A DNA stretch of 64,000 nt, from the NCBI GenBank assembly GCA_040752575.1, contig JBFMGK010000067.1:1931-65930 (forward strand), read 5' to 3'. The notes beneath the pieces are model-generated. The model searched no databases. It had not been told where the DNA came from and saw only the letters and a list, made by a program, of their open reading frames with translations. The position numbers and the translations under genes are program-made. Origin of the DNA: Candidatus Bipolaricaulota bacterium (GTDB lineage: Bacteria; Bipolaricaulota; Bipolaricaulia; UBA7950; UBA9294). This document shows positions 1-64,000 of this stretch, piece after piece (within the stretch, counting starts at the first letter, position 1; each line of letters opens with the position of its first letter).

Positions 1-112
1 CCGGTCCGCGGAGATGCGTGCAGGCCGGCGAGTCTTCCCTTGCGCCGCCCCCGGCTGATCACACGGAGTCCCGCAAGCCCGGCGAGGAAGGCTTCGTCGA
101 GGAGTCGGTCCG

Positions 113-1092
<980 letters not shown>

Positions 1093-1096
<4 letters not shown>

Positions 1097-2577
1097 GGTT
1101 CTCCTTGCGTGATGGTCTCGAAATAGACCCTGACAACGTCGTGACGACTCGTGGGGAGATCCCGCGCGACGAGGAGCGTTCGCAGCGCCTCGCCGTCGAA
1201 TCCAGGACCTCCCACGACATCCGCCGCGTCCGCCGGCGGCTCGAACGGGATGCCTTTCGTGAAGAACCGGCGCAGGTCTCCGCTCGCGCCGAGTTCCGTG
1301 AGGAGCTCGCCAAGGACGAAACCCGCTCCGCTCGAGCGGGAGGGAGGGTCGTTGTCCGGGCGTCGGGACGCGGTACCTCCTTGCTCCTCGGGCGGAAAGG
1401 CCACAGAGCCGAGATCGTCGCTGTCGATCTGCGCATCCGACAACGCAACTTGGCCGGGCGCTTCGGGGACGCCGTCGCTCGACGTTCCTTCGAGACTGCC
1501 TTCGGCCAGCGCGCGTTCCGCTTCGCTCCCGGAGGCCTCTTCTTCGTCGCCGCGCCCGCTCTCCAGGGGAGGTTCTTCCAGGTCCTCGGCCGCCGCGACG
1601 CCCGCGCCGCCGAGCAGCCGCCTTGAAGCCTCAAGCTGATCCTCGAGCTTCGCAGCGTCCTGTTCGTCGATCATGGCGAGGAGAAGCTGGCGCAACCGGG
1701 GATCCGGCACGCTCTCTGCCATCTCCCGTAGCGCGGCCTTGTCCTCGTCGGTCAATTGCAGCCCACGGCCCGAGTTTTCCTGGCCGCGCCGCGCGATGCG
1801 CGACAGGAGATCCGACAGCGACTCACCCGTCCCCGCGTCGCCCGCCGACCTCGCGCCGGCGTCCGTCTCCGACGGCTCGCCGAAGACCGTGGCCGAAGGC
1901 GGGGTCGGCAGAATCTCCGCCAGCGCGTCCTCATAGGGCGCTGCGAGCTCGCCTTCGCTCGAAGACGCCCGCGCGACACCGGTCGAGAGCTCACGGGGGG
2001 TGAAACTGGCCGCGCGCTCCTTAGAGATCTCGACCCGCGCTTCCTCGTACCCCGTCTCCTCGGCGGGAACGCTACGTGCCGACGGAGCCTCGGTCGTACG
2101 TTCGCCGACGGTCCCCACCGTGAGCGCAAGGGCGAGGGCCAGCGCGCTGGCTCCCGCGATCAGAACATCGCGAGCGCGAAGCCGCACGACGCGTCGCCAG
2201 GGCCACTCGATCTTGCCGATCTCGTCCTCGACCCGGCAGCGGAGTTCGGACGCCCCCCCCCGGCAGCGAAGTTCGTGCCAGGAGCAGAGGCGCTCGCCCG
2301 TCCCCAACGCCAAATCCACCGAGAGGAGCAGCCGCGGGATATCCACGCGTCGCCTCCGGCCGAGGAGGAACCCCAGTGCCCCAGAAGCCGCAACCAGCAC
2401 CGCAAGGCAGAGAACGAGCTGCCGAGGGACAGCCAGGCCGAGAAACCGCTCTGCAAGCGCCAAAGCGAGCAGCAGCCCGGCCGAGATGGCGAGCGCGCCG
2501 CTCGCCGTTCGGAAGCCGAGGTGCCTGCGATGAGCGCGGAGGATCCTCTGCTCGAGTCGTACGGGATCAAGTGGCAT
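1093..2577 (-). CDS. hypothetical membrane protein with a long acidic low-complexity linker (MoxR-associated)
   Basis: Translation shows two N-terminal TM segments, a third TM near residue 150, and then ~250 aa of D/E/A/S/G-rich low complexity. ATGA overlap with moxR. The start is uncertain (ORF-track start 2628, second Met at about 2577). Confidence 0.5.
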
Positions 2578-3214
2578 GGCGCACCCCGCGGCGAAGCCAC
2601 AGCAACACGGCTGCCGACGCGACGGCAAGCATCGGCGTCCCTACGGCAAGAAGAGACTCCCACGCGGCGGCGCCGGCGAGCATCCGGCGCGCCGCGCCAA
2701 CGGGCGAGATCAGGGGAGCTCCCACGAGGGGAACCGCGATCCAGGCGAACAAGAACAGCCACACGGCCCCGGTTGCCCCGCGGATGCCCGCCGCAGCCAA
2801 CGCCAACCATGCCATGGCGAGCGACACCAGCCCCGAGATACAGAGCACGAGTCCGACGGACGCGAAGTCGCCCGAGAACACGGCAACCGAGTAGGCGAGA
2901 TACGGGAGACAGGCCACCTCGCCCAGCGCGACGCCGAGCGCGGCGTGAGAGAGGGCCCTTCGCGTCGGGCCTGCCGATGCGGCAACCGCCGTCCCCACCC
3001 ACCGTCCGAACAGCGCGGTGGCGAAGACCAGGACGTCGAAGAACAAGAAGGACAAGTCGAGCCCGATGGTCCGCGCGAGGCCGCTGGCCGACGTGAGATC
3101 GCCGACCGCTGTCGCGGCGGGGATCGAGAGAAGGAGCGCCAACCCACAGGCCGCAGAGAGATCCAAGACAGGCCTCCAGAGCTCGCTGTGGAAGGCGCCT
3201 TCGAACCTAGCCAC
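2567..3214 (-). CDS. hypothetical integral membrane protein (5–6 TM)
   Basis: 215 aa, very hydrophobic (A/L/G/V-rich helices). Short overlaps with both neighbours suggest translational coupling. No recognisable catalytic motif. Confidence 0.5.
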   Translation of the reverse strand: MARFEGAFHSELWRPVLDLSAACGLALLLSIPAATAVGDLTSASGLARTIGLDLSFLFFDVLVFATALFGRWVGTAVAASAGPTRRALSHAALGVALGEVACLPYLAYSVAVFSGDFASVGLVLCISGLVSLAMAWLALAAAGIRGATGAVWLFLFAWIAVPLVGAPLISPVGAARRMLAGAAAWESLLAVGTPMLAVASAAVLLWLRRGVRHAT

Positions 3215-5057
3215 GCTTCACCTCCGCGACGATCACATGAACGCTGCTCACGCGCGTCAGCGTCCCCGGCGACGATCTCGCCGAGCGAACCTCGCCCGCC
3301 ACAAGCCACGCGTTGCCCTCGCCCGCCAGAAGCGGCGCCACAACGGTCAGGACGCGGTCAAGTGCTGGGTTCAGAGCGTACTCAGGATACGCCGTCACGT
3401 GGGGCAAGTCTTCGACTCGAACCCGGTCTTCACCCGGCTTGACCGCGGGAAGGCGGTAGGCGCGGCCTTCCGTGACGAGCCACGCCGCGGGCCATATCTC
3501 CGGCAGGCGGCTGGCCAGACGCAACGTGCCGTCCTCGTTCAGCGTCGCCTCAAGCTCTTCGCCCGCGTCGGCACACGCGGCAAAGAGCCGCCGCTCATGC
3601 GACGCGAGCTCGAAGCGAACGACGCCTTCGGCGACCTCGTATGCGGCCGGTGCGGGAGGACCGGTCAACCGGGAGATCTCATAGGGCGTCCCGCCCAGCG
3701 GAAGCGCGACCTCGCACACCGCCCGCGTTGCCGACTGGAGAGAGGAGCAGGCCAGGCTGACGCCGACCGGTCCCAGCCAGGAGACCCGCACATCGGCGCG
3801 ATAGACGTCGCTCACCGTATGGGGCAGGCCATAGAGCAGGGCCCCTGCACTCAGCGCAAGGCTGACGGTCACAAGCCACGCGGCGGCGCGCCGCCTTCGG
3901 GCCGCCCAGCGGGTAAGCCCCAGGCAAAGCGCCAGGAGCGACCACGCCGAGACGGCGGACGGCCGGTCCAAGGCCATCGCCTCGAGAAACTCGTCCGTTA
4001 CGGTCTCGAGGCTCAGCGTCTGCGCTCGCGGCACAAGCCGGCGCACCACCTCCGCATCGCCGGCCGTGAGCGCATCCGGATCTCCATCGATCAGGGTGAC
4101 GGTTCCCATCCCGTACCGTCGCGCGAAGATCCACGGCTTGCCCTCCCGTTCAGCCAGGATCGACGCCCCCTCCCGAAGCTGCGGGCCCTCTCCCTCGGCG
4201 TCGCTCCGGTCGACGGTCCATGGCGATCGGGCGATCGGCAGGAGATCGCGCAACCGTGGGGCATCCAGCAGCGCGAGATCCTCGCCCCCGAGAACCGCGA
4301 GCGATCCTCCCGCGACGACCCAACGCGCCAACGCATCCCACGAGGCACTGCCAAGCCCGCCGGGGATCACGCCGATCCAAACGCTCTCCGCCGCGGCGTA
4401 CGCTGCCCAGTCGGCGGGCAGGTCCGCCGCATCGAGTGCGACCACCGACTCGGCCAGCAGCGCAGGCAGCCGTCCCACGCCGACGGCAAACGGCACCGCT
4501 CGCTGGCGCGCGCGCAGGTTGACCTCACGCTCCGCGACGACGACCCTATCGGCATCCATGAGTCTCAGGACCACGGGGAAGACCGTTTCGTGAACCAGAA
4601 GGACGCCGCGGTACGAAGCGCTCGCCGCCGGGGCCAGAGCGATCTCCACGTCCTTGCGCGCCTGGGGCTCCAACGGGCTCCCCGCAACTTGAAGAACCTG
4701 CAGAGACACCGCCTGACGTTCAGCCGGCGTGCCCTCCACATGCAACGGAGCCGGCCGCCCGGGTACGACGTACCCGCCAAGCCCGAGCGTCGCATCAAAC
4801 CCCGCTGCGACAAGAGAACCCAGCCCGCAGAGAACGGCCGCGGAGAGAATCGCGAAGCAAGCCAGTCGATGCAGGCCCGCGAACGAGAGGAGGCGAAGCG
4901 CCTCCGCGGCGGGTCCGCCGCCCGAGCACTGCCTCTCTGCCGCCCGCCTTATCGTCACGTGACGACTGTACCGCCCCGACCGCTCCCAGAACGAGGCCAA
5001 CCCCGTGGGAGGGCGAGACATCGCGCGTCGACGCCGAACAGCCCCGGCGAGCCCCAT
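3207..5057 (-). CDS. hypothetical membrane-anchored protein, DUF4350/GldG-like domain suspected
   Basis: 616 aa. N-terminal TM, a large domain with GGSLAVLGGE-type glycine motifs, a central TM pair and a C-terminal domain. ATG at 5057 lies 21 nt after the OppF stop. The family assignment is from memory of MoxR neighbourhoods, not a search. Confidence 0.45.
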   Translation of the reverse strand: MGLAGAVRRRRAMSRPPTGLASFWERSGRYSRHVTIRRAAERQCSGGGPAAEALRLLSFAGLHRLACFAILSAAVLCGLGSLVAAGFDATLGLGGYVVPGRPAPLHVEGTPAERQAVSLQVLQVAGSPLEPQARKDVEIALAPAASASYRGVLLVHETVFPVVLRLMDADRVVVAEREVNLRARQRAVPFAVGVGRLPALLAESVVALDAADLPADWAAYAAAESVWIGVIPGGLGSASWDALARWVVAGGSLAVLGGEDLALLDAPRLRDLLPIARSPWTVDRSDAEGEGPQLREGASILAEREGKPWIFARRYGMGTVTLIDGDPDALTAGDAEVVRRLVPRAQTLSLETVTDEFLEAMALDRPSAVSAWSLLALCLGLTRWAARRRRAAAWLVTVSLALSAGALLYGLPHTVSDVYRADVRVSWLGPVGVSLACSSLQSATRAVCEVALPLGGTPYEISRLTGPPAPAAYEVAEGVVRFELASHERRLFAACADAGEELEATLNEDGTLRLASRLPEIWPAAWLVTEGRAYRLPAVKPGEDRVRVEDLPHVTAYPEYALNPALDRVLTVVAPLLAGEGNAWLVAGEVRSARSSPGTLTRVSSVHVIVAEVKRG

Positions 5058-5078
5058 GCCCGCCGGGACTTTCGGATC

Positions 5079-6149
5079 CTAGGCACTCGCGTTCTTGCGC
5101 CGAACTCCAAGCGAAGCCTCGGACGTCCGGGCCGCCGGCCCCAGCCGGCGAATCTCGTCGTACCGTCTACACGCGACGAAGTGCCCGCCGCCGACGTCGA
5201 CGAGCGTCGGCTCTTCCTCTTCCCAGCATTCCCGTACCGCGTAGAGACAGCGCGGGTGGAAGCGACAGCCCGGCGGGATGTTCGTCGCGGCAGGGATCTC
5301 GCCCTTGATCGGCACATCCTTGTCTTGGTTCACGCGCCCGGCGACGGGCTCGCACACCGCGCCGATCAGCGCCTTCGTGTACGGGTGTAAGGCCTCATCG
5401 ATCACGGTGCCGCCGCGCCCCATCTCGATGATCCGCCCGAGGTACATCACGGCGAGCCGGTCGACGAAGTAGCGCGCCGTCGAGAGGTCGTGCGTAACGT
5501 AGATGTACGTGAGCCCCATCTCGCGCTGGAGTTGCTTCATCATGTAGAGAATCTCGGCTCGCGTCGAGAGGTCGATCATCGAGACCGGCTCGTCCGCGAC
5601 GATGATGCTCGGGTTGAGCATGAGCGTTCGAGCCGTCGCCGCACGTTGCCGCTGGCCTCCGCTCAGCATGTGCGGATGCCGCACGAGGAACTCGTCTGGA
5701 GGCGACAGCTTGACCTCCTGGAGGATCTCGCGCACCCACGCGTCGCGCTCGGACTCGGACTTGCCCACCTTATGGATCTCCAGCGGCTCCATGAGCACGT
5801 CGCGAATCGTGAACCGCGGGTTCATCGACGAGTACGGATCCTGGAAGATCATCTGGACATCTCGGCGGTGCTCGGCCAGCGCCGAACCGCGAACGTGCGT
5901 CGCGTCCCGCCCCTTCACCGTGAGCTTCCCGTCGGTGATCTCCAGGAGCTTCATAATGAGCTTGCCCGTCGTCGTCTTTCCGCAACCGGACTCGCCGACC
6001 AGGCCGAAGATTTCGCCCTTGTTGACCGAGAAGGAGACTCCGTCAACGGCGCGGACCCACGTGCGCTCGCCCCGCAGCACCTGCCGCAGAGACCGCTTCA
6101 CCGGGAACCACTTCGTCAGGTTCTCCACCGTCAAGATCGGCTCAGTCAT
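5079..6149 (-). CDS. oppF: oligopeptide/dipeptide ABC transporter ATP-binding protein (OppF/DppF-like)
   Basis: 356 aa. Walker A GESGCGKTT, ABC signature LSGGQRQR, Walker B ADEPVS. C-terminal Opp-type extension with CRFHPRC cysteine motif. Confidence 0.9.
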   Translation of the reverse strand: MTEPILTVENLTKWFPVKRSLRQVLRGERTWVRAVDGVSFSVNKGEIFGLVGESGCGKTTTGKLIMKLLEITDGKLTVKGRDATHVRGSALAEHRRDVQMIFQDPYSSMNPRFTIRDVLMEPLEIHKVGKSESERDAWVREILQEVKLSPPDEFLVRHPHMLSGGQRQRAATARTLMLNPSIIVADEPVSMIDLSTRAEILYMMKQLQREMGLTYIYVTHDLSTARYFVDRLAVMYLGRIIEMGRGGTVIDEALHPYTKALIGAVCEPVAGRVNQDKDVPIKGEIPAATNIPPGCRFHPRCLYAVRECWEEEEPTLVDVGGGHFVACRRYDEIRRLGPAARTSEASLGVRRKNASA

Positions 6150-7119
6150 GGAAGCACCTCCAACACGCGACCAGGTGATCGGGCTCGATCTCGCGCAGCA
6201 TGATGTCGTCGCGCGAGCACCGCTCCATCACGACCGCACAGCGCGGGTGGAAGCGACATCCCGTAGGCGGATCGACGAGATCCGGCGGGGTCCCCGGGAT
6301 GAACGCGAGTTCCGCAACCTCCTCGTGCAGTCGCGGGGTCGCGGCGAGGAGGCGTTGGGTGTAGGGGTGAGCTGGTCCCTGCGGACCGTAGATCTGGTCG
6401 TTGGTCCCCAGTTCGGCGATGCGTCCCGCGTACATCACCAGGATGCGGTCGGATACCTCGGCCTCGATGGACAGGTCGTGCGTGATGAAGATGAACGACA
6501 GCCCGAGCTCGGCCTTGAGGTCTTTGAGCAGATTGATGATCTGGGCCTGGACGACCACGTCCAGGGCCGTCGTCGGCTCGTCGCAGATCACGACCTTCGG
6601 CTCGAGGAAGAGCGCCATCGCGATGACGACGCGCTGCTTCATGCCGCCCGACAGCTCGTGCGGGTACCGCGACAGCACGTCGTCGGGTAGTCCGACGAGG
6701 TTGAGATACTGCTTCATGCGGCGTTCGATCTCCGGTTTCGGCATCTCGCGGTGCTGCAGGAGCGTCTCGCGCATCTGCTTGCGGATCGTGTACACCGGCG
6801 TGAGGCAGTTCATCGCGCCCTGGAAGACCATGGCCACGTTCTCCCAACGCACGCGCCGCCGGACCTCGTTCTCGGACAGCTTCAGGATGTCCTGGCCGTC
6901 GACCCGGATCTCGCCGCCGACGATCCGGCCCGGCGGAGTCGGCATCTTCAGAAGAGCGGTCCCCATCGTCGTTTTACCACATCCCGATTCGCCGACGACG
7001 CCCAGTGTTTCTCCGCGCCTCAAGAAGAAGGAGAGCTTGTCGACCGCCTTCACAACGCCCTTGCGGGTGAAGTAGTGCAGCTCGAGGTCCTTCACTTCGA
7101 GGACTCGTTCCTTCTCCAT
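6142..7119 (-). CDS. oppD: oligopeptide/dipeptide ABC transporter ATP-binding protein (OppD/DppD-like)
   Basis: 325 aa. GESGCGKTT, LSGGMKQR, ICDEPTTALD. C-terminal CRFHPRC motif. 8-nt overlap with oppF. Confidence 0.9.
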   Translation of the reverse strand: MEKERVLEVKDLELHYFTRKGVVKAVDKLSFFLRRGETLGVVGESGCGKTTMGTALLKMPTPPGRIVGGEIRVDGQDILKLSENEVRRRVRWENVAMVFQGAMNCLTPVYTIRKQMRETLLQHREMPKPEIERRMKQYLNLVGLPDDVLSRYPHELSGGMKQRVVIAMALFLEPKVVICDEPTTALDVVVQAQIINLLKDLKAELGLSFIFITHDLSIEAEVSDRILVMYAGRIAELGTNDQIYGPQGPAHPYTQRLLAATPRLHEEVAELAFIPGTPPDLVDPPTGCRFHPRCAVVMERCSRDDIMLREIEPDHLVACWRCFHD

Positions 7120-7122
7120 GAC

Positions 7123-8520
7123 CTACCTCGTTTTCAACCTTGGGTTCAGAATCGTATCCATTGCGAAGCCCATGAACGCGAACGTCATCCCCATGAACGC
7201 AATCGCAAGGCCCGGCGGCACGATCCACCACCAGATCCCTTGGAGAACCGCCCCGCTCGAGAACGCATCGAACAGGATCTGCCCCCACGTCACGACCGTC
7301 GCGTCGCCGAGGCCGATGAGGCTCACGCTGGCCTCGTAAGTGATCGCCCCAGGGACGGCAAGCGCCATCGAAGCGAACGCATAGGGAACGAGTTGCGGCA
7401 GCATGTGACGGAATAGAATCCGCCGATGGCTCGCGCCGAGGCCGTGTGCAGCCTCGATGTACGTATTCTCCTTGATCTGCAGCGCGATCGAACGCACCGT
7501 CTTCACCGGACCCGTCCAGAAGAACAGGCACATGAGCGCGATCATGAGCCAGATGCTGGGCTTGAACACGGCGCTCAACACGATAAGGATCGGGAGGAGC
7601 GGGATGTTCACCGCCACCTCGAAGACCCGGTTCATGAGGGCGTCGACCCAGCCGCCGAAGTAGCCCGAGGTCACGCCATAGATCACGCCAACGATCACCG
7701 AGATGAGCGACGTCAGCAACCCGATGATCAGCGCCCACTTCGTCCCGGCGATGAGCCCGCTCCAGAGGTCGCGCTTCTGGCCGTCGGTCCCGAGGAGCCC
7801 CGACACGCCACCGGCGACGATCAGCTCGGCCTTGTCGACCCGCGCCTCGTCGCTTGCCAGAGCCACTTGCAGGCGCAAGTGGTACGTCCCCTGCACAACC
7901 TCGGGATTCGTGAGCACTCCGGGTTTCGCTTCGCCGAACAGGATCGGAACGGCGTCGATCTGCTTCGGGTTCTTCGTCGCCGCGACGGCGGGATCGTCGG
8001 CCGAAGCCATCATCTGGAAGACGCGCTCGCGCAAGTTCTGGTCGATCGAGATGCGGAGTTCTTGCGCTCCCGTCGAGGTCGTCGACTTCTGGTACGTCAT
8101 GGACCGGCCGTCGGGACGCTCGACGAGAAGCGAGTACGTCACGCGGCCGGTGATCGTCATCTTGAGGACCAGGTCCTTCGGCGGCCGCCCGGCCTGGAAC
8201 GCATACGGAAAGTCCATGCTGACGATGCGCATCGTCCCAACCTGCGATTCGCTCAAGCCTTCGGGTTCAAGGACCTGCGACACGGCGTAGTCCTTGCCGG
8301 TGAACCAATTCACCCAGACGGGCAGCGCGTAGCGCGGGCCGTCGGCCCAGTACAGCATGTCCCGCCAACGCGAGTTCACCTCGCCGTACGAGAGCAGGAA
8401 CGGCTCGCACGCGACAATGAGCAGGAAGACGACGAACAGCGCCGCCCCCACCATGCCGAAGCGCACCTGCCGGAACTCCCGCAGCAGGGTCCGCAGTTGA
8501 GACCCTTGGTCGCGTCTCAT
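7123..8520 (-). CDS. oppC: oligopeptide ABC transporter permease (OppC/DppC-like)
   Basis: The ORF-track start at 8685 overlaps the upstream gene. The in-frame ATG at 8520 forms an ATGA overlap with the OppB stop. Long extracytoplasmic loop, then the conserved permease core with the EAA-like loop (IEAAHGLGAS). Confidence 0.85.
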   Translation of the reverse strand: MRRDQGSQLRTLLREFRQVRFGMVGAALFVVFLLIVACEPFLLSYGEVNSRWRDMLYWADGPRYALPVWVNWFTGKDYAVSQVLEPEGLSESQVGTMRIVSMDFPYAFQAGRPPKDLVLKMTITGRVTYSLLVERPDGRSMTYQKSTTSTGAQELRISIDQNLRERVFQMMASADDPAVAATKNPKQIDAVPILFGEAKPGVLTNPEVVQGTYHLRLQVALASDEARVDKAELIVAGGVSGLLGTDGQKRDLWSGLIAGTKWALIIGLLTSLISVIVGVIYGVTSGYFGGWVDALMNRVFEVAVNIPLLPILIVLSAVFKPSIWLMIALMCLFFWTGPVKTVRSIALQIKENTYIEAAHGLGASHRRILFRHMLPQLVPYAFASMALAVPGAITYEASVSLIGLGDATVVTWGQILFDAFSSGAVLQGIWWWIVPPGLAIAFMGMTFAFMGFAMDTILNPRLKTR

Positions 8521-9566
8521 GCCTTGCCTCCCACTTTCACGCGCGGGTCGAGGAACCCGTAGATCAGATCGAGAAACGCCAGCCCTAGGATGTAGAGCCC
8601 GGTCGTCAGCGAGAGGTTCCCCATCAAGACGGGAATGTCGTTCTGCTGCACCGACTGCCAGTACAGGCTGCCCATTCCGGGCCAACTGAAGATGCCCTCG
8701 AAGATGATCGCGCCGAAGATCGATCCGAGCAAACCGAGCACCGACATCGTGACGATCGGCGGCGCCGACGACCGCAAGGTGTGCCCGAACAGCACGCGCC
8801 GCTCAGAGATGCCGCGCGCGCGCGCCGACATGATGAAATCCTCCTGCAGCGTCCCAAGCACGATGTTGCGCGTGATGTAGGCGATGCCCCAGAAGCCGAG
8901 CACGACGAGCGTTGCGACGGGGAGGACCATGTGATAGAGCAGGTCGAGCGTGTAGGCGAATCCTTCCGGCGGCGGCGTCGAGTGCATCGACCCCGACGGG
9001 AAGATCGGCAGGACAAACGCGAACAGCATAATGAACAGCATCCCGAGCCACCACGCCGGCATCCCGAACACGACCATCGTCCCGATCGACGTCGTGCGGT
9101 CCATGAGTCCGCCGGCCTTGCGCGCCTTGCGCAGCCCGAGCCAGACCCCGAACACGATGTCGAACACCGAGACGGTCGCGAACAACAGCATCGTACGCGG
9201 AATGCGCTCGGTGACGATCCTCAGCACGTCCTGCTCACCGGTCATCGCCCGGATGATGGTCGATTGGCCGTAGCGGAAGGTGATCGTGTCGATGGCGCGC
9301 CAGAAAATGCGGCTCAACATCGGCTCGTCGAGGTGGTACATGGCCGTCAGCTCGGCGCGCCGGCTCTCCTGCCAGACGAGCAGGGCGTTCGGATCTCGAC
9401 CGATCGTGGTCTGAAGCGCCCGCGACTCGCCACGCACGATCTCGACGATCTGCGCCCGCATCGTGCGGTCGGCGACGGCGTTGAACAGGGCCGAGAAGAT
9501 GAACACGATGACTGCGAAGATCAGGAAGGCCCAAACCAAGCGGCGAACCGCGTACTTCCAGTACAT
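8517..9566 (-). CDS. oppB: oligopeptide ABC transporter permease (OppB/DppB-like)
   Basis: 349 aa. N-terminal TM followed by a periplasmic loop. Conserved permease motif region ARARGISERRVLFGHTLR. Confidence 0.9.
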   Translation of the reverse strand: MYWKYAVRRLVWAFLIFAVIVFIFSALFNAVADRTMRAQIVEIVRGESRALQTTIGRDPNALLVWQESRRAELTAMYHLDEPMLSRIFWRAIDTITFRYGQSTIIRAMTGEQDVLRIVTERIPRTMLLFATVSVFDIVFGVWLGLRKARKAGGLMDRTTSIGTMVVFGMPAWWLGMLFIMLFAFVLPIFPSGSMHSTPPPEGFAYTLDLLYHMVLPVATLVVLGFWGIAYITRNIVLGTLQEDFIMSARARGISERRVLFGHTLRSSAPPIVTMSVLGLLGSIFGAIIFEGIFSWPGMGSLYWQSVQQNDIPVLMGNLSLTTGLYILGLAFLDLIYGFLDPRVKVGGKA

Positions 9567-9700
9567 GGCGCTCCCATCTCCTTTCTGTCTCGTGCAACAA
9601 GGCGGGCGGTGCCGGCGCCAAGGCGCTTGACACCGCCCGCCCCCCTAATGCCTAGTCCTTCCTTGGGTCTCCGAGCCTGCGCTCGGCCGCCTCTCCAAGA

Positions 9701-12226
9701 CTACTGAAGCAGCAGCGTCGCGCCGGAGGCCGTCGGGAGGCCGCCGCCCGCGGGCTCGGCCACGGCGACGATGGTGTACGCGCCGCCACCCAGACCGGCC
9801 GTGACGGAGCCGGGAATGACCACTTCGAACTGCCCGGCCGACTTCAACGTCGCCACAATCGTCGTCTCGCCGGCGGGCCCGACAAAGATCAACGACACGG
9901 CGGCCTTCGTCGCCGGCTCAAACACGTCGTACGGATAGAGGCCCTCGCTCGCCAGGATCGTGATCGTCACGTTCTGGCCGGCTTGCGCCGCGAGCGGGGT
10001 GACGACGTCGTCGACGCGCGTCACGCCGGTCTCAAACTCGTCGAGCCAGTACTGCGCGCTCCACGGGTAGCTTGGGTCGCGGTTCGCCTTCAGCGAGATC
10101 TGGCTGTTCGCCGGATCCACCGAGTCGATGTAGTACGGGCCGTTCGAGATGTAGGCGTGGCCATGGGCATCGATGAAGTCGATCGCGCTCTGGTACATCG
10201 CGGCGAGATCGTCGGCCGTCGCCCCGACCTCGGGAAGGAGCGGCGCGAGATACACGGGCACGAACTTCTGGTCGCGCATCTCGACGAGCTTCGCGCGGAT
10301 GTCCGAGACGATCGAGCGGACGAGCACGTCCACCTGCGTCACGCCGGTGGCCTGGGTGAACCCGTAGACCGTCCCCGACTCGCCGCCCTCGGCGACGAGC
10401 TTGCCCAACGCCTCGATGATCGTCCACTTCACGCCCTGACCGTGGTTCGACGCCCGCGGCCAGAAGGTCGGCGCGCCGGACGCCCCGACGCGGTCGAGGT
10501 CGGGCGGGAAGTTGTTGTCAAAGTAGGTCGTGATCTTCGCGTTGGCGAAGTCCCACACCGAACCATGCGTATACGCAAAGCCGGGCAGAATGGCCGACGA
10601 GATCCCCGAGTCGAAGTACGGGTCGCCCTCGTAGTCCTCGACCGCCCAGTCGGTCAGGAACCCCTCGGCCTGCGCGAAGTCGAGCAGCGAGGTCTCGCTG
10701 CCATCGTGGAAATTCGCGAGCTGGAACGTGTAGTCGGCCTTCGCCCAGGCGGCTTCGCCGGCGGTCGAGACCCAGGCCTTAGCGGTCGAGTCCCACTCCA
10801 CGGCGTTCGCCGGGGCGGCGAGCTGGCCTACCGCCGTGCCGTCGTCGGCAAACTCGACGTCGACCACGACGTTGCTCCACGACGAGATCACGGGCGTGTA
10901 GGCCGCGGATCCCGGAGCGGTCGTCGTGTTCGGGTCGGTGGTGTTCGTGATGATGTTCGCCGCGTAGGCGTCGTTGAACCCCTGCGTCCCCACGGGATCC
11001 CAGGCGTTCAGGAACAGCGAGCCGCGCGCCGAGAACTGCGACACGACCACGGGTCGCGTCTTGTTTGTCGGGACCATCGAGATCATGGTGTCGCGGTTGA
11101 GCCCATCGCCGAGACCGTAGAGGAAGCGGGTCTCAAACGCGGCCTTGTTCGCGGCGTAGTACGCGAAGTCGTGCTGCTGGTAGATGCGGACGGCCTCGGT
11201 CAGTCCCGCGGCGACGGACTTGGACATGAGCTCCCAGTACTCGTCGACCGTCTCGAACTGCCCATAAATGATCGCCTGCGTCCACGCGTCGAGCTCGGGG
11301 TGCTGGTAGTTCCACCAGGAGCTCTCTCCGATGCCCGGCATGTTCGTGTACCACGGCGCGTACATCTGCACGACGTCGACGTCCTTCCACAGGGACGTGC
11401 CGCCGGCGAGCCACCCCTCGGTGTAGATGTTCCAGAGGTAGTCAGCCGGGTCGGTCAGGTAGACGTCGCTGATGCATCGAGTGCGGTCCACTTCGACGTT
11501 GTTCACGACGAAGCCCGCCTGGCGAAGCTGGTCAGCAATTCGCCGGCCCATCGGGAGACGGACGTTCGGATCGTCGACGCGGATGTAGAAGTTGATCTCG
11601 ACGGGCGCGCCGTCGAACGTCCAGATGCCGTCGCCGCCGCGGGCGAGCCGACCGACGTTCTCGGGCAGCGCCGCCGCCGCGTTCATCGCGTCGTCGATCA
11701 TCTGGTAGGCCTTCGCCTGGTCGCCTTCCGGCGTCAGGCCGAGCTTCTGCGCCTCGAGATAGAGCTTGAAGGCGCCCGGCTCGAAGCTGCCGACCGAAAT
11801 GATGGACGGGCTCCCCGCGCCCTGCATGATCTCCTCAACCATCTGCTGCCGGTTGAGCAGGAAGTGCAGCGCAAAGCGAAGCTCGCGAATCGCGAACGGG
11901 TTGAACTTCTCTTCGCCGCTCGTCGTCACGGCGATGTACGGCGCCGCGTTCGGATACGGGTTCAAGAACAGGCTCTCCGAGGACGCCGGAACGACGTACA
12001 GCTCGAGCTTGTCGAGCGTCGCCTGGTCGAGTCCGAAGATCACGCTTCCCGCGGTCGTGTACTGGAAGATGTCGATGTTGCCGGCCGCGACGTCCTGAAG
12101 GGCGATTTCCTCCTGCATGCGGACGTTGTACAGAATGCCGTCCGCGAAGGGGCCCACCTGGGCGAGGCCCAGGCCGCTCAGGGCGCCGACAAGAAGCACC
12201 ACGCTAAGTACACTGCGTAGCCTCAT
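9701..12226 (-). CDS. ABC transporter substrate-binding protein, family 5 (peptide/nickel type) with a ~250 aa C-terminal extension
   Basis: Start placed at MRLRSVLSVVLLVG (signal peptide), preceded by a GGGAGGA RBS 10 nt upstream. SBP_bac_5-like core. The extra C-terminal beta-rich domain ends ...GGGAYTIVAVAEPAGGG. Confidence 0.85.
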   Translation of the reverse strand: MRLRSVLSVVLLVGALSGLGLAQVGPFADGILYNVRMQEEIALQDVAAGNIDIFQYTTAGSVIFGLDQATLDKLELYVVPASSESLFLNPYPNAAPYIAVTTSGEEKFNPFAIRELRFALHFLLNRQQMVEEIMQGAGSPSIISVGSFEPGAFKLYLEAQKLGLTPEGDQAKAYQMIDDAMNAAAALPENVGRLARGGDGIWTFDGAPVEINFYIRVDDPNVRLPMGRRIADQLRQAGFVVNNVEVDRTRCISDVYLTDPADYLWNIYTEGWLAGGTSLWKDVDVVQMYAPWYTNMPGIGESSWWNYQHPELDAWTQAIIYGQFETVDEYWELMSKSVAAGLTEAVRIYQQHDFAYYAANKAAFETRFLYGLGDGLNRDTMISMVPTNKTRPVVVSQFSARGSLFLNAWDPVGTQGFNDAYAANIITNTTDPNTTTAPGSAAYTPVISSWSNVVVDVEFADDGTAVGQLAAPANAVEWDSTAKAWVSTAGEAAWAKADYTFQLANFHDGSETSLLDFAQAEGFLTDWAVEDYEGDPYFDSGISSAILPGFAYTHGSVWDFANAKITTYFDNNFPPDLDRVGASGAPTFWPRASNHGQGVKWTIIEALGKLVAEGGESGTVYGFTQATGVTQVDVLVRSIVSDIRAKLVEMRDQKFVPVYLAPLLPEVGATADDLAAMYQSAIDFIDAHGHAYISNGPYYIDSVDPANSQISLKANRDPSYPWSAQYWLDEFETGVTRVDDVVTPLAAQAGQNVTITILASEGLYPYDVFEPATKAAVSLIFVGPAGETTIVATLKSAGQFEVVIPGSVTAGLGGGAYTIVAVAEPAGGGLPTASGATLLLQ

Positions 12227-12326
12227 TGCTTTCTTTCCTCCCTTTCCTACTGCGTCACTACCCATCCGGCGTGCCTTGCGGCGGCCGCTCCGGCCCTCTC
12301 GGCTCCGGATCGGCCGCGAGGCGAGC

Positions 12327-12737
12327 CTAGAGGCCGGCGAAGACCGCCTGGTAAAGGGCGATCGGCTGCGCCCGGCGGGCCGCCAGTTTCACGATGACGA
12401 AGTCAAGGTAGCCAACCTCCACCGGAAGGTTGATGCGGTAGAAGTTGTTGGCCATCTGCGCCAAGTAGTCGGTGAGACCCGTGGCCACCACCGCGCCGCC
12501 CGAGTAGATCAAACACTCCGCGTCGACGATGTTGACCGGCGTGAAGGCCTCGACGATGAGGGTGTTGTACGAGACGCCCTCGTCCATGTTCACAATCAGG
12601 AGCCAGCCAACCGTTCCGTCGGACGTCGCCGTCCAGAGGACGTTCGTCGCCTCGAAGAACGGGACAGCCCCTGCCGTCAACGCCCCTCCGACGAGCAGCG
12701 CCGACGCGAGCAGGACAACCATGCCCAGCTTCTTCAT
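12327..12737 (-). CDS. small secreted hypothetical protein (136 aa), first gene of Opp operon 2
   Basis: Start MKKLGMVVLLASALLVGGALTAGA (signal peptide), with an AAGGAGG RBS 10 nt upstream. The longer ORF-track start has no RBS. No recognisable domain. Confidence 0.5.
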   Translation of the reverse strand: MKKLGMVVLLASALLVGGALTAGAVPFFEATNVLWTATSDGTVGWLLIVNMDEGVSYNTLIVEAFTPVNIVDAECLIYSGGAVVATGLTDYLAQMANNFYRINLPVEVGYLDFVIVKLAARRAQPIALYQAVFAGL

Positions 12738-12819
12738 TCCTACGGAGCCTCCTTTTCTCTGCTCCCAAAAACAAAACCGGCGTCCACCAAGGGAGAATGG
12801 TTCTCCCGGTTCGCGCCGC

Positions 12820-12846
12820 CCTAGTGGAGAGTCAATCGGCATTATA
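12820..12846 (-). promoter_or_regulatory. conserved promoter/leader element of Opp operon 2 (minus-strand TATAAT plus CTCTCCACTAGG box)
   Basis: Plus-strand CCTAGTGGAGAGTCAATCGGCATTATA. On the minus strand this reads TATAAT-N6-TGACTCTCCACTAGG. A candidate -35 TTGCCT lies 16 nt upstream. The site is ~90 nt upstream of the operon's first ATG and nearly identical to the site at 19963–19987. Confidence 0.55.
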
Positions 12847-12901
12847 CGGAGAACGCTCGTCAAGGCAAGCCTTGCCTGCAGAAGAAGGTCCGGGACGGGT
12901 A

Positions 12902-13159
12902 TCAGCCGCGCCGGCGCCGCTCCCCGGTGTAGAGTGCGACGCCGATGAGGCCGATGAACAAACCGCCGACGGACGCAGCGTACGCCAAGATGCTCAGCCA
13001 CAGGGGCGCGGGGATCACGCCGAGCACCTCGGCAAACACGACGCCCCACGCCCCGACGAGCAGGAACAGGCTAACGAGAAGCAGACGCCGCGGGTTCCTC
13101 AGCGCGTCCTCCTTCTCGGAACAGCCAACACTCGACGAAGTGCCCGGGCGACGGCTCAA
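12902..13159 (-). CDS. possible small two-TM membrane protein (start uncertain, TTG/CTG)
   Basis: Hydrophobic ORF RRLLLVSLFLLVGAWGVVFAEVLGVIPAPLWLSILAYAASVGGLFIGLIGVALY. An AAGGAGGA lies inside the OppF1 3' end, just upstream of an in-frame CTG. No ATG is present, so it may be spurious. Confidence 0.25.
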   Translation of the reverse strand: MSRRPGTSSSVGCSEKEDALRNPRRLLLVSLFLLVGAWGVVFAEVLGVIPAPLWLSILAYAASVGGLFIGLIGVALYTGERRRRG

Positions 13160-14093
13160 AGGCCGGCGGCTCCTCGACGTTGCACAGCCCGTCGATGAAG
13201 AACTTGCAGCGCGGGTGGAAACGACAGCCCGGCGGAGGGTTGGCGAGGCTCGGCGGCTCGCCTGCCGGCACGTCCTTGATGACCTTCGCGTTCTCGGGGT
13301 CCGGGTCCGAGATCGCGGTCAATAGAGCCTGGGTGTAGGGATGCAGCGGGCTGTGGATGAGTTCGGCGACTTCGGCCTTCTCGACGAGCTTCGCCGCGTA
13401 CATGACGAACACGAACTCGGAGAAGTACCGCACCGTCGAGAGATCGTGCGTGATGTAGATCACGCCCAGTCCATGGGACTTCTGAACGCGCCGCAGCAAC
13501 TGAAGGATTTCGACCCGCACCGACGCGTCGAGCATCGATACCGGCTCATCGGCGACGATCAGCTTCGGCTCGAGGATGATCGCACGCGCGATGACAAGCC
13601 GTTGCTGCTGTCCGCCGCTCAGCATGTGAGGATACTTGTTGATGAAGTCGTCAACCGGCGTCAGACGAACTTCCTCCATGACCGCGCGGATCCGGGCCTC
13701 TTGCGCCTCTTTCGGCACGCCGTTCACCGCAAGCGGCTCGCTCAGGATGCGCCGCACGTTCATGAACGGAGCCAGCGCCCCGTAGGGATCCTGCTGAACG
13801 AATCCTACGTTGGAGCGCAACCAGACACGCGCGGACCCCTTCTTGGCCTCCATCCGGTGGCCGGCGAGTTCCATCTCGCCCCCCGTCAGCGGCACGAGGC
13901 CGAGGATCGTCTTCGCGAGGGTCGTCTTTCCCGATCCGCTCTCGCCAACAATCGTGATCGCCTGCCCCGCGTCGAGCGCGAAGCTCACCCCGTCCAAGGC
14001 CTTGACGTATCCGGCGTGGAAGAAACCCCACTTGCGCAGTTCGTACCACGTGCGCAGGTCGTTCACCGACAGCAGCTTCTCTTGCGTTGTCAT
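13071..14093 (-). CDS. oppF: oligopeptide ABC transporter ATP-binding protein (OppF-like), operon 1
   Basis: GESGSGKTT, LSGGQQQR, ADEPVS. Start moved to MTTQEKLLSVNDLRTWY (ATG at 14093, GAGGCGGAG upstream). C-terminal CRFHPRC motif. Confidence 0.9.
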   Translation of the reverse strand: MTTQEKLLSVNDLRTWYELRKWGFFHAGYVKALDGVSFALDAGQAITIVGESGSGKTTLAKTILGLVPLTGGEMELAGHRMEAKKGSARVWLRSNVGFVQQDPYGALAPFMNVRRILSEPLAVNGVPKEAQEARIRAVMEEVRLTPVDDFINKYPHMLSGGQQQRLVIARAIILEPKLIVADEPVSMLDASVRVEILQLLRRVQKSHGLGVIYITHDLSTVRYFSEFVFVMYAAKLVEKAEVAELIHSPLHPYTQALLTAISDPDPENAKVIKDVPAGEPPSLANPPPGCRFHPRCKFFIDGLCNVEEPPAFEPSPGHFVECWLFREGGRAEEPAASASR

Positions 14094-14103
14094 GGTCTCC
14101 GCC

Positions 14104-15069
14104 TCACACGTGTAGCCAGCACTTGACCCAGCGATCGCCGCCCACATCGACAAACGGCGGTTCCGCATCGCACTTCTCGAACCTCGACGGACAGCGCACG
14201 GCGAATCGGCACCCCGTGGGCGGATTCAGCAGGCTCGGCGGCTGACCCGGAATAAACTCGAGCTTCTTGTCCTCGCGCAGCGTCGGCACACTGGCCATCA
14301 GTTTGCGCGAATACGGGTGCAGCGGCGTCCGGAAGAAGTCGGTCGCGTCGGACAGCTCGACGAGTTGCCCGGCGTACATGACGGCCGCCCGATCGGCCAA
14401 CTCGCTTGACGTCGCGATGTCGTGCGTGATGAGAATGAACGTCACGCCAAGATCGTGCTTGATGCCCTTGAGGACGTTCATGATGTTCGTCTGCGTCAGG
14501 ACGTCGAGCGCGCTCGTCGGCTCGTCGAGAAAGACGATGTCCGGCCGCGTGACGAGCGCCATCGCGAGAACGGCCCGTTGCCTCATCCCGCCGGAGAGCT
14601 CGAACGGATAGCGGTCGAGGAAGTCCTTGGAGACCCCAACCAGGCGGAACACCTCTTCGGCCTGGTTGTGGGCGTCCTTCTTGCTCGCGGACAGCCCATG
14701 AACGCGCAGCGGCTCGGCCACCTGGTCCCCCACCTTGATCACCGGGTTGAGCGAGTTCATCGCCGCCTGGGAGACCAGCGACATCTTGACCCAGCGAACC
14801 TGCCGCCGGAAGGCCTCCTCGCCGAGCGTCATCACATCGGTCCCATTAAGCCAGATGCGCCCGCTGAACGTGTGCACGTTCCGCGGGAGCAGACGCAGGA
14901 TCGCCCGCGACAGCGTGCTCTTCCCGCACCCCGACTCTCCGACGACAACCGTCGCCGGTCCGCGCTGCATCTCGAAGCTGACGCCGTCGACCGCCTGAAC
15001 CGGGCCCTTCCCCGTGCGAAAGTGAAGCTTCAGATCCTCGACGCGAAGTACTTTCTCTGGTTTCGCCAT
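14104..15069 (-). CDS. oppD: oligopeptide ABC transporter ATP-binding protein (OppD-like), operon 1
   Basis: GESGCGKST, LSGGMRQR, LDEPTSALD. C-terminal CRFAVRC motif. Confidence 0.9.
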   Translation of the reverse strand: MAKPEKVLRVEDLKLHFRTGKGPVQAVDGVSFEMQRGPATVVVGESGCGKSTLSRAILRLLPRNVHTFSGRIWLNGTDVMTLGEEAFRRQVRWVKMSLVSQAAMNSLNPVIKVGDQVAEPLRVHGLSASKKDAHNQAEEVFRLVGVSKDFLDRYPFELSGGMRQRAVLAMALVTRPDIVFLDEPTSALDVLTQTNIMNVLKGIKHDLGVTFILITHDIATSSELADRAAVMYAGQLVELSDATDFFRTPLHPYSRKLMASVPTLREDKKLEFIPGQPPSLLNPPTGCRFAVRCPSRFEKCDAEPPFVDVGGDRWVKCWLHV

Positions 15070-15070
15070 A

Positions 15071-16429
15071 TCACATCGTCCTCAGCCGCGGGTTGAAGAT
15101 CCGATCGAGGGCGTAGCCGATCATTGCAAACCCGAATCCGGTAAACATCAAGGCAATCGCCGGCTGGATCACCCAGTAGTAGTAGCCCTTGTACAGCGCG
15201 TCCGCGCCACGTGCGTCGTTGATCACCTTGCCCCACGTCGGGAGCAGGGGGTCGCCCAAGCCGAGGACGGCGAGCGACGTCTCGAGGAAGACGAATCCGG
15301 GAATCACGAGCACAAACTGCGGCAACAGGACGGGGACGATGCGCGGCAGCAAGTAGCGGAAGATGAGCCGGAAGTTGCTCGCCCCGTAAGCCTTCGCCGC
15401 TTCGATATACGGGGCCTGCTTCGCCTGCAGGAACATCGCCCGATAGGTGAGCATGCCCGCGCTGAAGATGCTGAGCAGGATGATAATCGCAAGCATGAGC
15501 CACAAGCTCCGCGAGTAGAACTGCCCGATCATGATGAGGATTGGCAGTGTGGGCAAGAGCATGTTCAACTGGGTCAGGCGCTGGAAGATGGCGTCGAGTC
15601 GGCCGCCGTACCACGTGCCGATCCCGGCGAGGACGAACGTCGTCACGTTGGCGCCCACCGCCCCCAGGAGCCCGAAAATGAGTGCGAGCGGCGCTCCCCA
15701 GAGGAGGGCGACCGTCAGATCGCGGCGACGGTCGTCGGTTCCGGCGAGCCCATGGACCTGACCGTAGGCGACGAGTTTGGATTCGAACTCGAACCCTTCG
15801 GGTACCACGGCTTCGACCGTCAGCGTGTAGCGGCCCTTCACGGGCTTCGGATCGCCGGCCCCTGGAACGAACTGCGCCGGGTCGAGGAACAGCCCGATCT
15901 CGGGTTTGGTTCGCCCCGGCATCTGATTCAGGAGCTGGATGTCCTGGGACAGATAGTAGCCGTCTCGCGTCCTGACTCCCCGATCCGTGACGATCGGCGT
16001 CTCGCTTCCGTCGGGCCTCGTCCACAAGACCGAGTAGCGAGTCCGCTTCCCCTCGTAGGTGGCATCGGTGTACAGGGTGAGTTCCGTCGGGAAGGAGTCG
16101 TACGGGAAGTCAAACCCCAGCGCGATGCGCACCCGTTCGGTTCCGTCGCCGAGGGACTCGGCGGTGCGTTCTCCGGTCGTGCGCGAGTCGAGGACGATCG
16201 TCCGCGACAGCCTCGCCGGGGTGAACAGGTCGTACCAGATGGGCGCCGCGTTGCGCGGATAGTCGTCCCAGACCCCGGCGCCGCCTCGCCACAGACGGAT
16301 GGCCTCGCCGTAGGGAATCGCGATCACCGCGTAGACCGAAATCCCGACGAGAATCCCCACGATGATCAGCCCGGCAATCGCCGAGGGATACTGGCGCAAC
16401 GACCGGAAGAAGCTGACGAATCCCCTCAT
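15071..16429 (-). CDS. oppC: oligopeptide ABC transporter permease (OppC-like), operon 1
   Basis: The ORF-track start overlaps the upstream gene by ~360 nt. The ATG at 16429 (MRGFVSFFRSLRQYPSAIAG) forms an ATGA overlap with the OppB stop. Permease core with IEAAKAYGAS. Confidence 0.85.
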   Translation of the reverse strand: MRGFVSFFRSLRQYPSAIAGLIIVGILVGISVYAVIAIPYGEAIRLWRGGAGVWDDYPRNAAPIWYDLFTPARLSRTIVLDSRTTGERTAESLGDGTERVRIALGFDFPYDSFPTELTLYTDATYEGKRTRYSVLWTRPDGSETPIVTDRGVRTRDGYYLSQDIQLLNQMPGRTKPEIGLFLDPAQFVPGAGDPKPVKGRYTLTVEAVVPEGFEFESKLVAYGQVHGLAGTDDRRRDLTVALLWGAPLALIFGLLGAVGANVTTFVLAGIGTWYGGRLDAIFQRLTQLNMLLPTLPILIMIGQFYSRSLWLMLAIIILLSIFSAGMLTYRAMFLQAKQAPYIEAAKAYGASNFRLIFRYLLPRIVPVLLPQFVLVIPGFVFLETSLAVLGLGDPLLPTWGKVINDARGADALYKGYYYWVIQPAIALMFTGFGFAMIGYALDRIFNPRLRTM

Positions 16430-17517
16430 GCCGACCGCCCTCCTCCTGCGACGCGTACCCGGGGATCGACGATCGCGTAGATGAAGTCGAGCAGAAAGAC
16501 CGTGAGCGCCAGGAGATAGCCGAAGATGACGAGCGTGCCGACGATCACCGGCGTGTCGTTCAGGTTCACGGCCGTCAGGTACTGCCGGCCGAGGCCGGGC
16601 CAGTTGAATACGGTTTCCAGGATGATCTGGCCCATCCACGTACCGATGAGCATAAGCATGAAGCTCGTGATGATCGTCGGGAGCGTCGGACGCAAGATAT
16701 ACTGCCGCTGGATCGCCCGCGACGAGAGCCCCTTGGCCTTCGCCAGTTCGACGTAGTCCTCGCTCGAGTAGATCAAGAAGAACGTCCGCCACGTGTAGGC
16801 GCTCGCGAAGAAGACCGAAATCGTGATCGACAGCACCGGCAGGATCATGTGGTGGAGGAGGCTCACCGCGTACTCCAGGACGTTGTCAGGCGGCGGCGCC
16901 TTGACCATCCCCCCCCACGGCAAGATCCGAAAGACCGCCGCAAACAGCAAGATCAGGAAGATGCCGTAGAACCAGCCCGGCGCGGCCGAGAGCGGCGCCA
17001 GGCCGACGATCGTTTTGTCGAGCGTGCTGCCGTAGCGGCGCGAAAGGAACAGGGCCGTCACGATCGCGCTGAAGAAGAGGAGGAGATTGGCGGTGGCAAA
17101 GAGCAGAAGCGTTGGGGCCAGGCGTTCCCCGAGGATCCGCCGGACTTCTCTCGAGCCGCTGTCGCTCGAGATGTTCTCGGAGCGTCCGAGATTCAGGGTG
17201 ATCGCCGTTGTGAGGTAGTCCACGCTGCGGATCCAGAACGAACGGTCAAGCCCATAGCGGCGGAACTGCACGACACACAGGTCGTCGATCAGCTTCCTCA
17301 GCGTCGCCGGGTCGAGGCCCTGGTTCTCGGGGTTCATGTACACGGCCGTCGCGACGTTCAGGCGGATCTCTGACCGCCTGACCTCGTCGAGGCGTCCGCC
17401 CATGTTGGCGATGAGGATCACCAAGTAGAGGCCGACCACCAGCGTGATCAGCAGCGCGATCGCCTTTAGGGCAAGGTGCCGCGCCATCCTCCAGGCGTTC
17501 CCACTCATGGTCACCAC
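16426..17517 (-). CDS. oppB: oligopeptide ABC transporter permease (OppB-like), operon 1
   Basis: 363 aa, OppB-like topology. Motif AKAKGLSSRAIQRQYILR. The start may be the internal Met near 17487. Confidence 0.85.
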   Translation of the reverse strand: MVTMSGNAWRMARHLALKAIALLITLVVGLYLVILIANMGGRLDEVRRSEIRLNVATAVYMNPENQGLDPATLRKLIDDLCVVQFRRYGLDRSFWIRSVDYLTTAITLNLGRSENISSDSGSREVRRILGERLAPTLLLFATANLLLFFSAIVTALFLSRRYGSTLDKTIVGLAPLSAAPGWFYGIFLILLFAAVFRILPWGGMVKAPPPDNVLEYAVSLLHHMILPVLSITISVFFASAYTWRTFFLIYSSEDYVELAKAKGLSSRAIQRQYILRPTLPTIITSFMLMLIGTWMGQIILETVFNWPGLGRQYLTAVNLNDTPVIVGTLVIFGYLLALTVFLLDFIYAIVDPRVRVAGGGRSA

Positions 17518-17651
17518 TCACTCCTCTCGCGTCGGCGCCGACGTCGCGCCGGCGGGAAGAAGACGGGGGACCGCTGCCGGCCCTGGCCTTCAGCGATCCC
17601 CCAACCGCACGCTACCGAACGCTGTAGCCTTACATGTTAGGCCTGCAGCGC

Positions 17652-19829
17652 TTACGGACGTTCGTCAATGAGCCGCTGCCACTGGTCCGCCGGGTAGGGA
17701 TAGTCCGCAAACCGCTTAAGGACGATGACCTTCTCGGTCGGGAAAGCCTGTTCAAGGTAGAACTTCCCGCTCGCGACCCAGAAGTGCCCCATGTCCGCGT
17801 ACCAGTTGTCGAGCAACGTCCAGCGGTTCACGGCTTCGGACAGCGACAGGTAGTCCGCCATCGTCGGCTCGTATGGCCGGTAGCCCGTGCTCAGGCAGTC
17901 CAACAGCTGATCGTGCAGGATCTCCAGCGAAGGGCCGGCGATGTAGTTCGCCCACTCCACGCCAAGCGCCTGCGCCTTGTCGCTCGAGAACGCGAGCAGC
18001 TTCTTCTCCTCGGCGAGGATTCCGAGGGTCACCGTGTGCCAGAAGCCGGGGCCCTGGCTGTAATACGGGAACCAATCGGAAACGCCATTCTCGGCATCGA
18101 GCGTGACCAGATCCGAGTAGGTCTCGATGATCAGCGGATCCCTCGACACGATCTTGACGCCGCGGAAGGCGCTCATGAACGACTCGAACGCGCCGACCTG
18201 GGCCTCGTCGTAGATCTTGCTCTCGGGTTTCGCTTGGTCGAAGCTCATGATGATCCCAAGCACGAAGTCGGCGATCGAGATCTTCGACCCGTCGTGAAGC
18301 GGCGTGTCGTAGAGACTCGACGGATAGTAGACAACCGACTTACGCTTCGCCGTCACGCCGTCAGGGTACTTCTCGGCGACGGTGATGAACTTCTGCGCCG
18401 CCGCGTCCCAGTCTGCCCATGCATCGCTCGGAACCTGGATGACGTCCTGGAACTTCAGCGTGCACCACGACGCCCCATCCGAGACCCCGACAGGGAGCCC
18501 GGTCTGGATCGTGATCTCGGCGCGATCGAAGTGCAGCGGCCAGATCAGACCCGTGTTCACATCCATGACGTACCCGGTCTCACCGGTCCCGCGGATCGGG
18601 AGCATGTCGTACGTCCAGTTCGAGCCGGCCACCGGGTTCCACGGCTCGACGAGCAACGTCGATGTGGCCATGTCCAGCGACCCGCCGACCTGCGGATTCC
18701 CGTCCGCCCCCTCGAAGTAGATGGCCTGGGCCCACGACTGCGAGCCGTACACGCCCCCCGCGAGGTCCGCCGCCGCCTGGACGCCCTTCCGGAATGGCGT
18801 GAAGCCGGTCCGGTCGACGAGCCAGATCATGTTCGCGAACTGGTTGCAGCCCCAGAGGGCTTCCTCGAACAGGTCCGCGCGCTCGTCCATCGTCGCATAG
18901 TCGCGGTTGTAGAGCTTGTCCAACGTGACCCAAAGCCCCGGAGAGACGGCATCGGCCATCTCCTCGGTGAGGTACTGGAACAGAGGCCACGGCAGGATGC
19001 GGTTCGTGTGGAACTGGTTGAAGCCCGTTCCCTGATCGCGCGAGATGGCCGTGGTCACCCATCCGCCCGTGTAGAAGTGCCATTGGCCATCCGTCGGGTC
19101 GGAGCTAATCCAGATCGGCGACGCCTCGCGGCTGATCCGGTACAAGCGCTGCGTCGTGAATCCGACTTCCTCGAGCAAGCCGCAGACGTAGTCGCCGATC
19201 AACCGGCGCTCGTCCTCGGTTCGAATCACGGCGATGATCTCGACGTTCTGCCCGTTGTACTGCCACTTCCCGCCGACAAGCGTCGCGCCGAGGTCGGTCA
19301 TGACGGTCGTCATCGCGGCTTCGGCCTTGTCGGGGTCGTTTGCGTAGTAGTCCGCGATCTCGTCCATGACCTCGCGATACCGCACTGCGTCGGCGAACGC
19401 CGAGTTCAGGTACGAATACTTCGGGACGGCCATGCCACCCATGATCTCGTTCGCGATGTACTCGCGATCGATGAGCCAGTGCACGGCCTCACGGAACGCG
19501 GGAACGGCAAACGGGTTCAGCCGTCCGTCGTTGAAGACGGGTCCCGCGGGGTTGAACGTGAGGTCGTTGAACGAGCCGTACGACATCACGTAGTCGAGGT
19601 TCGCGCTCGCCTGGACCTGGCCGAACAACGCCCGGTCGCCGATAGAAAACGCGTAGAGGTCGATGTCTCCTGCCTCAAGCTTCAGAATCGCTGCGCCGGT
19701 GCTGGGTTCCTCGGTGAACGTCACCTGGTCCAGCCACGCGCCGTTGTGCGCCGCAACGCTGGCCCCCACGGCCAGGATTCCGATGAGGAGGAGGCCGATC
19801 CACTTTGGCCAGCTTCCCTTCTGCATCAT
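17652..19829 (-). CDS. ABC transporter substrate-binding protein, family 5, N-terminally anchored
   Basis: 725 aa. N-terminal signal/anchor MMQKGSWPKWIGLLLIGILAVGASVAA. GCAGGAGGTG RBS 8 nt upstream. SBP_bac_5-like core. Confidence 0.85.
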   Translation of the reverse strand: MMQKGSWPKWIGLLLIGILAVGASVAAHNGAWLDQVTFTEEPSTGAAILKLEAGDIDLYAFSIGDRALFGQVQASANLDYVMSYGSFNDLTFNPAGPVFNDGRLNPFAVPAFREAVHWLIDREYIANEIMGGMAVPKYSYLNSAFADAVRYREVMDEIADYYANDPDKAEAAMTTVMTDLGATLVGGKWQYNGQNVEIIAVIRTEDERRLIGDYVCGLLEEVGFTTQRLYRISREASPIWISSDPTDGQWHFYTGGWVTTAISRDQGTGFNQFHTNRILPWPLFQYLTEEMADAVSPGLWVTLDKLYNRDYATMDERADLFEEALWGCNQFANMIWLVDRTGFTPFRKGVQAAADLAGGVYGSQSWAQAIYFEGADGNPQVGGSLDMATSTLLVEPWNPVAGSNWTYDMLPIRGTGETGYVMDVNTGLIWPLHFDRAEITIQTGLPVGVSDGASWCTLKFQDVIQVPSDAWADWDAAAQKFITVAEKYPDGVTAKRKSVVYYPSSLYDTPLHDGSKISIADFVLGIIMSFDQAKPESKIYDEAQVGAFESFMSAFRGVKIVSRDPLIIETYSDLVTLDAENGVSDWFPYYSQGPGFWHTVTLGILAEEKKLLAFSSDKAQALGVEWANYIAGPSLEILHDQLLDCLSTGYRPYEPTMADYLSLSEAVNRWTLLDNWYADMGHFWVASGKFYLEQAFPTEKVIVLKRFADYPYPADQWQRLIDERP

Positions 19830-19962
19830 CTACAAAGCACCTCCTGCAAACCTACGGAGCTTCCGCAGTCTAGCAGTCCCGCCCGAGTTCGACGCTCCCT
19901 CTGTCGGTATCCGACAGAGAAGAGGACGATGGCTCTTTGGACGCCGACCTTCGTCCTTGCAG

Positions 19963-20010
19963 CCTAGTGGAGAGTCGATCGATTATAGCCGTCGCCTACA
20001 AGGGTGACAA
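19963..20010 (-). promoter_or_regulatory. conserved promoter/leader element of Opp operon 1 (TTGTCA-N17-TATAAT plus CTCTCCACTAGG box)
   Basis: Plus-strand CCTAGTGGAGAGTCGATCGATTATA...TGACAA. On the minus strand this gives TTGTCA-N17-TATAAT followed by CGATCGACTCTCCACTAGG, ~135 nt upstream of the SBP start. Confidence 0.6.
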
Positions 20011-20175
20011 GACCCGGGAGCGCCAAATCCCCGTTCAGCTCTGCAGACCGTCACACCCCATGCAGCGTCTTCCAGAGCCTCGGCGCGAGGCCGTCTCGGC
20101 GCGTAGGCTTGGCGGCGAGAAGGGGCGTAGCTATACTCGTTCCCACGGGACGTTTCGCAGCGGGAGCACGGACCC

Positions 20176-20436
20176 ATGGAGAACCTCAAGGTCGCCTCGG
20201 GGAGCAATCCTAACTCGGTATCGGGAGCCATCGTCGCATCGCTCGAGCAGTGTGACGTGGTCCAGATTCACGCCGTGGGGGCAGGAGCCGTCAATCAGGC
20301 TGTGAAGGCCATCGCCATTGCGCGCCGCGCGCTAGAGCGTCCGGGCGATCGCCCGTTGCGCGTCGTACCGGGGTTCGTCGACCTTTCGATCGACGGAGAA
20401 ACGAAGACCGCCGTGCGGCTGTTCGTCGAGCGGTAG
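20176..20436 (+). CDS. spoVS: stage V sporulation protein S homolog (SpoVS family)
   Basis: 86 aa. MENLKVASGSNPNSVSGAIV...IHAVGAGAVNQAVKAIAIAR...DGETKTAVRLFVE aligns along the full length with the SpoVS family (KVSxxSxPNSVAGA, IGAGAxNQAVKAxAIAR). Confidence 0.85.
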   Translation: MENLKVASGSNPNSVSGAIVASLEQCDVVQIHAVGAGAVNQAVKAIAIARRALERPGDRPLRVVPGFVDLSIDGETKTAVRLFVER

Positions 20437-20452
20437 GCCGCGATCGCGTATC

Positions 20453-22126
20453 ATGCCCGCCATGGCCGCCCCACGGGACACCTATCTGGAAGGTCTTGTG
20501 CGCGATGCGCTGTTGGACGCCTATCGTGGGCTTCGCGGCGTCGAGCCGACCGTCTACTCCGATGTCCGCCCGAGCGAACGACCGGAGTTCGGCGACTACG
20601 CCACGAATCTCGCGATGCTCGCCGCCAAGCACGAGGGCCTGGCGCCTCGCCCGCTTGCCGAGGCGTTGACGGCAGAGCTGGCCGAGCGAGCGAGCGAGTC
20701 GGGACTTCGCGCCGAGGTCGCCGGCCCGGGGTTCATCAACGTGTTTCTCTCCTCGCACCACCTGCATAACGCCCTCCGGGGAATGCTCGGTGCGGGTCCG
20801 AGCTACGGAGCCTCCGCCCTGGGAGGGGGCCGCCGCGTTCAGGTGGAGTTCGTCAGCTCGAACCCGACGGGCCCGCTCACCGTCGGCCACGGACGCCAGG
20901 CCGTCCTAGGCGACGTGCTGGCCTCGCTCTACGGCGAACTGGGCTACGACGTCGAGCGCGAGTACTACTTCAACGACGAGGGGCGGCAGGTCGATCTGCT
21001 CGCCGAGTCGCTCTGGATTCGCTACCGCGAGCTGTTCGGCGAGGCGCGCGAGATCCCCGAGGGCGGCTACCAAGGCGAGTACCTCAAGGATCTGGCGGCC
21101 GCCGTCCGCGACGCCCTCGGCGACGGATTCGAGACGTTCGACGAGAAGGCGCGCAAGGCCTTCCGTGATGAGGTCGTGGCCCGGATCAGCGAAGGCATTC
21201 GTAGGGATCTTCACGCGCTGGGCATTGCGTTCGATCGCTTCTTTAGCGAGGCGACGCTCCACCGCGAAGGCAAGGTCGACGCGGCGCTCGGCCTTCTGCG
21301 GACCCGCGGGGCGGTGTACGAGCGCGACGGCGCCGTGTGGCTGCGCGCCGAGCACGTCCGAGGCGGGAAGGACTCGGTGCTTGTCCGCAGCGATGGCCGG
21401 CCGACATACCTGCTCGTCGACATCGCCTACCACCTCGACAAGCGGGAACGCGGACTCGACCTCGTCATCGACGTGCAGGGCGCCGATCACGTGACAGAGC
21501 AGGCCTGCATGAAGGCCGCCGCGGGAGCCCTGGGGTTCCCCGAGGGGTTTCTGAACTACGCTGTGCACCAGTTTGTGAGCTTGAAGCGAGGCGGCGTCGT
21601 CCAGAGGATGTCGACGCGTGCGGGGCGTTTCGTGACCCTGCGGGATCTCTTGGACGAAGTCGGACCGGACATGGTTCGCTACTTCATGATCTCGAAGAAG
21701 CCCGAGGCGCATCTGGACTTCGACCTCGACCTCGCCAAGAGCCAGTCGCTCGACAACCCGGCAACGACGATCCAGTACGCCCACACTCGACTCGCCTCGC
21801 TGTTCCGCAAAGCCGGACGACTCGCCGACGAGCTGGATGCGGCCGACCTCGCGCCGCTGACCTCGGCCGACGACGTCGCGCTGATCAAGGCGCTGGATCG
21901 CTTTCCCAAGATCGTGTGGACGGCTGCCGAGGCCTTCGGACCCCATCTCCTTGCGGAGTACGCGCTGGACCTCGCTCGGACCTCTCACGGGTACTACGAC
22001 CGAAACCGCGTGCTCGGCGAGCCCGAAGCGGTGGGCCGTGCCCGGCTCGCCCTGCTTCGGGTAACTCGCGGAGTCCTCCACAAGTCGCTTGGGCTCCTCG
22101 GGATGGTCGCCCCGGAGGAGATGTAA
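20453..22126 (+). CDS. argS: arginine--tRNA ligase
   Basis: 557 aa. Class I motif SSNPTGPLTVGHGR, MSTR (KMSKS-like) motif and C-terminal DALR-type anticodon-binding domain. Confidence 0.9.
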   Translation: MPAMAAPRDTYLEGLVRDALLDAYRGLRGVEPTVYSDVRPSERPEFGDYATNLAMLAAKHEGLAPRPLAEALTAELAERASESGLRAEVAGPGFINVFLSSHHLHNALRGMLGAGPSYGASALGGGRRVQVEFVSSNPTGPLTVGHGRQAVLGDVLASLYGELGYDVEREYYFNDEGRQVDLLAESLWIRYRELFGEAREIPEGGYQGEYLKDLAAAVRDALGDGFETFDEKARKAFRDEVVARISEGIRRDLHALGIAFDRFFSEATLHREGKVDAALGLLRTRGAVYERDGAVWLRAEHVRGGKDSVLVRSDGRPTYLLVDIAYHLDKRERGLDLVIDVQGADHVTEQACMKAAAGALGFPEGFLNYAVHQFVSLKRGGVVQRMSTRAGRFVTLRDLLDEVGPDMVRYFMISKKPEAHLDFDLDLAKSQSLDNPATTIQYAHTRLASLFRKAGRLADELDAADLAPLTSADDVALIKALDRFPKIVWTAAEAFGPHLLAEYALDLARTSHGYYDRNRVLGEPEAVGRARLALLRVTRGVLHKSLGLLGMVAPEEM

Positions 22127-23043
22127 TGGCCTGGTTGGAGCGGCTGCGCAGCGGCCTGAAGAAAACCCGCGCCGGTCTCGCCGACTCGCTCGCTCAGGTT
22201 TTTTCGGGACGCACATCGCTTGAGGCGGCCGACCTCGAGGCCCTGGAAGACGCTCTCGTTTCCGCCGACGTCGGCGTGCAGCTCGCCGGAGCCCTCGTCT
22301 CCGATCTCGCGGCCGCGATGCGGCGCGACCCTCGAGACCCGAGGGCGATCCTCCGCGACCTCATGGCGGGGCGACTGCAGGGAGCCGAGGGGGTTCTCCC
22401 GCTGCGCGAGGACGGTACGCCGACGGTTATCCTGGTCGCGGGAGTCAACGGAGCAGGCAAGACGACGACGATCGCCAAGATGGCCGCGCACCTGCGCGCG
22501 GCGCGCCCTGACCTGCCAATCACCTTTGCCGCCGCAGACACGTTCCGCGCCGCGGCCGCAGAGCAGCTTGCCGTCTGGGCGGATCGCATCGGCGCTCACC
22601 TCGTTCGTCAACAGAGCGGAGCGGATCCCGCCGCGGTCGTCTACGACGCGCTCGATCACGCGCTCCGTACCGGCGGGGTCTTGTTTGTCGACACGGCAGG
22701 CCGGTTGCAGACCAAGCACAACCTCATGGAGGAGCTACGCAAGATCGAGCGCACAGTCCTGCGAAAGCTCGCGCGGGAAGCCGACGAACGCCTCCTTGTG
22801 CTCGACGCGACCACGGGGCAGAATGCCATCGTCCAGGCGGAGCGGTTCCACGAAGCCATCCGGCTGACCGGGCTTGTTCTGACGAAGCTCGATTCCACGG
22901 CCAAGGGCGGCGTCGTGCTCGCGATTCGCGAAACCCTCGCTCTTCCGATTTTGTTCGTCGGCGTCGGGGAGGCGGCGGACGACCTGCAACCGTTCTCGGC
23001 CCGGGAGTTCGTCGAGGCCTTGTTCCCCGACGACGGTGCCTAA
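22126..23043 (+). CDS. ftsY: signal recognition particle receptor FtsY (short form)
   Basis: The ATG at 22126 overlaps the argS TAA (TAATG). GTPase motifs [19 protein letters not shown]. The longer ORF-track extension overlaps argS and is rejected. Confidence 0.9.
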
Positions 23044-23081
23044 GGAGCTTCACGATTCCAGACCATGGAAAGGTGCGTGGG

Positions 23082-25733
<2,652 letters not shown>

Positions 25734-25760
25734 CCGCCTTCCACGCCATTCGGGGCGTCC

Positions 25761-25790
25761 GGGACGGACATCGAGTCCTCTGTCCGTCCC
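25761..25790. terminator. bidirectional hairpin between convergent ppdK and acyl-CoA ligase genes
   Basis: Perfect 10-bp stem GGGACGGACA / TGTCCGTCCC with a 10-nt loop. No T-tract, as is common in high-GC genomes. Confidence 0.5.
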
Positions 25791-25810
25791 AGGACACCTC
25801 GGCGTGATCG

Positions 25811-27412
25811 CTAGACCTCCTCGTATCTCTGCCGAATGGCCTTGCGGTCGATCTTCCCGGTCTCGGACCGCGGAACGCTGTCGACGATCACGACGCGACG
25901 CGGCTTCTTGTACGACGCCAGATGCGCCGCGGCGTACTCCGAGATCTCGTCTTCGGTCAGCGTGCAGCCGGGCTTGGGGACAACGACCGCCTTGGGCGTC
26001 TGCCCCCACTGGGCGTGTCGGCCGCGCACCACCACGACATCGGCGACCTTCGGATGGCCAAAGATCGCTTTCTCGACCTCAGCAGGGTAGATGTTCTCGC
26101 CGCCGCTGATGATCATGTCGTCGGTCCGGCCGAGGACGTAGAAGTAGCCTTCCGCGTCTCTCTTGCCGAGGTCTCCCGTGAAGATCCAGTCGCCGCGGAA
26201 CTTCTTCGCCTCGTCAGCGGGGCGGTTCCAGTAGCCCGCCGCTCCCGTAGGTTCGCGTCGGATGATGATCTCTCCGAGTTCATCGGCGGCGGTGTCCCGT
26301 CCCTCCTCGTCGACGACCCTCACCTCAACGAACGCCGGCGGCTTCCCCATGCATTCGCTCGCCTTGCTCAGGGTCGGATCGTCGGGCGACGAGGCCGGCC
26401 AGTTGAAGCCCGTGGCTCCCGTCTCGGTGAGACCGTATCCGCTGACGTACGTGATTCCCTGACGGATGAACGCGTGTTTCAGTTCGGCCGGCTGTGGCTC
26501 GCCGCCGCCGTTCACCGCGCGAAGAGATCCTACGTACGTCTCCCACCCCTCGACCTGAAGCATCATTTTGAGTTGCGTGGCGATTCCGAAGTGGTACGTC
26601 ACGCCGTGTCGCCGGATGAGCTCGAGCGCCTCCTTCGCACCCCAGCGCGTCTGGACGACAATCGTCCCGCCGATCATCAGCATGTAGAGCTGGAAGCACG
26701 TGAGTCCACCGGCATGGAACATCGGAGGCGCCCCGAGGTACACGTCATCCCGGGTCAGCGCTGCGGAGAGCCCGTTCGAAAGACACGCGAAGAACGTGCT
26801 CCGATAGGTGAGCGTGACGCCCTTTGGACGCCCCGTCGTGCCGGCGGTAAACAGGATCATGCACGTCTCGTCGGGCGACGTCTCTGCGCCGGGCTCGGCA
26901 TCGCTCGCCCGCGCGAGGAGGTCTTCGTATCCCTCCGCCGCGTCGATACCCCTCCCTCCGACTTCGACCAGTCCTACGTCCGGGTGCGCGGCCGAGACCT
27001 CACGAATCTTGTCGCCGAACTCGCTGTCGAACACCAAGACCTTTGCGCCCATGTCTCCCACGAGGAACGAGATCTCCTCGCCGGCGAAGCGAAAGTTCGC
27101 CGGGGTGAAGACGGCCCCGAGCTTGAGGCATCCAAAGAGCACTTCGAGCGTCTCGACTCGATTGGGGAGCAGCACGAAGACCCGATCGCCCTTCCGTACG
27201 CCGCGGAGCGCGAGCGCATTCGCACACCGGGCCGCGCGGGCATTCAGCGTTCGATAGGTCACGCGGCCGTCTCCACGCCCACTCGCATCGAGGATCGCCA
27301 CGCGATCGGGGAAGCCCGAGGTGGAGGCGTTCCGGCAGAGCAGTTGCCCCAGGTTGTAGGCCGAACCGGCCGTTGGATAGGCCGAGTTCCGTACCTCGTT
27401 GTGATCCATCAC
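25811..27412 (-). CDS. AMP-dependent acyl-CoA synthetase/ligase
   Basis: 533 aa. AMP-binding motif FTAGTTGRPKG, a second motif GYGLTETG and a C-terminal PKxxxGK-type lysine region. Confidence 0.85.
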   Translation of the reverse strand: MMDHNEVRNSAYPTAGSAYNLGQLLCRNASTSGFPDRVAILDASGRGDGRVTYRTLNARAARCANALALRGVRKGDRVFVLLPNRVETLEVLFGCLKLGAVFTPANFRFAGEEISFLVGDMGAKVLVFDSEFGDKIREVSAAHPDVGLVEVGGRGIDAAEGYEDLLARASDAEPGAETSPDETCMILFTAGTTGRPKGVTLTYRSTFFACLSNGLSAALTRDDVYLGAPPMFHAGGLTCFQLYMLMIGGTIVVQTRWGAKEALELIRRHGVTYHFGIATQLKMMLQVEGWETYVGSLRAVNGGGEPQPAELKHAFIRQGITYVSGYGLTETGATGFNWPASSPDDPTLSKASECMGKPPAFVEVRVVDEEGRDTAADELGEIIIRREPTGAAGYWNRPADEAKKFRGDWIFTGDLGKRDAEGYFYVLGRTDDMIISGGENIYPAEVEKAIFGHPKVADVVVVRGRHAQWGQTPKAVVVPKPGCTLTEDEISEYAAAHLASYKKPRRVVIVDSVPRSETGKIDRKAIRQRYEEV

Positions 27413-28041
27413 GCTTCTCCTTTCGACTCTGCCTCCTCGAACCCCGGCTCCTCAAGTGTCTTTCGCAGCAGCCAAGCCACGTTCTCGGCGAACTGCTCCG
27501 CGGTTCGCATCCCCTCGGTGTCCTTCTCTGCGTCGCCGACCGATCGCGCAACGCCGATCGGCCAGTAGATGGATCCGGGAACGACGAAGCCGTTGATGTT
27601 GAACCACAGCAGGAGCTGTGCGAGGGCCATGTTCTGGCCCGCGCGGCGAGCTACCGTGATCGGCCCGCCGATCTTGCGGGCAAACGGCCGCGGCGGGCTG
27701 TTCGGGTGGCCGGCCATCCCGGGGAACCCAGCGCGCACGAGAACCGACCAAAGGTCAGCGTGCACGGCGCTGTAGTGCACGGGCGAACCGACGATGAGGG
27801 CGTCGGCTGCGAGCATCTTGTCGCGGATCTCGGGGAAGTCGTCGTCCTGGATCTGGCAGACTCCGGCTCCCGGCCTCCAGCACGCGTAGCATGCGCGGCA
27901 GCTCTGGATCCGCTTGCCACGGAGGAGCACAAGTTCCGTAGCCACGCCATGATCGGCGAGGACGCCCAGTGCCGCCTTCAGATAGGCCTCGGTGTTGCTC
28001 CCCGCCCGCGGGCTTCCGCAGATTGCCAGAGCTTTGGCCAC
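27409..28041 (-). CDS. flavodoxin-like NADPH-dependent FMN reductase / iron-sulfur flavoprotein
   Basis: 210 aa. LAICGSPRAGSNT flavin-binding loop plus a compact Cys cluster CRACYACW...C. ATGA overlap with the downstream ligase gene. Confidence 0.75.
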   Translation of the reverse strand: MAKALAICGSPRAGSNTEAYLKAALGVLADHGVATELVLLRGKRIQSCRACYACWRPGAGVCQIQDDDFPEIRDKMLAADALIVGSPVHYSAVHADLWSVLVRAGFPGMAGHPNSPPRPFARKIGGPITVARRAGQNMALAQLLLWFNINGFVVPGSIYWPIGVARSVGDAEKDTEGMRTAEQFAENVAWLLRKTLEEPGFEEAESKGEA

Positions 28042-28075
28042 CGCCGTCCCTCCCCCTTCGTCTGGGACTCCGGCC

Positions 28076-28777
28076 CTACAGGCCCAGGTAGGCGCGCCGG
28101 ACGTGGTCGTTGTTCATCAGGTCTTCGGACCGGCCCTCCAACGCGATCTCTCCATTCTCGATGACATAGCCTCGCGTCACCGCTCGCAGGCTCTGCCTCA
28201 CGTTCTGTTCCGCCATCATGATGGCGCTGCGTTCGCCGATCTCCCGAACCTTGTGGAAGAGCTCCGTCACAAGAGATGGCTGCAGCCCCAGTGATGGCTC
28301 ATCAAGGATCAGGAGCCGAGGCGACGGCATCATCGCGCGTGCGATGGCCAGCATTCTCTGCTCGCCGCCGCTCAACGTCCCAGCCAGCTGGCGCGCCCGG
28401 GACTTCAGGACGGGGAACATCTCATACGAAACTTCGAGCGCGTCCCGAATCCCCTTCCGCGCACGGGGAATGTAGGCGGCACCCGCCTCGAGGTTCGCGC
28501 GCACGGACATCAACGGGAATAGCTCTCGCTCCTGCGGAACGAGCGACACGCCCGTGCGAACGGCTTCGTGCGTGGGCAAACGCAGCAGCGATCGGCCCTC
28601 GAAGGTGATCGAGCCGCTGCGCGGCCGCACGAGCCCCACGATGGCGTGTACCAACGTTGACTTTCCCGCTCCGTTCGGACCGAAGACGCCGACCGACTCG
28701 GTCCCCACGTCCAGCGAGAGGTCGCGCAAGACGTGGGCTTTCCCGTAGTAGTGGTTCAGCTTCGAGACGGTCAGCAT
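28076..28777 (-). CDS. livF: branched-chain amino acid-type ABC transporter ATP-binding protein (LivF-like)
   Basis: Start at MLTVSKLNHYYG (ATG at 28777 overlapping the LivG stop). GPNGAGKST, LSGGEQRM, LDEPSLGL. The ORF-track N-terminal extension is rejected. Confidence 0.85.
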   Translation of the reverse strand: MLTVSKLNHYYGKAHVLRDLSLDVGTESVGVFGPNGAGKSTLVHAIVGLVRPRSGSITFEGRSLLRLPTHEAVRTGVSLVPQERELFPLMSVRANLEAGAAYIPRARKGIRDALEVSYEMFPVLKSRARQLAGTLSGGEQRMLAIARAMMPSPRLLILDEPSLGLQPSLVTELFHKVREIGERSAIMMAEQNVRQSLRAVTRGYVIENGEIALEGRSEDLMNNDHVRRAYLGL

Positions 28778-29493
28778 GTCTCCTCCTCGCCAAGATAGGC
28801 GACGATCACCCGGGGATCGGCCGAGACGTCGCAGTATGGACCTTGCGCGATGAGGGTCCCGCCGTCCAACACGATCACGCGGTCGGTGAGGTCGCGGATC
28901 ACGCTCATCACGTGCTCGACGACGCAAATCGAAACGCCCTGCTCGCGGACGATCCGCACCGATGCGAGCATGGCCTTCGTCTCGTCGCTGTTTAGCCCGG
29001 CCATGACCTCGTCGAGGAACAACACCTTGGGGCGCGTCGCCAGGGCCCGGCCAATCTCGAGCTTCTTGACCTCGAGCACGGTCAGGTCCGAGACCGGCCG
29101 GTTCATGGCACGCAGGTCGAGCAGCCGACCGATCTCGGCGGCCGTGCGGCGCGCGGCCCGCAGGCTCTGCCGCTGTCCGAACAGCGCACCGACCATGATG
29201 TTCTCCTGCGCGGTCAGGTCGGCCAGGGGGTGGACAAGCTGGAACGTTCGCGCGATCCCGCGTCGACATCGCTCGTGAGGCGGCGCGTACGTGATGTCCC
29301 GTTCGTCGAGAAGAATCCGACCCCCATTCGGCATGTACAGACCGCTGATGAGGTTGATCACCGTGGTCTTGCCCGCGCCGTTCGGCCCGATGATGCCAAG
29401 GATCTCCCGCTCCGTGAGTTCAAACGTCAAATCGTGCACGGCGACCAGGCCGCCGAAGTGTCTCTCCAAGGCCTCGGTTCTCAGGACCGACAT
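28771..29493 (-). CDS. livG: branched-chain amino acid-type ABC transporter ATP-binding protein (LivG-like)
   Basis: Start at MSVLRTEALERHFGG. GPNGAGKTT, MAGLNSDE, LDEVMAG. Confidence 0.85.
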   Translation of the reverse strand: MSVLRTEALERHFGGLVAVHDLTFELTEREILGIIGPNGAGKTTVINLISGLYMPNGGRILLDERDITYAPPHERCRRGIARTFQLVHPLADLTAQENIMVGALFGQRQSLRAARRTAAEIGRLLDLRAMNRPVSDLTVLEVKKLEIGRALATRPKVLFLDEVMAGLNSDETKAMLASVRIVREQGVSICVVEHVMSVIRDLTDRVIVLDGGTLIAQGPYCDVSADPRVIVAYLGEEETC

Positions 29494-29575
29494 CGCCGCC
29501 ACCCCCCACAATCCGTTTGCAGAGCTCGAGCACCTGCTGCCGTCCAGGCCTCGCCCGCTTCTCGTGCCGGCTGCG

Positions 29576-30517
29576 TCATGGTTTCTCACCCCGCGCGCTG
29601 GGCACACGCCGCATCGCGGCGCGGAGCATGCCTCGAATGCCCTGAGGCAGGAACAGCGTGACGATCACGATGATCGCCCCGTAGACCAGGAGATGACCAT
29701 AGGGGATCTGCAGCTTCAGATACTCCGACAAGGCGCCAAGCACGAGCCCCCCGAGCACGGGCCCCCACGTACTGTGGATCCCCCCGAGGAGGGCCATGGC
29801 CAGCGGGAGCAGGAGGAAGTTGGCGCTGAAGCTCCCCTCGGGAGAGACGAAGCCGAAGACGTGGGCATAGGTTCCGCCCGCGATCCCCTGAATCGCCGAC
29901 GTCACGGCGAAGACGAACACTAGGTACCAGAACACGTTGACGCCGCTCGTCTTGGCGACCCTCTCGTCATTTCGGATCGATGTGAGGGCAAGGTGGATTC
30001 TCGTTCGTTCGAAGACCTCGGAGACGACGATCGTCAGCAGGGCGAGCCCCAGGATGAGCCAGTAGACCTTCGTCGTGTCGCCGGCGTAGATGCAGGATGG
30101 GAGCATCTTTCCCTCGGGGCCCCCGCTCACCTGCGGGAGATTCCGCAGCACGACCGAGAAAATGCTCGCCAGCGCAAGCGTCGTGATCGCAAAGTACATT
30201 CCGCGCAGCCGCAGAACGGCAAGGCCGATCAGCGTCGCTACGGCGCCGGCCACCAGGCCGCCGAACGCGATGCTCAGGAACGGATGGATGTCCGTCTCCA
30301 GGAACAACAGGACGGCGGCGTAGCTTCCAAGCCCAAAGAAGCCGTGCGTGCCGAAGCCCAGCTGCCCCGAACGAAGCAGCATGTCCCAGCTCAGGGCCAG
30401 CGTCAGGTAGATCATCGTAGAGCCCGCGACCTGTTCGAGGTACGCTCCCGTCAGCAAGGGGAGAACCCCGGCCAGTGCGGCTCCAAGAACATAGGGGATG
30501 GCTCTCTGGATCCTCAT
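29576..30517 (-). CDS. livM: branched-chain amino acid-type ABC transporter permease (LivM-like)
   Basis: 313 aa polytopic membrane protein with the LivM/BPD_transp_2 pattern. Confidence 0.85.
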   Translation of the reverse strand: MRIQRAIPYVLGAALAGVLPLLTGAYLEQVAGSTMIYLTLALSWDMLLRSGQLGFGTHGFFGLGSYAAVLLFLETDIHPFLSIAFGGLVAGAVATLIGLAVLRLRGMYFAITTLALASIFSVVLRNLPQVSGGPEGKMLPSCIYAGDTTKVYWLILGLALLTIVVSEVFERTRIHLALTSIRNDERVAKTSGVNVFWYLVFVFAVTSAIQGIAGGTYAHVFGFVSPEGSFSANFLLLPLAMALLGGIHSTWGPVLGGLVLGALSEYLKLQIPYGHLLVYGAIIVIVTLFLPQGIRGMLRAAMRRVPSARGEKP

Positions 30518-31449
30518 GCCGCATGCCTCCGGTACGACCTCGCCATAATCACTGCGACCAGCACCGCGAAAAACACGACGTCCGCCCAGCCACCATATCC
30601 GCGGAACGAGAGCACAATGGCTTCGGCCACGCCGAGCCCGAACCCTCCCCAGACAATGCCCGGGAGGTTTCCGATGCCGGACATCGCGATGAGACAGAAC
30701 GATTTCATCGTGAACGGCGATCCGGCCGATGGGAACACGGAGTGTCGCGTCAGAAACATCGCGCCGATTGCGCCAACCAGGGCTATGGAAAGACCGAAGA
30801 TAAGAAGATACGTGCGGTTCACATCAATGCCCACGAGTCGCGCGCCCCGAGGGTTCTGGCCCACCGCCAAGGCGGCCCGACCGAGGCGTGTGCGGCGGAG
30901 AAACGCAAGGAGCACGATGAGCAGCACGATCGCCCCCGCCGTATAGATGAAGGCGTAGGTGCCGAACCTCAGCTGGCCCAGGGCCATCGACGAGTAGACG
31001 TAGGAGAGAGACGGCTTGCGCGGTTGCGACGTCCACATGAGATTCGCGAACTCGGCTCCGACCATGGCCATGCCGAAGGTCAGAAGCAACTGGTTGAGTT
31101 CCGGCGCTTTGAGCGCACGACGAATGGTCAGCCAGTACGTGACGGCCCCCACGAGGAAGAACGCTCCAAGGGCAGGGATCATCGCCACGAGGGGGTCGAC
31201 GCCCGCCGACACTCGAAACCAGTACGCCGCGTACGCTCCGAGCATCATGAACTCACCGTGTGCCAAGTTGATAATGCCGACGACTCCGAGGATGAGCGCC
31301 ATCGGGAGCGCAATCAGCGCATAGAGTCCCCCGCGCTGGATCCCCTCGATCAGAGCGTACGGCTTCCACAGCATCAGGAGAACGACGATCCCTCCCGTGA
31401 CGGCCAGGAGGACCCATTGTCCCCGCCTCATCGTGCGAAGAAGTCTCAT
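30514..31449 (-). CDS. livH: branched-chain amino acid-type ABC transporter permease (LivH-like)
   Basis: Start at MRLLRTMRRGQWVLL. LivH-like hydrophobic profile. 4-nt overlap with livM. Confidence 0.85.
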   Translation of the reverse strand: MRLLRTMRRGQWVLLAVTGGIVVLLMLWKPYALIEGIQRGGLYALIALPMALILGVVGIINLAHGEFMMLGAYAAYWFRVSAGVDPLVAMIPALGAFFLVGAVTYWLTIRRALKAPELNQLLLTFGMAMVGAEFANLMWTSQPRKPSLSYVYSSMALGQLRFGTYAFIYTAGAIVLLIVLLAFLRRTRLGRAALAVGQNPRGARLVGIDVNRTYLLIFGLSIALVGAIGAMFLTRHSVFPSAGSPFTMKSFCLIAMSGIGNLPGIVWGGFGLGVAEAIVLSFRGYGGWADVVFFAVLVAVIMARSYRRHAA

Positions 31450-31528
31450 CTCAGCCCGGCTCCTTGCCGCGGGCCGGCCTGCCAACGCAGGCCAGCCCGC
31501 GTCCTAACTGCCCAACAACAGACGCTCT

Positions 31529-32719
31529 CTACCGCCCCGTGAACGGGTACATCGGCAGAGCCGTCGCGTACTCGAAGGGCCACAGCACCTGCTGTGCGCC
31601 GTTCTGCCACTGGAGGATCTTCTGCTTCGAGAAGCCCTGGTGCTCGATCAGGTTCGAGGGGGAGAACGTCAGCGTTTCGCCCAGCGGAGAAACGTAGTTC
31701 GTCGCCTCGAGGGCCTCAATCAGCGGCTCTCTGTCCAGGGTGCCTGCGCGGGTGATCGCTTCCGCGACCACGTAGACGTTCGTGTACCCGAGCGGCGCGA
31801 AGTACGTCGCCGGCTCCTCGCCGAACGCCGCGATGTAGGCGTCCCAGAAGTGCTGACTGACCGGGCTCACGTCTTTGATCGACGGAGCCCACATCCCGTA
31901 AGCAACGACACCATTGGCAAGGGGCGACTCGCCGAAGTCCGCTGGCCATCCCGGAGGAGATCCCACGAAGAGCGCAGGCGTGAAGCCGATCTCCCGCGCC
32001 TGCTCCATGATCGGAAGGGCGTCCGCGCCGTACCCGACCCAGATGAAGATGTCGGGATCCTCTTCCTGAGCATGGCGCAGGACGGATCGATAGTCACCGC
32101 CGCCCAACAGCGCGCTCTTGAACGACTCACCGATGTTCTCCCAGTCCGCGTGCGCGACGAGGCTTCCCTGGAAGGAACTGGTTCCGAAGGCTCCTTCCTC
32201 GTAGGCCCAGAAGGCCTTCTCGATCTGGATCAACGGGTACTCCTCCGCGATCGCAGCCCACCCTTCGACGTAGCTTGCTCCCTGGAGGTAGTCCCACGGA
32301 TGGACGTGGAAGTACCAATCCAGGCCCACGACCGCCTGTTCGACGAGCGACGAGGCGGCGCCGATCCAGACCGTGACCTTCTCGTACTTCTTCAGAGTCG
32401 GAATCTGGCCGAGGTGCACGCCGCTGCTCATGCCGCCGATGAACACGTCCACGTTGTGGACCGTCGCCAACAGGTCGATGGCTGCGGCGCCTTTCTCCGG
32501 CTTGTTCTCGTCGTCGATCACGATGAGTTCCAGCTGACGACCCAGAATCCCGCCCGCCGCGTTGATCTCGTCAACGGCGAGCTGCATTGCCTTGCTGCCC
32601 TGTGCGCCCGTGATGTCCGCGAGCGGGAGAACCGCGCCAAGCTTGATCGTGTCCTGGCCGACGGCGACGAGACCCGCTCCGAGCATGACGAGGACCGCGA
32701 GTGCCAACATCCTCTTCAT
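31529..32719 (-). CDS. livK: ABC transporter substrate-binding protein, LivK/LivJ family (periplasmic binding protein type I)
   Basis: Signal peptide MKRMLALAVLVMLGAGLVAVG, then a Leu/Ile/Val-binding-protein-like fold. The start is approximate (±3 nt). Confidence 0.8.
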   Translation of the reverse strand: MKRMLALAVLVMLGAGLVAVGQDTIKLGAVLPLADITGAQGSKAMQLAVDEINAAGGILGRQLELIVIDDENKPEKGAAAIDLLATVHNVDVFIGGMSSGVHLGQIPTLKKYEKVTVWIGAASSLVEQAVVGLDWYFHVHPWDYLQGASYVEGWAAIAEEYPLIQIEKAFWAYEEGAFGTSSFQGSLVAHADWENIGESFKSALLGGGDYRSVLRHAQEEDPDIFIWVGYGADALPIMEQAREIGFTPALFVGSPPGWPADFGESPLANGVVAYGMWAPSIKDVSPVSQHFWDAYIAAFGEEPATYFAPLGYTNVYVVAEAITRAGTLDREPLIEALEATNYVSPLGETLTFSPSNLIEHQGFSKQKILQWQNGAQQVLWPFEYATALPMYPFTGR

Positions 32720-32839
32720 CTTGGCCCTTCCTTTCGACCTCACGTAGATCTCTGCGACTCCGACGTTCTCGAGCCTTCTCAGGTCTGTGTCCGCGTCACC
32801 TCCTCTTCTCTACAGGGTCCGGAAAACTCCGCTTCGCGC

Positions 32840-33652
32840 TCATGCCTGCTTGTGTTTCGTCAGGAATCCGATCACGACCGTCAGGAAGTCCCCGGGACGC
32901 TCCAGGCACGCCCCGTGCCCCGCTCCCGGCAGGCTGACGAACTCCGCCTGGGGGATGGCTTCGGCCATCTCCTCCATGACCCGCTGCGGAGTCAAGAGGT
33001 CTTCCTCGGCGGCGAGAAGGAGCGTGGGCATGGTGAGCCGGCGCAGGTCCTCGGCCGACATCCGGAAAGGAATCGCGCTGTGGCACAGCCGCGTGAATCC
33101 GTCGAACCACTCGCGCGTCAGTGCGCTCTTGAACATCGCCTGGCGCTGATGAAGCGCCTCAAGGTGTTTCGCATAGAAGGCGCGGGAGTAGATGTACGGC
33201 ACCGCCAGTTGGAAGAATCGCTCGCCATCGTAGAGCCGAGCCGCCACTTCCCACGCTCGTCCGATCTCGGCGAGCAGGTTCGTGATGTAGTAGTTCACGT
33301 TGGCGAGGATGAGCGTCTTGATGCGTTCGGGATGCGTACACGCGACCCGTTGGGCAACCTGCCCACCGTACGAGACCCCCATCAGGTGGGCCTTCTCGAT
33401 CCCGAGTTCGTCGAGCAGCTTCACGACATCCCCAGTGTGGACGTCGATCGAGTACTCGTCTTTCATGCGACCCGAGCGTCCCTGGTCCCGCAAATCCAGC
33501 AAGATGAGCTGGACGTGGCGCGAAAGCACCGGAACGTGTCCCATCCAGCTCGCCGCGCTCATCATGATGCCGCCCAGCAGCACGAGCGGCTCGCCCGTCC
33601 CGTGAACCTCGTAGTAGAGCTCTAGACCGTCATGGGCCCGGAACGTCGACAT
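32840..33652 (-). CDS. alpha/beta-fold hydrolase
   Basis: Start at MKMSTFRAHDG with GGGGAG 6 nt upstream. Nucleophile elbow GVSYGG and HGTGEPLVLLGG oxyanion region. The ORF-track N-terminal extension is rejected. Confidence 0.75.
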   Translation of the reverse strand: MSTFRAHDGLELYYEVHGTGEPLVLLGGIMMSAASWMGHVPVLSRHVQLILLDLRDQGRSGRMKDEYSIDVHTGDVVKLLDELGIEKAHLMGVSYGGQVAQRVACTHPERIKTLILANVNYYITNLLAEIGRAWEVAARLYDGERFFQLAVPYIYSRAFYAKHLEALHQRQAMFKSALTREWFDGFTRLCHSAIPFRMSAEDLRRLTMPTLLLAAEEDLLTPQRVMEEMAEAIPQAEFVSLPGAGHGACLERPGDFLTVVIGFLTKHKQA

Positions 33653-34463
33653 CTTCATCTCCCCTCTCCGTCGCGCGGAGCGTACGAGTCGTCTCCAGTC
33701 TCCCCTCAGCAAGCTGCCGGCGAACCCGCTCCGCAAAGTCAGGGTGCCGGAAGCAATCGGCAAAGCGCTCGGACTCCACGCGTAGTCCTTGCCGCAGCGG
33801 GAACTCGTCGGCCGCGTGGAGCGCCGCCTTCGCCCCAGCCAGGGCATGGGCGGGAAGCGACGCGACCTTCTCGGCCCATGACGCCGCTGCAGCGTCGAGA
33901 GATCCAACCGCGACCACTTCGGTGACCAGGCCCATGGCGTGCGCCGCCGCGGCGTCGTACAGCTTGCCGCCCAGGATCATCTCCGCCGCGCGAGCCGCGC
34001 CGATCGCACGCGGCAGGCGTTGTGTTCCGCCTCCGCCGGGGAGGATTCCCAGGCGGACCTCTGGAAGGCCGAGACGAGCATCGTCCGCCGCCAGACGTAG
34101 GTCGCACGCGAGGGCGAATTCGAGCCCCCCGCCGAAGCACAGGCCGCGGATCGCCGCCACCAAGAAGAGGGGGCTCGCCTCCATCCGCGAGAACAACGCT
34201 TGGATCCTCGAAGAGAAAGCCAGCGCCTCGTCCGGAGACAGCTCGAACATCTCCACGCCATCGGCACCGCCGACAAAGTGCTTCTCCCCGGAACCCCGGT
34301 AGATCACCGCGCGCCCCCCCGCCGCCTCGAACGCGTCGAGGTGGGCACGCAGCTCGCCGATCGTCGCCGTGTCAAGGGAGTTGCGATCCCGAGTGCGATC
34401 GATCGTCACCCAGGACACGCTGCGCGACGTCTGCACGATCAGGTTCCGCCATGGTCCGGCCAC
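33630..34463 (-). CDS. enoyl-CoA hydratase/isomerase (crotonase family)
   Basis: 277 aa. Crotonase motifs FVGGADGVEM and CFGGGLEFALACD. Confidence 0.85.
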   Translation of the reverse strand: MAGPWRNLIVQTSRSVSWVTIDRTRDRNSLDTATIGELRAHLDAFEAAGGRAVIYRGSGEKHFVGGADGVEMFELSPDEALAFSSRIQALFSRMEASPLFLVAAIRGLCFGGGLEFALACDLRLAADDARLGLPEVRLGILPGGGGTQRLPRAIGAARAAEMILGGKLYDAAAAHAMGLVTEVVAVGSLDAAAASWAEKVASLPAHALAGAKAALHAADEFPLRQGLRVESERFADCFRHPDFAERVRRQLAEGRLETTRTLRATERGDEDVDVPGP

Positions 34464-34483
34464 GTTTGCCTCTTCCTCCTACG

Positions 34484-35227
34484 CTAGATGACGAGTCCGC
34501 CATTCGGACTTAGCACTTGTCCGGTGAAGAAGTCCGCCTCCGGACTCGCAAGAAAAACGACGAGGGCAGCGACCTCCTCTGCGGTCCCGAACCTCTTAAG
34601 CGGCGTACGCTGAAGCGTCTGTTCCTTGAACGATGCGTCCAGTCTCTGCAGCATGGGCGTTTCGATGTACCCCGGAGCGATCGCATTGACTCGCACGTCG
34701 TATCGAGCCGTCTCCCGGGCCAGTGTCTTCGTCAGCTGGATGACTCCACCCTTGCTCGCGCTGTAGTGGAGCGCACCGGGCGTCGGCATGAGCCCGGCTA
34801 CCGAACTGAAGTTGACGATGCGCCCCCCTTGTCCTGTCTCCTTCATCCAGCGCACGGCTTCGCGGCAGCAGAAGAACGTCCCATCGAGGTTGACGGACAT
34901 CACGCGCTTCCACTCGCGATCCGTCAAGTCTTCGACAAACGCGGTCTCGCCCATCACGGCGGCGGCGTTCACGACGAGGTCGAGGTTCTCGAGCCGCTCC
35001 CGTAGCGCGGCGAACACTCTCTTTACGTCGGAGCTGTCGGACACGTCAAGCCGATAACCGTCCGTGGCGGGAGGTGTCGGCCCGCCCCAGGAGACGTCGC
35101 CTACGAACACCGAGATGCCGCGCGCCGCGAGCGCTTCGACCACCGCACGCCCGATGCCGGAAGCTCCTCCCGTGACCAGCGCAGTCCGGCAGACGTAGCG
35201 CTCTGTCGCGCCGGCCTCGGGCCTCAT
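34484..35227 (-). CDS. short-chain dehydrogenase/reductase (SDR)
   Basis: TGGASGIGRA cofactor loop, NAAAV and YSASK catalytic motif. ATGA overlap with the upstream SDR. Confidence 0.8.
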   Translation of the reverse strand: MRPEAGATERYVCRTALVTGGASGIGRAVVEALAARGISVFVGDVSWGGPTPPATDGYRLDVSDSSDVKRVFAALRERLENLDLVVNAAAVMGETAFVEDLTDREWKRVMSVNLDGTFFCCREAVRWMKETGQGGRIVNFSSVAGLMPTPGALHYSASKGGVIQLTKTLARETARYDVRVNAIAPGYIETPMLQRLDASFKEQTLQRTPLKRFGTAEEVAALVVFLASPEADFFTGQVLSPNGGLVI

Positions 35228-35979
35228 AGCCCCTCCGCGAATCGCTCGTAGGCGGCACGAGCCCGCGACGTCGGGAAGATCACGAATCGGTCGCTGTCCA
35301 TGCCCTTCACGATGCCCTGCGCCACCTCGTCTGCCGTATCCATTCGATCACGCAAGGAGTCGGCCACGGCCTTCATCTCTTCAGCTCCGTGTCCACGGCC
35401 GAAGAACGGCGTGTCGGTGAGATGGGGACAAGCAACCTGGACCCTAATCCCCGTTCCCTCGAGATCGCGTCGCAGCCCGCGGCTCATGCCGACGAGGGCA
35501 TGTTTGCTGGCGAGATACGCCGAGACCTTCGCGGCGTGAGCGATCAGTCCGCCGGTCGATGCGACCTGCAGAATCAGGCCCCGGTTCACAACGCGCATGA
35601 CGCGCAGCGCCTCCTGGGTCATCCGAAACGCGGCGACGAGGTTGATTTCGAGCACATCTCGCAGATCGCGCTCCTCGAGTTCGTCGAACGCTCCGTAGCA
35701 GCCGATGCCGGCGCTGTTGACGAGGATGTCCAAACCGCCCCAGCGCCGAACCACGGAACCCACGATGGATTTGCGGTCGGCGTCGCAGGTCGCATCTCCG
35801 GGCAGGACTGCGGTCTCGCCTGGGCAGTCCCTGGCCGTCTCCATCAGTTCTCTTTCGGACCTCGCGACGAGTGCGACCCGCGCCCCGCCGTGCGAGCAGG
35901 CCCGTGCCAACCCAGCTCCAATACCCGAGCTAGCGCCCGTGATCAAGACCACTTTCCCCGCAAGATGCCCGCCCGTCAT
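35224..35979 (-). CDS. short-chain dehydrogenase/reductase (SDR)
   Basis: TGASSGIGAG, NSAGIG and YLASK motifs. Confidence 0.8.
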   Translation of the reverse strand: MTGGHLAGKVVLITGASSGIGAGLARACSHGGARVALVARSERELMETARDCPGETAVLPGDATCDADRKSIVGSVVRRWGGLDILVNSAGIGCYGAFDELEERDLRDVLEINLVAAFRMTQEALRVMRVVNRGLILQVASTGGLIAHAAKVSAYLASKHALVGMSRGLRRDLEGTGIRVQVACPHLTDTPFFGRGHGAEEMKAVADSLRDRMDTADEVAQGIVKGMDSDRFVIFPTSRARAAYERFAEGL

Positions 35980-35988
35980 CTCACGCCC

Positions 35989-37203
35989 CTAGAAGCCACC
36001 GTAGGTCTCACGCTCCCAATCCCGCTCGTCGGTTGAGTACACGACGGCCACATCGTCGGATCCGAAGATGGCCGCGGCGGCGCTGCGATCCATCGTTCCT
36101 GCCTCGACGAACGCCGTGATGAGCTGCAGCGTCTCCGCGGGGCGGTGGATCGGGAATCCGTGGTCGTAGCCCCGGCCGGACTTGAGCATCACCGCGGTCA
36201 CGTTTGCCCCCGCAACGCGCAGGTCGTACTTCGTGTTCTGGGTGATGGAGTCGGCAATCACGAGATCGCCGCGCCATCTGAGCCGATCGGTCTCGGCCTT
36301 CACCAGGAGAACATCGAGTCCTGCCAACGCATCGAGGCGGTCGGCCCCGGGAAGGGTCACCACGGCGCCGTCTTGGTTCCGATGCGACAGCGTCTCGGCC
36401 GCGAAGTTGAACATATGGCTCGCGTAGAGAGACTCCGGCATGTACTGCGTCTTCTGGACGTCTTCGAGCACCGCGCGGTAGGCTGGCGTCTCGAGGTACG
36501 CAGGATCGCCGACGGACATCCGCGCGAGGTCGTACGCGAGGACCTCGTTGAACACCACGAGATTCCAGGCGGCTGCCATGTCTTCGGGCGAACGCTGCTC
36601 GCCCCACAAGGAACGCTGCTGGAACGCGACGGCGTCGATCGAGTCCGCCCAATCCCCCAACGCGTAATGCTTCCCCGTCTGCGGATCGGTACCCCCCGTC
36701 GTCGGAGAGAACATCACGCGCACGCCTCGCGTCCCGATCCCGGCCAGAGAGATCAGTCGCGAGACGCTTGCCCGGCTCCTCACGGCCAGGCACTGGGCCA
36801 CTCCGAACCCCATCGAGTGGCCGACGAGCGTGAGGTCGCCTCTGCGCAGGCAGGAATCGCTCTCGATCACCTCGGCGAAGTCCGCGGCGAAGTCGTCGAG
36901 CGAGGTGATCGGGTGATGGTAGGTCGAGCGGCCGCTTCCCCGGTAGTCCAGGGCATAGAACGTGTAGCGGTTGTAGACGTCCGCCCGCGCCGCGACCCGG
37001 CATAGCAGCTCCCGAAAGGCCTCGCCCGAGCAGTTGTTGCCCGCGAGAAGGACAACGGCCTCGTCTCCGCGACCGACGCGCAGGACTCCGATCGCTTCCC
37101 CGCTCGACACGCGCACGGTGCGCTCCTCGACGCGGCGTGACGCCGGACCGCTGCACGACGAGAGAAGACCGACAAAGCAAAAGGTCATCCCCAGGCCCAG
37201 CAT
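35989..37203 (-). CDS. alpha/beta hydrolase lipoprotein
   Basis: Start at MLGLGMTFCFVGLLSSCSG (lipobox LSSC), GGAGGAG RBS. Nucleophile elbow GHSMG. Confidence 0.7.
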   Translation of the reverse strand: MLGLGMTFCFVGLLSSCSGPASRRVEERTVRVSSGEAIGVLRVGRGDEAVVLLAGNNCSGEAFRELLCRVAARADVYNRYTFYALDYRGSGRSTYHHPITSLDDFAADFAEVIESDSCLRRGDLTLVGHSMGFGVAQCLAVRSRASVSRLISLAGIGTRGVRVMFSPTTGGTDPQTGKHYALGDWADSIDAVAFQQRSLWGEQRSPEDMAAAWNLVVFNEVLAYDLARMSVGDPAYLETPAYRAVLEDVQKTQYMPESLYASHMFNFAAETLSHRNQDGAVVTLPGADRLDALAGLDVLLVKAETDRLRWRGDLVIADSITQNTKYDLRVAGANVTAVMLKSGRGYDHGFPIHRPAETLQLITAFVEAGTMDRSAAAAIFGSDDVAVVYSTDERDWERETYGGF

Positions 37204-37269
37204 CTCGCTCCTCCATCGCCGTAGGCGCTGACTTGATCGCACTTCGCTCGCCATCCTGCTCTGGCGCTC

Positions 37270-38007
37270 CTAGGGAATGAGGCCGCCATCCACGCATACG
37301 ACGGACCCGTTCACATAGGCGGCGTCGTCCGACGCAAGGAACAGGTACACGTTCGCCACGTCGCGCGCCGTGCCCAGACGGCCGAGCGGCGTTCGCGACC
37401 GCATGAGGTCCAGGACTTTCTCCGGGACCCCCTCGGTCATCTCCGTCTGGATGAACCCCGGAGCGACGGCATTGACCGTGATCCCCTTCCGCCCAAGTTC
37501 ACGGGCCCACACTTTGGTCATTCCGATGACTCCGGCCTTCGTCGCAGCGTAGTTTGTCTGCCCGAAGTTCCCGTAGACTCCGACGACGGAAGAGACGTTG
37601 ATGATCCGGCCGCTTCCCTGGTCCAGCATCCGCGGGGCCACCGCCTGCGTGAGGTTGAACGTGCCTTTGAGGTTCACGGCGATAACCCGATCGAAGTCGT
37701 TCTCGGAGAGCTTGACCAGCTGCGCATCGCGGGTGATGCCGGCGTTGTTGACCAGAATGTCGATCCGGCCGAATGCGCTCACGGCGGACTCGACGAGCGC
37801 CGAGCACTGCTCGCGGCTCGTGACATCGCCGCGCGCGAAGGTCGCCTCCCCCCCATGGGATCGGATCTCCAGGACGACCTTCTCTCCCTGCGGATCGACA
37901 TCGGCAACAACGACTCTGGCCCCTTCTCGGGCGAACAGCGTGGCGGCCTCGCGGCCAATCCCGCGACCAGCCCCCGTGATCATGGCGACCTTCCCCGCTA
38001 GGCGCAT
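37270..38007 (-). CDS. fabG: 3-oxoacyl-[ACP] reductase (FabG-like SDR)
   Basis: Start at MRLAGKVAMITGAGRGIG with AAAGGAGA upstream. NNAGI and YAATK motifs. Full-length FabG-like. Confidence 0.85.
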   Translation of the reverse strand: MRLAGKVAMITGAGRGIGREAATLFAREGARVVVADVDPQGEKVVLEIRSHGGEATFARGDVTSREQCSALVESAVSAFGRIDILVNNAGITRDAQLVKLSENDFDRVIAVNLKGTFNLTQAVAPRMLDQGSGRIINVSSVVGVYGNFGQTNYAATKAGVIGMTKVWARELGRKGITVNAVAPGFIQTEMTEGVPEKVLDLMRSRTPLGRLGTARDVANVYLFLASDDAAYVNGSVVCVDGGLIP

Positions 38008-38023
38008 GACGACCGTCTCCTTT

Positions 38024-39043
38024 CTAGGCCCATCGGAACAGCGCCGTGGACAAGACAAACCCCGCACCCGACGTACAGAACGCCACCAGATCGCCCGCCG
38101 AGATCCGCCCCCGGTCCAGAGCATCGCAGAGCGCCATGAAGACGGATGCCGAGCCCGCGTAGCCGAACTTGTCGGCGACCCAATGAGTCTTTTCCATCGA
38201 GAGGCCCAAAGCCTCGAGCGTCGCTCGCACAGCTCCCACTTCCACCTGGTTCATGAGGACAAGATCGAGATCCTTCGGCGTCACGCCGGCGGCTTCGGTG
38301 GTCTTGCGCATCAGAACTGGCCATCGCGTGACGTTGAAGTCGCCGGGTACGCGGTGAGCGTTCTCGTGGAACCTCAGGTAGTGCTGCTTGTTCGCCACCA
38401 TCTCCGGCGTCAGAGGACGTCCTGTCCCGAGGTAGATGCCGTAGGTATCCCAGCAGCTGCCTTCACTCATCATCTTGCTCGCCAGGTACCCGGGCTCGCG
38501 GGACGGCGAGAGCACAACGGCTCCGGCGCCGTCACTGAACAGCGTGGCCAGCACCTTGGAAGCCGATTGGGAATAGGGGCTCCAGTCTAGCCACTTCGTC
38601 ATGCCGTAGGCGCCTACGATGACGACGTGCTGGATCGCCGGGTCCAGGGCGATGTAGTGCGACCCGATCGCCAGGGCGATCGTCTCGTCGGTGCACGCGG
38701 CGTTGATGTCGAAAGCACCAGCGTTCCGGGCTCCCAGCTTGTGCTGGATGATCGCCGAGGTCGGCGGGCTCACGTAGTCCGGCGTGTCCGTCGCGAGGAT
38801 GATCAGGTCGACCTCATCCGGCCGAAGCCCGGCCTGCTTCAAGGCCTGGCGCGTCGCCTCGACCGCCATGTCAGACGCGGACTCGTCGGGCCGGGCCCGA
38901 AATCGGACGCCGATCCCCTTCTCCGCGAGGTACGACTCGACGTCGTACTCCATCATCCTCCCGAGTTCGGCGTTGGTGATCCGCTCCTCGGGGATGTACA
39001 TCCCGACCCCGGAGATCTTGGCAGCTCGCAGCGCGTTGACCAT
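38024..39043 (-). CDS. 3-oxoacyl-ACP synthase III (FabH)-like condensing enzyme with a non-canonical triad
   Basis: 339 aa. Aligns with FabH through the AFDxxAAC(T) active-site Cys and DGAGA motifs. The positions of FabH His244 and Asn274 appear as Asn (LMNQVE) and Tyr (FGYAGSAS). Confidence 0.75.
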   Translation of the reverse strand: MVNALRAAKISGVGMYIPEERITNAELGRMMEYDVESYLAEKGIGVRFRARPDESASDMAVEATRQALKQAGLRPDEVDLIILATDTPDYVSPPTSAIIQHKLGARNAGAFDINAACTDETIALAIGSHYIALDPAIQHVVIVGAYGMTKWLDWSPYSQSASKVLATLFSDGAGAVVLSPSREPGYLASKMMSEGSCWDTYGIYLGTGRPLTPEMVANKQHYLRFHENAHRVPGDFNVTRWPVLMRKTTEAAGVTPKDLDLVLMNQVEVGAVRATLEALGLSMEKTHWVADKFGYAGSASVFMALCDALDRGRISAGDLVAFCTSGAGFVLSTALFRWA

Positions 39044-39049
39044 CGTGAC

Positions 39050-39496
39050 CTACCCCTCCACCCTGGCCAGAACGACGGTCGCTCGACCGTCGGGAAGGAT
39101 CTCGGCGCGGGGCATCAGCGACATCCCCACCCGGAGCGCGTCGGCCGGAACGCCAAGGATCCAGCCCGTGACGCGCAACCCGTTCTTCATCTCGACGATG
39201 CCCACCGGGCGCGGCTGATACGAGTAGGCGGAGAACGGCGCGGTGCGCGACAGGTCCGGCGTGAAGTGCTTGGGCGTAACGTAGATCGATGTGAACGAGA
39301 TCAGGCGGCCTTCGCCGGACACCGGCACCCACTCAAACGCCGATCCCAGGCAATGGGGACAGTCGCTACGCGGCGGGTACTGCAGCACCCCGCAGGACGA
39401 GCATTTGGAAGCCAGGATCTCTCCACGACCGAGCCCATCGACGAAACCATGCACCTTCGTGTCCTGGATCTGCAGACTGAAGTCTCGGAACTGCAT
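39050..39496 (-). CDS. DUF35 OB-fold/Zn-ribbon protein (thiolase-associated)
   Basis: 148 aa. CxxC...CxxC zinc ribbon (CSSCGVLQYPPRSDCPHC) plus an OB-fold. ATGA overlap with the upstream thiolase. Confidence 0.8.
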   Translation of the reverse strand: MQFRDFSLQIQDTKVHGFVDGLGRGEILASKCSSCGVLQYPPRSDCPHCLGSAFEWVPVSGEGRLISFTSIYVTPKHFTPDLSRTAPFSAYSYQPRPVGIVEMKNGLRVTGWILGVPADALRVGMSLMPRAEILPDGRATVVLARVEG

Positions 39497-39498
39497 CC

Positions 39499-40665
39499 CT
39501 ACTCCTTGTCCGTCGAGAAGATGTGCACCGCTGCGTGCTGCCCGTTGCCGCCGACGTTGTGCGACAGACCCATCTCCGCGCCGGAGACCTGGCGCCCCGG
39601 CTCCGCCTCGCCGCGGAGCTGCTTGGTGATCTCGACGGCCATCGAGACGCCGGTCGTCCCGATGGGATGCCCCTTGGACTTCAGGCCTCCGTCGACATTG
39701 ACCGGAATCCTCCCACCAATCGACGTGTGCCCCTCCTCGACCAGCGGACCTCCCTCGCCGCGCGAGCAGAAGCCGAGGTCTTCATAGGCAACGACCTCAG
39801 CAATCGTGAAACAGTCATGAACCACCGCAACGTCGATGTCTTTCGCTTGTACCCCAGCCATCTCATAGGCCTGCCGCGCCGCCTCGACGGTCGCGCCGAG
39901 CGTCGTCAGGTCCTCGCGATGCGCGAGGGACAGGCTGCCGGTACCCAGACCCAGGCCGCGGATCCAGACGGGCCTTCTCGACATGCGCTTGGCCAGCTTC
40001 TCGGAGGCCAGCAGCACGGCAGCCGCGCCGTCTGAGATCAGGCAGCAGTCGTAGAGCTTGAGCGGGGAGGCAACGACAAACGAACTGAGCGCCTTCTCGA
40101 GGGTGATCTCCTTACGCAGATGCGCGTACGGGTTGAGCGCGCCGTAGCGATGATTCTTGACGGCAACGGCGGCAAGCTGCTCTTCCGTGGTCCCGTACTT
40201 GGCCATGTGGGCTCGAGCAATGAGCGCGTAGTAGCCCGGAAACGTCATTCCGAACGGGTACTCCCAGAGGAAGTCCCCGGCGCGCCCCAGCACTTCGGTC
40301 GCGCGCGCCGTCGGCACTTCCGTCATCTTCTCGGCCCCGACGACCAGCACGAGGTCCGCGAGACCGCAGGCGACGTTCATCCATCCCGTCCGCACGGCCA
40401 TGCTCCCCGACGCGCAAGCGCCTTCCACGCGGAAACTCGGTCTGGGGTGAAAACCAAGGTAGTCGACGACCTGTGCAGACGGCTGAAGTGCACAACTCAA
40501 CTCGTCCGAGGCCACACTGACGACCATGGCCTCGACATCGGCAAGGGGAACGCCGGCATCCTGCAGGCACGCGGCAACTGCCTCGAAGGCCAGCTCGCGC
40601 AGCGATGCGTCCTCGCGAACTCCAAACCGGCCGTGCCCGACGCCGACGACGGCAACGTTTTGCAT
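39499..40665 (-). CDS. thiolase-like protein (SCP-x/archaeal-type acetyl-CoA C-acyltransferase family)
   Basis: 388 aa. Active-site Cys in the GACASGSMAV context, with C-terminal HDCF and GG motifs. GGGAGG RBS. Confidence 0.85.
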   Translation of the reverse strand: MQNVAVVGVGHGRFGVREDASLRELAFEAVAACLQDAGVPLADVEAMVVSVASDELSCALQPSAQVVDYLGFHPRPSFRVEGACASGSMAVRTGWMNVACGLADLVLVVGAEKMTEVPTARATEVLGRAGDFLWEYPFGMTFPGYYALIARAHMAKYGTTEEQLAAVAVKNHRYGALNPYAHLRKEITLEKALSSFVVASPLKLYDCCLISDGAAAVLLASEKLAKRMSRRPVWIRGLGLGTGSLSLAHREDLTTLGATVEAARQAYEMAGVQAKDIDVAVVHDCFTIAEVVAYEDLGFCSRGEGGPLVEEGHTSIGGRIPVNVDGGLKSKGHPIGTTGVSMAVEITKQLRGEAEPGRQVSGAEMGLSHNVGGNGQHAAVHIFSTDKE

Positions 40666-40835
40666 CCCGCCTCCCTGACGGCACGTGAGACCCGGACCCC
40701 TGATGGTGCGGTCAGCGGACCCCGGGGTGTGAAGGGTGACTCAGGTCTCACACTAGCATGGAAGGCGCGCTAAGGTCAACCAGAGACGGTCCTCGGCGGA
40801 GCCGTGGCCACGCTCCCGGCGGCCTGCGGCTCTCG

Positions 40836-42077
40836 CTAGCCGTTGCGGTCGAGAAGTCCTCTCTCCAGAAAGTCCAGCAGGGCGCAGACGACCCGGTCCG
40901 CAGGCACGGGCTTGGCGTCATCGGCCAGCCACCACAAGGCCACGGAGTGCCCGGCACCCAGAAGGGCATAAGAGAGGGGCTCAGGCGCCATCCTGTAGAC
41001 CTCTCCGCGCTCCATCGCCTGACTCAGTCCCGCGGTGTAGCCTCTCGCGAGCCGCTCGTAATACCAACGTCCCGTCTCGGGATCGATCAGCTCTGCCTCG
41101 CGGATGATCCAGTAGGCACCGCGATGCGCAGCGATGAACCGAAAGAAAGCCTGGAAACCCGCAACCTCGACCTCGCGCCGGTCGACGATTCCCGCCAGCG
41201 CGGCTCGTTCCGCGGCTCTGAACTTCCTGTTGATCTCGCGCGCAAGCTCGGCAAAGATAGCCACCTTGCTCGGGAAGTGCAGGTAGAACGTGCCCTGCGC
41301 CACGCCCGCGACGTAGGTGATCGCGGAGACGGATGTCTGATAGAACCCCGTCTGCCCGAACAGACGTTCGGCCGCATCGAGAAGTGCCTGACGCGTGGCT
41401 TCCCCTCCCTGCAATGTGTCCGCGGGGTCGCCTTGCCGAGGCTCGGCCCCGACAGGAGGCCTCTTCATGCCCTCCACCCTGGCGGTGCCGGTGTCGAACC
41501 CGCTCATCACGAGACACTCCAGCGTGCGGTACACGCCCTCATGAAGCGAACCCGGCTCCCAAAGGATGTACCGCATCACCATGAACTCGAGCATCCCAAG
41601 AATCGCGTACGCGGCAGTGGTTTCGTCCACCGCCCGGAAAACGCCGCTCTCGACGCCCGCCCGAAGGACGCGTCCCAACGCCTCGGCAAGGTTCATCCGG
41701 AACTGCCGATGGATCCCAAGCCGAATCGCTTCCGCGCCACGGCCGACGCGATAGAGCGCCGATTCGCGGGCGATGTAGTGAAGCACGTCGCGACACGCTT
41801 GGAGCAGGGCATCGCGGCCGTCGGCCGCCTCGGCGAGCGCTCGCTGGATGCGCTCGCGCATGCCGTTCTGAAGACGCTCGACGAGCGCCGCGAAGATCTC
41901 CTCTTTGTGCTCGAAGTGCCGGTAGAACGTCCCGTTCGCGAGTCCGGCTCTGCGGCAGATCTCCGAGACGGACGCCTCGTGATATCCCCGCTCGCTGAAC
42001 ACGGCTTCCCCGGCTTGCAGGAGCGCTTCTCGCGTTCTCGCCGGAGTGGACCTTCTGCCGCCGATGCCTTTCACCAT
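40836..42077 (-). CDS. tandem-domain TetR-family transcriptional regulator
   Basis: Start at MVKGIGGRRSTP with GGGAGGA upstream. Two TetR N-terminal HTH units (ASVSEICRRAGLANGTFYRHF and TSVSAITYVAGVAQGTFYLHF) in one polypeptide. Confidence 0.8.
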   Translation of the reverse strand: MVKGIGGRRSTPARTREALLQAGEAVFSERGYHEASVSEICRRAGLANGTFYRHFEHKEEIFAALVERLQNGMRERIQRALAEAADGRDALLQACRDVLHYIARESALYRVGRGAEAIRLGIHRQFRMNLAEALGRVLRAGVESGVFRAVDETTAAYAILGMLEFMVMRYILWEPGSLHEGVYRTLECLVMSGFDTGTARVEGMKRPPVGAEPRQGDPADTLQGGEATRQALLDAAERLFGQTGFYQTSVSAITYVAGVAQGTFYLHFPSKVAIFAELAREINRKFRAAERAALAGIVDRREVEVAGFQAFFRFIAAHRGAYWIIREAELIDPETGRWYYERLARGYTAGLSQAMERGEVYRMAPEPLSYALLGAGHSVALWWLADDAKPVPADRVVCALLDFLERGLLDRNG

Positions 42078-42199
42078 GAGGGATCCTCCCGCGTCCTCGC
42101 CCGCGGCGCCGTCACGTCGGCACGGCTCCTCGCGAATGGTACGACGCCCTCTGCGAAGCGCCAAGGCTCGAGGACAGGCAGATGCCCCGCTACGCCTGG

Positions 42200-42228
42200 T
42201 TGTACGTTCCCAAACGTGCAAGCTACAA
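42200..42228 (+). promoter_or_regulatory. candidate promoter with imperfect palindrome upstream of coaBC
   Basis: TTGTAC-N18-TACAAT. The spacer contains the palindrome TTGTACGTT-ccc-AACGTGCAA (8/9 arm matches). It lies in the divergent TetR/coaBC intergenic region. Confidence 0.35.
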
Positions 42229-42250
42229 TCCTCGAGACTCTGGTGAGATC

Positions 42251-43438
42251 ATGACTCAGCGAACCGTTGTCCTCGGTGTTACGGGATCGATTGCGGCGTA
42301 CAAGGCCGCCGATCTCGCCAGTCGCCTCACGCAGGCCGGGGTCGAGGTTCTGGCCATCCTGACGCGGTCCGCGACCCAGCTCATCGCTCCGGCGACGTTC
42401 CGCGCTTTGACGGGGCGTCCGGTCGCCGTCGAGATGTTCGACGTGACGAATCCCCACTCGATCGAGCACGTCTCGCTGGCCGACGCGGCCGACGTGCTCC
42501 TCATCGCACCGGCAACGGCCAATACCCTTGCCAAACTCGCCCAGGGCATGGCCGACGACCTGTTGTCGTGCACGGCGCTCGCAACACGCGCTCCCGTGCT
42601 GATCGCGCCGGCCATGCACACCGCCATGTGGGAACACCCCGCGACGCAGGCCAACGTTGCTACGCTCCGGGCGCGCGGCGCCCGCTTCGTCGGCCCCGTG
42701 AGCGGACGCCTGGCCTCGGGAGGCCGTGGCGCGGGACGTTTCGCCGCGGTGGAAGACCTCCTCGGGGAGACGCTCGCCCTACTGGGCCGCTATGGGGATC
42801 TCACGGGCCGGCGGGTCGTCGTCACGGCAGGAGGAACTCGCGAGCCCCTGGATCCCGTCCGCTACATGGGCAACCGTTCGTCGGGCAAGATGGGTTACGC
42901 CATCGCCGAGGCGGCACGCGACCGCGGCGCTGCCGTCACCCTGATCTCGGCCCCGTCATCCCTGCGCGCTCCAGCGGCTGTGACGCGCGTTCTCGTTGAA
43001 ACGGCGTCCGAGATGCGCGACGCCGTCTCCGCCGCGCTTTCCGACGCAGACGCTCTGATCATGGCCGCGGCGGTCGCGGACTACGCACCGGCGGCCGCCG
43101 AGAACCGCAAGATCAAGAAGACAGACGAGCCCTTGCTTCTCCCACTGACGCGGACGGCCGATGTGCTCGAGGTGACCCGCGGCCGCCCGGCCGTGCGCGT
43201 CGGCTTCGCCGCCGAAAGCGAGAACCTGATCGACAACGCCCGCCGCAAGCTGACAGAGAAGGCTCTCGATCTGGTCGTGGCCAACGCCGTCGGCGGCCCC
43301 AACGGGCCGTTCGACACCGACGAGAGCGAGGTCGTGCTCGTTGACTCTCGCGAGGCAACGCCCCTTCCACGGCAAGCCAAACGTGCGACCGCGGACACGA
43401 TCCTTGACCGGGTCGTCGCGTTGCTCGGATCGAGCTAG
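42251..43438 (+). CDS. coaBC: bifunctional phosphopantothenoylcysteine decarboxylase / phosphopantothenate--cysteine ligase
   Basis: Start at MTQRTVVLGVTGSIAAYK (flavoprotein motif). CoaB motif TAGGTREPLDPVRYMGNRSSGKMG. Confidence 0.9.
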   Translation: MTQRTVVLGVTGSIAAYKAADLASRLTQAGVEVLAILTRSATQLIAPATFRALTGRPVAVEMFDVTNPHSIEHVSLADAADVLLIAPATANTLAKLAQGMADDLLSCTALATRAPVLIAPAMHTAMWEHPATQANVATLRARGARFVGPVSGRLASGGRGAGRFAAVEDLLGETLALLGRYGDLTGRRVVVTAGGTREPLDPVRYMGNRSSGKMGYAIAEAARDRGAAVTLISAPSSLRAPAAVTRVLVETASEMRDAVSAALSDADALIMAAAVADYAPAAAENRKIKKTDEPLLLPLTRTADVLEVTRGRPAVRVGFAAESENLIDNARRKLTEKALDLVVANAVGGPNGPFDTDESEVVLVDSREATPLPRQAKRATADTILDRVVALLGSS

Positions 43439-43444
43439 TCAGCG

Positions 43445-44353
43445 ATGAGAGATACGTCCAGGCCGCGCATTGGCTTCATCGGAGCCGGGGTCGTCGGCAC
43501 GGCCCTCGCCGTAGCGCTCGCCGACGCTGACTACCCCGTTGCGGCCGTGCACAGCCGCGATCTTGCGCGGCGCGATGAGCTGGTCCGGTCCTTGCCAGCG
43601 GCCCGCTCTGCGTCCACGCGCCAGGAGGTTGCCGAGCTCTGCGATCTCGTGTTTCTCACGGTGTCCGATGACGCGCTGGCCGACGTCGCGGCATCGATTC
43701 GCTGGCCGCGCGGTGTGGCGGCGATCACGACCCACGGCGCCGCGTCGCTCGACGTTCTGCGCGCGGTCCAAGACCAAGGCGCCTCGGTTGGGGTGTTCCA
43801 CCCGCTCAAGTCGTTCGCCACGGCAACGCAGAGCCGCCGGTTCGCGGCGGGAACTGCGGTGCGCATCGACGCATCCAACGAGGCGCTTCGCGACACGCTG
43901 ACGCGCATGGCCGAGGCGCTCGGCGGCCGTCCGCTGTTCGTCGCCGGCGATCCAACGTTGTACCACGCGGGCGCCGTTCTCGCATCGAACGCTCTCGTAA
44001 CCCTCATGGACCTGGCTGCCGAGCTGTGGACACACGTCGGCATCCCCAAGGACGAGGCCGTTCGCGCCCTGCTTCCTCTTGTTCGCGGAACGGTGGACAA
44101 CCTGGACCGCGTCGGGTCGCCACGCGCGCTCACGGGTCCCATTGCGCGCGGCGACGCGGGAACGCTGGCGCGCCATCTTGAGACCCTCGGGCGCATTGCG
44201 CCCGCCACCCTCCCGGTGTACAAGGAGTTGGCGCGTCGGACGATTCCGGTGGCTCTCGCCAAGGGAACCCTCGCCGCGGAGGCGGCCGAGAGGCTCCTCC
44301 GGCTTCTCGACGCGACCGAGGAAGGAGGTTCCTGTGCGCGTGACGATCGCTGA
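43445..44353 (+). CDS. Rossmann-fold NAD(P)-binding protein with DUF2520-like C-terminal domain (putative oxidoreductase)
   Basis: 302 aa. N-terminal IGFIGAGVVG dinucleotide-binding motif. The C-terminal helical domain resembles 6PGDH/ProC-like folds. It sits between coaBC and panB. Confidence 0.65.
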   Translation: MRDTSRPRIGFIGAGVVGTALAVALADADYPVAAVHSRDLARRDELVRSLPAARSASTRQEVAELCDLVFLTVSDDALADVAASIRWPRGVAAITTHGAASLDVLRAVQDQGASVGVFHPLKSFATATQSRRFAAGTAVRIDASNEALRDTLTRMAEALGGRPLFVAGDPTLYHAGAVLASNALVTLMDLAAELWTHVGIPKDEAVRALLPLVRGTVDNLDRVGSPRALTGPIARGDAGTLARHLETLGRIAPATLPVYKELARRTIPVALAKGTLAAEAAERLLRLLDATEEGGSCARDDR

Positions 44354-45182
44354 CCTCTTCCAAGCCAAGCGCGAGCGGCGCCGCTTCGCCGCACTCACGG
44401 CGTACGACGCCGTGAGCGCGGGGATCCTGGACTCCGCCGGCATACCGCTGTTGCTCGTCGGAGACAGCCTCGGCATGGTCGTCCTCGGCCACGAGACCAC
44501 GCTTCCGGTAACGCTCGAGGACATCCTCCATCACACCCGCGCCGTCGTCCGAGGATCTCGCCGCGCGATGGTCGTCGCCGACCTGCCGTTCATGACGTAT
44601 CAGATTTCGATCGAGCAGGCGATGTCCAGCGCGGCACGCTGCCTCCAAGAGGCGGGGGCACAGGCCGTCAAACTCGAGGGCGGTCGCTCGATCTCCCCGA
44701 CGGTTCGCCGGTTGACGGAAGCGGGGATTCCCGTGATGGGGCACATCGGTCTTACGCCGCAGTCCGTTCATCAACTGAGCGGCTTCCGCGTGCAAGGCAA
44801 GACGGCCGCGCGTGCGAAGGAGATCCTCGCCGACGCCCAGGCTCTGGAGTCTGCCGGCGCCTTCAGTGTCGTTCTCGAGTGCATTCCGACGGAACTCGCG
44901 GGCTTGATCACAGAGCGTCTCTCCATTCCAACGCTCGGCATCGGAGCCGGCCCTCTGTGCGACGCAGAGATCCAGGTCACTTCGGACATCCTCGGCTGGA
45001 CGCCGGCCTTCGTGCCGCGCCACGCCCGCGCGTACGCGCAGCTCGCCAAGGACGCTGCAACCGCCGTCGAGCGCTTCCAGAGCGACGTGGCCTCCAGAGC
45101 ATTTCCGGGTCCAGAACAGAGCACAGCCCTTGCCCCGGAGGTGGCGGCGGCCCTTCGCGATGGGCTTGCCGATCCAACGTGA
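44334..45182 (+). CDS. panB: 3-methyl-2-oxobutanoate hydroxymethyltransferase
   Basis: GTG start 5 nt after AAGGAGG, in frame with the ORF-track ORF. Full-length PanB-like (LTAYDA..., KLEGG, GHIGLTPQS). Confidence 0.9.
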   Translation: MRVTIADLFQAKRERRRFAALTAYDAVSAGILDSAGIPLLLVGDSLGMVVLGHETTLPVTLEDILHHTRAVVRGSRRAMVVADLPFMTYQISIEQAMSSAARCLQEAGAQAVKLEGGRSISPTVRRLTEAGIPVMGHIGLTPQSVHQLSGFRVQGKTAARAKEILADAQALESAGAFSVVLECIPTELAGLITERLSIPTLGIGAGPLCDAEIQVTSDILGWTPAFVPRHARAYAQLAKDAATAVERFQSDVASRAFPGPEQSTALAPEVAAALRDGLADPT

Positions 45183-46036
45183 GGGTCGTCGAGAGCGTCG
45201 GTGAGCTGCGGCGTGTCCGTCATGAGCTTCGGTCCCCCGTGGGGTTCGTGCCCACCATGGGCTTTCTGCACGGCGGGCATCTTGCCCTCGTCCACCGGGC
45301 CCGGAGCGAGCAGACGACAGTCGTCGCGAGCATCTTCGTCAACCCGACGCAGTTCGCACCGCACGAGGATCTGGCGTCGTATCCGCGCGACCTGCAGCGC
45401 GATCTCGAGCTTCTTGAGCAAGCTGGGGCGGACGTTGCGTGGACCCCGAGCGTCGAGGACATGTACCTCCCCGACCATGACACCTGGGTCGTCGTCGACC
45501 GTCTGACGCACCGCCTAGAGGGAGCATCACGCCCTACGCACTTCCGCGGCGTCGCCACGATCGTCGCCAAGCTCTTTCACCTCGTCCAGCCAGCCGTCGC
45601 GTACTTCGGCCAGAAAGACGCCCAGCAAGCCCTGGTGGTCGACCGTCTGGTCCGCGATCTTCATCTTCCGATCTCGCTCTGCGTCGTGCCGACGGTCCGA
45701 GAGGCCGACGGCCTCGCCATGAGCAGCCGCAATACGTATCTCTCTCCGGCGGAGCGGGCTGCAGCCCCGGTCTTGCGGCGTTCGCTCGACGCGGCCGAGC
45801 GTCAATGGCAGGGCGGGGAGAGGAGCGCCGAGGCTCTGCGTGCGGCCATGCGGGAGGTCCTTGCGAGCGAGCCCGCGGCTGAGGTGGAGTATGTGAGCGT
45901 TGCCGACGTTCGAACGCTCGAAGAGCTCGATCGCGTCGGGGAAAAGGCCCTGGTCTCGCTGGCCGTACGACTCGGCCACACGAGACTCATCGACAACACC
46001 CTACTGCCGCCGGGCACGCCGTTGCTCGAGAGGTGA
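45179..46036 (+). CDS. panC: pantoate--beta-alanine ligase
   Basis: GTG start overlapping the panB stop (GTGA). Motif PTMGFLHGGHLAL (HxGH) and a C-terminal SSRN motif. Confidence 0.9.
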   Translation: MRVVESVGELRRVRHELRSPVGFVPTMGFLHGGHLALVHRARSEQTTVVASIFVNPTQFAPHEDLASYPRDLQRDLELLEQAGADVAWTPSVEDMYLPDHDTWVVVDRLTHRLEGASRPTHFRGVATIVAKLFHLVQPAVAYFGQKDAQQALVVDRLVRDLHLPISLCVVPTVREADGLAMSSRNTYLSPAERAAAPVLRRSLDAAERQWQGGERSAEALRAAMREVLASEPAAEVEYVSVADVRTLEELDRVGEKALVSLAVRLGHTRLIDNTLLPPGTPLLER

Positions 46037-46041
46037 GGAAC

Positions 46042-46812
46042 ATGCTCCTCGTGTATGACGTAGGAAACACAAACATCGTCGTCGGCCTCTGGAACGACTC
46101 GCGCCTCGTCGGCCGCTGGCGGTTCTCCACCCACCCCCACGGTACGGCGGATGAGCTACGCTTCGACGCGCGGAACGCACTGGACGACGCCGACGCATCG
46201 CCGGCAGAGATCGACGGGGTCTGCGTCGCTTGCGTCGTCCCGGCCCTGCGGCGGCCGCTCGAGGCCGCCCTGCGGAACCTCACCGACGCACCGCTTCTCT
46301 GGATCGACGCGGGGACATCGCCCATGCGGCTCGACGTGTCGGAACCTTGGGCCGTCGGAGCCGACCGAATCGTGGACTGTGTCGCGGCCTACGCCCAATA
46401 CGGTGGTCCTCTGCTCGTGATCGACTTCGGCACCGCCGCCACCTTCAACCTCGTGTCCCGCGAGGGGAACTTCCTGGGCGGTGCGATCGCCCCCGAAATG
46501 GCCGTCGCGGGGGAGGCCCTCGTGTCCCGCGCCGCTCAGCTCTTTTCCGTCCGACTCGATCCCCCCGCCACGGTGGTGGGAAAGACCACGGCCGCGAACC
46601 TCGAGGCGGGCATCGTCCTGGGGCATCTCGACCTCGTCGACGGCTTGATTCGGCGCTTCCGCGCCGAGGCGGACGCCGGGCTGCGCGTGGTGGCCACCGG
46701 CGGGAAGGGCGAGCTGTACGCCCGTCATCTCGACGCCATCGAGGTCTATGACCCGGATCTCACGCTCGTCGGCCTACGCCTCTGCTGGGAGGGAGCACGG
46801 CGCAAGCGGTAG
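46042..46812 (+). CDS. coaX: type III pantothenate kinase
   Basis: MLLVYDVGNTN (DxGNT). Type III PanK family length and motifs. The start may alternatively be the GTG at 46033 that overlaps the panC stop. Confidence 0.85.
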   Translation: MLLVYDVGNTNIVVGLWNDSRLVGRWRFSTHPHGTADELRFDARNALDDADASPAEIDGVCVACVVPALRRPLEAALRNLTDAPLLWIDAGTSPMRLDVSEPWAVGADRIVDCVAAYAQYGGPLLVIDFGTAATFNLVSREGNFLGGAIAPEMAVAGEALVSRAAQLFSVRLDPPATVVGKTTAANLEAGIVLGHLDLVDGLIRRFRAEADAGLRVVATGGKGELYARHLDAIEVYDPDLTLVGLRLCWEGARRKR

Positions 46813-46873
46813 AGGGAACCGCAGCCCCCATCGCGTGTAGGTCTTGGGACACTCTCGCGTGGAGGCGATGGTC

Positions 46874-48994
46874 ATGCGTCAGCTTCGTATCGTGGCGGCC
46901 TGTGCTGTGGTCGCCCTCTGGATGGTCCTTTCTTCCGTCGGCACGCAGGCCGACGGTATCCTCCTTCCCGACGATCCCGGGCTCGGGCCGTTCGACATCG
47001 TGTTTCACGACGTTGAGGTGACGATTCGAGATGGCATCGTCACGACGCGCGTCGATGAGATCTTCCGCAACAGCTCCCTCGTGGAGCGCGAGGCTCGCTA
47101 CATCTTCCCGCTGCCGCCTGGCGCCGTAGTCTCCGAGTTCACGCTGTGGATCGACGGGCAGGCCGTCGAGGCAGAGCTGCTCGGCGCCGAGGAAGCGCGT
47201 TCCGTCTACGAAGACTACGTCCGCCGCGCCACCGACCCCGCCTTACTGGAGTACATCGGCCGGGACACGCTCATGGCGAGGATCTTCCCCGTTCCCGCGA
47301 GCGGAGAGCGCAGAATCCAGATCTCGTATAGCGAGCTGCTCTCCCTGGACAGCGGCGCGTACCGGTATCGCTACCCCTTGGACACGGAGCGCTTCTCGGC
47401 GTCACCCATCGAACGCGTCACGATCTCCGTGGAGCTGTCGACCACGCTTCCCTTGGCGGCCGTCTACTCGCCAACGCACGACCTCAACGTCGTTCGCCGC
47501 ACGGACGGAACGGCCGTGGCGTCCTATGAGACGCACGACGCTCGACCCGCCGACGACTTCGTGCTCTACTACACTGTGGGCCTGGACGTCGTCGGAACGT
47601 CAATCCTCACGTATCGAGTTCCCGGCGAGGACGGCTTCTTCCTGTTCCTCGCGACGCCGCCCCAAGGGGAAGCTGGCGACACGTTGCCCAAAGATCTGGT
47701 CTTCGTTCTCGACCGCTCCGGAAGCATGCAAGGCGAGAAGTTCCGCCAAGCCCAGGAGGCTCTTGCGTTCATCCTGGCGAACCTGGGTTCGGCTGATCGA
47801 TTCGCGCTTCTCTCCTTCAGTTCCTCGGTCGACGCCTTCGCGACGAAACTCTGCGATGCGACCGAGATTCCATCAGCCCAGGCTTGGGTCTGGGGACAAG
47901 AAGCGGCCGGAAGCACCGACATCGACGCCGCTTTGCGCGCAGCTTTGAGTCTGTTCGACGGCAGCGATCGCCCCCGGTTTCTGATCTTCCTGACCGACGG
48001 GGAGCCTACCGCTGGCGTCGTCGATCCCGTAAGAATCGCCGAGCGTGCCCTCGCCGCCAACGTCTCAGATGCACGTCTGTTCGTCTTCGGCGTCGGTTAC
48101 GACGTGAACACTGTGCTTCTCGACCAACTCGCGCGCGAGAACCGTGGAACCACGGCGTACGTCCTCCCCGAAGAGGACCTGGAGCTCGTCCTATCCGGCT
48201 TCTACCGCAAGATCGCCTCTCCAGTCCTTGCCAACCCCGTCTTGGCCGTCGACGGCGTTGGGGTGTACGACGTCCTGCCGGCGGTTCTTCCCGACGTCTT
48301 CCGTGGTTCCCAGCTCGTCGCCCTCGGTCGCTACCGGGGCGAAGGCGAGGCGCGCGTCACGCTCTCCGGAGACCAATCGGGGCTGCCGCTGGAGATCTCG
48401 TCAACGCACCTCTTCCCTTCGTCGTCGCTCGTCGAGCCAACGCTCGCGCGTCTCTGGGCCGGGCGCAAGGTGGCCACGCTCCTCGAGCAGATCCGGCTCT
48501 ACGGCGAGGACAAGGAGCTGGTTGACGAGGTGATCGCGTGGAGCGAGCGGTACGGGATCATCACGCCCTACACGTCGTTCCTCGTCGAAGAGACCGGCTA
48601 CACGGCCGATGAGGCCGCCGACGCCGTGTTCCGAGCCGCAGCTCCGGCATCCGGATCCGCTGCAGTACAGGGGGCGTCGGCGCTCAAGTCACTTGCCGAG
48701 GGCGAGGTTGCCGCGCCGCCTCCTGCGGAGACTCTGCGGATCGTGGGAGACCGGGCGTACTTCCTGCGCGATGGCGTCTGGACCGACAGCGAGTTCGACG
48801 AGGAAGCCCCCGTGATCGAAGTCCAGATCTACAGCGAGGCGTACTTCGAGCTGCCGACGCTTGCCGCGTGGATCGGCCCCCACCTTGCCCTGGGAACCCG
48901 CGTTGTCGTGAAGGTCGGAGAAGTCTTTGTCTGGATCGACGAGGTCGGCAAGACGACGTGGGACGCCGCCGACCGCGCCCAGCTTTCGGGATAG
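46874..48994 (+). CDS. secreted VIT-domain / von Willebrand factor type A domain protein
   Basis: Signal peptide MRQLRIVAACAVVALWMVLSSVGTQA. N-terminal VIT-like region. VWA MIDAS motif DRSGSM...T...D. ~700 aa. Confidence 0.75.
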   Translation: MRQLRIVAACAVVALWMVLSSVGTQADGILLPDDPGLGPFDIVFHDVEVTIRDGIVTTRVDEIFRNSSLVEREARYIFPLPPGAVVSEFTLWIDGQAVEAELLGAEEARSVYEDYVRRATDPALLEYIGRDTLMARIFPVPASGERRIQISYSELLSLDSGAYRYRYPLDTERFSASPIERVTISVELSTTLPLAAVYSPTHDLNVVRRTDGTAVASYETHDARPADDFVLYYTVGLDVVGTSILTYRVPGEDGFFLFLATPPQGEAGDTLPKDLVFVLDRSGSMQGEKFRQAQEALAFILANLGSADRFALLSFSSSVDAFATKLCDATEIPSAQAWVWGQEAAGSTDIDAALRAALSLFDGSDRPRFLIFLTDGEPTAGVVDPVRIAERALAANVSDARLFVFGVGYDVNTVLLDQLARENRGTTAYVLPEEDLELVLSGFYRKIASPVLANPVLAVDGVGVYDVLPAVLPDVFRGSQLVALGRYRGEGEARVTLSGDQSGLPLEISSTHLFPSSSLVEPTLARLWAGRKVATLLEQIRLYGEDKELVDEVIAWSERYGIITPYTSFLVEETGYTADEAADAVFRAAAPASGSAAVQGASALKSLAEGEVAAPPPAETLRIVGDRAYFLRDGVWTDSEFDEEAPVIEVQIYSEAYFELPTLAAWIGPHLALGTRVVVKVGEVFVWIDEVGKTTWDAADRAQLSG

Positions 48995-49000
48995 GGACGC

Positions 49001-49033
49001 CGGCGGGCGGCTCCTCGCTTGACCGCCCGCCCG
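49001..49033 (+). terminator. GC-rich hairpin downstream of the VIT-VWA gene
   Basis: GCGGGCGG-N12-CCGCCCGC stem-loop 7 nt after the stop codon. No U-tract. Confidence 0.35.
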
Positions 49034-49076
49034 CGTTGCCCTAGCTTAGCCGAGAGCAGCTGGAAAGGGAGGAGAG

Positions 49077-50150
49077 ATGAACCCACGTAGCTTGTTGCGG
49101 TGGGCAGTCCTTGTCGCGGTCGTGGCGTCGGCAGCGACAGCCTGCACGCTGTTCGGACCGGGAACGACCGCCGTCATCCAACTCAGCGCAACCAGCGGCA
49201 CCGTCCCCCTGACCATCACGTTTGACGGCACCGGCTCAACCGGGCGCGACGGAGTCAGCACGTACCAATGGGACTTCGGCGACGGCACCACCTCGTTGGA
49301 TGCTTCGGGGACCCAGACGTTCGAACACGCGGGGACGTTCACCGTCTCGCTCACGGTACGCGGCGAGGACGGGCGGACGGCCGCCGACAGCGCGACCGTC
49401 ACGGTCTCGCCCGCGTTCTGGGTGACGGACGAAAACCTCGACCAGGTCATGCGGCTCTCCCTCGACGGCCAACTCCTCGATACCTTCACCTTGCCGGCGA
49501 AAGAGCCGCGCGGCGTCGCGATCGCCACCGTAGAGGGGCTGTCAACGCTCATCGTCCCCTGCGCGAACGAAGGCTTCCAGCGCATTCTTTACCTGGACCC
49601 CGCGACAGGCGCACTGCGCAATCAGGAGGAGGCCCCAGCCCAGTCCCCGCTCGAGATTACGTATGGTGCGACGGGGCAGAAGATGCTCTGGCACGTCGAT
49701 GGGCTGTCTGGGATGATCTACCGGTTGAGCCCCGAGAGCGCGCAGGTCTACGACTCGTATGGGCAGTCCTACTTCAAGGCGACCTCGCCCGCCGTGCGCG
49801 ACGTCCCGTTCCTGTGGAAGCCCCAAGGGCTCGATTGGGTAGAACGCGTCAACACGCCCGGGTACTTGTGGTATCTCGAAGGTGAAACGCGAGTCCTCTG
49901 GAAGATTCGGATCATCGCCGGCTACGACATCCTTTCCAACACGCAGCTGGAGATCGAGGGCGACGGCGTCCCTCTGGACCCCGGGATCTTCCCGGTCACG
50001 GCGATCGACTTCTTCGATGGCAAGCTGTGGGCCGTCGATCCCGACCGTCACCGCATCGTCGAGCTCGATCCGGCGACGGGCGCGCTGACCGGGGCATCGA
50101 TCACGGGATTCCCGGGCTCCGCCCCAACGGGGCTCGAGATCCAGTTCTGA
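49077..50150 (+). CDS. PKD-domain lipoprotein
   Basis: GGGAGGAGAG RBS. Signal peptide with lipobox (ASAATAC). PKD signature WDFGDG. C-terminal beta-rich region. Confidence 0.7.
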   Translation: MNPRSLLRWAVLVAVVASAATACTLFGPGTTAVIQLSATSGTVPLTITFDGTGSTGRDGVSTYQWDFGDGTTSLDASGTQTFEHAGTFTVSLTVRGEDGRTAADSATVTVSPAFWVTDENLDQVMRLSLDGQLLDTFTLPAKEPRGVAIATVEGLSTLIVPCANEGFQRILYLDPATGALRNQEEAPAQSPLEITYGATGQKMLWHVDGLSGMIYRLSPESAQVYDSYGQSYFKATSPAVRDVPFLWKPQGLDWVERVNTPGYLWYLEGETRVLWKIRIIAGYDILSNTQLEIEGDGVPLDPGIFPVTAIDFFDGKLWAVDPDRHRIVELDPATGALTGASITGFPGSAPTGLEIQF

Positions 50151-50169
50151 TCGACAGGAGTCCGCGCAG

Positions 50170-50201
50170 CTTCTTCCGCGTCGTGTCAGACGCGGAAGAA
50201 G
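50170..50201. terminator. bidirectional hairpin between convergent PKD-lipoprotein and aminotransferase genes
   Basis: Perfect 13-bp stem CTTCTTCCGCGTC / GACGCGGAAGAAG with a 6-nt loop. The right arm overlaps the last codons of the minus-strand aminotransferase. Confidence 0.45.
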
Positions 50202-51397
50202 CGCCGGATCCCGTCGGCCACGGCAAGCTGTTCGTCTACGCGAAGTTCGGGGAACATGGGGAGAGACAGAACCTCGCGCGCCGCGCGCTCGGCCTGGGGG
50301 AAGTCGCCGGCCGCATACCCGAGCGACGCGAAGCACGCCTGTCGGTGAAGCGGACCCGGGTAGTAGATCATCGTGCCGATCCCCGACGTCTGCAGGGCCG
50401 CAGCGAGAGCATCGCGCCTTCCGTCGGTGACGCGGATCGTGTACTGATGGAACGTGTGCGTTCGATCCGGCGCCCTGTATGGAGTCTCGATCGCCGGGAT
50501 TCCGCCTAGCAGTTCGTCGTACCGCTGCGCGATCGCCTGGCGCGCTGTGGTCCACTCAACCAGGTGGCGGAGCTTCACGCTCAAGATGGCTGCCTGCATC
50601 GCATCGAGTCTCGAGTTCGTTCCGACCACGTGGTGCACGTATTTGGGCTTGGCCCCGTGAGCCCGCAGGAGACGCACCTTGTCCGCCAGCTGGTCGTCGC
50701 AAGTGGTGACCATCCCCGCGTCGCCGTACGCGCCGAGATTCTTGGTCGGGTAAAAGCTGAAGCATCCGAGCGCACCCGCGGAGCCCGCAAGGGTCCTGCA
50801 TTCACTTGCCGAGGAATCCGGCCCGCCACGGCGCCCCTCCGCATCGAGGCGAGGCCGCTCGGCCTGCCCGCTCGCCCAGGTGTACGCAGCTCCCACCGCT
50901 TGGGCGGCGTCTTCGACGACAGCCAGCCCGAACTCGGCGGACAGCGCTTGGACCCCTTCCATGTCCGCCATTTGGCCGAAAAGGTGAACCGGGATCAGCG
51001 CACGGAGAACGTGCGGCGAGGAAGCATGGGCCGCGATCACGTCGCGAGCCGAGGCGGGATCGAGGTTGAAGGTTCTCGCGTCGATGTCGCAGAACAAGGG
51101 CACAGCCCCCACATTGGTGACGACGCCGGCCGTCGCGAAGAACGTGAAGCTGGGCACCAAGACGGCATCGCCGGGTCCGATGCCAAGCGCCTTGAGCGAT
51201 AGGAGAAGGGCATCCGTGCCGCTGGCCAGTCCGATCGCGTGGCGCACGTCGCACGTGGAGGCCATGGCTTCTTCGAACTCCGCGACGCGGGAACCGAGGA
51301 TGAACTCCCCGGAGGCCAGGACCTCATGGATCGCCGCATCGATCTCCGGCCGAATCGCCTCGTACTGTCTACGAAGATCAAACACGGGAACGTTCAT
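50186..51397 (-). CDS. DegT/DnrJ/EryC1/StrS-family sugar aminotransferase (WbpE-like)
   Basis: Start at MNVPVFDL (ATGA overlap with the upstream gene). PLP-lysine context FSFYPTKNLGAYGD. Contains a ~25-aa insertion rich in G/R/S/A. Confidence 0.85.
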   Translation of the reverse strand: MNVPVFDLRRQYEAIRPEIDAAIHEVLASGEFILGSRVAEFEEAMASTCDVRHAIGLASGTDALLLSLKALGIGPGDAVLVPSFTFFATAGVVTNVGAVPLFCDIDARTFNLDPASARDVIAAHASSPHVLRALIPVHLFGQMADMEGVQALSAEFGLAVVEDAAQAVGAAYTWASGQAERPRLDAEGRRGGPDSSASECRTLAGSAGALGCFSFYPTKNLGAYGDAGMVTTCDDQLADKVRLLRAHGAKPKYVHHVVGTNSRLDAMQAAILSVKLRHLVEWTTARQAIAQRYDELLGGIPAIETPYRAPDRTHTFHQYTIRVTDGRRDALAAALQTSGIGTMIYYPGPLHRQACFASLGYAAGDFPQAERAAREVLSLPMFPELRVDEQLAVADGIRRFFRV

Positions 51398-51990
51398 GGG
51401 AGGGGCGCCTCTCGCGTCACGATGTCGTCTGCCTTGAAGTACATGCTGCCGCAACTCGCACAGGTCGCACGCCCCAAGTCAAAGGCGAGCGACTGACCAC
51501 ACTCGCAGATCCAGCCTCGCAAGCGGGCGGGATTGCCGTAGACCACGGCATGCGCAGGGACGTCTCTTGTTACGACGGATCCGGCGCCGACAAAGCAGTG
51601 CGCGCCCAAGGAGTGCCCGCAGACGATCGTCGAGTTCGCGCCGAGGGTCGCGCCACGGCCGACGAAGGTCCTGGAATACGCCGAGCGCGGCGTGGGAAAC
51701 GCCGAGCGCGGCCGATCGACGTTGGTGAACACGCAACTTGGGCCGCAGAAGACGTCGTCCTCGAGTTCGACGCCCTCGTATACCGAGACGTTGTTCTGGA
51801 TCTTCACGCGATCGCCAACTCGGACGTTGGGGCCGACGAGGACGTTCTGCCCCAAGACACAATCGCGCCCGACCACCGAGCCGGCCATCACGTGCGCGAA
51901 GTGCCAGACCTTGGTTCCCTCACCCAGTGTAGCGCCATCGTCGACGTACGCGGACTCATGGACGAACACCTTCTCTGGATCGACGCTCAC
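51394..51990 (-). CDS. hexapeptide-repeat (left-handed beta-helix) sugar N-acetyltransferase (WbpD/WxcM-like)
   Basis: 198 aa with repeated [LIV]G hexapeptide units. C-terminal Cys pairs CECG...CASCG. Confidence 0.8.
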   Translation of the reverse strand: MSVDPEKVFVHESAYVDDGATLGEGTKVWHFAHVMAGSVVGRDCVLGQNVLVGPNVRVGDRVKIQNNVSVYEGVELEDDVFCGPSCVFTNVDRPRSAFPTPRSAYSRTFVGRGATLGANSTIVCGHSLGAHCFVGAGSVVTRDVPAHAVVYGNPARLRGWICECGQSLAFDLGRATCASCGSMYFKADDIVTREAPLP

Positions 51991-53042
51991 ACTGCCTCCA
52001 TGCGTCCCACGGCAACCGGTCGTCCAACCTCCGACGAACGGTAGATCGCTTCGATCGCGGCAATGGACTCCGCCGCCGAAGCTGCAGTCACCGCTATCGG
52101 TTCCGTCTTCGTGATCAGGTGCGCGGCCACGTTCGCGTAGATCGACGCGTGGTTCGGTGGCGAGCCGACATAGGCTCCACCGTACTCGTTCGGCGCCGCT
52201 ACGATGAGGTTCTCAGGATGCGGACGTCCTTGCACGTTCCACAACGCAATCTCGTTGGCCGCCGGCCCGCCGAGAATCAGGCTCCCCGACTCGCCGAACA
52301 GCGAGACGCTCGCCTCGAGGTTCCGCTCGTAGACGTTGAGCGTGAATTCCAGCGTCCCCATCGCGCCGCTCGAGAAGACAAGACGCGCCACGGCCGCGTC
52401 CTCCGTCTCGATGCGGTGAGCCTGGGTTCGCGCGATCGCGCACACTTCCTCCAAGGGCCCGGCGAGCTGGATCAACAGGTCAATGTAGTGCACGCCCTGC
52501 GTGAGCAAGGAACCGCCCTCCCGAGCCTTGACCCCATGCCAGTTGCTCTGCCCGGAGAAGTAATCCTGTCGGCGATTCCAGCGCTGTGCGAGGCTCGCCA
52601 GCGTCAGACGACCGAGGGCCCCGCTGCGCACGGCGCTCATCGCCGCAGCGACCGACGGGTTGAATCGGACCTGCAAGACGACGAACAAGGACAAGCGCGC
52701 CGCGGCGAAGGCACGGTCGAGGTCCAGCGCGTCGCGGGCCGAGAGAGCAACCGGCTTTTCAACGACGGCGTGCTTGCCCGCGTCGAGGGCTGCGCGGGCC
52801 ATGGGGACATGCAGGTCGTTCGGCGTGCAGATCGCGACGACATCGATGTCCGATCGGGAGAGAACCGCGTCCAGGTCGGCGAACGCCGGAACGCCCTCTT
52901 GCTTCGCCCAGATCTGCCGCTTCGCGGCGTCGACGTCACACACCGCCCGCAGCTCGAGCCCCGCCGTTGCTCGAATCGCCTCGACGTGGCGCGGTGCGAT
53001 GTGTCCGCACCCGATGACCGCGACCCCAAGCGCAGGCTTCAT
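51987..53042 (-). CDS. Gfo/Idh/MocA-family oxidoreductase (WbpB-like UDP-sugar 3-dehydrogenase candidate)
   Basis: 351 aa. N-terminal Rossmann motif VIGCGHIA and conserved EKP motif. Confidence 0.85.
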   Translation of the reverse strand: MKPALGVAVIGCGHIAPRHVEAIRATAGLELRAVCDVDAAKRQIWAKQEGVPAFADLDAVLSRSDIDVVAICTPNDLHVPMARAALDAGKHAVVEKPVALSARDALDLDRAFAAARLSLFVVLQVRFNPSVAAAMSAVRSGALGRLTLASLAQRWNRRQDYFSGQSNWHGVKAREGGSLLTQGVHYIDLLIQLAGPLEEVCAIARTQAHRIETEDAAVARLVFSSGAMGTLEFTLNVYERNLEASVSLFGESGSLILGGPAANEIALWNVQGRPHPENLIVAAPNEYGGAYVGSPPNHASIYANVAAHLITKTEPIAVTAASAAESIAAIEAIYRSSEVGRPVAVGRMEAV

Positions 53043-54358
53043 CGCCCATCCCCCAGCCGATGCACATGGGGACCGGGCAGCCCGTTCGTCGCATTCCTTG
53101 TGTCGAAAACCAACGAGGAGCAGCGAACCACGCGCTCGTAGTCGACGCCACGGTGGTCGGTGAGGATGAGCACGAGATCGCTCTCCCGAAGGAGCCCGTC
53201 GTCGAGATCCCGCGACGCCGCCTCCCCGTCCTCGAGGCGAATCGACGCAACGTACGGATCGTGGTACGTAACGCGCGCTCCACGTCGCTTCAGCTCGGCC
53301 ATGACCTTGAGCGCCGGCGACTCTCGCACGTCGTCGATGTCGCGCTTGTAGGCCACCCCGAGGATGAGAATGCGGGATCCGCGCACGGGCTTCCCTGCGT
53401 CGTTGAGCAGAACCATGGACCGCTCGACGACGTGGTAGGGCATCTGGTCGTTGACCTCTCCGGCGAGCTCAATGAACCGCGTCGCGAAGTCGAACTCCTT
53501 GGCCTTCCACGACAGGTAGAACGGGTCAAGCGGGATGCAGTGTCCTCCGAGACCCGGACCGGGGTAAAACGCCATGAAACCGAACGGCTTCGTCTTCGCC
53601 GCCTCGATGACCTCCCACATATCGATCCCCATCCTCTCGCAGAGGAGGGCGAGTTCGTTGACGAGCGAGATGTTCACGATGCGGAAGGTGTTTTCGAGGA
53701 GCTTCGTCATCTCCGCCACGCGCGGGGAGGAGACTCGGAAGACCTGCCCTTCCAGAACCTCCTCGTACAAAGCCGCGGCCGCCTCGGTGCACAGGGGCGT
53801 GACGCCCCCGACGACCTTGGGCGTGTTCTTCGTTTTGTAGTGCGCATTCCCCGGGTCCACGCGCTCCGGGGAGAAAGCAACGAAGACGTCGCGGCCGACG
53901 ACCAGATCATGGGCTTCGACGCTTCTCTGGAGGATCTCCTCGGTCGTCCCCGGGTACGTCGTGCTCTCCAGGACAAGCAACTGCCCCGGATGGATGAAGG
54001 GGATGGACTTCTCGACAACGTAACGGATGTAGCTCGTGTCCGGCTGTTTGTTCTTGTCGAGCGGTGTAGGTACGCAGATCGAGACAACGTCGACCTCGGC
54101 AACCACGGAGAAGTCGTCCGTTGCGCGAAGCCGGCCCGCGCGGACGACTGCCGCGAGGTCGTCCGGCACGACGTCGCCGATGTAGTTCTCGCCGCGGTTC
54201 ACCTGCGCCACGCGCTGCGCATTCCGGTCGATGCCGATCACCGTGAAGCCGGCCTTCGCCTTCTCGACGGCCAACGGCAACCCCACGTAGCCGAGTCCGA
54301 TCACGGCAATGCGCGCCGACCGGCCGCGGATCTTGCCGAGCAGAGCCTTGTTTGCCAT
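53039..54358 (-). CDS. UDP-N-acetyl-D-glucosamine / mannosamine 6-dehydrogenase (WbpA/WecC-like nucleotide-sugar dehydrogenase)
   Basis: Start at MANKALLGKIRGR with GAGAGGTGGAG upstream. NAD motif VIGLGYVGLP. Catalytic Cys region GFMAFYPGPGLGGHCIP. Confidence 0.85.
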   Translation of the reverse strand: MANKALLGKIRGRSARIAVIGLGYVGLPLAVEKAKAGFTVIGIDRNAQRVAQVNRGENYIGDVVPDDLAAVVRAGRLRATDDFSVVAEVDVVSICVPTPLDKNKQPDTSYIRYVVEKSIPFIHPGQLLVLESTTYPGTTEEILQRSVEAHDLVVGRDVFVAFSPERVDPGNAHYKTKNTPKVVGGVTPLCTEAAAALYEEVLEGQVFRVSSPRVAEMTKLLENTFRIVNISLVNELALLCERMGIDMWEVIEAAKTKPFGFMAFYPGPGLGGHCIPLDPFYLSWKAKEFDFATRFIELAGEVNDQMPYHVVERSMVLLNDAGKPVRGSRILILGVAYKRDIDDVRESPALKVMAELKRRGARVTYHDPYVASIRLEDGEAASRDLDDGLLRESDLVLILTDHRGVDYERVVRCSSLVFDTRNATNGLPGPHVHRLGDGR

Positions 54359-54558
54359 CTCCACCTCTCGCGCCACGCCTGCTTCCCCTTGCGTTCCACG
54401 ATCGTACCTCACGACAGAGCACGAAACACGGCCTCGGGCAGGAACTGGGCGAGCTTAAGGGGCCTCACCTCCGGAGACGCCATCCCATCCCCAGCGGATC
54501 CCCCACGTCAACGATCAGGCGCCCCCTGCCGCAACCGACTCGGGTTGGGCGCGAGACC

Positions 54559-55860
54559 CTAGGAACCCGCATCCAGGGGCAGCCGCGGCGTGTGATCGAC
54601 GGGCGCGAGCTCCGGCAAGTCTCTCTCCGCCGCAGTCACGTCCTTGAGTCGCTTCGCCGCAGGAAGGAGTCGTGTCTCAAGCGACGCCACCGCCTTGTTG
54701 TACGACTCGACGCACTTGTCCAGGTGCCGGCCAACGTCGCCGATCGGCACGAGAACGTTGACCACACGGTCGTGCAGTTCTCTCCCCTGCTCGGCAATCG
54801 CCTGAGCGTTCTCGGCAACGTGCAGTTGATCCCAGCCGAAGGCGACGGTACGCAGGAGCGCGTACAGCGTGATGGGTGAGGCGAAGAGAACCTTCTGCTT
54901 GAGCCCATGCTCCAGCAGTTCGGGATCCTCCTCGAACGCGGCGGACAGGGCGGACTCCATGGGCACGAACATGACGACGAGCTGGGGGCTTTGCGCGCCG
55001 AACTGGTTCCAGTACTGCTTCTTCGCGAGTTCGTGGATGCGCGCGCGCGTCGCCTTCACGTGTTCTACCAGCTTCGCGCGACGCATGTCGCCCTCGAGCT
55101 GCATCGCCTCCAGATAGGAGGCCGCGGAGACCTTCGCGTCGACGGGCAGGATCCCGCCGCTCGGCATGCGGATGACCATGTCCGGCCTGCCCTCCTCGGT
55201 CGCAGCCTGCTCGTCGAAGTCGATGTGTTCCTCCATCCCCGCCAGTTCAGCGATCCGGCGAAGCTGCAGTTCGCCCCAGCGGCCTCGTGCGGTCGACGAC
55301 TTCATCGCCTGGGAGAGCGTCGTGGTCGTGCTCTGGAGCTGCGATTGCGCGGCGACCAGGCTCGCAACGTGCTGTTCGATCGAGCCGTAGGCTCTCTGAC
55401 GCTTCTCCTCCATCGCCTTGATCTCGCGGTCAAGCGTCTGGAGCGTTGTCTCAAGCGGCGCGACCAGGCCGCGGAGTTCCTCCCTCTGAGTTCCCCAGTC
55501 TGTCTTGACGGCGACCAGGAGCCCGGACAACTCGGCGCGCGACCGGTTGAGGAGTTCCTCGGCATTCGTCGTGAGGGCCTGCGCAGCGAGCGCCGTGAAG
55601 GTCTCGCGAAGCGTCTCCTGCGCGCGGTCGACCCACGCGACGCGGTCGCCGGCCGCCGAACGCTCCGCCTCGGATCGAGCCGCGGCGACTCGCAGTTTCT
55701 CGACCTCGCCCCGCAAGGGCTCAAGCTCGGCGGCGGCCGCGGACCGGCTTTCCAGTTCGGCCTCAAGACGGGCCGTGCGCGCCTGCGAGCGCGCCGCGGC
55801 CACGAAAGCCCCTGCCGTGGCGCCGATCACCAGCCCAAGAACGAGGAAGATCCAGTCCAT
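54559..55860 (-). CDS. rmuC: DNA recombination protein RmuC
   Basis: 433 aa. N-terminal TM, long coiled-coil and a conserved C-terminal RmuC region. Confidence 0.85.
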   Translation of the reverse strand: MDWIFLVLGLVIGATAGAFVAAARSQARTARLEAELESRSAAAAELEPLRGEVEKLRVAAARSEAERSAAGDRVAWVDRAQETLRETFTALAAQALTTNAEELLNRSRAELSGLLVAVKTDWGTQREELRGLVAPLETTLQTLDREIKAMEEKRQRAYGSIEQHVASLVAAQSQLQSTTTTLSQAMKSSTARGRWGELQLRRIAELAGMEEHIDFDEQAATEEGRPDMVIRMPSGGILPVDAKVSAASYLEAMQLEGDMRRAKLVEHVKATRARIHELAKKQYWNQFGAQSPQLVVMFVPMESALSAAFEEDPELLEHGLKQKVLFASPITLYALLRTVAFGWDQLHVAENAQAIAEQGRELHDRVVNVLVPIGDVGRHLDKCVESYNKAVASLETRLLPAAKRLKDVTAAERDLPELAPVDHTPRLPLDAGS

Positions 55861-55946
55861 TCCGCTCCCGAGAGCTGCCCAACGCTCTCTTCCGAGATCC
55901 TATCCCGACCGACGGGTCTAGCCAAGAAGGGAACGCCGGCCGCCCC

Positions 55947-57002
55947 TTAGTCGCTCCCGCGACTCTCCGCCGGGAAGTCCGCGCCGCCCTGCAGGTCGAT
56001 CTCGCCGGACTCTCCCGTCGTTCCACGGAGCACAAGCCCGCGAACGCCATCCACGCGAAGCAGAGCGTAGTCGGGATCCTCCGCGCCTCCCGGCCAATCG
56101 TCTCGCCACTCCTCGCGCCAGGCCCGTCGCGTGCGCGCGACGTCCGGCTCGAGGACGGCGCGGCCATGGAGCGAGGCGTAGTTGAACCTCTCGTTGTCGA
56201 CGAATAGGAGCGTTACTTGCGGGTGGGCTGCTACCTGCGCGACCTTCTGCGAACTTCGGGATGTGGGGAACCACAGCGTGGCTCCCTCGCGATCGACAAT
56301 CCTCATCGGCCGCGCGGTCGGGAAACCGTCCTCACCCAGGGTCACCAGCAAAGGAAACGTCATCGCATTGACCACGGCCCAGAAGGCCTCCGAGGCGCTC
56401 TCGCGGCTTTTCGGTGCCGGGTCCGGGGTCTGAATGATGTCGGCTCCGTCGATGGAGAACGAATGAACCACGCGGTCGACAAGCTCCGTGCGGACGAGGA
56501 GCACCGCCACGGCGGTCGACTGCAGAACCCGGCGAAGCGTCGCTGCATGCCCTCCACCGTCCAGTTCCCAGCGACCGATCTCGTCCACGACGACGACCTC
56601 CGCCTTGTCAAGGGCCCCTTGCAGTGCCCGGCGCGCGAACTCCAACCCGCTCTCTCGGACGAAGAAGCGACCCACGGGGATTCCCGGGGGAGAGGTGCGG
56701 GCGAAGGGCACGTCTTCGCCGCTCATCAGATCCAGCGCGTTGTACCCCGTGGTCTGCCCGCGATCGAGGAGGCGCGGCGCAAGCACCCCCCCGACCGGCG
56801 TTCCGTTCGCGCGGAGTTGCTGCACCAATCGCAGAGCGGCGGCCGTCTTCCCCGCCCCGATCTCCCCCGCGAGGATCACCGCGCGCCCGGGGCGCCGCCC
56901 CCGGTCGCCACGGAGTTGGTTCAGCACGGCAGCGTAGAGATCGGAGTCCAGGGCGTCTCTCCACGCGTTGCGGCGCTTCGGCGCGTGCGGCGAGGGATTC
57001 AA
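55947..57002 (-). CDS. fusion protein: THEP1/NTPase_1-like P-loop NTPase plus PNPOx-like FMN-binding split-barrel domain
   Basis: N-terminal domain with P-loop AGEIGAGKT and Walker B VVVDEIGRWE. C-terminal ~150 aa has the pyridoxamine-5'-phosphate-oxidase-like / general stress protein 26 pattern. ATGA overlap with the upstream PLP-enzyme gene. Confidence 0.6.
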   Translation of the reverse strand: MNPSPHAPKRRNAWRDALDSDLYAAVLNQLRGDRGRRPGRAVILAGEIGAGKTAAALRLVQQLRANGTPVGGVLAPRLLDRGQTTGYNALDLMSGEDVPFARTSPPGIPVGRFFVRESGLEFARRALQGALDKAEVVVVDEIGRWELDGGGHAATLRRVLQSTAVAVLLVRTELVDRVVHSFSIDGADIIQTPDPAPKSRESASEAFWAVVNAMTFPLLVTLGEDGFPTARPMRIVDREGATLWFPTSRSSQKVAQVAAHPQVTLLFVDNERFNYASLHGRAVLEPDVARTRRAWREEWRDDWPGGAEDPDYALLRVDGVRGLVLRGTTGESGEIDLQGGADFPAESRGSD

Positions 57003-58474
57003 CGCGAGAGCTCCTTCAGCAGGCCGACGTCATCGTTGAACGATGCGATGGCTTCGTCGATCGCCGGGACCATCTCGTGGATTCGCTCCCAGTAGCCGGG
57101 GAAATCGTTCCACTGAGCGTTGAGTTCTTCGACGGACCTCCCCATCTGCTCCACCCACGTGAAGTACTTCAGCTGATGGATCCGTCGGCGATCCGCCTGA
57201 CGGAGTTCCAGAACGTGGTCAGTGCCCTGCCCGCGCAGTCGGGCGTGGAAGTCGAGGACGGCATTGCGCTCCGCGTACGGTCCGTGCAAGGCGTCCAGCT
57301 CGGCGATACGCGTGCGATAGAGCTCCATCGAGTCGGTCATCACGGTGAGGACAATGTCGCCGGCTCCGAGTTCGTAGTACTTCGCGAACTTGATCGCGGA
57401 CAGAAGATTCGCAACGCTGGAGATGCCCAACAGGTCGAGTTGCTCAACCAGGGGTTCCGGGACGCCTTCGCGAACGAGGAATTGCCTTCCAAGAGGCTCG
57501 TTGAACAGGCGGAGGAGCGCCATCGCATCGTCATCGTCGATGGCCATGACCATGTCGGTGTTTCGCACGTTGTGGATCCAAGGAATATGCTTGTCTCCGA
57601 TTCCCTCGATACGGTGCGCGCCGAAGCCGTTCTCCAACAGCGTGGGACACTGCAGCGCTTCCGAGACGGCCAACTTGCTCGCCGGGAACCGCTGCTTCAG
57701 GAAGTCCCCGCAGCCGGTCGTTCCGGCCGATCCCGAGGTCAGGACGACGCCGGCGTAGCTGCCCCGATGCCCCTGCGCCTCGATAACGTCGGCCATGGCG
57801 TGGCCGGTCACGTCGTAGTGCCAAAGGTGGTTTCCCGGTTCGTCGAATTGGTTGAAGATGTAGACGTTCTCGCGCGTTGCCTGGAGTTCCTTGCACTTCT
57901 GGAAGATCTCCCAGACATTCGACTCGGATCCCGGCGTGGCGATGACTTCACCTGCAACCTGCGACAGCCACTCGAACCGCTCGCGCGACATCCCCTGCGG
58001 GAGGATGGCGATGGACTCGCAGGCCAACAGGTTCGCGTCGTAGGCTCCGCCGCGGCAGTAGTTTCCCGTCGAGGGCCAGACGGCCTTGTGGAAGGTCGGG
58101 TCGAACTGACCGGTGACGAGCCTTGGAACCAAGCAGCCAAACGTAGCGCCCACTTTGTGCGCTCCCGTGGGGAACCACTTTCCGACGAGCGCGATGATCC
58201 GCGCAGGCACCCCCGTAAGCTCCTCCGGGAACTCGAGGGTATTGACGCCGCCGAATCCGCCGCCTCGCTGGACGGGCTCGTTCTTCCACGTGATGCGGAA
58301 CAGGTTCAGCGGATGGAGATCCCACAGGCCGATGGCGGCGAGACGCTCGACGATGGCGGGGGGAATCTGCGCCGGTTCCTTCATCTGCGCGAACGTGGGG
58401 ATGATGATCCCCCTCTCGCGCGCCCGTCGAACGGCCCGCTCCCTTGGTTCACGTCGCACCTCTAGATCGATCAT
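56999..58474 (-). CDS. fold-type II (TrpB-like) PLP-dependent enzyme
   Basis: Start at MIDLEVRREP with GAGGGAGG 6 nt upstream. TrpB-type lysine motif PTGAHK. Glycine-rich phosphate loop TSGSAGTTG. ~490 aa with N- and C-terminal extensions beyond a minimal TrpB/CysK core. Confidence 0.65.
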   Translation of the reverse strand: MIDLEVRREPRERAVRRARERGIIIPTFAQMKEPAQIPPAIVERLAAIGLWDLHPLNLFRITWKNEPVQRGGGFGGVNTLEFPEELTGVPARIIALVGKWFPTGAHKVGATFGCLVPRLVTGQFDPTFHKAVWPSTGNYCRGGAYDANLLACESIAILPQGMSRERFEWLSQVAGEVIATPGSESNVWEIFQKCKELQATRENVYIFNQFDEPGNHLWHYDVTGHAMADVIEAQGHRGSYAGVVLTSGSAGTTGCGDFLKQRFPASKLAVSEALQCPTLLENGFGAHRIEGIGDKHIPWIHNVRNTDMVMAIDDDDAMALLRLFNEPLGRQFLVREGVPEPLVEQLDLLGISSVANLLSAIKFAKYYELGAGDIVLTVMTDSMELYRTRIAELDALHGPYAERNAVLDFHARLRGQGTDHVLELRQADRRRIHQLKYFTWVEQMGRSVEELNAQWNDFPGYWERIHEMVPAIDEAIASFNDDVGLLKELSR

Positions 58475-58486
58475 CCCTTGCCTCCC

Positions 58487-58508
58487 TCGCAGCTTCGGCC
58501 CGCCTGCG
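58487..58508. promoter_or_regulatory. palindrome CGCAG-N11-CTGCG in divergent intergenic region
   Basis: Lies between the divergently transcribed PLP-enzyme and hydantoinase genes. Its GCAG...CTGC half-sites resemble the repeats upstream of arcC. Confidence 0.3.
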
Positions 58509-58592
58509 TCAACACACATTGAGGCCGCTCGACGTTCATGCTATCATGCAGTCAGACCGGTTCGCAAGACGGCCAAGGGAAGGGAACGGAAC

Positions 58593-59963
58593 GTGCAGGC
58601 TGAGCTCGCCATACGCGGGGGCACCGTCGTCACGCCGTGGGCGGCGTTCACGTCGGACGTCGCGATCGAAGGTGGACGTATTGCGGCCGTCGGAGACCAC
58701 CAGCGAGGGCGGCGCGAGATCGACGCCACGGGGATGCTCGTCCTGCCGGGAGCGATCGACGCGCACACACACATGGCCGCCCCCGTGGCCGGTCAACGCT
58801 CAAGCGACGACTTCCTTTCGGGATCGCGTGCCGCGGCGAGCGGCGGCGTCACGACAATCATCGACTTCACGGCAGGCTCTCCCGAACGTTCGATTCCCGA
58901 GGCGATCGAGGCGCGCGAACGCGATGCCGCACCCTGTATTGTTGACTACGCTTTGCACGGAGAGGTCGTGGGATGGACGCCCGGTCGCGAAAGCGAGTTC
59001 GGGGACGCGGTCGAGCTCGGGGTGGCGAGCTTCAAGTTCTACACAACGTATGAGTCGTCTGGGTTGAGGACGCCGCCGGACATCATGGCGCCTGCCTTCC
59101 GTGAGCTGGCGTTTCTTGGCGCGATCGCCCTCGTGCACGCCGAAGACGAGGGGCTTCTGCGCTCCATGGCCGCCCGGCTGAACGAAGCGGACCGCGGCCG
59201 CATGGCGACGCTGGCCGAGGCTCGCCCGGATCTGGCCGAAGCCGCCGCCATTTCTCAGGTCGGACGTCTGGCCCGCGACGCAGGCTGTCGACTCCACATC
59301 GTCCATGTGAGCTCGGCAGCAGGCCTCAGCGCCGTTCGCGCCGCGCGCGCTGCAGGCGGCCGGCTCACGGCCGAGACGTGCCCGCAGTATCTCCTGCTCA
59401 CGCGCGATGTGTACGACCTGCCCGACGGACACCTCTTCGCCGTCATGCCGCCGCTGCGACGCGCGGAGGACCGTCGCACTCTCTGGTCCGGACTCGCGCG
59501 GCGCGACCTGGACTTCGTGGCCACGGATCACTGCCCGTTCACCCGCGCGCAGAAGGCGTGGAGAGGAGCGTTCGACCTCGTAGCCTACGGCCTTCCGGGA
59601 GTCGAGACGCTTCTGCCTCTCCTGTTCTCGGAGGGTGTCGCCAAGGGACGTCTCGCCTTGCCCGACGTCGTACGTCTTCTTGCCGAGGGACCGGCGAGAA
59701 CCTACGGCCTCTACCCCGCGAAGGGGAGCCTCGAGGTGGGCGCCGATGCCGATGTCGTGTTGTTCGATCCGGCTGCCGCGTGGACGATCCGGGCGAGCGA
59801 TCTCCATATGGAAACCGACTTCTCGCCGTATGAGGGCTTCGGAGTCACGGGCCGTGTCGTCCGAACCCTCTCGAGAGGCGAAGAGATCTTCCGGGACGGC
59901 GAGATCGTCGCCTCCGCCGGGCGGGGCCACCGTGTGCACACGAAGCCCCTCGAGGTTTTGTGA
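58593..59963 (+). CDS. D-hydantoinase / dihydropyrimidinase-family cyclic amidohydrolase
   Basis: GTG start with GGGAAGGGAA upstream. Metal ligands IDAHTH. Carbamylated-lysine context SFKFYTTY, plus VHAED, HIVHVSS and ATDHCPF. The ORF-track N-terminal extension is rejected. Confidence 0.85.
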   Translation: MQAELAIRGGTVVTPWAAFTSDVAIEGGRIAAVGDHQRGRREIDATGMLVLPGAIDAHTHMAAPVAGQRSSDDFLSGSRAAASGGVTTIIDFTAGSPERSIPEAIEARERDAAPCIVDYALHGEVVGWTPGRESEFGDAVELGVASFKFYTTYESSGLRTPPDIMAPAFRELAFLGAIALVHAEDEGLLRSMAARLNEADRGRMATLAEARPDLAEAAAISQVGRLARDAGCRLHIVHVSSAAGLSAVRAARAAGGRLTAETCPQYLLLTRDVYDLPDGHLFAVMPPLRRAEDRRTLWSGLARRDLDFVATDHCPFTRAQKAWRGAFDLVAYGLPGVETLLPLLFSEGVAKGRLALPDVVRLLAEGPARTYGLYPAKGSLEVGADADVVLFDPAAAWTIRASDLHMETDFSPYEGFGVTGRVVRTLSRGEEIFRDGEIVASAGRGHRVHTKPLEVL

Positions 59964-60018
59964 CGCCCCGGAACCGACGGACGGCTGAGGCCCCGGGATC
60001 CGGGGGCGAGGAGGAAGC

Positions 60019-60727
60019 GGTGCGCTTTCAGAGAGTCCAGCCGAGGAAGGTTTCGGCTATCGCCGCGGAGCAGATCCTCGCCGCGATCGAGCGCGGCGAT
60101 TACCCCGTTGGCAGCCGCCTACCCTCGGAGTTCGATCTGGCGCTCCAGATGGGCGTGAGTCGCCCGTCGATCCGCGAGGCGCTCTCCGCCCTCCAAGCCA
60201 TGGGCGTTGTCGAATCGAAGCCGGGAAGCGGGAACTACATCCTGCGCACCGCTTCGACGGCCGACCAGTTCCATGCCGTCGGACTGATGGAGAGCGAAGC
60301 CAGTTGTCTCGAGGTGATGGACGCCCGGGGCGCGCTCGAACCGGCCGTGGCGGCCCTCGCAGCGCAGAAGGCCGACGAGTCCGCCGTTGTACGGCTTAGG
60401 GAAGCCATTGAACGCATGCGGCAACTCGCGGCAGCGAACGACTTTGAGGCGTACTTCGAGGCAGATCGAGCTTTCCACGAGGAGCTGTCCGCCGGTTCGG
60501 GGAATCCGCTCATCGCATCGGCGCTCGCTCCCCTGATCGCGACGATGGGACAGACCGTCTACCGGAAGTTCACGAGGCACTACTACCTCAAGAATGTGAG
60601 CGATCTCCAGCACGTGGTCGACCTCCATCAGGAGATCCTCGATGCCGTGGAGAAAGCTGACGCCGAAACCGCGCGGGCGAAGATGGAGGAACACTGGGCG
60701 CGCATGCGCGAGATCTGGGAAGCGTAG
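60019..60727 (+). CDS. GntR-family (FadR/FCD subfamily) transcriptional regulator
   Basis: N-terminal winged HTH (LPSEFDLALQMGVSRPSIREAL) and C-terminal all-helical FCD domain. The start is either the GTG at 60019 after GAGGAGGAAG, or the GTG at 59960 overlapping the hydantoinase stop. Confidence 0.8.
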
Positions 60728-60735
60728 TGGAGAGG

Positions 60736-60817
60736 CGGCAGCCCCTGTGCCTGCCGCAGATCGAGAGAGGATGGGGCGGCAGTCCCTGTGCCTGCCGCAG
60801 ATCGAGAGAAAGGATGA
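60736..60817 (+). repeat. tandem direct repeat (2 × ~40 bp) with internal palindrome upstream of arcC
   Basis: GCGGCAG[C/T]CCCTGTGCCTGCCGCAGATCGAGAGA(G/AA)GGATG(G/A) occurs twice, head to tail. Each copy contains the inverted repeat CGGCAG-N9-CTGCCG and a GAGAGRGG-ATG translation-initiation-like segment. Confidence 0.7.
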
Positions 60818-60821
60818 TGGG

Positions 60822-61775
60822 ATGGCGAGCGAGAAGCAGCTGGTCGTCGTTGCCCTGGGCGGGAATGCCATTCTCCAGCCCGGGCAGCGCGGAACCTTCG
60901 AAGAGCAGATGAAGAACGTCCACCTGACTTGCGAGCAGTTGGCGCACATGGTGGAGTCCGGACGTTACCGAGTCGTGGTGACCCACGGCAACGGGCCGCA
61001 GGTGGGCAACATCCTGCTGCAGAACGAGGTCGGCAAGGAGGTCGCCGCGCCGATGCCGCTGTTTGTCTGCGGAGCCGAGAGCCAGGGGCTTATCGGGTTC
61101 ATGATCCAGCAGAACCTGAGCAACCTTCTTGCCGCCAAAGGGCGCGCGGACATCCCGGTAGCCACCCTGGTAACCCAGGTTGTCGTCGACGCAGACGACG
61201 AAGCCTTCCGTCACCCGACCAAGCCCGTGGGGCCGTTCTACACAGCCGAAGAAGCGAAGCGATTGAGCGAAGAGAAAGGTTACGACGTCAAGGAGGACGC
61301 GGGTCGCGGCTGGCGTCGGGTCGTTGCGTCTCCAGATCCGAAGGAGATCTTCGAGAAGGAGGCCATCCGGCAACTCATTGCCGCTCGCGCGATCGTCATT
61401 GCCTCGGGAGGAGGCGGGATCCCCGTCGTCCGCGAGGACGGGCAATTGCGGGGCGTCGACGCGGTCATCGACAAGGACCTTGCGGGCGAACGGCTTGCCG
61501 CGGATGTCGGCGCATCCATTTTCATGATCCTGACCGACGTCGAGCAGGCGAAGCTCCACCACCGCACGCCGCAGGAGAAGGCGCTCAGCCGCCTCACCGT
61601 GCGCGAGGCGAGTCAGTACCTCGCCGAGGGGCACTTTGCCAAGGGGTCCATGGAGCCGAAGGTCCGCGCCGCGGTCCGTTTCGTCGAGTCGGGAGGAGAG
61701 AAGGCCATCATCACCTCGCTCGACAAGGCCACCGACGCCTTGGAGGGCAAGGCGGGCACGACCATCACACGATAG
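60822..61775 (+). CDS. arcC: carbamate kinase
   Basis: MASEKQLVVVALGGNAI (carbamate-kinase N-terminus). AAK-fold motifs VVTHGNGPQVG and IASGGGGIPV. 317 aa from this start. An in-frame ATG 51 nt upstream lies inside the first repeat copy. Confidence 0.85.
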   Translation: MASEKQLVVVALGGNAILQPGQRGTFEEQMKNVHLTCEQLAHMVESGRYRVVVTHGNGPQVGNILLQNEVGKEVAAPMPLFVCGAESQGLIGFMIQQNLSNLLAAKGRADIPVATLVTQVVVDADDEAFRHPTKPVGPFYTAEEAKRLSEEKGYDVKEDAGRGWRRVVASPDPKEIFEKEAIRQLIAARAIVIASGGGGIPVVREDGQLRGVDAVIDKDLAGERLAADVGASIFMILTDVEQAKLHHRTPQEKALSRLTVREASQYLAEGHFAKGSMEPKVRAAVRFVESGGEKAIITSLDKATDALEGKAGTTITR

Positions 61776-61806
61776 GCAACCCACGTAACGAAAGAAGGAG
61801 AGTTCT

Positions 61807-62844
61807 ATGTCCAACACCACTCTGAGAGGGCGAGACTTCATCACCTGGCTCGAATTCACGCGCGACGAACTCGAGGCCATGCTGGATACCGCCCACGACC
61901 TGAAGCGGAAGTTCATCCGCCGCGAGCCTCACAAGGTTCTCGACGGCCAGACGCTCCACATGCTCTTCTACAACACGTCCCTGCGGACGCGCAACTCGTT
62001 TGAGGCGGCCATGACGCAGCTCGGCGGGCACGCCCACTTCCTCCAGTCCGACGCCGTCTACACGCCGGCGCTGAAGGGAGACGAGAAGGCCTACAAGACC
62101 GAGCGGATCAGCGACGTTGCCCGCGTATTGGCGGAGATGGGAGATGCCATTGCCATCCGCATCTACGGGAAGTACACCGACTGGAAGTACGGCAAGGGCA
62201 ACCAGATGATCCGCGAGTTCGCGCGCTGGTCAAAGGTCCCGGTGATCAATATGGAAGACGACATGTTCCATCCGTGCCAGGACCTTGCCGACGTCATGAC
62301 CATGCAGGAGAAGCTCGGCCACGACCTCCAGGGCAAGAAGTTCGTGATGAGCTGGGCGTATTCTGGTTCGGTGGAGAAGCCGCTCGCCGTGCCGCAGAGC
62401 TGCATCGTCGCCGCGGCGACCATGGGCATGGACGTTACGCTCGCGCACCCGAAGGGCTTCGATCTTGATCCCAAGGTTGTGCAAGCCACGAAGGATCTTG
62501 CCAAGAAGCACGGCGGCGGATTCAGGATCCTGAACGACATGGAGGAGGCCTTCAAGGGCGCCCACGTCGTGTACCCGAAGGCGTGGACGGTGCAGCCGAC
62601 CGACGGCAAGACGCCGATGGACGCGGAGAAGGCGAAGGCGCTCTTCGAAGCCAACAAACACTGGATCACGACGCAGGAGAAGATGAAGCTCACGAACGAC
62701 GCGATCTACATGCATTGTCTGCCTGCGGACCGAGACATGGAGGTGACCGACGAGGTCATCGACGGCCCCAACTCGGTGATCATCGAGCAGGCAGCCAATC
62801 GGCTGCACGGCCAGAAGGGTATGATGGCCTGCATCATGGCCTAG
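61807..62844 (+). CDS. YgeW-like divergent carbamoyltransferase (aspartate/ornithine carbamoyltransferase superfamily)
   Basis: Carbamoyl-phosphate motifs SLRTR (STRTR-like), HPCQ and HCLP. The second-substrate loop is MSWAYSG rather than OTC SMG. 345 aa. Confidence 0.8.
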   Translation: MSNTTLRGRDFITWLEFTRDELEAMLDTAHDLKRKFIRREPHKVLDGQTLHMLFYNTSLRTRNSFEAAMTQLGGHAHFLQSDAVYTPALKGDEKAYKTERISDVARVLAEMGDAIAIRIYGKYTDWKYGKGNQMIREFARWSKVPVINMEDDMFHPCQDLADVMTMQEKLGHDLQGKKFVMSWAYSGSVEKPLAVPQSCIVAAATMGMDVTLAHPKGFDLDPKVVQATKDLAKKHGGGFRILNDMEEAFKGAHVVYPKAWTVQPTDGKTPMDAEKAKALFEANKHWITTQEKMKLTNDAIYMHCLPADRDMEVTDEVIDGPNSVIIEQAANRLHGQKGMMACIMA

Positions 62845-62916
62845 GCGGGGGAAGGGGCTGCAGAGGGTCGGACGTTGCCGGATCCTCTGCGGCCCCCAGG
62901 TCCGAAGGGAGGTCAC

Positions 62917-63942
62917 ATGAGTTGGTTCGATCTCGCAGGGCGAGACCTGATCGGGGAGACGGACTGGACTCGCGAGGAGTACAACATCGCGATGAAGGTC
63001 ACCGATCAGCTCAAAGGGGCTTACTACAGCAGGCTTCCTCACCCAACCCTGCAGTACAAGACGTTTGCCATGTTGTTCTTCGCGGGCTCGACGCGAACGC
63101 GGATGTCGTTCGAGACGGCGATGACCCAACTCGGAGGGCACGCCCAGTTCATCGACCCGAAGACCATGCGCCTCTCGCTCGAGGACAAGCCGGGCGCCGG
63201 CGAGACCGTCAAGGACACGGCGGAAGCCATGGAACGCTACTGCGACGGCGTCGGCATTCGGCTCCTCGACGACGCCATCCAGCGATACGGCGAGGCGGAC
63301 GAGGTGATGCAGAAGTTCGCAAAACACTGCCGCGTGCCGATCATCAACATGGCGTCCGACATCTACCACCCGTGCCAATCGCTGACCGACATCTACACGA
63401 TGCACGAGAAGCTTGACGCGGACGTGAAGGGGAAGAAGATCGTGATCATGTGGGCCTGGTCGCCATGGATCCGCGGCTGGTGCTCGGTGCAGGGCACGGC
63501 GCTGATCTCGTCGATGTACGGGATGGACGTCGTCGTGGCGAACCCGCCCGAGTACGACCTCGACCCGAAGATCATGAAGGAGTGCCGCGATCTGGCTACG
63601 GCATCGGGCGGCTCGTTCGAGATCTCGCACGACCTGGACAAGGCGCTTGACGGCGCGACGGTCGTCTTCCCGCGCAACTGGTTCACCAAGGACCGCTACG
63701 CACTGGGAAAGGACAAAGAGGCGGAGATCGCGAAGAAGTACGCGAACTGGAAGTACTCGAGCGAGCGACAGAAGAAACTCGGGGCCCCAGGCTATCTCCT
63801 GCAGTGCATGCCCGTGGATCGCGGCAACGAGGCCGACGCCGAGGTCTGCGACAATCGCCTCTCGTGGATCCTCGATCAGGCGGAGAATCGCCTTCACACG
63901 CAGAAGGCCATTCTTACGCTGACGATGGGAGGACGTCTGTAG
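62917..63942 (+). CDS. YgeW-like divergent carbamoyltransferase, paralog 2
   Basis: Start at MSWFDLAGRDL with GGGAGG upstream. STRTR, HPCQ and a QCMP (HCLP-position) motif. Second-substrate loop IMWAWSPW. 341 aa, alignable with the preceding gene. Confidence 0.8.
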   Translation: MSWFDLAGRDLIGETDWTREEYNIAMKVTDQLKGAYYSRLPHPTLQYKTFAMLFFAGSTRTRMSFETAMTQLGGHAQFIDPKTMRLSLEDKPGAGETVKDTAEAMERYCDGVGIRLLDDAIQRYGEADEVMQKFAKHCRVPIINMASDIYHPCQSLTDIYTMHEKLDADVKGKKIVIMWAWSPWIRGWCSVQGTALISSMYGMDVVVANPPEYDLDPKIMKECRDLATASGGSFEISHDLDKALDGATVVFPRNWFTKDRYALGKDKEAEIAKKYANWKYSSERQKKLGAPGYLLQCMPVDRGNEADAEVCDNRLSWILDQAENRLHTQKAILTLTMGGRL

Positions 63943-64000
63943 TGGCGGGGGGCGGCTTGACGAATCTCGGCGCGGCGATCCCTAGGCCGGACGCCGTCGA

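What the first reader, a model, noticed from the sequence alone, without database searches (positions are those of the whole stretch)
38024..40665. Thiolase–DUF35–KAS-III trio mirrors the archaeal thiolase/HMG-CoA-synthase/DUF35 complex
The consecutive thiolase-like, DUF35 and FabH-like genes, followed by FabG, mirror the archaeal thiolase/HMG-CoA-synthase/DUF35 complex. In that complex a DUF35 scaffold joins two thiolase-superfamily enzymes. The FabH-like member keeps the Cys but shows Asn and Tyr at the His/Asn triad positions, suggesting a non-canonical condensing enzyme.
Basis: inference. Interest (0 to 1): 0.55.

Follow-up and report, generated by a model that had tools for sequence, protein, structure and literature searches.

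The report
Thiolase–DUF35 pair beside atypical FabH-like enzyme
The three genes are real and the FabH-like enzyme has lost the His and Asn of the usual catalytic trio, but across its relatives it travels with an importer, a CoA ligase, a reductase and hydrolases, not with the thiolase–DUF35 pair, so a three-protein complex like the archaeal one is unproven.

Summary
On the minus strand, 39499-40665, 39050-39496 and 38024-39043 encode an archaeal/SCP2-type thiolase, a DUF35 protein and a KAS-III-fold protein. A FabG-like reductase follows. Spacers are 2, 6 and 16 nt.

The KAS-III-like protein keeps Cys117. It has Asn265 and Tyr295 where FabH has His244 and Asn274. This defines a distinct clade: Asp86-Cys117-Asn/Thr265-Tyr295 in 80 of 85 members, against x-Cys-His-Asn in 70 of 70 canonical FabH. 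Asp86 aligns with the catalytic Glu of HMG-CoA synthase.

The complex interpretation is only partly supported.
- The third protein belongs to the FabH clade, not to the HMGS/PhlA clade.
- Thiolase plus DUF35 sits upstream only in the closest Bipolaricaulota clade (9 of 9 loci).
- It appears in 1-2 of 43 other family loci. A classical thiolase without DUF35 can occupy the same slot.
- The partners conserved across the family are an importer, a FadD-like ligase, an NAD(H)-type FabG-like SDR, serine hydrolases and TetR.

Most likely reading: a 17-gene TetR-controlled operon that processes an imported carboxylate as CoA esters. The KAS-like enzyme would do non-decarboxylative C-C chemistry on a beta-keto thioester. 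Loci of this domain make-up meet the search criteria of a published 2026 genome survey.

The parts
40836..42221 (-). Tandem TetR-family regulator with two TetR_N domains in one 461-aa protein. It is the first gene of the cluster.
   Evidence: Pfam TetR_N matches twice. NCBIfam gives weak hits to FasR and FadR. A two-domain TetR sits upstream of the cluster in L081, L082 and L088.
39499..40665 (-). Archaeal/SCP2-type beta-ketothiolase, 388 aa. Catalytic motifs are intact: Cys84 (CAS), His283-Asp-Cys-Phe286, Gly332-His-Pro.
   Evidence: NF004720 at 520 bits, above its 420 cut-off. PDB hits are 7yvy at 296 bits, 6esq_A at 261 bits and PhlC 5m3k_C at 132 bits. Motifs located.
39050..39496 (-). DUF35 protein, 148 aa, with a Cys4 zinc ribbon (Cys32/35/46/49) and an OB fold. 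It is the usual small partner of SCP2-type thiolases.
   Evidence: Pfam zf-ChsH2 and OB_ChsH2_C. PDB hits are 9myr_B, 6ok1_B, 6esq_E, 7pxp_A (BbsA) and 9vbo_H (PhlB family). Cysteines located.
38024..39043 (-). KAS-III-fold protein, 339 aa, of a distinct clade with Asp86-Cys117-Asn265-(His287)-Tyr295. It is not a canonical FabH.
   Evidence: Pfam ACP_syn_III and ACP_syn_III_C. It scores below the NCBIfam FabH cut-offs (212.6 against 249; 185.7 against 292.1). Alignments. AF2 model has pLDDT 87 and pTM 0.90, and FabH is the top structural match at TM 0.86.
37270..38007 (-). FabG-like classical SDR, 245 aa (Tyr153-x3-Lys), with Asp36 at the end of strand beta2, which predicts NAD(H) preference.
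   Evidence: TIGR01830 at 308.5 bits and NF004198 at 312 bits. It is the gene directly downstream of the KAS-like gene in 42 of 72 family loci. Asp36 is kept in 35 of 35 distinct orthologues.
35989..37254 (-). Alpha/beta-hydrolase, 421 aa, with a GHSMG nucleophile elbow and an N-terminal lipoprotein-like signal (…FVGLLSSC…).
   Evidence: Pfam Abhydrolase_1 and Abhydrolase_6. NCBIfam i_nPHAscl at 84 bits, below its cut-off. The only clear PDB hit is the PHB depolymerase 8ynv at 53.6 bits. A related hydrolase type recurs in at least 15 family loci.
35224..35979 (-). Second SDR, 251 aa.
   Evidence: Pfam adh_short.
34484..35227 (-). Third SDR, 247 aa, FabG-like.
   Evidence: Pfam adh_short_C2. 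NF009466 at 227.6 bits.
33630..34463 (-). Crotonase-family enoyl-CoA hydratase/isomerase, 277 aa.
   Evidence: Pfam ECH_1 at 169 bits.
32840..33661 (-). Serine alpha/beta-hydrolase, 273 aa (GVSYG), esterase-like. This is the hydrolase type conserved next to the KAS-like gene across the family.
   Evidence: Pfam Abhydrolase_1. The best solved relative is the metagenomic esterase MGS-M2, 4q3l, at 160 bits. It is present in 48 of 79 family loci.
28076..32743 (-). Liv-type ABC importer. Substrate-binding protein at 31529-32743, two permeases at 30514-31485 and 29576-30517, two ATPases at 28771-29607 and about 28076-28777.
   Evidence: Pfam Peripla_BP_6. The same five-gene set is called in L081 and L082 with Pfam BPD_transp_2 and ABC_tran. 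Transporter genes are present in 45 of 79 family loci despite short contigs.
27409..28041 (-). FMN_red-family flavoprotein, 210 aa.
   Evidence: Pfam FMN_red at 83 bits. It holds the same position in L082 and L087.
25811..27412 (-). FadD-like acyl-CoA ligase, 533 aa. It is the last gene of the cluster.
   Evidence: Pfam AMP-binding and AMP-binding_C. NF004837 long-chain-fatty-acid--CoA ligase at 433 bits, against a cut-off of 476. An AMP-ligase directly follows the KAS-like gene even in distant members L005 (Bdellovibrio) and L008 (Phaeodactylibacter).

Best explanation
**What the locus is.** The trio is the head of a 17-gene, TetR-controlled operon (25811-42221, minus strand) in a Candidatus Bipolaricaulota genome. 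The operon imports a carboxylate through a Liv-type ABC system and activates it with a FadD-like ligase. It then processes beta-hydroxy and beta-keto acyl-CoA intermediates.

**Thiolase and DUF35.** These two proteins form an ordinary two-subunit archaeal/SCP2-type beta-ketothiolase with every catalytic motif intact.

**The KAS-III-like protein.**
- It belongs to a separate, uncharacterised clade of the FabH family with the signature Asp86-Cys117-Asn/Thr265-Tyr295.
- It lacks the His and Asn that FabH needs to decarboxylate malonyl-ACP. It also lacks the ACP-docking Arg. It keeps the CoA-adenine clamp as Tyr38 and Lys163.
- Inferred mechanism: an acyl-CoA acylates Cys117. The enzyme then makes or breaks a C-C bond next to a beta-keto group without decarboxylation, in the manner of OleA, HMGS or a thiolase.
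- Asp86 occupies the position of the HMGS catalytic Glu and would act as the base. Asn/Thr265 and Tyr295 would hydrogen-bond the oxyanion.
- It works with the NAD(H)-type, FabG-like (probably R-specific) 3-hydroxyacyl/3-oxoacyl oxidoreductase encoded directly after it.

**Possible pathway.** A plausible concrete role is catabolism of imported or ester-released 3-hydroxyalkanoates: hydrolases, then ligase, then NAD+ oxidation, then C-C cleavage.

**Shown versus inferred.** Shown: gene content, operon structure, family signature and conserved neighbours. Inferred: the chemistry, its direction and the substrate.
For: **Operon and domains.**

**Loss of the triad.** Searches place the substitutions. 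In one search the signature D-C-[N/T]-H-Y occurs in 80 of 85 family sequences. Canonical FabH shows x-C-H-x-N in 70 of 70, and none has Asp or Glu at position 86.

**Family size.** In the library clustered at 50% identity, every full-length representative scoring 263 bits or more carries D-C-[N/T]-x-Y, apart from one with Glu at the last position (about 20 such clusters). Most below that score are canonical.

**Asp86.** It aligns with Glu95 of human HMGCS1, and Cys117 with Cys129, by hhalign. The HMGCS1 sequence used was validated against 2p8u at 846 bits.

**Binding residues.** In one search, Lys163 aligns with FabH Arg151 and Tyr38 with Trp32. Gly270 aligns with the ACP-docking Arg249.

**No ACP context.** There is no ACP and no other KAS gene in the 64 kb window.

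**Conserved neighbours in 79 non-redundant loci.**
- FabG-type SDR in 51 loci, and directly downstream of the KAS-like gene in 42 of 72.
- Alpha/beta-hydrolase of the abh2 type in 48.
- Transporter genes in 45.
- AMP-ligase in 36.
- TetR in 33.

**Other points.**
- Asp36 is kept in 35 of 35 partner SDRs.
- No acyl-CoA dehydrogenase emerged as a recurrent family in any locus.
- The core set persists in Bdellovibrio and Phaeodactylibacter, where a TonB-dependent receptor takes the place of the ABC importer in one case.
- The hydrolases' nearest characterised relatives are PHB depolymerase and esterases.
Against: - No member of this clade has been characterised, and no substrate is known.
- The substrate-binding protein has no informative solved relative.
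- His287 is not invariant in the wider family; Pro, Thr, Val or Tyr replace it in some clusters. The catalytic set beyond Asp and Cys is therefore uncertain.
- The position of Asp86 near Cys117 rests on alignment to HMGS and on what is known of this fold. The model's coordinates could not be inspected.
- The hhalign match covers only the N-terminal half, with low overall probability (8.7%, E = 0.0038).
- It is unexplained why many loci carry both a thiolase and this enzyme.
- NAD(H) preference does not fix the direction of the reaction in a fermenter.
- A DUF35-bridged assembly in this particular lineage is not excluded.
Confidence: 0.45

Rival explanations
1. DUF35 bridges the thiolase dimer and the KAS-III-like dimer into a channelling complex. 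Such a complex would resemble the archaeal thiolase/HMGCS/DUF35 assembly, PhlACB or MucABC. The KAS-like enzyme would consume the thiolase product.
For: - The three genes are tightly coupled, with 2-nt and 6-nt spacers.
- The order thiolase-DUF35-KAS is kept in 9 of 9 closest relatives.
- The thiolase and DUF35 are homologues of complex-forming subunits.
- DUF35 pairs are known to recruit third partners: HMGS, PhlA and MucA (PMC12960953; PMC6392133), and the SDR and dehydratase of the Sulfolobus fatty acid synthase (bioRxiv 10.1101/2024.07.05.601840).
- Asp86 sits at the position of the HMGS catalytic Glu.
Against: - The third protein is FabH-clade, not HMGS/PhlA-clade.
- Outside the closest clade, SCP2-thiolase plus DUF35 is near the KAS-like gene in only 1-2 of 43 loci. 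A classical thiolase without DUF35 is present in 10 of 43, and in L088 it holds the identical slot.
- Distant members have no thiolase nearby at all.
- The KAS-like protein shows no insertion or deletion specific to the closest clade that might mark a docking adaptation.
- Gene order differs from phlACB and mucABC.
Confidence: 0.22
2. The KAS-III-like protein is an acyltransferase or transacylase rather than a C-C enzyme. It would move an acyl group from CoA, or from an ester such as a 3-hydroxyalkanoate oligomer, through Cys117 to an O, N or S acceptor. CerJ, ChlB6 and DpsC are KAS-III-like enzymes of this kind.
For: - Only the acyl-enzyme-forming Cys of the FabH triad survives.
- By established knowledge, FabH His244 and Asn274 mutants keep transacylation but lose decarboxylation.
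- Serine hydrolases are constant neighbours.
Against: - No ACP, polyketide, sugar or other secondary-metabolite genes occur in any locus.
- The tightest partner is a 3-oxoacyl/3-hydroxyacyl-type SDR, which points to beta-keto chemistry.
- The invariant Asp86 at the HMGS base position fits carbanion chemistry better.
Confidence: 0.15
3. The KAS-III-like protein is a catalytically dead structural subunit. PhlA, MucA and the P. fluorescens HMGS-DUF35 fusion are examples of this kind.
For: Two of the three FabH triad residues are lost. Published bacterial complexes contain inactive HMGS-like subunits.
Against: - Those inactive subunits lack the whole E-C-H-N tetrad, including the Cys. Here Cys117 is invariant.
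- A new conserved set, Asp86, Asn/Thr265 and Tyr295, has replaced the old residues in about 100 sequences.
- The gene mostly occurs without any thiolase-DUF35 pair to scaffold.
Confidence: 0.06
4. It is a genuine FabH that starts type II fatty acid synthesis, followed by the pathway's FabG.
For: Automatic annotation calls it ketoacyl-ACP synthase III. FabH is the best structural match at TM 0.86. The next gene passes the FabG model cut-offs.
Against: - His244 and Asn274 are replaced.
- It scores below both NCBIfam FabH cut-offs.
- The ACP-docking Arg249 is Gly270.
- There is no acpP, fabD or fabF in the window. Canonical FabH loci fetched for comparison carry a fabG about 1 kb downstream of fabH and the intact triad.
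- The partner SDR has the NAD(H)-type Asp36.
Confidence: 0.02

Closest known systems
Bacterial HMGS-like/ACAT/DUF35 loci: PhlACB of Pseudomonas protegens, MucABC of Streptococcus, and about 1,000 'orphan' loci (Liao et al. 2026, PMC12960953; Pavkov-Keller et al. 2018, PMC6392133)
   Same: - An SCP2/archaeal-type thiolase, a DUF35 protein with zinc ribbon and OB fold, and a second thiolase-superfamily protein carrying PF08541 are co-located.
- The locus meets the Pfam criterion those authors used (PF08541, PF00108 and PF01796 within 10 genes).
- As in the P. fluorescens example, the thiolase keeps Cys, HDxF and GHx.
   Different: - The third protein here is FabH-clade and keeps its Cys together with a new conserved residue set. 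PhlA, MucA and PfHMGS are HMGS-clade and lack the whole E-C-H-N tetrad.
- Gene order is thiolase-DUF35-X rather than X-thiolase-DUF35.
- The third gene's family mostly occurs without DUF35.
- No assembly has been demonstrated.
[quoted passage not shown]
   Same: - The thiolase matches 6esq_A at 261 bits, and its HDxF His283 corresponds to the archaeal His284.
- DUF35 is homologous.
- The second enzyme has an acidic residue and a Cys at the HMGS Glu and Cys positions.
   Different: - The second enzyme is not an HMGS. The match is 50 bits and covers only the N-terminal third.
- His and Asn of the E-C-H-N tetrad are Asn and Tyr here.
- There is no mevalonate-pathway context.
- The operon is catabolic or salvage in style, with an importer, a ligase and TetR.
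Canonical FabH (KAS III) and its close functional variants BioZ and PqsD
   Same: It has the same fold (TM 0.84-0.86) and about 30% identity. The catalytic Cys and the CoA-adenine clamp positions are conserved.
   Different: - His244 is Asn or Thr, and Asn274 is Tyr.
- Thr81 is an invariant Asp.
- Arg249 is lost.
- There is a family-specific insert at about residues 195-235.
- There is no ACP, FabD or FabF context.
- It scores below the curated FabH cut-offs.
OleA and the OleABCD olefin/beta-lactone pathway
   Same: OleA is a KAS-III-fold enzyme that performs a non-decarboxylative Claisen condensation with an acidic base. The same four enzyme classes are neighbours: KAS-like, SDR, alpha/beta-hydrolase and AMP-ligase.
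   Different: - Similarity to OleA is weak (44-92 bits, partial).
- By established knowledge, OleA keeps His and Asn, OleB uses an Asp nucleophile and OleD is an extended SDR. Here the hydrolases have Ser elbows and the SDR is classical.
- The importer and TetR do not fit olefin synthesis.
Archaeal ACP-independent fatty acid synthase: ketothiolase/DUF35, SDR reductase, MaoC dehydratase and enoyl reductase (Sulfolobus; bioRxiv 10.1101/2024.07.05.601840)
   Same: A ketothiolase/DUF35 pair lies in an operon with FabG-like SDRs and a hydratase. All steps use CoA and no ACP. By my recollection the Sulfolobus genes are also TetR-regulated.
   Different: - There is no MaoC dehydratase and no MDR-type enoyl-CoA reductase.
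- The SDR is predicted to prefer NAD(H).
- An extra KAS-like enzyme, an importer, a ligase and hydrolases point to use of an external substrate.

Membership tests
Canonical FabH / KAS III | Cys-His-Asn catalytic triad (E. coli C112/H244/N274) | tested here: not met
   Cys117 is kept. His is replaced by Asn265 and Asn by Tyr295.
Canonical FabH / KAS III | Score above the curated NCBIfam FabH cut-offs | tested here: not met
   NF006829 scores 212.6 against 249. TIGR00747 scores 185.7 against 292.1.
Canonical FabH / KAS III | ACP docking (Arg249) and type II fatty acid synthesis context (acpP, fabD, fabF) | tested here: not met
   Arg249 aligns with Gly270. There is no ACP in the window and no FAS genes in family loci.
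Canonical FabH / KAS III | KAS-III thiolase fold | tested here: met
   The AF2 model has pLDDT 87. Foldseek puts FabH 4ryb on top at TM 0.86.
HMGS/ACAT/DUF35 tripartite complexes (archaeal, PhlACB, MucABC) | SCP2/archaeal-type ACAT with CxS, HDxF and GHx motifs | tested here: met
   C84-A-S, H283-D-C-F and G332-H-P. 6esq_A matches at 261 bits.
HMGS/ACAT/DUF35 tripartite complexes (archaeal, PhlACB, MucABC) | DUF35 subunit with a Cys4 zinc ribbon and an OB fold | tested here: met
   Pfam zf-ChsH2 and OB_ChsH2_C. Cys32/35/46/49.
HMGS/ACAT/DUF35 tripartite complexes (archaeal, PhlACB, MucABC) | Third subunit belongs to the HMGS/PhlA clade | tested here: not met
   HMGS 6esq_I matches at only 49.8 bits over residues 10-125. 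PhlA is absent from the matches shown (top 60 by sequence, top 50 by fold). FabH, BioZ and PqsD rank first.
HMGS/ACAT/DUF35 tripartite complexes (archaeal, PhlACB, MucABC) | Co-localisation of PF08541, PF00108 and PF01796 (the mining criterion of Liao et al. 2026) | tested here: met
   All three Pfam domains occur in adjacent genes. The criterion is quoted.
HMGS/ACAT/DUF35 tripartite complexes (archaeal, PhlACB, MucABC) | Physical DUF35-bridged assembly with a fused CoA chamber | not testable with these tools
   No multimer prediction or coordinates were available. Comparative genomics argues against an obligate association.
HMG-CoA synthase | E-C-H-N catalytic tetrad | tested here: not met
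   The first two positions read Asp86 and Cys117 by hhalign. The last two follow from the FabH His/Asn alignment and read Asn265 and Tyr295.
OleA / OleABCD | Close homology to OleA with Cys-His-Asn plus a Glu base, and OleB/C/D-type partners | tested here: not met
   OleA structures match at 44-92 bits and only in part. The triad is absent. The hydrolases have Ser elbows. No OleB, OleC or OleD model appears among the listed NCBIfam hits of the hydrolases, ligase or SDRs (best 25 each).
Archaeal ACP-independent FAS complex | Ketothiolase/DUF35, SDR reductase, MaoC dehydratase and MDR enoyl-CoA reductase | tested here: inconclusive
   The ketothiolase/DUF35 pair and SDRs are present. Among the 14 cluster genes scanned, Pfam and NCBIfam gave a crotonase but no MaoC dehydratase or MDR-type reductase. 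The other three are ABC-transporter genes by homology.

The most novel reading that the evidence does not exclude
A FabH-derived clade has lost the decarboxylation residues. It has convergently gained an acidic base at the HMG-CoA-synthase Glu position, giving Asp86 and Cys117 with Asn/Thr265 and Tyr295. This would create a new CoA-dependent, ACP-independent enzyme that forms or cleaves C-C bonds without decarboxylation.

With an NAD(H)-type R-specific reductase, a ligase, esterases and an importer, it would define an undescribed pathway for using 3-hydroxy or 3-oxo acids, possibly derived from PHA. The pathway would span Bipolaricaulota, Dehalococcoidia, Nitrospirota, Bdellovibrio and Bacteroidota.

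In Bipolaricaulota the enzyme may additionally dock onto the thiolase/DUF35 scaffold.
Probability: 0.3. Interest if true: 0.6.

Novelty: new variant of a known kind. Interest (0 to 1): 0.4.

Why it matters
Thiolase-superfamily enzymes are a standard example of how a few active-site changes redirect C-C chemistry. This clade is compact and sharply bounded. It has about 20 full-length clusters at 50% identity (more if fragments are counted), against thousands of FabH clusters. All are annotated 'ketoacyl-ACP synthase III', yet by sequence they cannot perform the FabH reaction.

Working out its reaction would correct a systematic mis-annotation. It would also add a new catalytic solution to the superfamily. 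It could explain a conserved but unassigned uptake and CoA-activation operon in abundant uncultured anaerobes of digesters and the subsurface. The clade is also a natural test of whether DUF35 scaffolds can recruit partners other than HMGS.

Tried and rejected
1. **Genome scan swamped.** The genome-contig scan with the full-length family alignment picked a generic FabH motif, and canonical fabH loci swamped the result. It did yield 10 distant members with the D-C-T-H-Y signature. I repeated the scan on metagenome contigs with a C-terminal sub-alignment, and that worked.
2. **OleABCD analogy rejected.** The same four enzyme classes are present. However, OleA similarity is weak, the triad differs, the hydrolases have Ser nucleophiles, the SDR is classical, and an importer and TetR are present.
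3. **BioZ/BioH-type pimelate synthesis and MenE/MenH/MenB readings rejected.** All hits fall far below the curated cut-offs. BioZ keeps Cys-His-Asn.
4. **Classical beta-oxidation operon rejected.** No acyl-CoA dehydrogenase emerged as a recurrent family in about 80 loci.
5. **Substrate-binding protein.** Its solved relatives are too distant to suggest a ligand.
6. **Multimer prediction not possible.** The structure tool takes one chain and returns no coordinates or PAE. A stop-containing DUF35-KAS read-through without a paired alignment would have told nothing, so I did not submit it.
7. **Literature gaps.** The Vögeli 2018 paper is not held. A search for the MGS-M2 esterase found nothing. Searches on Bipolaricaulota lipid metabolism and on KAS-III-like enzymes lacking the triad gave nothing specific.
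8. **His287 as a relocated catalytic His.** This is weakened because His287 is not invariant in the wider family.

Full report
**1. Observation**

The window has 62-70% G+C. The nearest homologues of the central gene come from Candidatus Bipolaricaulis and Bipolaricaulota, at up to 92% identity.

The finding's coordinates match three consecutive minus-strand ORFs exactly.
- 39499-40665 encodes a 388-aa thiolase. It matches Pfam Thiolase_N and Thiolase_C_1, and NCBIfam NF004720 at 520 bits against a cut-off of 420.
- 39050-39496 encodes a 148-aa DUF35 protein with zf-ChsH2 and OB_ChsH2_C domains.
- 38024-39043 encodes a 339-aa protein with both KAS-III Pfam domains.
- A FabG-like SDR follows at 37270-38007.

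The junctions are TAG-gg-ATG, TAG-6 nt-ATG and TAG-16 nt-ATG. Each has a Shine-Dalgarno-like motif, so the four genes form one transcription unit.

**2. The triad claim holds**

HMMER alignments to three solved FabH structures, MAFFT with E. coli FabH and hmmalign against 70 canonical FabH sequences agree. They place Cys117 on Cys112, Asn265 on His244 and Tyr295 on Asn274.

The protein scores below both curated FabH cut-offs (212.6 against 249; 185.7 against 292.1). The ACP-docking Arg249 aligns with Gly270. The CoA-adenine clamp (Trp32 and Arg151 in E. coli FabH, from established knowledge) is kept conservatively as Tyr38 and Lys163. There is no ACP gene and no other KAS gene in the 64 kb window.

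An AlphaFold2 model is confident (pLDDT 87.4, pTM 0.90). Its best structural neighbours are FabH (TM 0.86), BioZ, ZhuH and PqsD. The fold is KAS III, but the enzyme cannot be a FabH.

**3. A distinct protein family**

| Set | Signature at positions 86/117/265/287/295 | Count |
|---|---|---|
| Family sequences from fetched loci | D-C-[N or T]-H-Y | 80 of 85 (49 Asn, 31 Thr) |
| Canonical FabH from other loci | x-C-H-x-N, never Asp or Glu at 86 | 70 of 70 |

A profile search of 1.84 billion cluster representatives shows a sharp boundary. With one exception (Glu at the last position), every full-length hit of 263 bits or more has D-C-[N/T]-x-Y, about 20 clusters at 50% identity. Most hits below that score are canonical C-H-N. 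His287 is common but not universal in the wider family.

Profile-profile alignment puts Asp86 on the catalytic Glu95 of human HMG-CoA synthase, and Cys117 on Cys129. The HMGCS1 sequence used was validated against PDB 2p8u at 846 bits. In the terms of the published HMGS tetrad E-C-H-N (PMC12960953), this family reads D-C-N/T-Y.

**4. The thiolase and DUF35 are conventional**

The thiolase matches the Methanothermococcus complex thiolase 6esq_A at 261 bits, 7yvy at 296 bits, BbsB at 182 bits and PhlC at 132 bits. It keeps Cys84 (CAS), His283-Asp-Cys-Phe and Gly332-His-Pro. Liao et al. show these motifs to be essential for thiolase activity.

DUF35 keeps its four zinc-ribbon cysteines. It matches DUF35 partners of several thiolases and aldolases: 9myr_B, 6ok1_B, 6esq_E, BbsA and a PhlB-family protein.

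**5. Genomic context decides the interpretation**

The trio heads a 17-gene cluster at 25811-42221. In order, it contains:
1. a tandem TetR regulator
2. the thiolase
3. DUF35
4. the KAS-like gene
5. the FabG-like SDR
6. an alpha/beta-hydrolase
7. two further SDRs
8. a crotonase
9. a second alpha/beta-hydrolase
10. a five-gene Liv-type ABC importer
11. an FMN_red flavoprotein
12. a FadD-like ligase

Ca. Bipolaricaulis anaerobius contigs have nearly the same cluster, without the first hydrolase.

I fetched contexts for eight further lineages and 80 metagenomic family loci, then classified their neighbours.

| Feature | Closest clade | Rest of family |
|---|---|---|
| SCP2-thiolase plus DUF35 directly upstream | 9 of 9 | 1-2 of 43 |
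| Classical thiolase without DUF35 | 0 of 9 | 10 of 43 |

In L088 the classical thiolase occupies the same slot: TetR2-thiolase-KAS-SDR.

Family-wide partners in 79 non-redundant loci, many of them short contigs:
- FabG-type SDR in 51 loci, and directly downstream of the KAS-like gene in 42 of 72
- esterase-like alpha/beta-hydrolase in 48
- ABC transporter in 45
- AMP-ligase in 36
- TetR in 33

No acyl-CoA dehydrogenase emerged as a recurrent family in these loci. Distant members with the D-C-T-H-Y signature in Bdellovibrio and Phaeodactylibacter still have KAS followed by an AMP-ligase. In Bdellovibrio an SDR and two hydrolases lie on the divergent strand. In Phaeodactylibacter a TonB-dependent receptor lies upstream of the KAS-like gene. 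Neither has a thiolase or DUF35 nearby.

The presence of DUF35 here is therefore explained by its thiolase. The KAS-like enzyme does not generally depend on it.

**6. The partner reductase**

All 35 distinct FabG-like SDRs found directly after the KAS-like gene have an Asp at the end of strand beta2 (Asp36, 'VVVAD'). By the established classical-SDR coenzyme rule this marks NAD(H) preference, unlike the NADPH-dependent FabG of fatty acid synthesis.

The hydrolases have Ser nucleophile elbows. Their nearest characterised relatives are a PHB depolymerase (8ynv, 53.6 bits; NCBIfam i_nPHAscl at 80-84 bits, below cut-off) and a metagenomic esterase (4q3l, 160 bits).

**7. Most likely mechanism (inferred)**

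1. A carboxylate is imported and converted to a CoA ester by the ligase.
2. The NAD(H)-type SDR interconverts the 3-hydroxy and 3-oxo forms. It is probably R-specific, as FabG and PhaB are.
3. The KAS-like enzyme forms an acyl-Cys117 intermediate. It then makes or cleaves the C-C bond beside the beta-keto group without decarboxylation. Asp86 acts as the base, and Asn/Thr265 and Tyr295 act as hydrogen-bond donors.
4. The thiolase/DUF35 pair handles acetoacetyl-CoA or 3-oxoacyl-CoA.

Catabolism of 3-hydroxyalkanoates fits the gene set and the lack of an acyl-CoA dehydrogenase. The hydrolases could release such acids from esters or PHA oligomers. The substrate and the direction of the reaction remain unproven.

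**8. Comparison with known systems**

- **Bacterial HMGS-like/ACAT/DUF35 loci.** Liao et al. 2026 mined loci with PF08541, PF00108 and PF01796 within 10 genes. They found 1,030 loci, of which 1,001 lacked neighbouring secondary-metabolism genes. This locus meets that criterion, so the co-localisation as a class is already on record.
- **How this locus differs from the characterised complexes.** In the archaeal, PhlACB, MucABC and P. fluorescens complexes the third subunit is HMGS-clade. PhlA is 38.5% identical to the archaeal HMGCS. The bacterial subunits lack the whole tetrad. Here the third protein is FabH-clade and keeps its Cys with a new conserved residue set. Gene order also differs.
- **Archaeal fatty acid synthase.** This complex shows that ketothiolase/DUF35 pairs can also bind an SDR and a dehydratase. 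A DUF35-mediated assembly in this lineage therefore remains possible but untested.
- **Other readings.** OleABCD, BioZ/BioH and Men-pathway interpretations were considered and rejected.

**9. Verdict**

The non-canonical enzyme is real. The mirror-of-the-archaeal-complex idea is not supported by comparative genomics, but it has not been refuted.
- Novelty: a new variant of a known kind.
- Interest is moderate at 0.4. The clade is clearly defined, mis-annotated and apparently uncharacterised, with suggestive active-site rewiring and a conserved unassigned operon. Its function is still inferred, and the headline analogy is weak.

Noticed in passing
window 40836-42221 (-): The regulator is a single 461-aa protein with two complete TetR_N DNA-binding domains, a tandem TetR fusion. 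Two-domain TetR proteins also sit upstream of the cluster in L081, L082 and L088.
   Followed up: partly
window 35989-37254 (-): This alpha/beta-hydrolase lies between FabG and the next SDR. It has a lipoprotein-like N-terminus (…FVGLLSSC…), and its only clear solved relative is a PHB depolymerase (8ynv, 53.6 bits). It is absent from the otherwise identical Ca. Bipolaricaulis anaerobius cluster. A cytoplasmic-looking version recurs in at least 15 other family loci.
   Followed up: partly
window 37270-38007 (-) and orthologues in L091-L170: The 'FabG' passes the NCBIfam FabG equivalog cut-offs. Even so, it has an Asp at the end of strand beta2 (Asp36) in 35 of 35 orthologues, which predicts NAD(H) rather than NADPH use. 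It is probably mis-named by automatic annotation.
   Followed up: yes
window 42182-46812 (+): A coenzyme A biosynthesis operon lies back to back with the acyl-CoA operon's TetR gene. Only the DUF2520 Rossmann protein (43445-44353) was checked with Pfam. CoaBC, PanB, PanC and a type III pantothenate kinase were read by eye. The adjacency is not conserved in Ca. B. anaerobius.
   Followed up: partly
window 58113-63942 (+): An amidohydrolase, a carbamate-kinase-like amino-acid kinase and two tandem paralogous carbamoyltransferases (61807-62844 and 62875-63942) lie together. They may form an ATP-yielding carbamoyl-phosphate fermentation module.
   Followed up: no
window 6142-19829 (-): Two Opp-type ABC systems lie in tandem. 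Their family-5 substrate-binding proteins are unusually long (854 aa at 9701-12265; 725 aa at 17652-19829), and Pfam covers only part of each.
   Followed up: no
window 1093-2628 (-) and 3018-5390 (+): Two large ORFs of 511 and 790 aa, with high third-position G+C, have no Pfam match. They lie next to a MoxR-type AAA ATPase at 113-1096.
   Followed up: no
L008 7327-13817 (Phaeodactylibacter luteus) and L005 7261-12508 (Bdellovibrio): Distant family members at about 40% identity keep the KAS-like gene followed by an AMP-ligase. In Phaeodactylibacter a TonB-dependent receptor precedes the pair and a BioD-like AAA_26 protein follows it. In Bdellovibrio an SDR and two hydrolases are divergently transcribed.
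   Followed up: partly
window 38024-39043 (-), residues about 195-235: A family-specific insert relative to FabH (…YWDTYGIYLGT…RFHEN.HRVP.DFN…) contains several invariant residues but is the least confident part of the AF2 model (pLDDT 56-80). It lies where FabH forms its substrate-entrance flap.
   Followed up: no

What the first reader, a model, noticed from the sequence alone, without database searches (positions are those of the whole stretch)
55947..63942. Uncharacterised carbamoyl-phosphate–generating hydantoin/ureide catabolic module (PLP lyase + hydantoinase + 2 transcarbamylases + carbamate kinase)
Six genes sit in two divergent transcription units. One unit encodes a TrpB-fold PLP enzyme co-transcribed with an NTPase–PNPOx fusion. 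The other encodes a D-hydantoinase/dihydropyrimidinase, a GntR regulator, a carbamate kinase and two tandem YgeW-like carbamoyltransferases. Carbamoyltransferase plus carbamate kinase is the hallmark of ATP-yielding ureide catabolism, as in the arginine deiminase, agmatine and oxalurate routes. A cyclic amidohydrolase upstream would supply an N-carbamoyl compound. Cleavage here would be by phosphorolysis, not by an N-carbamoylase hydrolase, and no such hydrolase is present. The gene set parallels the ygeW–ygeX–hyuA–yqeA core of the enterobacterial/clostridial purine-fermentation locus, whose chemistry is still incompletely resolved. That locus has a single transcarbamylase, and its PLP enzyme is of a different type. 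The adjacent pantothenate genes make an N-carbamoyl-beta-alanine or dihydropyrimidine substrate an attractive guess, but that is only a guess. No dedicated transporter lies within this window.
Basis: partly seen in the sequence, partly recalled or inferred. Interest (0 to 1): 0.85.

Follow-up and report, generated by a model that had tools for sequence, protein, structure and literature searches.

The report
ATP-yielding purine-ureide breakdown operon, Bipolaricaulota variant
This is a real, widely conserved gene cluster of an uncultured anaerobe (Bipolaricaulota) that most likely carries out the last steps of the oxygen-free uric-acid/purine breakdown route solved in gut bacteria in 2025. It differs from that route in having two carbamoyl-transferases and an uncharacterised vitamin-B6 enzyme where E. 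coli has one transferase, a hydrolase and a known lyase.

Summary
All six genes are present and intact, and the arrangement recurs in dozens of Bipolaricaulota genomes: of 33 well-flanked loci, 28 carry the carbamate kinase, 27 TC1 and 24 TC2.

The interpretation needs four corrections.
1. The operon runs off the window. Bases 63942-64000 encode the N-terminus of a xanthine-dehydrogenase-like Mo subunit, which relatives follow with an EamA permease.
2. The transcarbamylases are not YgeW equivalogs. They form two old, separate clades. TC1 scores as "N-acetylornithine carbamoyltransferase", and TC2 fits no curated family.
3. The hydantoinase is accessory, present in 12 of 33 loci. The conserved core is the 491-aa PLP enzyme with carbamate kinase, TC1 and TC2.
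4. The pantothenate/beta-alanine guess has no support.

Orthologous clusters carry bona fide SsnA, YgfK, a UacX-like or luciferase-like reductase, YgeY, adenine deaminase and XdhD/YgfM-like genes. These place the module in the reductive uricolytic (2,8-dioxopurine) pathway published in 2025.

The new elements are TC1+TC2 in place of YgeW+YgeY, which predicts that both ureido groups are kept as carbamoyl phosphate. The second is a CysK-like PLP family tied to these modules in at least three phyla. Its exact reaction, and the role of the NTPase-PNPOx fusion, remain unknown.

Verdict: new variant of a known kind.

The parts
55947..57002 (-). Fusion of a THEP1-type NTPase (PF03266/DUF2478, residues ~40-180) with a PNPOx-like flavin-binding domain (general stress protein 26 family, residues ~204-321). 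Its TTG start overlaps the stop of the PLP-enzyme gene. Role unknown.
   Evidence: Pfam and NCBIfam. PDB matches are 2i02 (GSP26) and 2i3b (human cancer-related NTPase). NTPase and PNPOx genes, separate or fused, follow PALP in 52 and 42 of 82 loci.
56999..58474 (-). 491-aa fold-type-II PLP enzyme ('PALP-491'). It has a CysK/beta-substituted-alanine-synthase-like core (~res 76-390) with family-specific N- and C-terminal helical extensions. The predicted Schiff-base lysine is K107 (FPTGAHKVG), with an Asn loop PSTGNY and a Gly loop GSAGT. Predicted to perform the terminal beta-elimination on the de-carbamoylated amino acid (inference).
   Evidence: 100% identical to NCBI protein P0001. Matches PF00291 only, and no curated NCBIfam cutoff is met. 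The profile against PDB gives CysK at 3.5e-43. The AF2 model has pLDDT 95. Foldseek best hits are beta-cyanoalanine synthase, CysK and CBS, with TM(target) 0.84 and TM(query) 0.55.
58475..58592 (.). Divergent control region. It holds a sigma-70-like promoter for the + operon (TTGAGG-17-TATCAT, 58519-58547) followed directly by a candidate FadR-type GntR operator, GCAGTCAGACCGG (58548-58560, GTC-A-GAC palindrome).
   Evidence: Sequence and promoter scan. The same GTCAGAC/GTCTGAC core, often as CTGTCAGACAG, lies in the PALP-upstream intergenic region of about 15 related loci. This rests on consensus matching only and is not proven.
58593..59963 (+). Cyclic amidohydrolase of the D-hydantoinase/dihydropyrimidinase family (HyuA-like), GTG start. 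Predicted to open the hydantoin or dihydropyrimidine ring of the purine-derived intermediate to give 2,3-diureidopropionate.
   Evidence: TIGR02033 scores 397 against a cutoff of 393, above allantoinase (290) and dihydroorotase (265). It is 41% identical to E. coli HyuA over 455 aa. PDB best hits are D-hydantoinases 4tqt/1yny at ~290 bits, against allantoinase at 238. Present in 30 of 82 loci, and in 12 of 33 well-flanked ones.
59960..60727 (+). GntR-family regulator with an FCD (FadR-type) ligand domain. The GTG at 59960 overlaps the HYD stop. Relatives are 235-237 aa, so the true start may be the GTG at 60020.
   Evidence: PF00392 + PF07729. No NCBIfam cutoff is met. Conserved beside CK and PALP in 44 of 82 loci.
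60822..61775 (+). Carbamate kinase (ArcC/YqeA type). Converts carbamoyl phosphate + ADP to ATP + carbamate.
   Evidence: TIGR00746 scores 430 against a cutoff of 358. It is 49% identical to E. coli YqeA. Present in 28 of 33 well-flanked loci.
61807..62844 (+). TC1: a knotted-type carbamoyltransferase. It keeps SLRTR, HPCQ and HCLP, has an extended 120s loop and a YgeW-like proline-rich loop (WAYSGSVEKPLAVPQS), and carries the K of YPKAW. Predicted to phosphorolyse one ureido group.
   Evidence: NF003384 (AOTCase) scores 320 against 288, while YgeW models score 166-179 against 453-500. It is 40% identical to Xc AOTCase, 38% to YgeW and 34% to ArgI. The TC1 clade has 99% bootstrap and includes Cloacimonadota TCb.
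62917..63942 (+). TC2: a second, divergent carbamoyltransferase. It keeps STRTR and HPCQ but has QCMPVD instead of HCLP, FPRNW instead of YPKSW, and a Trp-rich loop (WAWSPWIRGWCSVQG). Predicted to phosphorolyse the other ureido group.
   Evidence: No NCBIfam cutoff is met; the best is AOTCase at 221 against 288. The best PDB hit is P. furiosus OTCase at 187 bits. It is 37% identical to TC1, 27% to YgeW and 30% to ArgI. The TC2 clade has 99% bootstrap. Public annotations call it 'ornithine carbamoyltransferase'.
63942..64000 (+). First 19 codons (VAGGGLTNLGAAIPRPDAV) of a xanthine-dehydrogenase-family molybdopterin subunit. Its GTG overlaps the TC2 stop, and the gene is cut off by the end of the window.
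   Evidence: Translation. The N-terminus of the 755-aa orthologue in L083 reads LAKGTTLIGAGVPRPDAVDKVRGEARY. A PF01315/PF02738/PF20256 gene follows TC2 in L082, L083 and L084 and in 19 loci overall. NCBIfam best matches are pucD/xdhB/XdhA at 513-554 bits, below their cutoffs.

Best explanation
The window holds most of a two-operon locus of a Candidatus Bipolaricaulota genome. I read it as the lower, energy-conserving half of the anaerobic reductive purine (uric acid / 2,8-dioxopurine) degradation pathway, in a lineage-specific form.

Proposed flow (every enzymatic step below is inferred):
1. A purine-derived cyclic ureide, such as 5-ureidomethyl-hydantoin or 5-ureido-dihydrouracil, is made by enzymes encoded elsewhere or taken up. 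The xanthine-dehydrogenase-like Mo enzyme and the EamA permease that continue the operon beyond the window belong to this upstream part.
2. The HyuA-like hydantoinase opens the ring to give 2,3-diureidopropionate.
3. TC1 and TC2, two anciently diverged paralogues, each phosphorolyse one of the two ureido groups. This gives two carbamoyl phosphates and 2,3-diaminopropionate. In E. coli the same job is done by one transferase (YgeW) plus one hydrolase (YgeY).
4. Carbamate kinase converts each carbamoyl phosphate to ATP.
5. The divergently transcribed 491-aa CysK-like PLP enzyme removes the amine product by beta-elimination to pyruvate and ammonia. This also pulls the unfavourable phosphorolysis forward.
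6. The FadR-type GntR protein probably represses both operons from a GTCAGAC palindrome next to the promoter.

Shown: gene identities, conservation, operon continuation, and the link of orthologous clusters to SsnA, YgfK, YgeY and XdhD.
Inferred: substrates, the division of labour between TC1 and TC2, and the reaction of the PLP enzyme.
Unknown: the role of the NTPase-PNPOx fusion.
For: **Family assignments.**
- HYD passes TIGR02033, and CK passes TIGR00746.
- HYD is 41% identical to E. coli HyuA, CK 49% to YqeA, TC1 37% to YgeW, and the XDH orthologue 34% to XdhA.

**Conservation.**
- Of 33 loci with enough flank, 28 have CK, 27 TC1 and 24 TC2 within 10 kb of the PLP gene.
- In L038, L039 and L053 the order PALP-CK-TC1-TC2 forms one co-directional operon.

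**Link to purines.** Orthologous clusters (PALP 57-78%, TC1 51-92% identical) carry these pathway hallmarks:
- L039: YgfK (42% to E. coli YgfK over 1052 aa) and SsnA (NF005540, 515 against 444).
- L053: a luciferase-like reductase next to SsnA. This is the variant that PMC12507026 reports for Chloroflexota.
- L002/L007: a UacX/PreA-like DHO_dh-Fer4 protein and an SsnA-like amidohydrolase inside the same operon.
- L088 (Cloacimonadota): YgfK (45%), YgeY (NF009555, 542 against 321), YgfM-like, Fer2 and XdhD-like (35%) genes around TC-TC-TC-CK-PALP.
- L017/L020: adenine deaminase. L023: a PnrA-type nucleoside ABC transporter.
- An XDH-like gene is translationally coupled to TC2 in 19 loci and begins at window 63942.

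**Two ureido-cleaving activities.**
- L059 has the same architecture as the window, but with one TC plus a bona fide YgeY (524 against 321) in place of TC1+TC2.
- TC1 and TC2 are separate clades at 99% bootstrap, each with a Cloacimonadota member.

**PLP enzyme.**
- A YgeX orthologue is absent from all loci except L080.
- PALP-491 has a CysK/BSAS core, a clade that works at the beta-carbon of alpha-amino acids.

**Published biochemistry** of the E. coli and Clostridium enzymes, including ATP formation by YgeW + YqeA.
Against: - The 64-kb window has no SsnA, YgfK/UacX, YgeY or FeS/FAD xanthine-dehydrogenase subunits. The closest syntenic relatives L083 and L084 also lack them within 10 kb. An upstream pathway in this genome is therefore assumed, not seen.
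- The hydantoinase is missing from many orthologous clusters.
- An ArgE/DapE-type M20 hydrolase co-occurs with both TC1 and TC2 in L013, L014, L039 and L054. L088 has YgeY plus three TCs. A strict 'TC2 replaces YgeY' rule does not hold.
- In L039, L047, L053, L088 and L090 a threonine-synthase-like PLP enzyme sits beside PALP-491, and L080 also has a true YgeX. PALP-491 may therefore catalyse some other step.
- NCBIfam scores TC1 above the cutoff for the anabolic N-acetylornithine carbamoyltransferase.
- No activity of any of these proteins has been measured.
Confidence: 0.6

Rival explanations
1. The module handles only lower-pathway or scavenged substrates. The organism does not degrade purines itself. 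It imports ring-opened or monocyclic ureides released by neighbours or by decaying biomass (5-substituted hydantoins, dihydropyrimidines, diureido acids, albizziin) through EamA or Dpp-type transporters and ferments them with the same enzymes.
For: - No SsnA or reductase lies in the window or in the closest syntenic loci.
- The transporters in the operons are an EamA permease or SBP_bac_5 peptide/opine-type ABC systems, not nucleobase permeases.
- Several loci hold the PLP enzyme with only such an ABC transporter nearby: L057, L058, L060, L062 and L066.
Against: - A xanthine-dehydrogenase-like Mo subunit is translationally coupled to TC2 in the window type, which points to a heteroaromatic substrate.
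- Close relatives L002 and L007 carry the reductase and the SsnA-like gene inside the same operon.
- The rest of the window's genome was not available to search.
Confidence: 0.17
2. The module carries out reductive pyrimidine degradation with a phosphorolytic last step. Dihydrouracil and dihydrothymine are opened by the dihydropyrimidinase. TC1 and TC2 then split N-carbamoyl-beta-alanine and N-carbamoyl-beta-aminoisobutyrate to carbamoyl phosphate.
For: - HYD passes the dihydropyrimidinase equivalog TIGR02033, though only just (397 against 393).
- L002 and L007 carry a PreA/PydA-like DHO_dh-Fer4 protein.
- The transcarbamylase review lists a catabolic beta-alanine transcarbamylase as hypothetical.
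Against: - HyuA and UacX of the purine pathway are themselves homologues of PydB and PydA, so these hits do not discriminate.
- SsnA, YgfK, YgeY, adenine deaminase and XDH in orthologous clusters are purine markers.
- A CysK-like enzyme needs an alpha-amino acid with a beta leaving group, and beta-alanine is not one (established knowledge of fold-type II enzymes).
- CoaBC and CoaX are distant and are not found beside the cluster in L083.
Confidence: 0.1
3. The module ferments allantoin or another hydantoin. HYD acts as an allantoinase. The two ureido groups of allantoate (diureidoacetate) are phosphorolysed by TC1 and TC2.
For: - Allantoate also has two ureido groups, and the commentary notes that 2,3-diureidopropionate resembles allantoate.
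- HYD gives substantial allantoinase scores (TIGR03178, 290 bits).
Against: - The allantoinase score is below its cutoff (358) and below the hydantoinase score. PDB ranking also puts D-hydantoinases first.
- No ureidoglycine/ureidoglycolate enzymes, cupins or AllC homologues appear in any locus.
- Removing both ureido groups from allantoate leaves no beta-substituted alpha-amino acid for a CysK-like enzyme.
- The neighbouring SsnA and YgfK genes belong to the reductive route.
Confidence: 0.06
4. The module serves arginine, citrulline or N-acetylcitrulline metabolism. TC1 would be a true N-acetylornithine carbamoyltransferase, or TC1/TC2 would be catabolic ornithine carbamoyltransferases working with carbamate kinase as in the arginine deiminase pathway.
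For: - TC1 exceeds the NCBIfam AOTCase cutoff (320 against 288).
- Public annotations name TC2 'ornithine carbamoyltransferase'.
- TC-CK adjacency is typical of the arginine deiminase pathway.
Against: - Neither TC has the DxxxSMG ornithine loop.
- TC1 has Glu where AOTCase has K302, and it lacks W77.
- No arcA, arcD, agmatine deiminase or arg biosynthesis gene appears in any of about 85 loci.
- The TCs do not cluster with ArgI in the NJ tree.
Confidence: 0.04

Closest known systems
Reductive uricolytic / 2,8-dioxopurine pathway cluster of E. coli (xdhD-ygfM, ygfK, ssnA, hyuA, ygeW, yqeA, ygeY, ygeX) and Clostridium sporogenes (PMC12507026; bioRxiv 10.1101/2025.04.24.650524)
   Same: - It shares the HyuA-type hydantoinase (41% identity), carbamate kinase (49%), a knotted carbamoyltransferase related to YgeW (37%) and an XDH-family Mo enzyme.
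- Orthologous clusters in other genomes add bona fide SsnA, YgfK and YgeY.
- It follows the same logic of substrate-level phosphorylation through carbamoyl phosphate.
   Different: - It has two (elsewhere three) transcarbamylases of distinct clades, and none is a YgeW equivalog.
- The window type has no YgeY and no YgeX.
- A 491-aa CysK-like PLP enzyme and an NTPase-PNPOx fusion are present instead.
- Regulation is by a GntR/FCD protein rather than the sigma-54 activator YgeV.
- The transporter is EamA or a Dpp-type ABC system rather than UacT or XanQ.
- SsnA and the reductase are not in the window.
Clostridioides difficile variant (UacX instead of YgfK; UacY D-aminoacylase-like hydrolase instead of YgeW+YqeA)
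   Same: It shows that the ureido-cleavage steps and the reductase step of this pathway are evolutionarily interchangeable. The UacX-like gene in L002/L007 matches this variant.
   Different: C. difficile went fully hydrolytic, with no carbamoyl phosphate and no ATP. The Bipolaricaulota window type appears to have gone fully phosphorolytic.
Arginine deiminase / agmatine deiminase pathways (catabolic OTCase or PTCase + carbamate kinase)
   Same: The energy-conserving couple is the same: a transcarbamylase run in reverse plus carbamate kinase.
   Different: - There is no deiminase and no antiporter.
- The TCs lack the ornithine and putrescine recognition motifs.
- The gene neighbours are purine genes.
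Knotted transcarbamylases: N-acetylornithine TCase (X. campestris, PDB 3kzc), N-succinylornithine TCase, YgeW (PDB 3q98)
   Same: TC1 aligns end to end with AOTCase at 40% identity. [quoted passage not shown]
   Different: - TC1 lacks the extra helices of YgeW.
- It has Glu in place of AOTCase K302 and lacks W77.
- It sits in a catabolic rather than an arginine-biosynthesis context.
- TC2 changes HCLP to (C/V)MP, changes the loop lysine to arginine, and has a Trp-rich rather than a Pro-rich loop.
CysK / beta-substituted alanine synthase / CBS clade of fold-type II PLP enzymes; functionally, 2,3-diaminopropionate ammonia-lyase YgeX
   Same: - The fold and the PLP-binding motifs are shared (Lys, S-T-G-N loop, G-S-A-G-T loop).
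- Foldseek gives TM 0.84 over the CysK chain.
- YgeX is also a PF00291 enzyme.
   Different: - Identity to CysK is only 22-26%.
- About 75 N-terminal and about 100 C-terminal residues have no solved counterpart.
- blastp finds no similarity to YgeX.
- The reaction catalysed is unknown.

Membership tests
Reductive uricolytic (2,8-dioxopurine) pathway gene cluster | HyuA-type cyclic amidohydrolase | tested here: met
   It is 41% identical to E. coli HyuA over 455 aa. TIGR02033 scores 397 against a cutoff of 393. D-hydantoinases are the top PDB hits.
Reductive uricolytic (2,8-dioxopurine) pathway gene cluster | Carbamoyltransferase adjacent to carbamate kinase (the YgeW-YqeA couple) | tested here: met
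   The order is CK-TC1-TC2 with gaps of 31 and 72 bp. CK scores 430 against 358 on TIGR00746 and is 49% identical to YqeA.
Reductive uricolytic (2,8-dioxopurine) pathway gene cluster | SsnA ring-opening amidohydrolase, the marker used in PMC12507026 | tested here: not met
   No homologue lies in the 64-kb window (tblastn). Orthologous clusters L039, L047 and L053 do have it beside PALP (NF005540, 515 against 444). The rest of this genome could not be searched.
Reductive uricolytic (2,8-dioxopurine) pathway gene cluster | Dearomatising reductase (YgfK, UacX or luciferase-like) | tested here: not met
   Absent from the window. Related loci carry one: YgfK in L039 and L088, a UacX-like gene in L002 and L007, and Bac_luciferase in L053.
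Reductive uricolytic (2,8-dioxopurine) pathway gene cluster | XDH-family molybdenum enzyme (XdhD/XdhAC) | tested here: inconclusive
   Only 19 codons fall inside the window. The full 755-aa orthologue in relatives is 34% identical to XdhA and 27% to XdhD, falls below all NCBIfam cutoffs, and has no FeS or FAD partner nearby.
Reductive uricolytic (2,8-dioxopurine) pathway gene cluster | YgeY M20 hydrolase and YgeX diaminopropionate ammonia-lyase | tested here: not met
   Neither is in the window. YgeY equivalogs occur only in L059 and L088. A YgeX orthologue occurs only in L080.
Reductive uricolytic (2,8-dioxopurine) pathway gene cluster | Conversion of urate-derived ureides to pyruvate with formation of carbamoyl phosphate and ATP | not testable with these tools
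   This needs enzyme assays.
YgeW-type knotted carbamoyltransferase (YTCase) | Scores above the curated YgeW models, and has the extra N- and C-terminal helices and the 240s-loop insertion | tested here: not met
   On TIGR03316, TC1 scores 166 and TC2 101 against a cutoff of 500. Both lack the YgeW insertions in the alignment. TC1 does share the WAYSxSxxKPLxVPQ loop and the YPKxW and HCLPAD motifs.
N-acetylornithine carbamoyltransferase (AOTCase) | Curated HMM cutoff, the K302 and W77 residues, and an arginine-biosynthesis gene context | tested here: inconclusive
   TC1 passes NF003384 (320 against 288) and TC2 does not (221). TC1 has Glu at the K302 position and no W77. The context is catabolic in every locus.
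Ornithine carbamoyltransferase (anabolic or ADI-pathway) | DxxxSMG ornithine-binding loop, and the OTCase HMM cutoff | tested here: not met
   The motif is absent from both TCs. On TIGR00658 they score 243 and 207 against a cutoff of 281.
D-hydantoinase / dihydropyrimidinase family | Equivalog HMM cutoff, and nearest solved structures | tested here: met
   TIGR02033 scores 397 against 393, a marginal pass. 4tqt, 1yny and 3dc8 are the top PDB hits.
CysK / O-acetylserine sulfhydrylase (cysteine synthase) | Equivalog HMM cutoff, and a ~300-aa single-domain architecture | tested here: not met
   On TIGR01139 it scores 91 against a cutoff of 351. The protein is 491 aa with two extra helical regions. 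Only the fold and the PLP motifs are shared.

The most novel reading that the evidence does not exclude
Several anaerobic phyla (Bipolaricaulota, Fraserbacteria, Cloacimonadota) run a fully phosphorolytic version of reductive purine fermentation.

- Dedicated paralogous transcarbamylases (TC1, TC2) turn both ureido groups of 2,3-diureidopropionate into carbamoyl phosphate. That gives two ATP per purine from carbamate kinase, against one in E. coli and none in C. difficile.
- A previously unrecognised 491-aa CysK-like PLP enzyme family, possibly working with a threonine-synthase-like partner and an NTPase/flavoprotein accessory, catalyses a step that has no counterpart in the published pathway. 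Candidates are beta-elimination of urea or ammonia from D-configured beta-ureidoalanine or diaminopropionate, or a beta-replacement.

The specialised TC pair would also give a natural handle on the open question of which ureido group is cleaved first.
Probability: 0.3. Interest if true: 0.72.

Novelty: new variant of a known kind. Interest (0 to 1): 0.6.

Why it matters
The anaerobic uric-acid pathway was worked out only in 2025, and it is of medical interest for gout and gut urate disposal.

- **Wider distribution.** This locus suggests that the pathway's energy-conserving end is widespread in uncultured environmental anaerobes. I found no paper in the searched library that describes it for Bipolaricaulota.
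- **Modular ureide-cleavage steps.** They now appear as hydrolase only (C. difficile), one transferase plus one hydrolase (E. coli, L059), or two to three transferases (this window, L088). If both ureido groups are phosphorolysed, the ATP yield from carbamoyl phosphate doubles.
- **A handle on an open question.** Two specialised transcarbamylases offer a way to settle which ureido group is cleaved first, a point still disputed in the literature (PMC12990295).
- **An uncharacterised enzyme family.** The 491-aa PLP family has about 320 cluster representatives at 50% identity and is annotated only as 'cysteine synthase' or 'PLP-dependent enzyme'. It now has a testable functional context.
- **Annotation errors.** TC1 and TC2 are currently mislabelled as N-acetylornithine and ornithine carbamoyltransferases. 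This would inflate predictions of arginine metabolism in these MAGs.

Tried and rejected
- **Exact-sequence look-ups.** Look-ups of the window's TC1 and PLP proteins found no contig on record. The remaining ~7.5 kb of the source contig and the rest of the genome could not be read.
- **ORF clustering.** Unbiased single-linkage clustering of six-frame ORFs from the 81 loci collapsed into giant clusters, because high-GC sequence produces over-extended ORFs. I replaced it with reference-protein tblastn mapping.
- **First AlphaFold run.** A 40-sequence diverse alignment gave pLDDT 95.
- **AFDB fold search.** The AFDB50 library was unavailable.
- **Inverted repeats.** The repeat finder reported no inverted repeat in the control region. 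The short GTCAGAC palindrome came from a pattern scan across loci.
- **'TC2 is a replacement for YgeY'.** I tested this by looking for anticorrelation. It fails as a strict rule, since M20 genes co-occur with TC1+TC2 in four loci and L088 has everything. The L059 swap does support the weaker claim that two ureido-cleaving activities are needed.
- **'PALP-491 simply replaces YgeX'.** This was weakened by the ThrC-like neighbour and by L080.
- **Pantothenate/beta-alanine link.** Rejected.
- **Literature.** Searches for this cluster in Bipolaricaulota/Acetothermia, and for double-transcarbamylase variants, found nothing.

Full report
**1. What is in the sequence**

On the minus strand:
- A 491-aa PF00291 (fold-type II PLP) protein at 56999-58474. 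It is 100% identical to an NCBI protein from a Candidatus Bipolaricaulota MAG.
- An NTPase_1 + PNPOx-like fusion at 55947-57002, translationally coupled to it by a 4-bp overlap.

On the plus strand:
- A D-hydantoinase/dihydropyrimidinase at 58593-59963 (TIGR02033, 397 bits against a cutoff of 393).
- A GntR/FCD regulator at 59960-60727.
- A carbamate kinase at 60822-61775 (TIGR00746, 430 against 358).
- Two OTCace-family carbamoyltransferases: TC1 at 61807-62844 and TC2 at 62917-63942.

The left border is an RmuC gene followed by sugar-nucleotide genes. The rest of the window holds oligopeptide and branched-chain ABC transporters, ArgS, PPDK, acyl-CoA genes, a TetR, CoaBC and CoaX. None of these is related to the cluster.

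**2. The unit is cut by the window**

The last 59 bases (63942-64000) start with a GTG that overlaps the TC2 stop. They encode VAGGGLTNLGAAIPRPDAV. This matches the N-terminus (…GAGVPRPDAV…) of a 755-aa Ald_Xan_dh_C/MoCoBD protein that immediately follows TC2 in the closest relatives. In several of those relatives an EamA permease comes next.

The full locus is therefore [PNPOx-NTPase <- PALP] <-> [HYD -> GntR -> CK -> TC1 -> TC2 -> XDH-like -> EamA].

**3. Conservation**

A genome-collection scan with the PLP enzyme gave 305 hits, and the best 80 loci are almost all Bipolaricaulota. I mapped the window proteins and additional reference proteins onto these loci.

| Gene within 10 kb of PALP | Loci out of 33 well-flanked |
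|---|---|
| CK | 28 |
| TC1 | 27 |
| TC2 | 24 |
| GntR | 26 |
| NTPase | 26 |
| PNPOx | 24 |
| XDH-like | 14 |
| Hydantoinase | 12 |

- In L038, L039 and L053 the order PALP-CK-TC1-TC2 forms one co-directional operon.
- The conserved core is therefore PALP + CK + TC1 + TC2. The hydantoinase is accessory.
- CoaBC and CoaX lie 9-13 kb away and are not found beside the cluster in L083. The pantothenate/beta-alanine idea is dropped.

**4. What pathway**

[quoted passage not shown] The steps are:
- XdhD and YgfK (or UacX) reduce urate.
- HyuA opens the hydantoin to give 2,3-diureidopropionate.
- YgeW phosphorolyses one ureido group, and YqeA makes ATP from the carbamoyl phosphate.
- YgeY hydrolyses the other ureido group.
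- YgeX converts 2,3-diaminopropionate to pyruvate.

Identities of the window proteins to the E. coli enzymes:

| Window protein | E. coli enzyme | Identity |
|---|---|---|
| HYD | HyuA | 41% |
| CK | YqeA | 49% |
| TC1 | YgeW | 37% |
| TC2 | YgeW | 30% |
| XDH-like (L083 orthologue) | XdhA | 34% |

Orthologous clusters elsewhere carry the hallmarks of that pathway:
- L039 (Fraserbacteria) reads YgfK (42% to E. coli YgfK over 1052 aa) - SsnA (NF005540, 515 against 444) - ThrC-like - M20 - PALP - CK - TC1 - TC2.
- L053 has a luciferase-like oxidoreductase next to SsnA. This is the reductase variant that PMC12507026 describes for Chloroflexota.
- L002 and L007 are close relatives of the window (TC1 91-92%, CK 84%). 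Between GntR and HYD they insert a UacX/PreA-like DHO_dh-Fer4 protein, an SsnA-like amidohydrolase and two AFOR-type tungsten enzymes.
- L017 and L020 have adenine deaminase next to PALP, and L023 has a PnrA-type nucleoside ABC transporter.
- L088 is a Cloacimonadota locus found through a 58%-identical PALP family member. It reads YgfK (45%) - FMN_red - YgeY (542 against 321) - three TCs - CK - PALP - YgfM-like - Fer2 - XdhD-like (35%) - ThrC-like - a second XDH set.

This is why I place the module in reductive purine catabolism and not in pyrimidine, allantoin or arginine metabolism.

**5. The transcarbamylases**

Neither is a YgeW equivalog (TIGR03316, 166 and 101 bits against a cutoff of 500).

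TC1:
- It passes the NCBIfam N-acetylornithine carbamoyltransferase cutoff (320 against 288).
- It aligns end to end with X. campestris AOTCase at 40% identity.
- It has Glu where AOTCase has K302 and lacks W77.
- Its context is never an arginine operon.
- It shares the proline-rich loop (WAYSGSVEKPLAVPQS) and the YPKAW and HCLPAD motifs with YgeW, but lacks YgeW's extra helices.

TC2:
- It is 37% identical to TC1 and 27-33% to YgeW, AOTCase and ArgI.
- It keeps the carbamoyl-phosphate motifs STRTR and HPCQ.
- It has (C/V)MP in place of CLP, FPRNW in place of YPKSW, and a Trp-rich loop.
- It meets no curated cutoff.

Both lack the DxxxSMG ornithine loop.

In a neighbour-joining tree, TC1 and TC2 form separate clades at 99% bootstrap. 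Each clade contains a Cloacimonadota member, and both sit outside ArgI and PyrB. The link between TC1 and YgeW is weak, at 23% bootstrap. So the two are anciently diverged paralogues rather than a recent duplication.

**6. Why two**

2,3-Diureidopropionate has two ureido groups.
- L059 has the same GntR-CK / PALP-NTPase-PNPOx architecture as the window. It carries one TC of a third type plus a bona fide YgeY (524 against 321) where the window has TC1+TC2.
- The C. difficile variant is fully hydrolytic.
- The simplest reading is that the window type is fully phosphorolytic and yields two carbamoyl phosphates.
- This is an inference. M20 hydrolases co-occur with TC1+TC2 in four loci, and L088 has YgeY plus three TCs. 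Heteromeric TCs, or specialisation by stereo- or regio-isomer, are not excluded.

**7. The PLP enzyme**

- It meets no curated family cutoff (CysK model, 91 against 351).
- A profile of 40 diverse members hits CysK and CBS structures at 3.5e-43 over positions ~76-390.
- An AlphaFold model built on that alignment is confident (pLDDT 95).
- Its best structural neighbours are beta-cyanoalanine synthase, CysK, CBS and Fn1055. TM is 0.84 over the target but 0.55 over the query, at 22-26% identity. About 75 N-terminal and about 100 C-terminal residues have no counterpart.
- The PLP lysine (K107), the S-T-G-N loop and the G-S-A-G-T loop are conserved across the family.
- The family has 323 representatives at E<1e-30 in the 50%-clustered library. 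Full-length members reach down to ~32% identity and occur in Cloacimonadota, Planctomycetota, Deltaproteobacteria and even the anaerobic protist Aduncisulcus. All are named only 'cysteine synthase' or 'PLP-dependent enzyme'.
- A YgeX orthologue is absent from every locus but one. I therefore propose that PALP-491 performs the terminal beta-elimination on diaminopropionate or beta-ureidoalanine.
- A threonine-synthase-like PLP enzyme accompanies it in L039, L047, L053, L088 and L090, so this assignment is only about even odds.

**8. Accessory parts**

- The NTPase domain resembles THEP1 and the human cancer-related NTPase. The PNPOx domain resembles general stress protein 26. Their role is unknown.
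- A sigma-70-like promoter (58519-58547) is followed directly by the palindrome GCAGTCAGACCGG (58548-58560). The same GTCAGAC core recurs in about 15 related intergenic regions. It is a plausible FadR-type GntR operator.

**9. Weak points**

- The window, and the 10-kb flanks of its closest relatives, lack SsnA, a reductase, and FeS/FAD partners for the Mo subunit.
- I could not read the rest of this genome.
- A variant that scavenges monocyclic or ring-opened ureides therefore remains a real alternative.
- No biochemistry exists for any of these proteins.

**10. Verdict**

This is a new variant of a known, recently solved pathway. It has two untested features: a dual-transcarbamylase, possibly 2-ATP, ureide cleavage, and an uncharacterised PLP enzyme family. 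The public annotations of both transcarbamylases look wrong.

Noticed in passing
L007:4567-8330 (also L002, L006, L028): Two tandem tungsten-type aldehyde:ferredoxin oxidoreductase (AFOR) genes sit inside the purine operon, between the SsnA-like gene and the hydantoinase. AFOR-like genes also flank the PLP gene in L028. They could replace the Mo-XDH in the initial reductive step.
   Followed up: partly
L039:7530-8804, L053:6692-7948, L047, L088:15115-16368, L090:8644-9816: A threonine-synthase-like PLP enzyme (NF006050, 320 against 303) is repeatedly adjacent to SsnA and to the 491-aa PLP family. This holds even in a distant genome (L090) that has no other pathway genes nearby. The two may form a two-enzyme PLP module.
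   Followed up: partly
L001/L012 and L087 (CP070725.1 at 0.81 Mb and 1.59 Mb): In this 'complete' Bipolaricaulota MAG the cluster is split in the middle of TC1. A 274-aa 5' part lies beside CK. An 88-aa 3' part, TC2 and a truncated 568-aa XDH lie 0.8 Mb away. This is either a rearrangement with gene decay or a misassembly.
   Followed up: no
L091 (VFQN01000128.1): A 45%-identical member of the PLP family lies among F420-biosynthesis genes (cofC/D/E/GH), a luciferase-like oxidoreductase, PxpABC-like lactamase subunits, an XDH Mo subunit and a CoA-transferase. No TC or CK is present. This may be a different N-heterocycle pathway that uses the same PLP step.
   Followed up: no
P0245/P0406 (GKT33050.1, Aduncisulcus paluster): The PLP family has a 46%-identical homologue in an anaerobic free-living metamonad protist. 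This could be lateral gene transfer or contamination.
   Followed up: no
window 61807-62844 vs PDB 3m5c: TC1's best PDB match is the K302E mutant of X. campestris AOTCase, because TC1 naturally has Glu at that position. TC1 would be auto-annotated as N-acetylornithine carbamoyltransferase, and TC2 is publicly annotated as ornithine carbamoyltransferase. Both names are probably wrong.
   Followed up: yes
window 5079-19829 (- strand): Two consecutive Opp/Dpp-type ABC transporter operons carry unusually long SBP_bac_5 ORFs (about 895 and 725 aa as open frames).
   Followed up: no
window 28771-42248: A branched-chain-type ABC transporter is followed by several SDR, enoyl-CoA hydratase, alpha/beta-hydrolase and thiolase genes. 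A 470-aa ORF with two TetR_N hits lies beside them. This is an unrelated acyl-CoA catabolic block.
   Followed up: no

What the first reader, a model, noticed from the sequence alone, without database searches (positions are those of the whole stretch)
55947..58474. NTPase_1 (THEP1-like) P-loop domain fused to a PNPOx-like FMN-binding domain, co-transcribed with a TrpB-fold PLP enzyme
I do not recall a described fusion of a P-loop NTPase (AGEIGAGKT, DEIGRWE) to a pyridoxamine-5'-phosphate-oxidase-like split-barrel domain. It is translationally coupled (ATGA) to a PLP-dependent enzyme. PNPOx-family proteins make or bind pyridoxal/flavin cofactors, so the pair could be a cofactor-maturation or redox partner of the PLP enzyme. 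The PLP enzyme itself is unusually long for its fold, with N- and C-terminal extensions.
Basis: partly seen in the sequence, partly recalled or inferred. Interest (0 to 1): 0.55.

Follow-up and report, generated by a model that had tools for sequence, protein, structure and literature searches.

The report
NTPase–flavin-barrel fusion in purine-breakdown cluster
A real but rare fusion of a small ATP/GTP-hydrolysing domain and a flavin-type binding barrel follows an uncharacterised vitamin-B6 enzyme in an anaerobic purine/ureide breakdown cluster, where it is most likely an optional cofactor-handling helper whose function is still unproven.

Summary
ORF 55947-57002(-) is one uninterrupted 351-aa protein. 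Residues 42-180 are a THEP1-type NTPase_1 domain and residues 204-321 are a GSP26/COG3871-type PNPOx-like split barrel. Its TTG start overlaps the stop of a 491-aa CysK-like PLP enzyme as TTGA, not ATGA, and an AAGGAG site lies 8 nt upstream.

About 56 full-length fusions exist, nearly all from Bipolaricaulota. Split versions with adjacent genes also exist.

The surroundings are a variant of the anaerobic reductive uric-acid (2,8-dioxopurine) cluster: HyuA, two YgeW-like carbamoyltransferases, carbamate kinase and GntR, with a Xdh-like Mo hydroxylase in syntenic loci.

The PLP enzyme is the widespread partner (at least 586 species, 62-78% identity). It sits where YgeX (diaminopropionate ammonia-lyase) is missing, so it probably replaces it.

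The fusion is optional. In sister lineages the NTPase overlaps an XdhC chaperone gene. One relative is fused to MobA. In a spirochaete, MocA and XdhC fill the same slot after the PLP gene. My best guess (about 0.35) is a molybdenum-cofactor handling accessory. A role as partner of the PLP enzyme (about 0.2) is not excluded.

It is a new variant of known kinds, of moderate interest.

The parts
55947..57002 (-). Fusion gene, 351 aa: THEP1-type NTPase_1 domain plus GSP26-type PNPOx-like split barrel. TTG start.
56418..57002 (-). NTPase_1 half, residues 1-195
56844..56867 (-). Walker A / P-loop, GEIGAGKT, residues 46-53
   Evidence: Read directly from the sequence. G46, G51, K52 and T53 are invariant in 53 homologues.
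56565..56597 (-). Walker B with catalytic Glu, VVVVDEIGRWE, residues 136-146
   Evidence: D140, E141, G143 and E146 are invariant.
56394..56447 (-). Inter-domain linker, about residues 186-203
   Evidence: pLDDT falls below 50 at residues 197-200. This is the point where split versions separate into two genes.
55983..56393 (-). PNPOx-like split-barrel half, residues 204-340
57011..57016 (-). Shine-Dalgarno AAGGAG, 8 nt upstream of the TTG start, inside the 3' end of the PLP gene
   Evidence: Read directly from the sequence.
56999..57002 (-). TTGA start/stop overlap (translational coupling)
   Evidence: Read directly from the sequence.
56999..58474 (-). 491-aa CysK-like fold-type-II PLP enzyme ('PALP491'), the probable replacement for YgeX
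58154..58156 (-). Predicted PLP-binding lysine, K107 in PTGAHKVG
   Evidence: It falls in the PTGAHKVG stretch aligned to the cysteine-synthase segment of 7n2t that I take to hold the PLP-binding lysine (that identification is from memory and lysines are not paired in that alignment). Invariant in 57 homologues.
58475..58592 (.). Divergent 118-nt intergenic region between the PLP operon and the hyuA-like operon. It holds a sigma70-like promoter match (TTGAGG-17-TATCAT).
58593..59963 (+). HyuA-like D-hydantoinase/dihydropyrimidinase
   Evidence: 41% identity to E. coli HyuA over 455 aa. TIGR02033 gives 384.6 bits.
59960..60727 (+). GntR/FCD-family regulator
   Evidence: ORF. Syntenic genes carry Pfam GntR and FCD.
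60822..61775 (+). Carbamate kinase (YqeA/ArcC type)
   Evidence: TIGR00746 gives 430.9 bits against a cut-off of 358. 49% identity to E. coli YqeA.
61807..62844 (+). Carbamoyltransferase 1 (YgeW/AOTCase-like)
   Evidence: NCBIfam. 37% identity to E. coli YgeW.
62917..63942 (+). Carbamoyltransferase 2, a paralogue
54559..55860 (-). RmuC gene, 86 nt downstream. It is syntenic in most fusion loci and is probably not part of the system.

Best explanation
What is shown.
- The gene encodes a genuine two-domain protein: a catalytically intact THEP1-type P-loop NTPase joined to a GSP26/COG3871-type PNPOx-like split barrel.
- It is translationally coupled to a 491-aa CysK-like PLP enzyme.
- The pair lies in a Bipolaricaulota version of the anaerobic purine/ureide catabolic cluster: HyuA, YgeW-like carbamoyltransferases, carbamate kinase and GntR, plus a Xdh-type Mo hydroxylase in syntenic loci.

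What is inferred.
1. The PLP enzyme is the conserved catalytic component. It most likely performs the terminal step that YgeX performs in E. coli: beta-elimination from 2,3-diaminopropionate, or a closely related beta-substituted alanine, to give pyruvate and ammonia.
2. The NTPase-PNPOx fusion is an optional, lineage-specific accessory. It most likely helps mature or load a cofactor for the cluster's molybdenum hydroxylase.
   - The NTPase would play a MobB/YqeC-like, nucleotide-dependent adaptor role alongside XdhC-type chaperones.
   - The dimeric barrel would hold a phosphorylated tricyclic ligand. That could be FMN for a redox step, or conceivably the pyranopterin itself.
For: Fusion and coupling.

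Cluster identity:
- HyuA 41%, YgeW 37% and YqeA 49% identity to the E. coli proteins.
- Syntenic loci add Xdh and a YgeY-like M20 peptidase.
- The pathway is described in PMC12507026 and bioRxiv 10.1101/2025.04.24.650524.

The PLP enzyme as a YgeX replacement:
- In 84 loci it co-occurs with YgeW (34 loci), YqeA (35), HyuA (31), YgeY (13, up to 69% identity), SsnA (14), Xdh (19-20) and YgfK (3). No YgeX orthologue is present in any of them.
- In Halanaerobiales and Acetomicrobium loci it sits beside E. coli-like ygeY-ygeW.

Link between the NTPase and Mo cofactor:
a) In L015, L017, L123, L127 and L128 an XdhC gene lies directly upstream of the NTPase gene and overlaps or abuts it. In the calls of 42 and 63 the overlap is 4 nt in L015 and L127 and 7 nt in L017. 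L122 holds an XdhC fragment just upstream. Pfam finds XdhC_CoxI and XdhC_C, and the gene is closest to TIGR02964 xdhC. PNPOx follows.
b) P0317 is the same NTPase subfamily fused to a MobA-like cofactor nucleotidyltransferase. Its layout mirrors the known MobB-MobA bifunctional proteins.
c) In spirochaete locus L044 the slot right after the PLP gene holds MocA and XdhC.
d) More distant NTPase relatives lie next to AhtL-like molybdopterin oxidoreductase operons in three different gene arrangements, and next to MocA plus a YgfK-like gene in L131.
e) The known pathway already uses an XdhC-like plus P-loop-like accessory pair, YqeB/YqeC (bioRxiv 10.1101/2025.04.24.650524, section 9).
Against: - In 42 of 44 close loci the gene upstream of the NTPase gene is the PLP gene, directly in about 35 of them and with an XdhC or membrane-protein gene in between in the rest.
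- Some fusion loci show no Xdh gene within 8-10 kb: L003, L007 and L172.
- Many loci have both Xdh and the PLP enzyme but no NTPase or PNPOx. The fusion is therefore dispensable for either enzyme.
- Among distant NTPase loci of at least 5 kb, only 11 of 21 carry a Mo-related gene, and 9 of those 11 come from one lineage. The others sit in housekeeping or ECF-transporter contexts.
- The commonest partner of distant relatives is an uncharacterised 235-aa membrane protein.
- No role for a PNPOx-like barrel in Moco maturation is known.
- The NTPase is not homologous to YqeC beyond the P-loop: hhalign probability 18.6%.
- The MobA fusion is a single representative.
- No biochemical data exist for any member.
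Confidence: 0.35

Rival explanations
1. The fusion is a dedicated partner of the PLP enzyme. It would supply, recycle or repair the B6 cofactor, with the PNPOx-like barrel binding PNP, PLP or FMN and the NTPase driving loading. Alternatively it would act as a regulatory or redox subunit of the 491-aa enzyme.
For: - The PLP gene lies upstream in 42 of 44 close loci, and the gap or overlap is 23 nt or less wherever genes were called.
- The module stays next to the PLP gene even where no Xdh gene is in view: L003, L007 and L172.
- E. coli and human PNPOx structures with bound PLP are among the structural neighbours of the barrel.
Against: - At least 586 species carry the PLP enzyme at 62-78% identity without this partner.
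- XdhC or a membrane-protein gene can be inserted between the two, and the NTPase gene then overlaps or abuts the inserted gene instead.
- XdhC-NTPase-PNPOx occurs with no PLP gene in the roughly 0.3-0.4 kb available upstream, in L127 and L128.
- The barrel fails the pdxH model (16.6 bits against 180) and is closest to GSP26 proteins, for which I know of no demonstrated PNP oxidase activity (own knowledge).
Confidence: 0.22
2. The fusion is a redox component of the pathway. The flavin-binding barrel would act as a reductase or electron-transfer partner. It could stand in for the dearomatising reductase (YgfK/UacX), or for the Fe-S and FAD subunits missing next to the lone Xdh large subunit. 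The NTPase would gate or activate that step.
For: - Fusion-type clusters show a lone 756-763-aa Mo-binding subunit and no YgfK, UacX, Fe-S or FAD genes within 10 kb.
- NCBIfam's second-best match for the barrel is the F420-dependent PPOX class, TIGR03618, E=6.5e-13.
- F420 and FMN reductases are structural neighbours: 4qvb, 3f7e and 5jab.
- PMC12507026 notes that the reductase step has been replaced by non-homologous enzymes in other phyla.
Against: - TIGR03618 scores 49 bits against a cut-off of 79.
- Split-form loci L099 and L114 carry the NTPase next to XdhB, Fe-S and YgfK-like genes, so there it is not a substitute for them.
- I know of no P-loop NTPase of this type that gates flavin reduction.
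- This reading does not explain the XdhC coupling or the MobA fusion.
Confidence: 0.15
3. The NTPase subfamily is a general micronutrient or cofactor trafficking ATPase that works with a membrane uptake component. In this lineage the barrel would be the cytosolic acceptor, and the link to the cluster would be supply of some vitamin or metal rather than Moco specifically.
For: - A 235-aa polytopic membrane protein lies directly upstream of the NTPase in 19 loci or is fused to it in 15. This includes L098 and L099, where it sits between the PLP gene and the NTPase gene.
- In L170 the NTPase follows an ECF-type module of two ABC_tran domains plus CbiQ.
Against: - The membrane family has no Pfam, NCBIfam or PDB match, so its transport role is a guess.
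- The window itself has no such membrane gene next to the fusion.
- I know of no precedent for an NTPase_1 domain energising transport.
Confidence: 0.1
4. There is no functional link. The fusion would be a general stress or housekeeping protein kept beside the PLP gene by lineage synteny alone, as the downstream rmuC gene probably is.
For: - rmuC is also syntenic in most fusion loci.
- The fusion is confined to one clade, with only 3-4 representatives at 50% identity among 1.84 billion proteins.
- GSP26-type proteins are annotated as stress proteins.
Against: - Start/stop overlap and an SD site inside the upstream gene argue for coupled expression.
- The NTPase-PNPOx pairing survives fusion, fission and insertion of XdhC or membrane-protein genes across loci that are only 41-54% identical.
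- Neighbouring genes on the other side vary between loci while this pair stays.
Confidence: 0.08

Closest known systems
THEP1 (Aquifex aeolicus aq_1292, PDB 1ye8) and human NTPCR (2i3b); Pfam NTPase_1 PF03266
   Different: It fails the NCBIfam THEP1 equivalog cut-off, 76.6 bits against 156. It belongs to a distinct subfamily with its own motifs (GGVLAPR, TxGY, VGRFF). It is fused to a split barrel. THEP1 and NTPCR themselves have no established cellular function (PMC1079890).
General stress protein 26 / COG3871 PNPOx-like split barrels (PDB 2fhq, 2i02, 2hq7, 3ec6, 3u34)
   Different: The known members are stand-alone proteins of about 130-160 aa. This one is the C-terminal domain of an NTPase. 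It is not a PdxH-type PNP oxidase and does not reach the cut-off for the F420 PPOX class.
Molybdenum-cofactor accessory proteins: the MobB-MobA bifunctional proteins, XdhC, and the YqeB/YqeC pair of the E. coli purine cluster
   Same: The working analogy is a small P-loop protein acting beside an XdhC-type chaperone or a cofactor nucleotidyltransferase, in a cluster with a Xdh-family enzyme. The supporting cases are XdhC genes that overlap or abut the NTPase gene, and an NTPase-MobA fusion.
   Different: There is no homology to YqeC beyond the P-loop (hhalign probability 18.6%), and only a P-loop match to MobB (E=0.015). Those systems have no PNPOx-like component. The window itself has no XdhC, MocA or YqeB gene.
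YgeX/DpaL 2,3-diaminopropionate ammonia-lyase, compared with the neighbouring 491-aa PLP enzyme
   Same: Both are fold-type-II PLP enzymes. Both occupy the same place in the same kind of gene cluster.
E. coli ygeW-ygeX-ygeY-hyuA-yqeA / xdhD-ygfK-ssnA reductive uric-acid (2,8-dioxopurine) pathway
   Same: HyuA, YgeW-like and YqeA homologues lie in the window. Xdh, YgeY, SsnA and YgfK homologues lie in related loci.
   Different: Here there are two carbamoyltransferase paralogues instead of YgeW plus YgeY. YgeX is replaced. No SsnA or YgfK gene is in the window. A GntR regulator replaces the sigma54-dependent YgeV. The NTPase-PNPOx gene is an addition.

Membership tests
NTPase_1 / THEP1 family (PF03266) | Profile match above Pfam's gathering score | tested here: met
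   78.3 bits against 23.9, E=8e-22, residues 42-180.
NTPase_1 / THEP1 family (PF03266) | Walker A GxxxxGK[ST], and Walker B hhhhDE with the DEIG motif | tested here: met
   GEIGAGKT at residues 46-53 and VVVDEIGRWE at 137-146, invariant in 53 homologues.
NTPase_1 / THEP1 family (PF03266) | RecA-like fold of THEP1 | tested here: met
NTPase_1 / THEP1 family (PF03266) | Equivalog of archaeal/Aquifex THEP1 (NCBIfam PRK13695) | tested here: not met
   76.6 bits against a cut-off of 156. It is a separate subfamily.
NTPase_1 / THEP1 family (PF03266) | ATP/GTP hydrolysis | not testable with these tools
   The catalytic motifs are intact. This needs an enzyme assay.
PNPOx-like FMN-binding split barrel (PF16242 / PF01243), GSP26/COG3871 subgroup | Profile match above the gathering score | tested here: met
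   PF16242 68.5 bits against 28.8. PF01243 58 bits against 28.1.
PNPOx-like FMN-binding split barrel (PF16242 / PF01243), GSP26/COG3871 subgroup | Split-barrel fold | tested here: met
PNPOx-like FMN-binding split barrel (PF16242 / PF01243), GSP26/COG3871 subgroup | Bound flavin (FMN or FAD) | not testable with these tools
   R231, S248, S251 and K253 are invariant and align with a motif shared with 2i02. That they bind the FMN phosphate is an inference from family knowledge.
True pyridoxamine-5'-phosphate oxidase (PdxH) | Match to the pdxH equivalog models | tested here: not met
   TIGR00558 16.6 bits against 180. NF004231 17.4 bits against 129.
F420-dependent PPOX-class oxidoreductases (TIGR03618, Rv1155 type) | Match above the subfamily cut-off | tested here: not met
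   49 bits against 79.05.
YqeC (PF19842), selenium/Mo-hydroxylase accessory protein | Homology to YqeC | tested here: not met
   hhalign probability 18.6%, in the P-loop region only. No NCBIfam or Pfam YqeC hit.
Fold-type-II PLP enzymes (PF00291), for the neighbouring 491-aa enzyme | Profile match, conserved Schiff-base lysine and substrate-carboxylate loop | tested here: met
   PALP 50.4 bits against 35. K107 in PTGAHKVG and the STGNY loop fall in stretches aligned to cysteine synthase 7n2t. They are invariant in 57 sequences.
Cysteine synthase CysK/CysM | Equivalog cut-off | tested here: not met
   TIGR01139 91.4 bits against 350.95. TIGR01138 26.4 bits against 394.
Diaminopropionate ammonia-lyase (YgeX/DpaL) | Orthology to YgeX | tested here: not met
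Reductive uric-acid / 2,8-dioxopurine gene cluster | HyuA, YgeW-type carbamoyltransferase and YqeA carbamate kinase | tested here: met
   41%, 37% and 49% identity to the E. coli proteins. Carbamate kinase is above the TIGR00746 cut-off.
Reductive uric-acid / 2,8-dioxopurine gene cluster | SsnA, a YgfK/UacX reductase and XdhD inside the cluster | tested here: inconclusive
   None lies in the 64-kb window. A Xdh large subunit lies just beyond the second carbamoyltransferase in syntenic loci. SsnA and YgfK are seen only in loci of other phyla.
Known anti-phage defence systems (PADLOC) | Any model match for the fusion or the PLP enzyme | tested here: not met
   No hits. Only the downstream RmuC gene matches the RTasRmuC model.

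The most novel reading that the evidence does not exclude
This NTPase_1 (THEP1/NTPCR) subfamily is a previously unrecognised class of nucleotide-dependent cofactor-insertion factors for pterin (Mo/W) enzymes. It would work with XdhC or MobA, and in this lineage with a PNPOx-like barrel that carries the pyranopterin or a flavin. If so, it would give the first physiological role to a protein family that extends to human NTPCR. Alongside this, the 491-aa CysK-like enzyme would be a new, widespread terminal lyase of anaerobic purine degradation.
Probability: 0.25. Interest if true: 0.7.

Novelty: new variant of a known kind. Interest (0 to 1): 0.48.

Why it matters
The anaerobic uric-acid (2,8-dioxopurine) pathway was only worked out in 2025. 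It bears on gut urate disposal and on nitrogen cycling in anoxic sediments.

This locus points to three things:
1. Bipolaricaulota, Chloroflexota, Halanaerobiales, Synergistales and even Thorarchaeota MAGs carry cluster variants in which YgeX is replaced. The replacement is a strongly conserved, uncharacterised 491-aa PLP enzyme found in at least 586 species.
2. Some lineages probably cleave both ureido groups by phosphorolysis. That could yield two carbamoyl phosphates, and so two ATP.
3. A THEP1-type NTPase, a family with no known physiological role, is repeatedly tied to XdhC, MobA, a PNPOx-like barrel and an unknown membrane protein.

The third point makes the function of that NTPase family directly testable in a defined metabolic setting.

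Tried and rejected
- Looking up the window's own fusion protein in the contig index failed; it is not on record. Homologues were used instead.
- A word-indexed search with the NTPase half alone returned only 12 hits, one of them new.
- The context of stand-alone NTPase P0329 showed no purine or Mo genes. The context of the 578-aa P0058 was equivocal.
- YqeC homology was rejected: hhalign probability 18.6%.
- The membrane-partner family gave no Pfam, NCBIfam or PDB match.
- A defence-system reading was rejected: no PADLOC hit for the fusion or the PLP enzyme.
- The AFDB50 fold library was unavailable.
- I considered OrtB (2-amino-4-ketopentanoate thiolase) as the identity of the long PLP enzyme, from memory. 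No OrtB-named NCBIfam model appeared among the hits, so I dropped it as untestable here.
- I considered the PLP enzyme as a sulfur or selenium donor for Moco, analogous to NifS4 with XdhC. I ranked this below the YgeX replacement, because it would leave most clusters without any diaminopropionate-consuming enzyme. The five invariant cysteines keep it open.
- Literature searches for the fusion, for DUF2478, and for Bipolaricaulota purine or hydantoinase clusters found nothing relevant.
- My first crude GC3-based gene caller mis-picked antisense ORFs and was not used for any conclusion.


Full report
**1. Observation**

On the minus strand, ORF 56999-58519 was listed at 506 aa, and ORF 55947-57002 at 351 aa follows it.

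The 351-aa protein scores well on both halves:
- Pfam NTPase_1: E=8e-22, 78.3 bits against a cut-off of 23.9, residues 42-180.
- Pyrid_ox_like: E=5.9e-19, residues 204-321.
- PNPOx_N: E=1.5e-15.

The PDB sequence search gives COG3871 general-stress-protein barrels (2i02, E=2e-12) for the C-terminal half, and human NTPCR 2i3b for the N-terminal half.

Walker A (GEIGAGKT) and Walker B with its catalytic Glu (DEIG) are invariant in the family.

AAGGAG lies 8 nt upstream.

The PLP enzyme really starts at the ATG at 58474 and is 491 aa. Homologues start with the same MIDL. No terminator-like site separates the PLP gene, the fusion gene and rmuC.

**2. The fusion is real but rare**

There are 56 full-length homologues at 46-62% identity, almost all from metagenomes or Bipolaricaulota MAGs. 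The window's own protein is an NCBI record from a Candidatus Bipolaricaulota MAG.

An exhaustive HMMER search of 1.84 billion representatives at 50% identity found only 3-4 fused representatives. It also found many stand-alone NTPases (170-220 aa, 40-50% identity) and stand-alone barrels (about 138 aa).

Across 44 loci whose NTPase is at least 41% identical to the window's, 27 are fused and 10 are split into adjacent genes. One split example is the complete genome CP070725.1, where the two genes overlap by 4 nt. The two domains therefore form a stable functional pair that has been joined or separated more than once.

**3. Context**

Syntenic loci show this order:
- On one strand: Xdh-type Mo-binding subunit, one or two OTCase-like genes (with an M20 peptidase in some loci), carbamate kinase, GntR/FCD and a hydantoinase-type amidohydrolase.
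- Divergently: the PLP enzyme, the fusion and RmuC.

In the window, identity to the E. coli proteins is 41% for HyuA, 37% and 30% for YgeW (the two paralogues), and 49% for YqeA. The carbamate kinase passes the NCBIfam equivalog cut-off.

These are the genes of the reductive uric-acid (2,8-dioxopurine) pathway. In that pathway urate is converted through 2,3-diureidopropionate to 2,3-diaminopropionate, and YgeX cleaves the latter to pyruvate (PMC12507026; bioRxiv 10.1101/2025.04.24.650524).

**4. The PLP enzyme is the widespread component**

More than 120 clusters share 72-78% identity with it, and mean column identity in the alignments is 80-82%.

A scan of one genome per species found at least 586 species. 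They include Bipolaricaulota, Anaerolineae/Chloroflexota, Halanaerobiales, Atribacterota, Spirochaetota, Synergistales and Thorarchaeota, at 62-75% identity.

In 84 loci it co-occurs with the following homologues:

| Homologue | Loci |
|---|---|
| YgeW | 34 |
| YqeA | 35 |
| HyuA | 31 |
| YgeY (up to 69% identity) | 13 |
| SsnA | 14 |
| Xdh | 19-20 |
| YgfK | 3 |

Nucleoside ABC transporter genes are also present. No YgeX orthologue is present in any of the 84 loci. The only YgeX hits are weak partial matches to a ThrC-like 424-aa PLP enzyme found mainly in Chloroflexi.

I infer that it has replaced YgeX without being its orthologue. This is inference only; nothing has been assayed.

**5. What the fusion does**

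*For a link to the PLP enzyme.* The PLP gene lies upstream of the NTPase gene in 42 of 44 close loci, directly in about 35 of them, and the spacing is tight where it is direct.

*Against that link being specific.*
- The PLP enzyme almost always occurs without the fusion.
- In L015, L017 and L123 an XdhC gene lies between the two (Pfam XdhC_CoxI and XdhC_C; closest to TIGR02964). It overlaps the NTPase gene by 4 nt in L015 and 7 nt in L017, and PNPOx follows.
- L127 and L128 carry XdhC-NTPase-PNPOx with no PLP gene in the short stretch (about 0.3-0.4 kb) available upstream.
- In L098, L099 and L104 a 235-aa membrane-protein gene is inserted between the two instead.
- In spirochaete locus L044 the slot after the PLP gene holds MocA and XdhC.

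*Further hints of a molybdenum-cofactor link.*
- One representative, P0317, joins the same NTPase subfamily to a MobA-like molybdenum-cofactor nucleotidyltransferase. Its layout mirrors the known MobB-MobA proteins.
- More distant relatives lie beside AhtL-type molybdopterin oxidoreductase operons in three different arrangements, and beside MocA plus a YgfK-like gene.
- The known pathway already depends on an XdhC-like plus P-loop-like accessory pair, YqeB/YqeC (bioRxiv 10.1101/2025.04.24.650524).

From these I favour a Moco or cofactor-handling accessory role, at about 0.35.

*Caveats.*
- Some fusion loci show no Xdh gene in view.
- Only 11 of 21 long distant loci carry Mo-related genes, and 9 of those 11 come from one lineage.
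- Other distant relatives sit in housekeeping or ECF-transporter contexts.
- There is no homology to YqeC beyond the P-loop.
- No role for a PNPOx-like barrel in Moco maturation is known.

The rivals are a partner of the PLP enzyme (about 0.22), a pathway redox component (about 0.15), a trafficking ATPase working with a membrane partner (about 0.10), and mere synteny (about 0.08).

**6. Comparison and novelty**

Each domain is a clear member of its Pfam family. Neither reaches any NCBIfam equivalog cut-off: THEP1 PRK13695, pdxH, or the F420 PPOX class.

The fusion is annotated in databases. No paper found here describes it, DUF2478, or the Bipolaricaulota cluster.

I rate it a new variant of known kinds. 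Interest is moderate for the fusion itself. The more consequential by-products are the 491-aa PLP family as the probable terminal lyase of a widespread pathway variant, and a testable handle on the orphan THEP1/NTPCR family.

Noticed in passing
L099:7342-8061, L098:471-1184, L132:7285-7986; fused forms L156:6651-8681 and L131:159-1925: A polytopic membrane protein family of about 235 aa, with the conserved motif FGSxWGxxEAxxGGxLH, has no Pfam, NCBIfam or PDB match. It lies directly upstream of relatives of this NTPase in 19 loci and is fused to them in 15 loci as proteins of about 580 aa. In L098 and L099 it sits between the PLP gene and the NTPase gene.
   Followed up: partly
L036:3034-4317 (representative); 41 of 84 loci with the 491-aa PLP enzyme: A second PLP enzyme of about 424 aa lies about 1 kb upstream of the 491-aa PLP gene on the same strand, mostly in Anaerolineae. 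It is ThrC-like (TIGR00260, 193 bits, above the cut-off) and has an N-terminal Cys-rich ribbon. Its role in the cluster is unknown.
   Followed up: partly
L050:12252-12815 (representative); 24 loci: A conserved protein of about 190 aa with no Pfam or NCBIfam match lies immediately downstream of the 491-aa PLP gene in many Chloroflexi loci. This is the position the NTPase-PNPOx gene holds in Bipolaricaulota.
   Followed up: no
window 61807-62844 and 62917-63942: The window has two tandem YgeW/AOTCase-like carbamoyltransferase paralogues (about 40% identical to each other) plus one carbamate kinase. Sister locus L001 has one carbamoyltransferase plus a YgeY-like M20 peptidase. This suggests that both ureido groups are cleaved by phosphorolysis here, which could give two ATP per purine.
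   Followed up: partly
L057, L067, L074: The 491-aa PLP enzyme is found at 64-65% identity on contigs binned as Thorarchaeota (Asgard archaea). This points to inter-domain transfer or to mis-binning.
   Followed up: no
window 56999-58474 (protein positions C114, C140, C152, C194, C276): Five cysteines are invariant across 57 homologues of the PLP enzyme. That is unusual for CysK-like enzymes. They could mark a metal or Fe-S site, or persulfide chemistry.
   Followed up: no
L171:771-3041; also L001, L005, L008: In fusion-type clusters the Xdh-family gene is a lone Mo-binding subunit of 756-763 aa. No [2Fe-2S] subunit, FAD subunit, XdhC or MocA gene lies within 10 kb. Split-type loci L099 and L114 do have XdhB-, Fe-S-, MocA- and YgfK-like genes.
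   Followed up: partly
L003:1092-4855: In one MAG, labelled Thermotogota, two aldehyde:ferredoxin oxidoreductase (tungstopterin) genes and an amidohydrolase take the place of the carbamoyltransferase and carbamate kinase genes. They lie next to hyuA, divergent from the PLP gene and the fusion.
   Followed up: no
window 54559-55860: An RmuC gene follows the fusion 86 nt downstream with no terminator-like site, and is syntenic in most fusion loci. It matches the PADLOC RTasRmuC (DRT) model. In L003 and L004 HicA-type toxin-antitoxin genes are inserted between the fusion and rmuC.
   Followed up: no
L170:5602-8510: A distant NTPase_1 relative directly follows an ECF-type transporter module: a gene with duplicated ABC_tran domains, then a CbiQ T-component.
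   Followed up: no
window 58475-58592: The divergent 118-nt intergenic region holds a sigma70-like promoter match (TTGAGG-17-TATCAT with an extended TG) facing the hyuA-like operon. It is the likely site of GntR control. No operator was searched for.
   Followed up: no
L007:12400-12500: The stored DNA of complete genome CP070725.1 has a run of N just after the split PNPOx gene, so the end of that gene cannot be read reliably.
   Followed up: no
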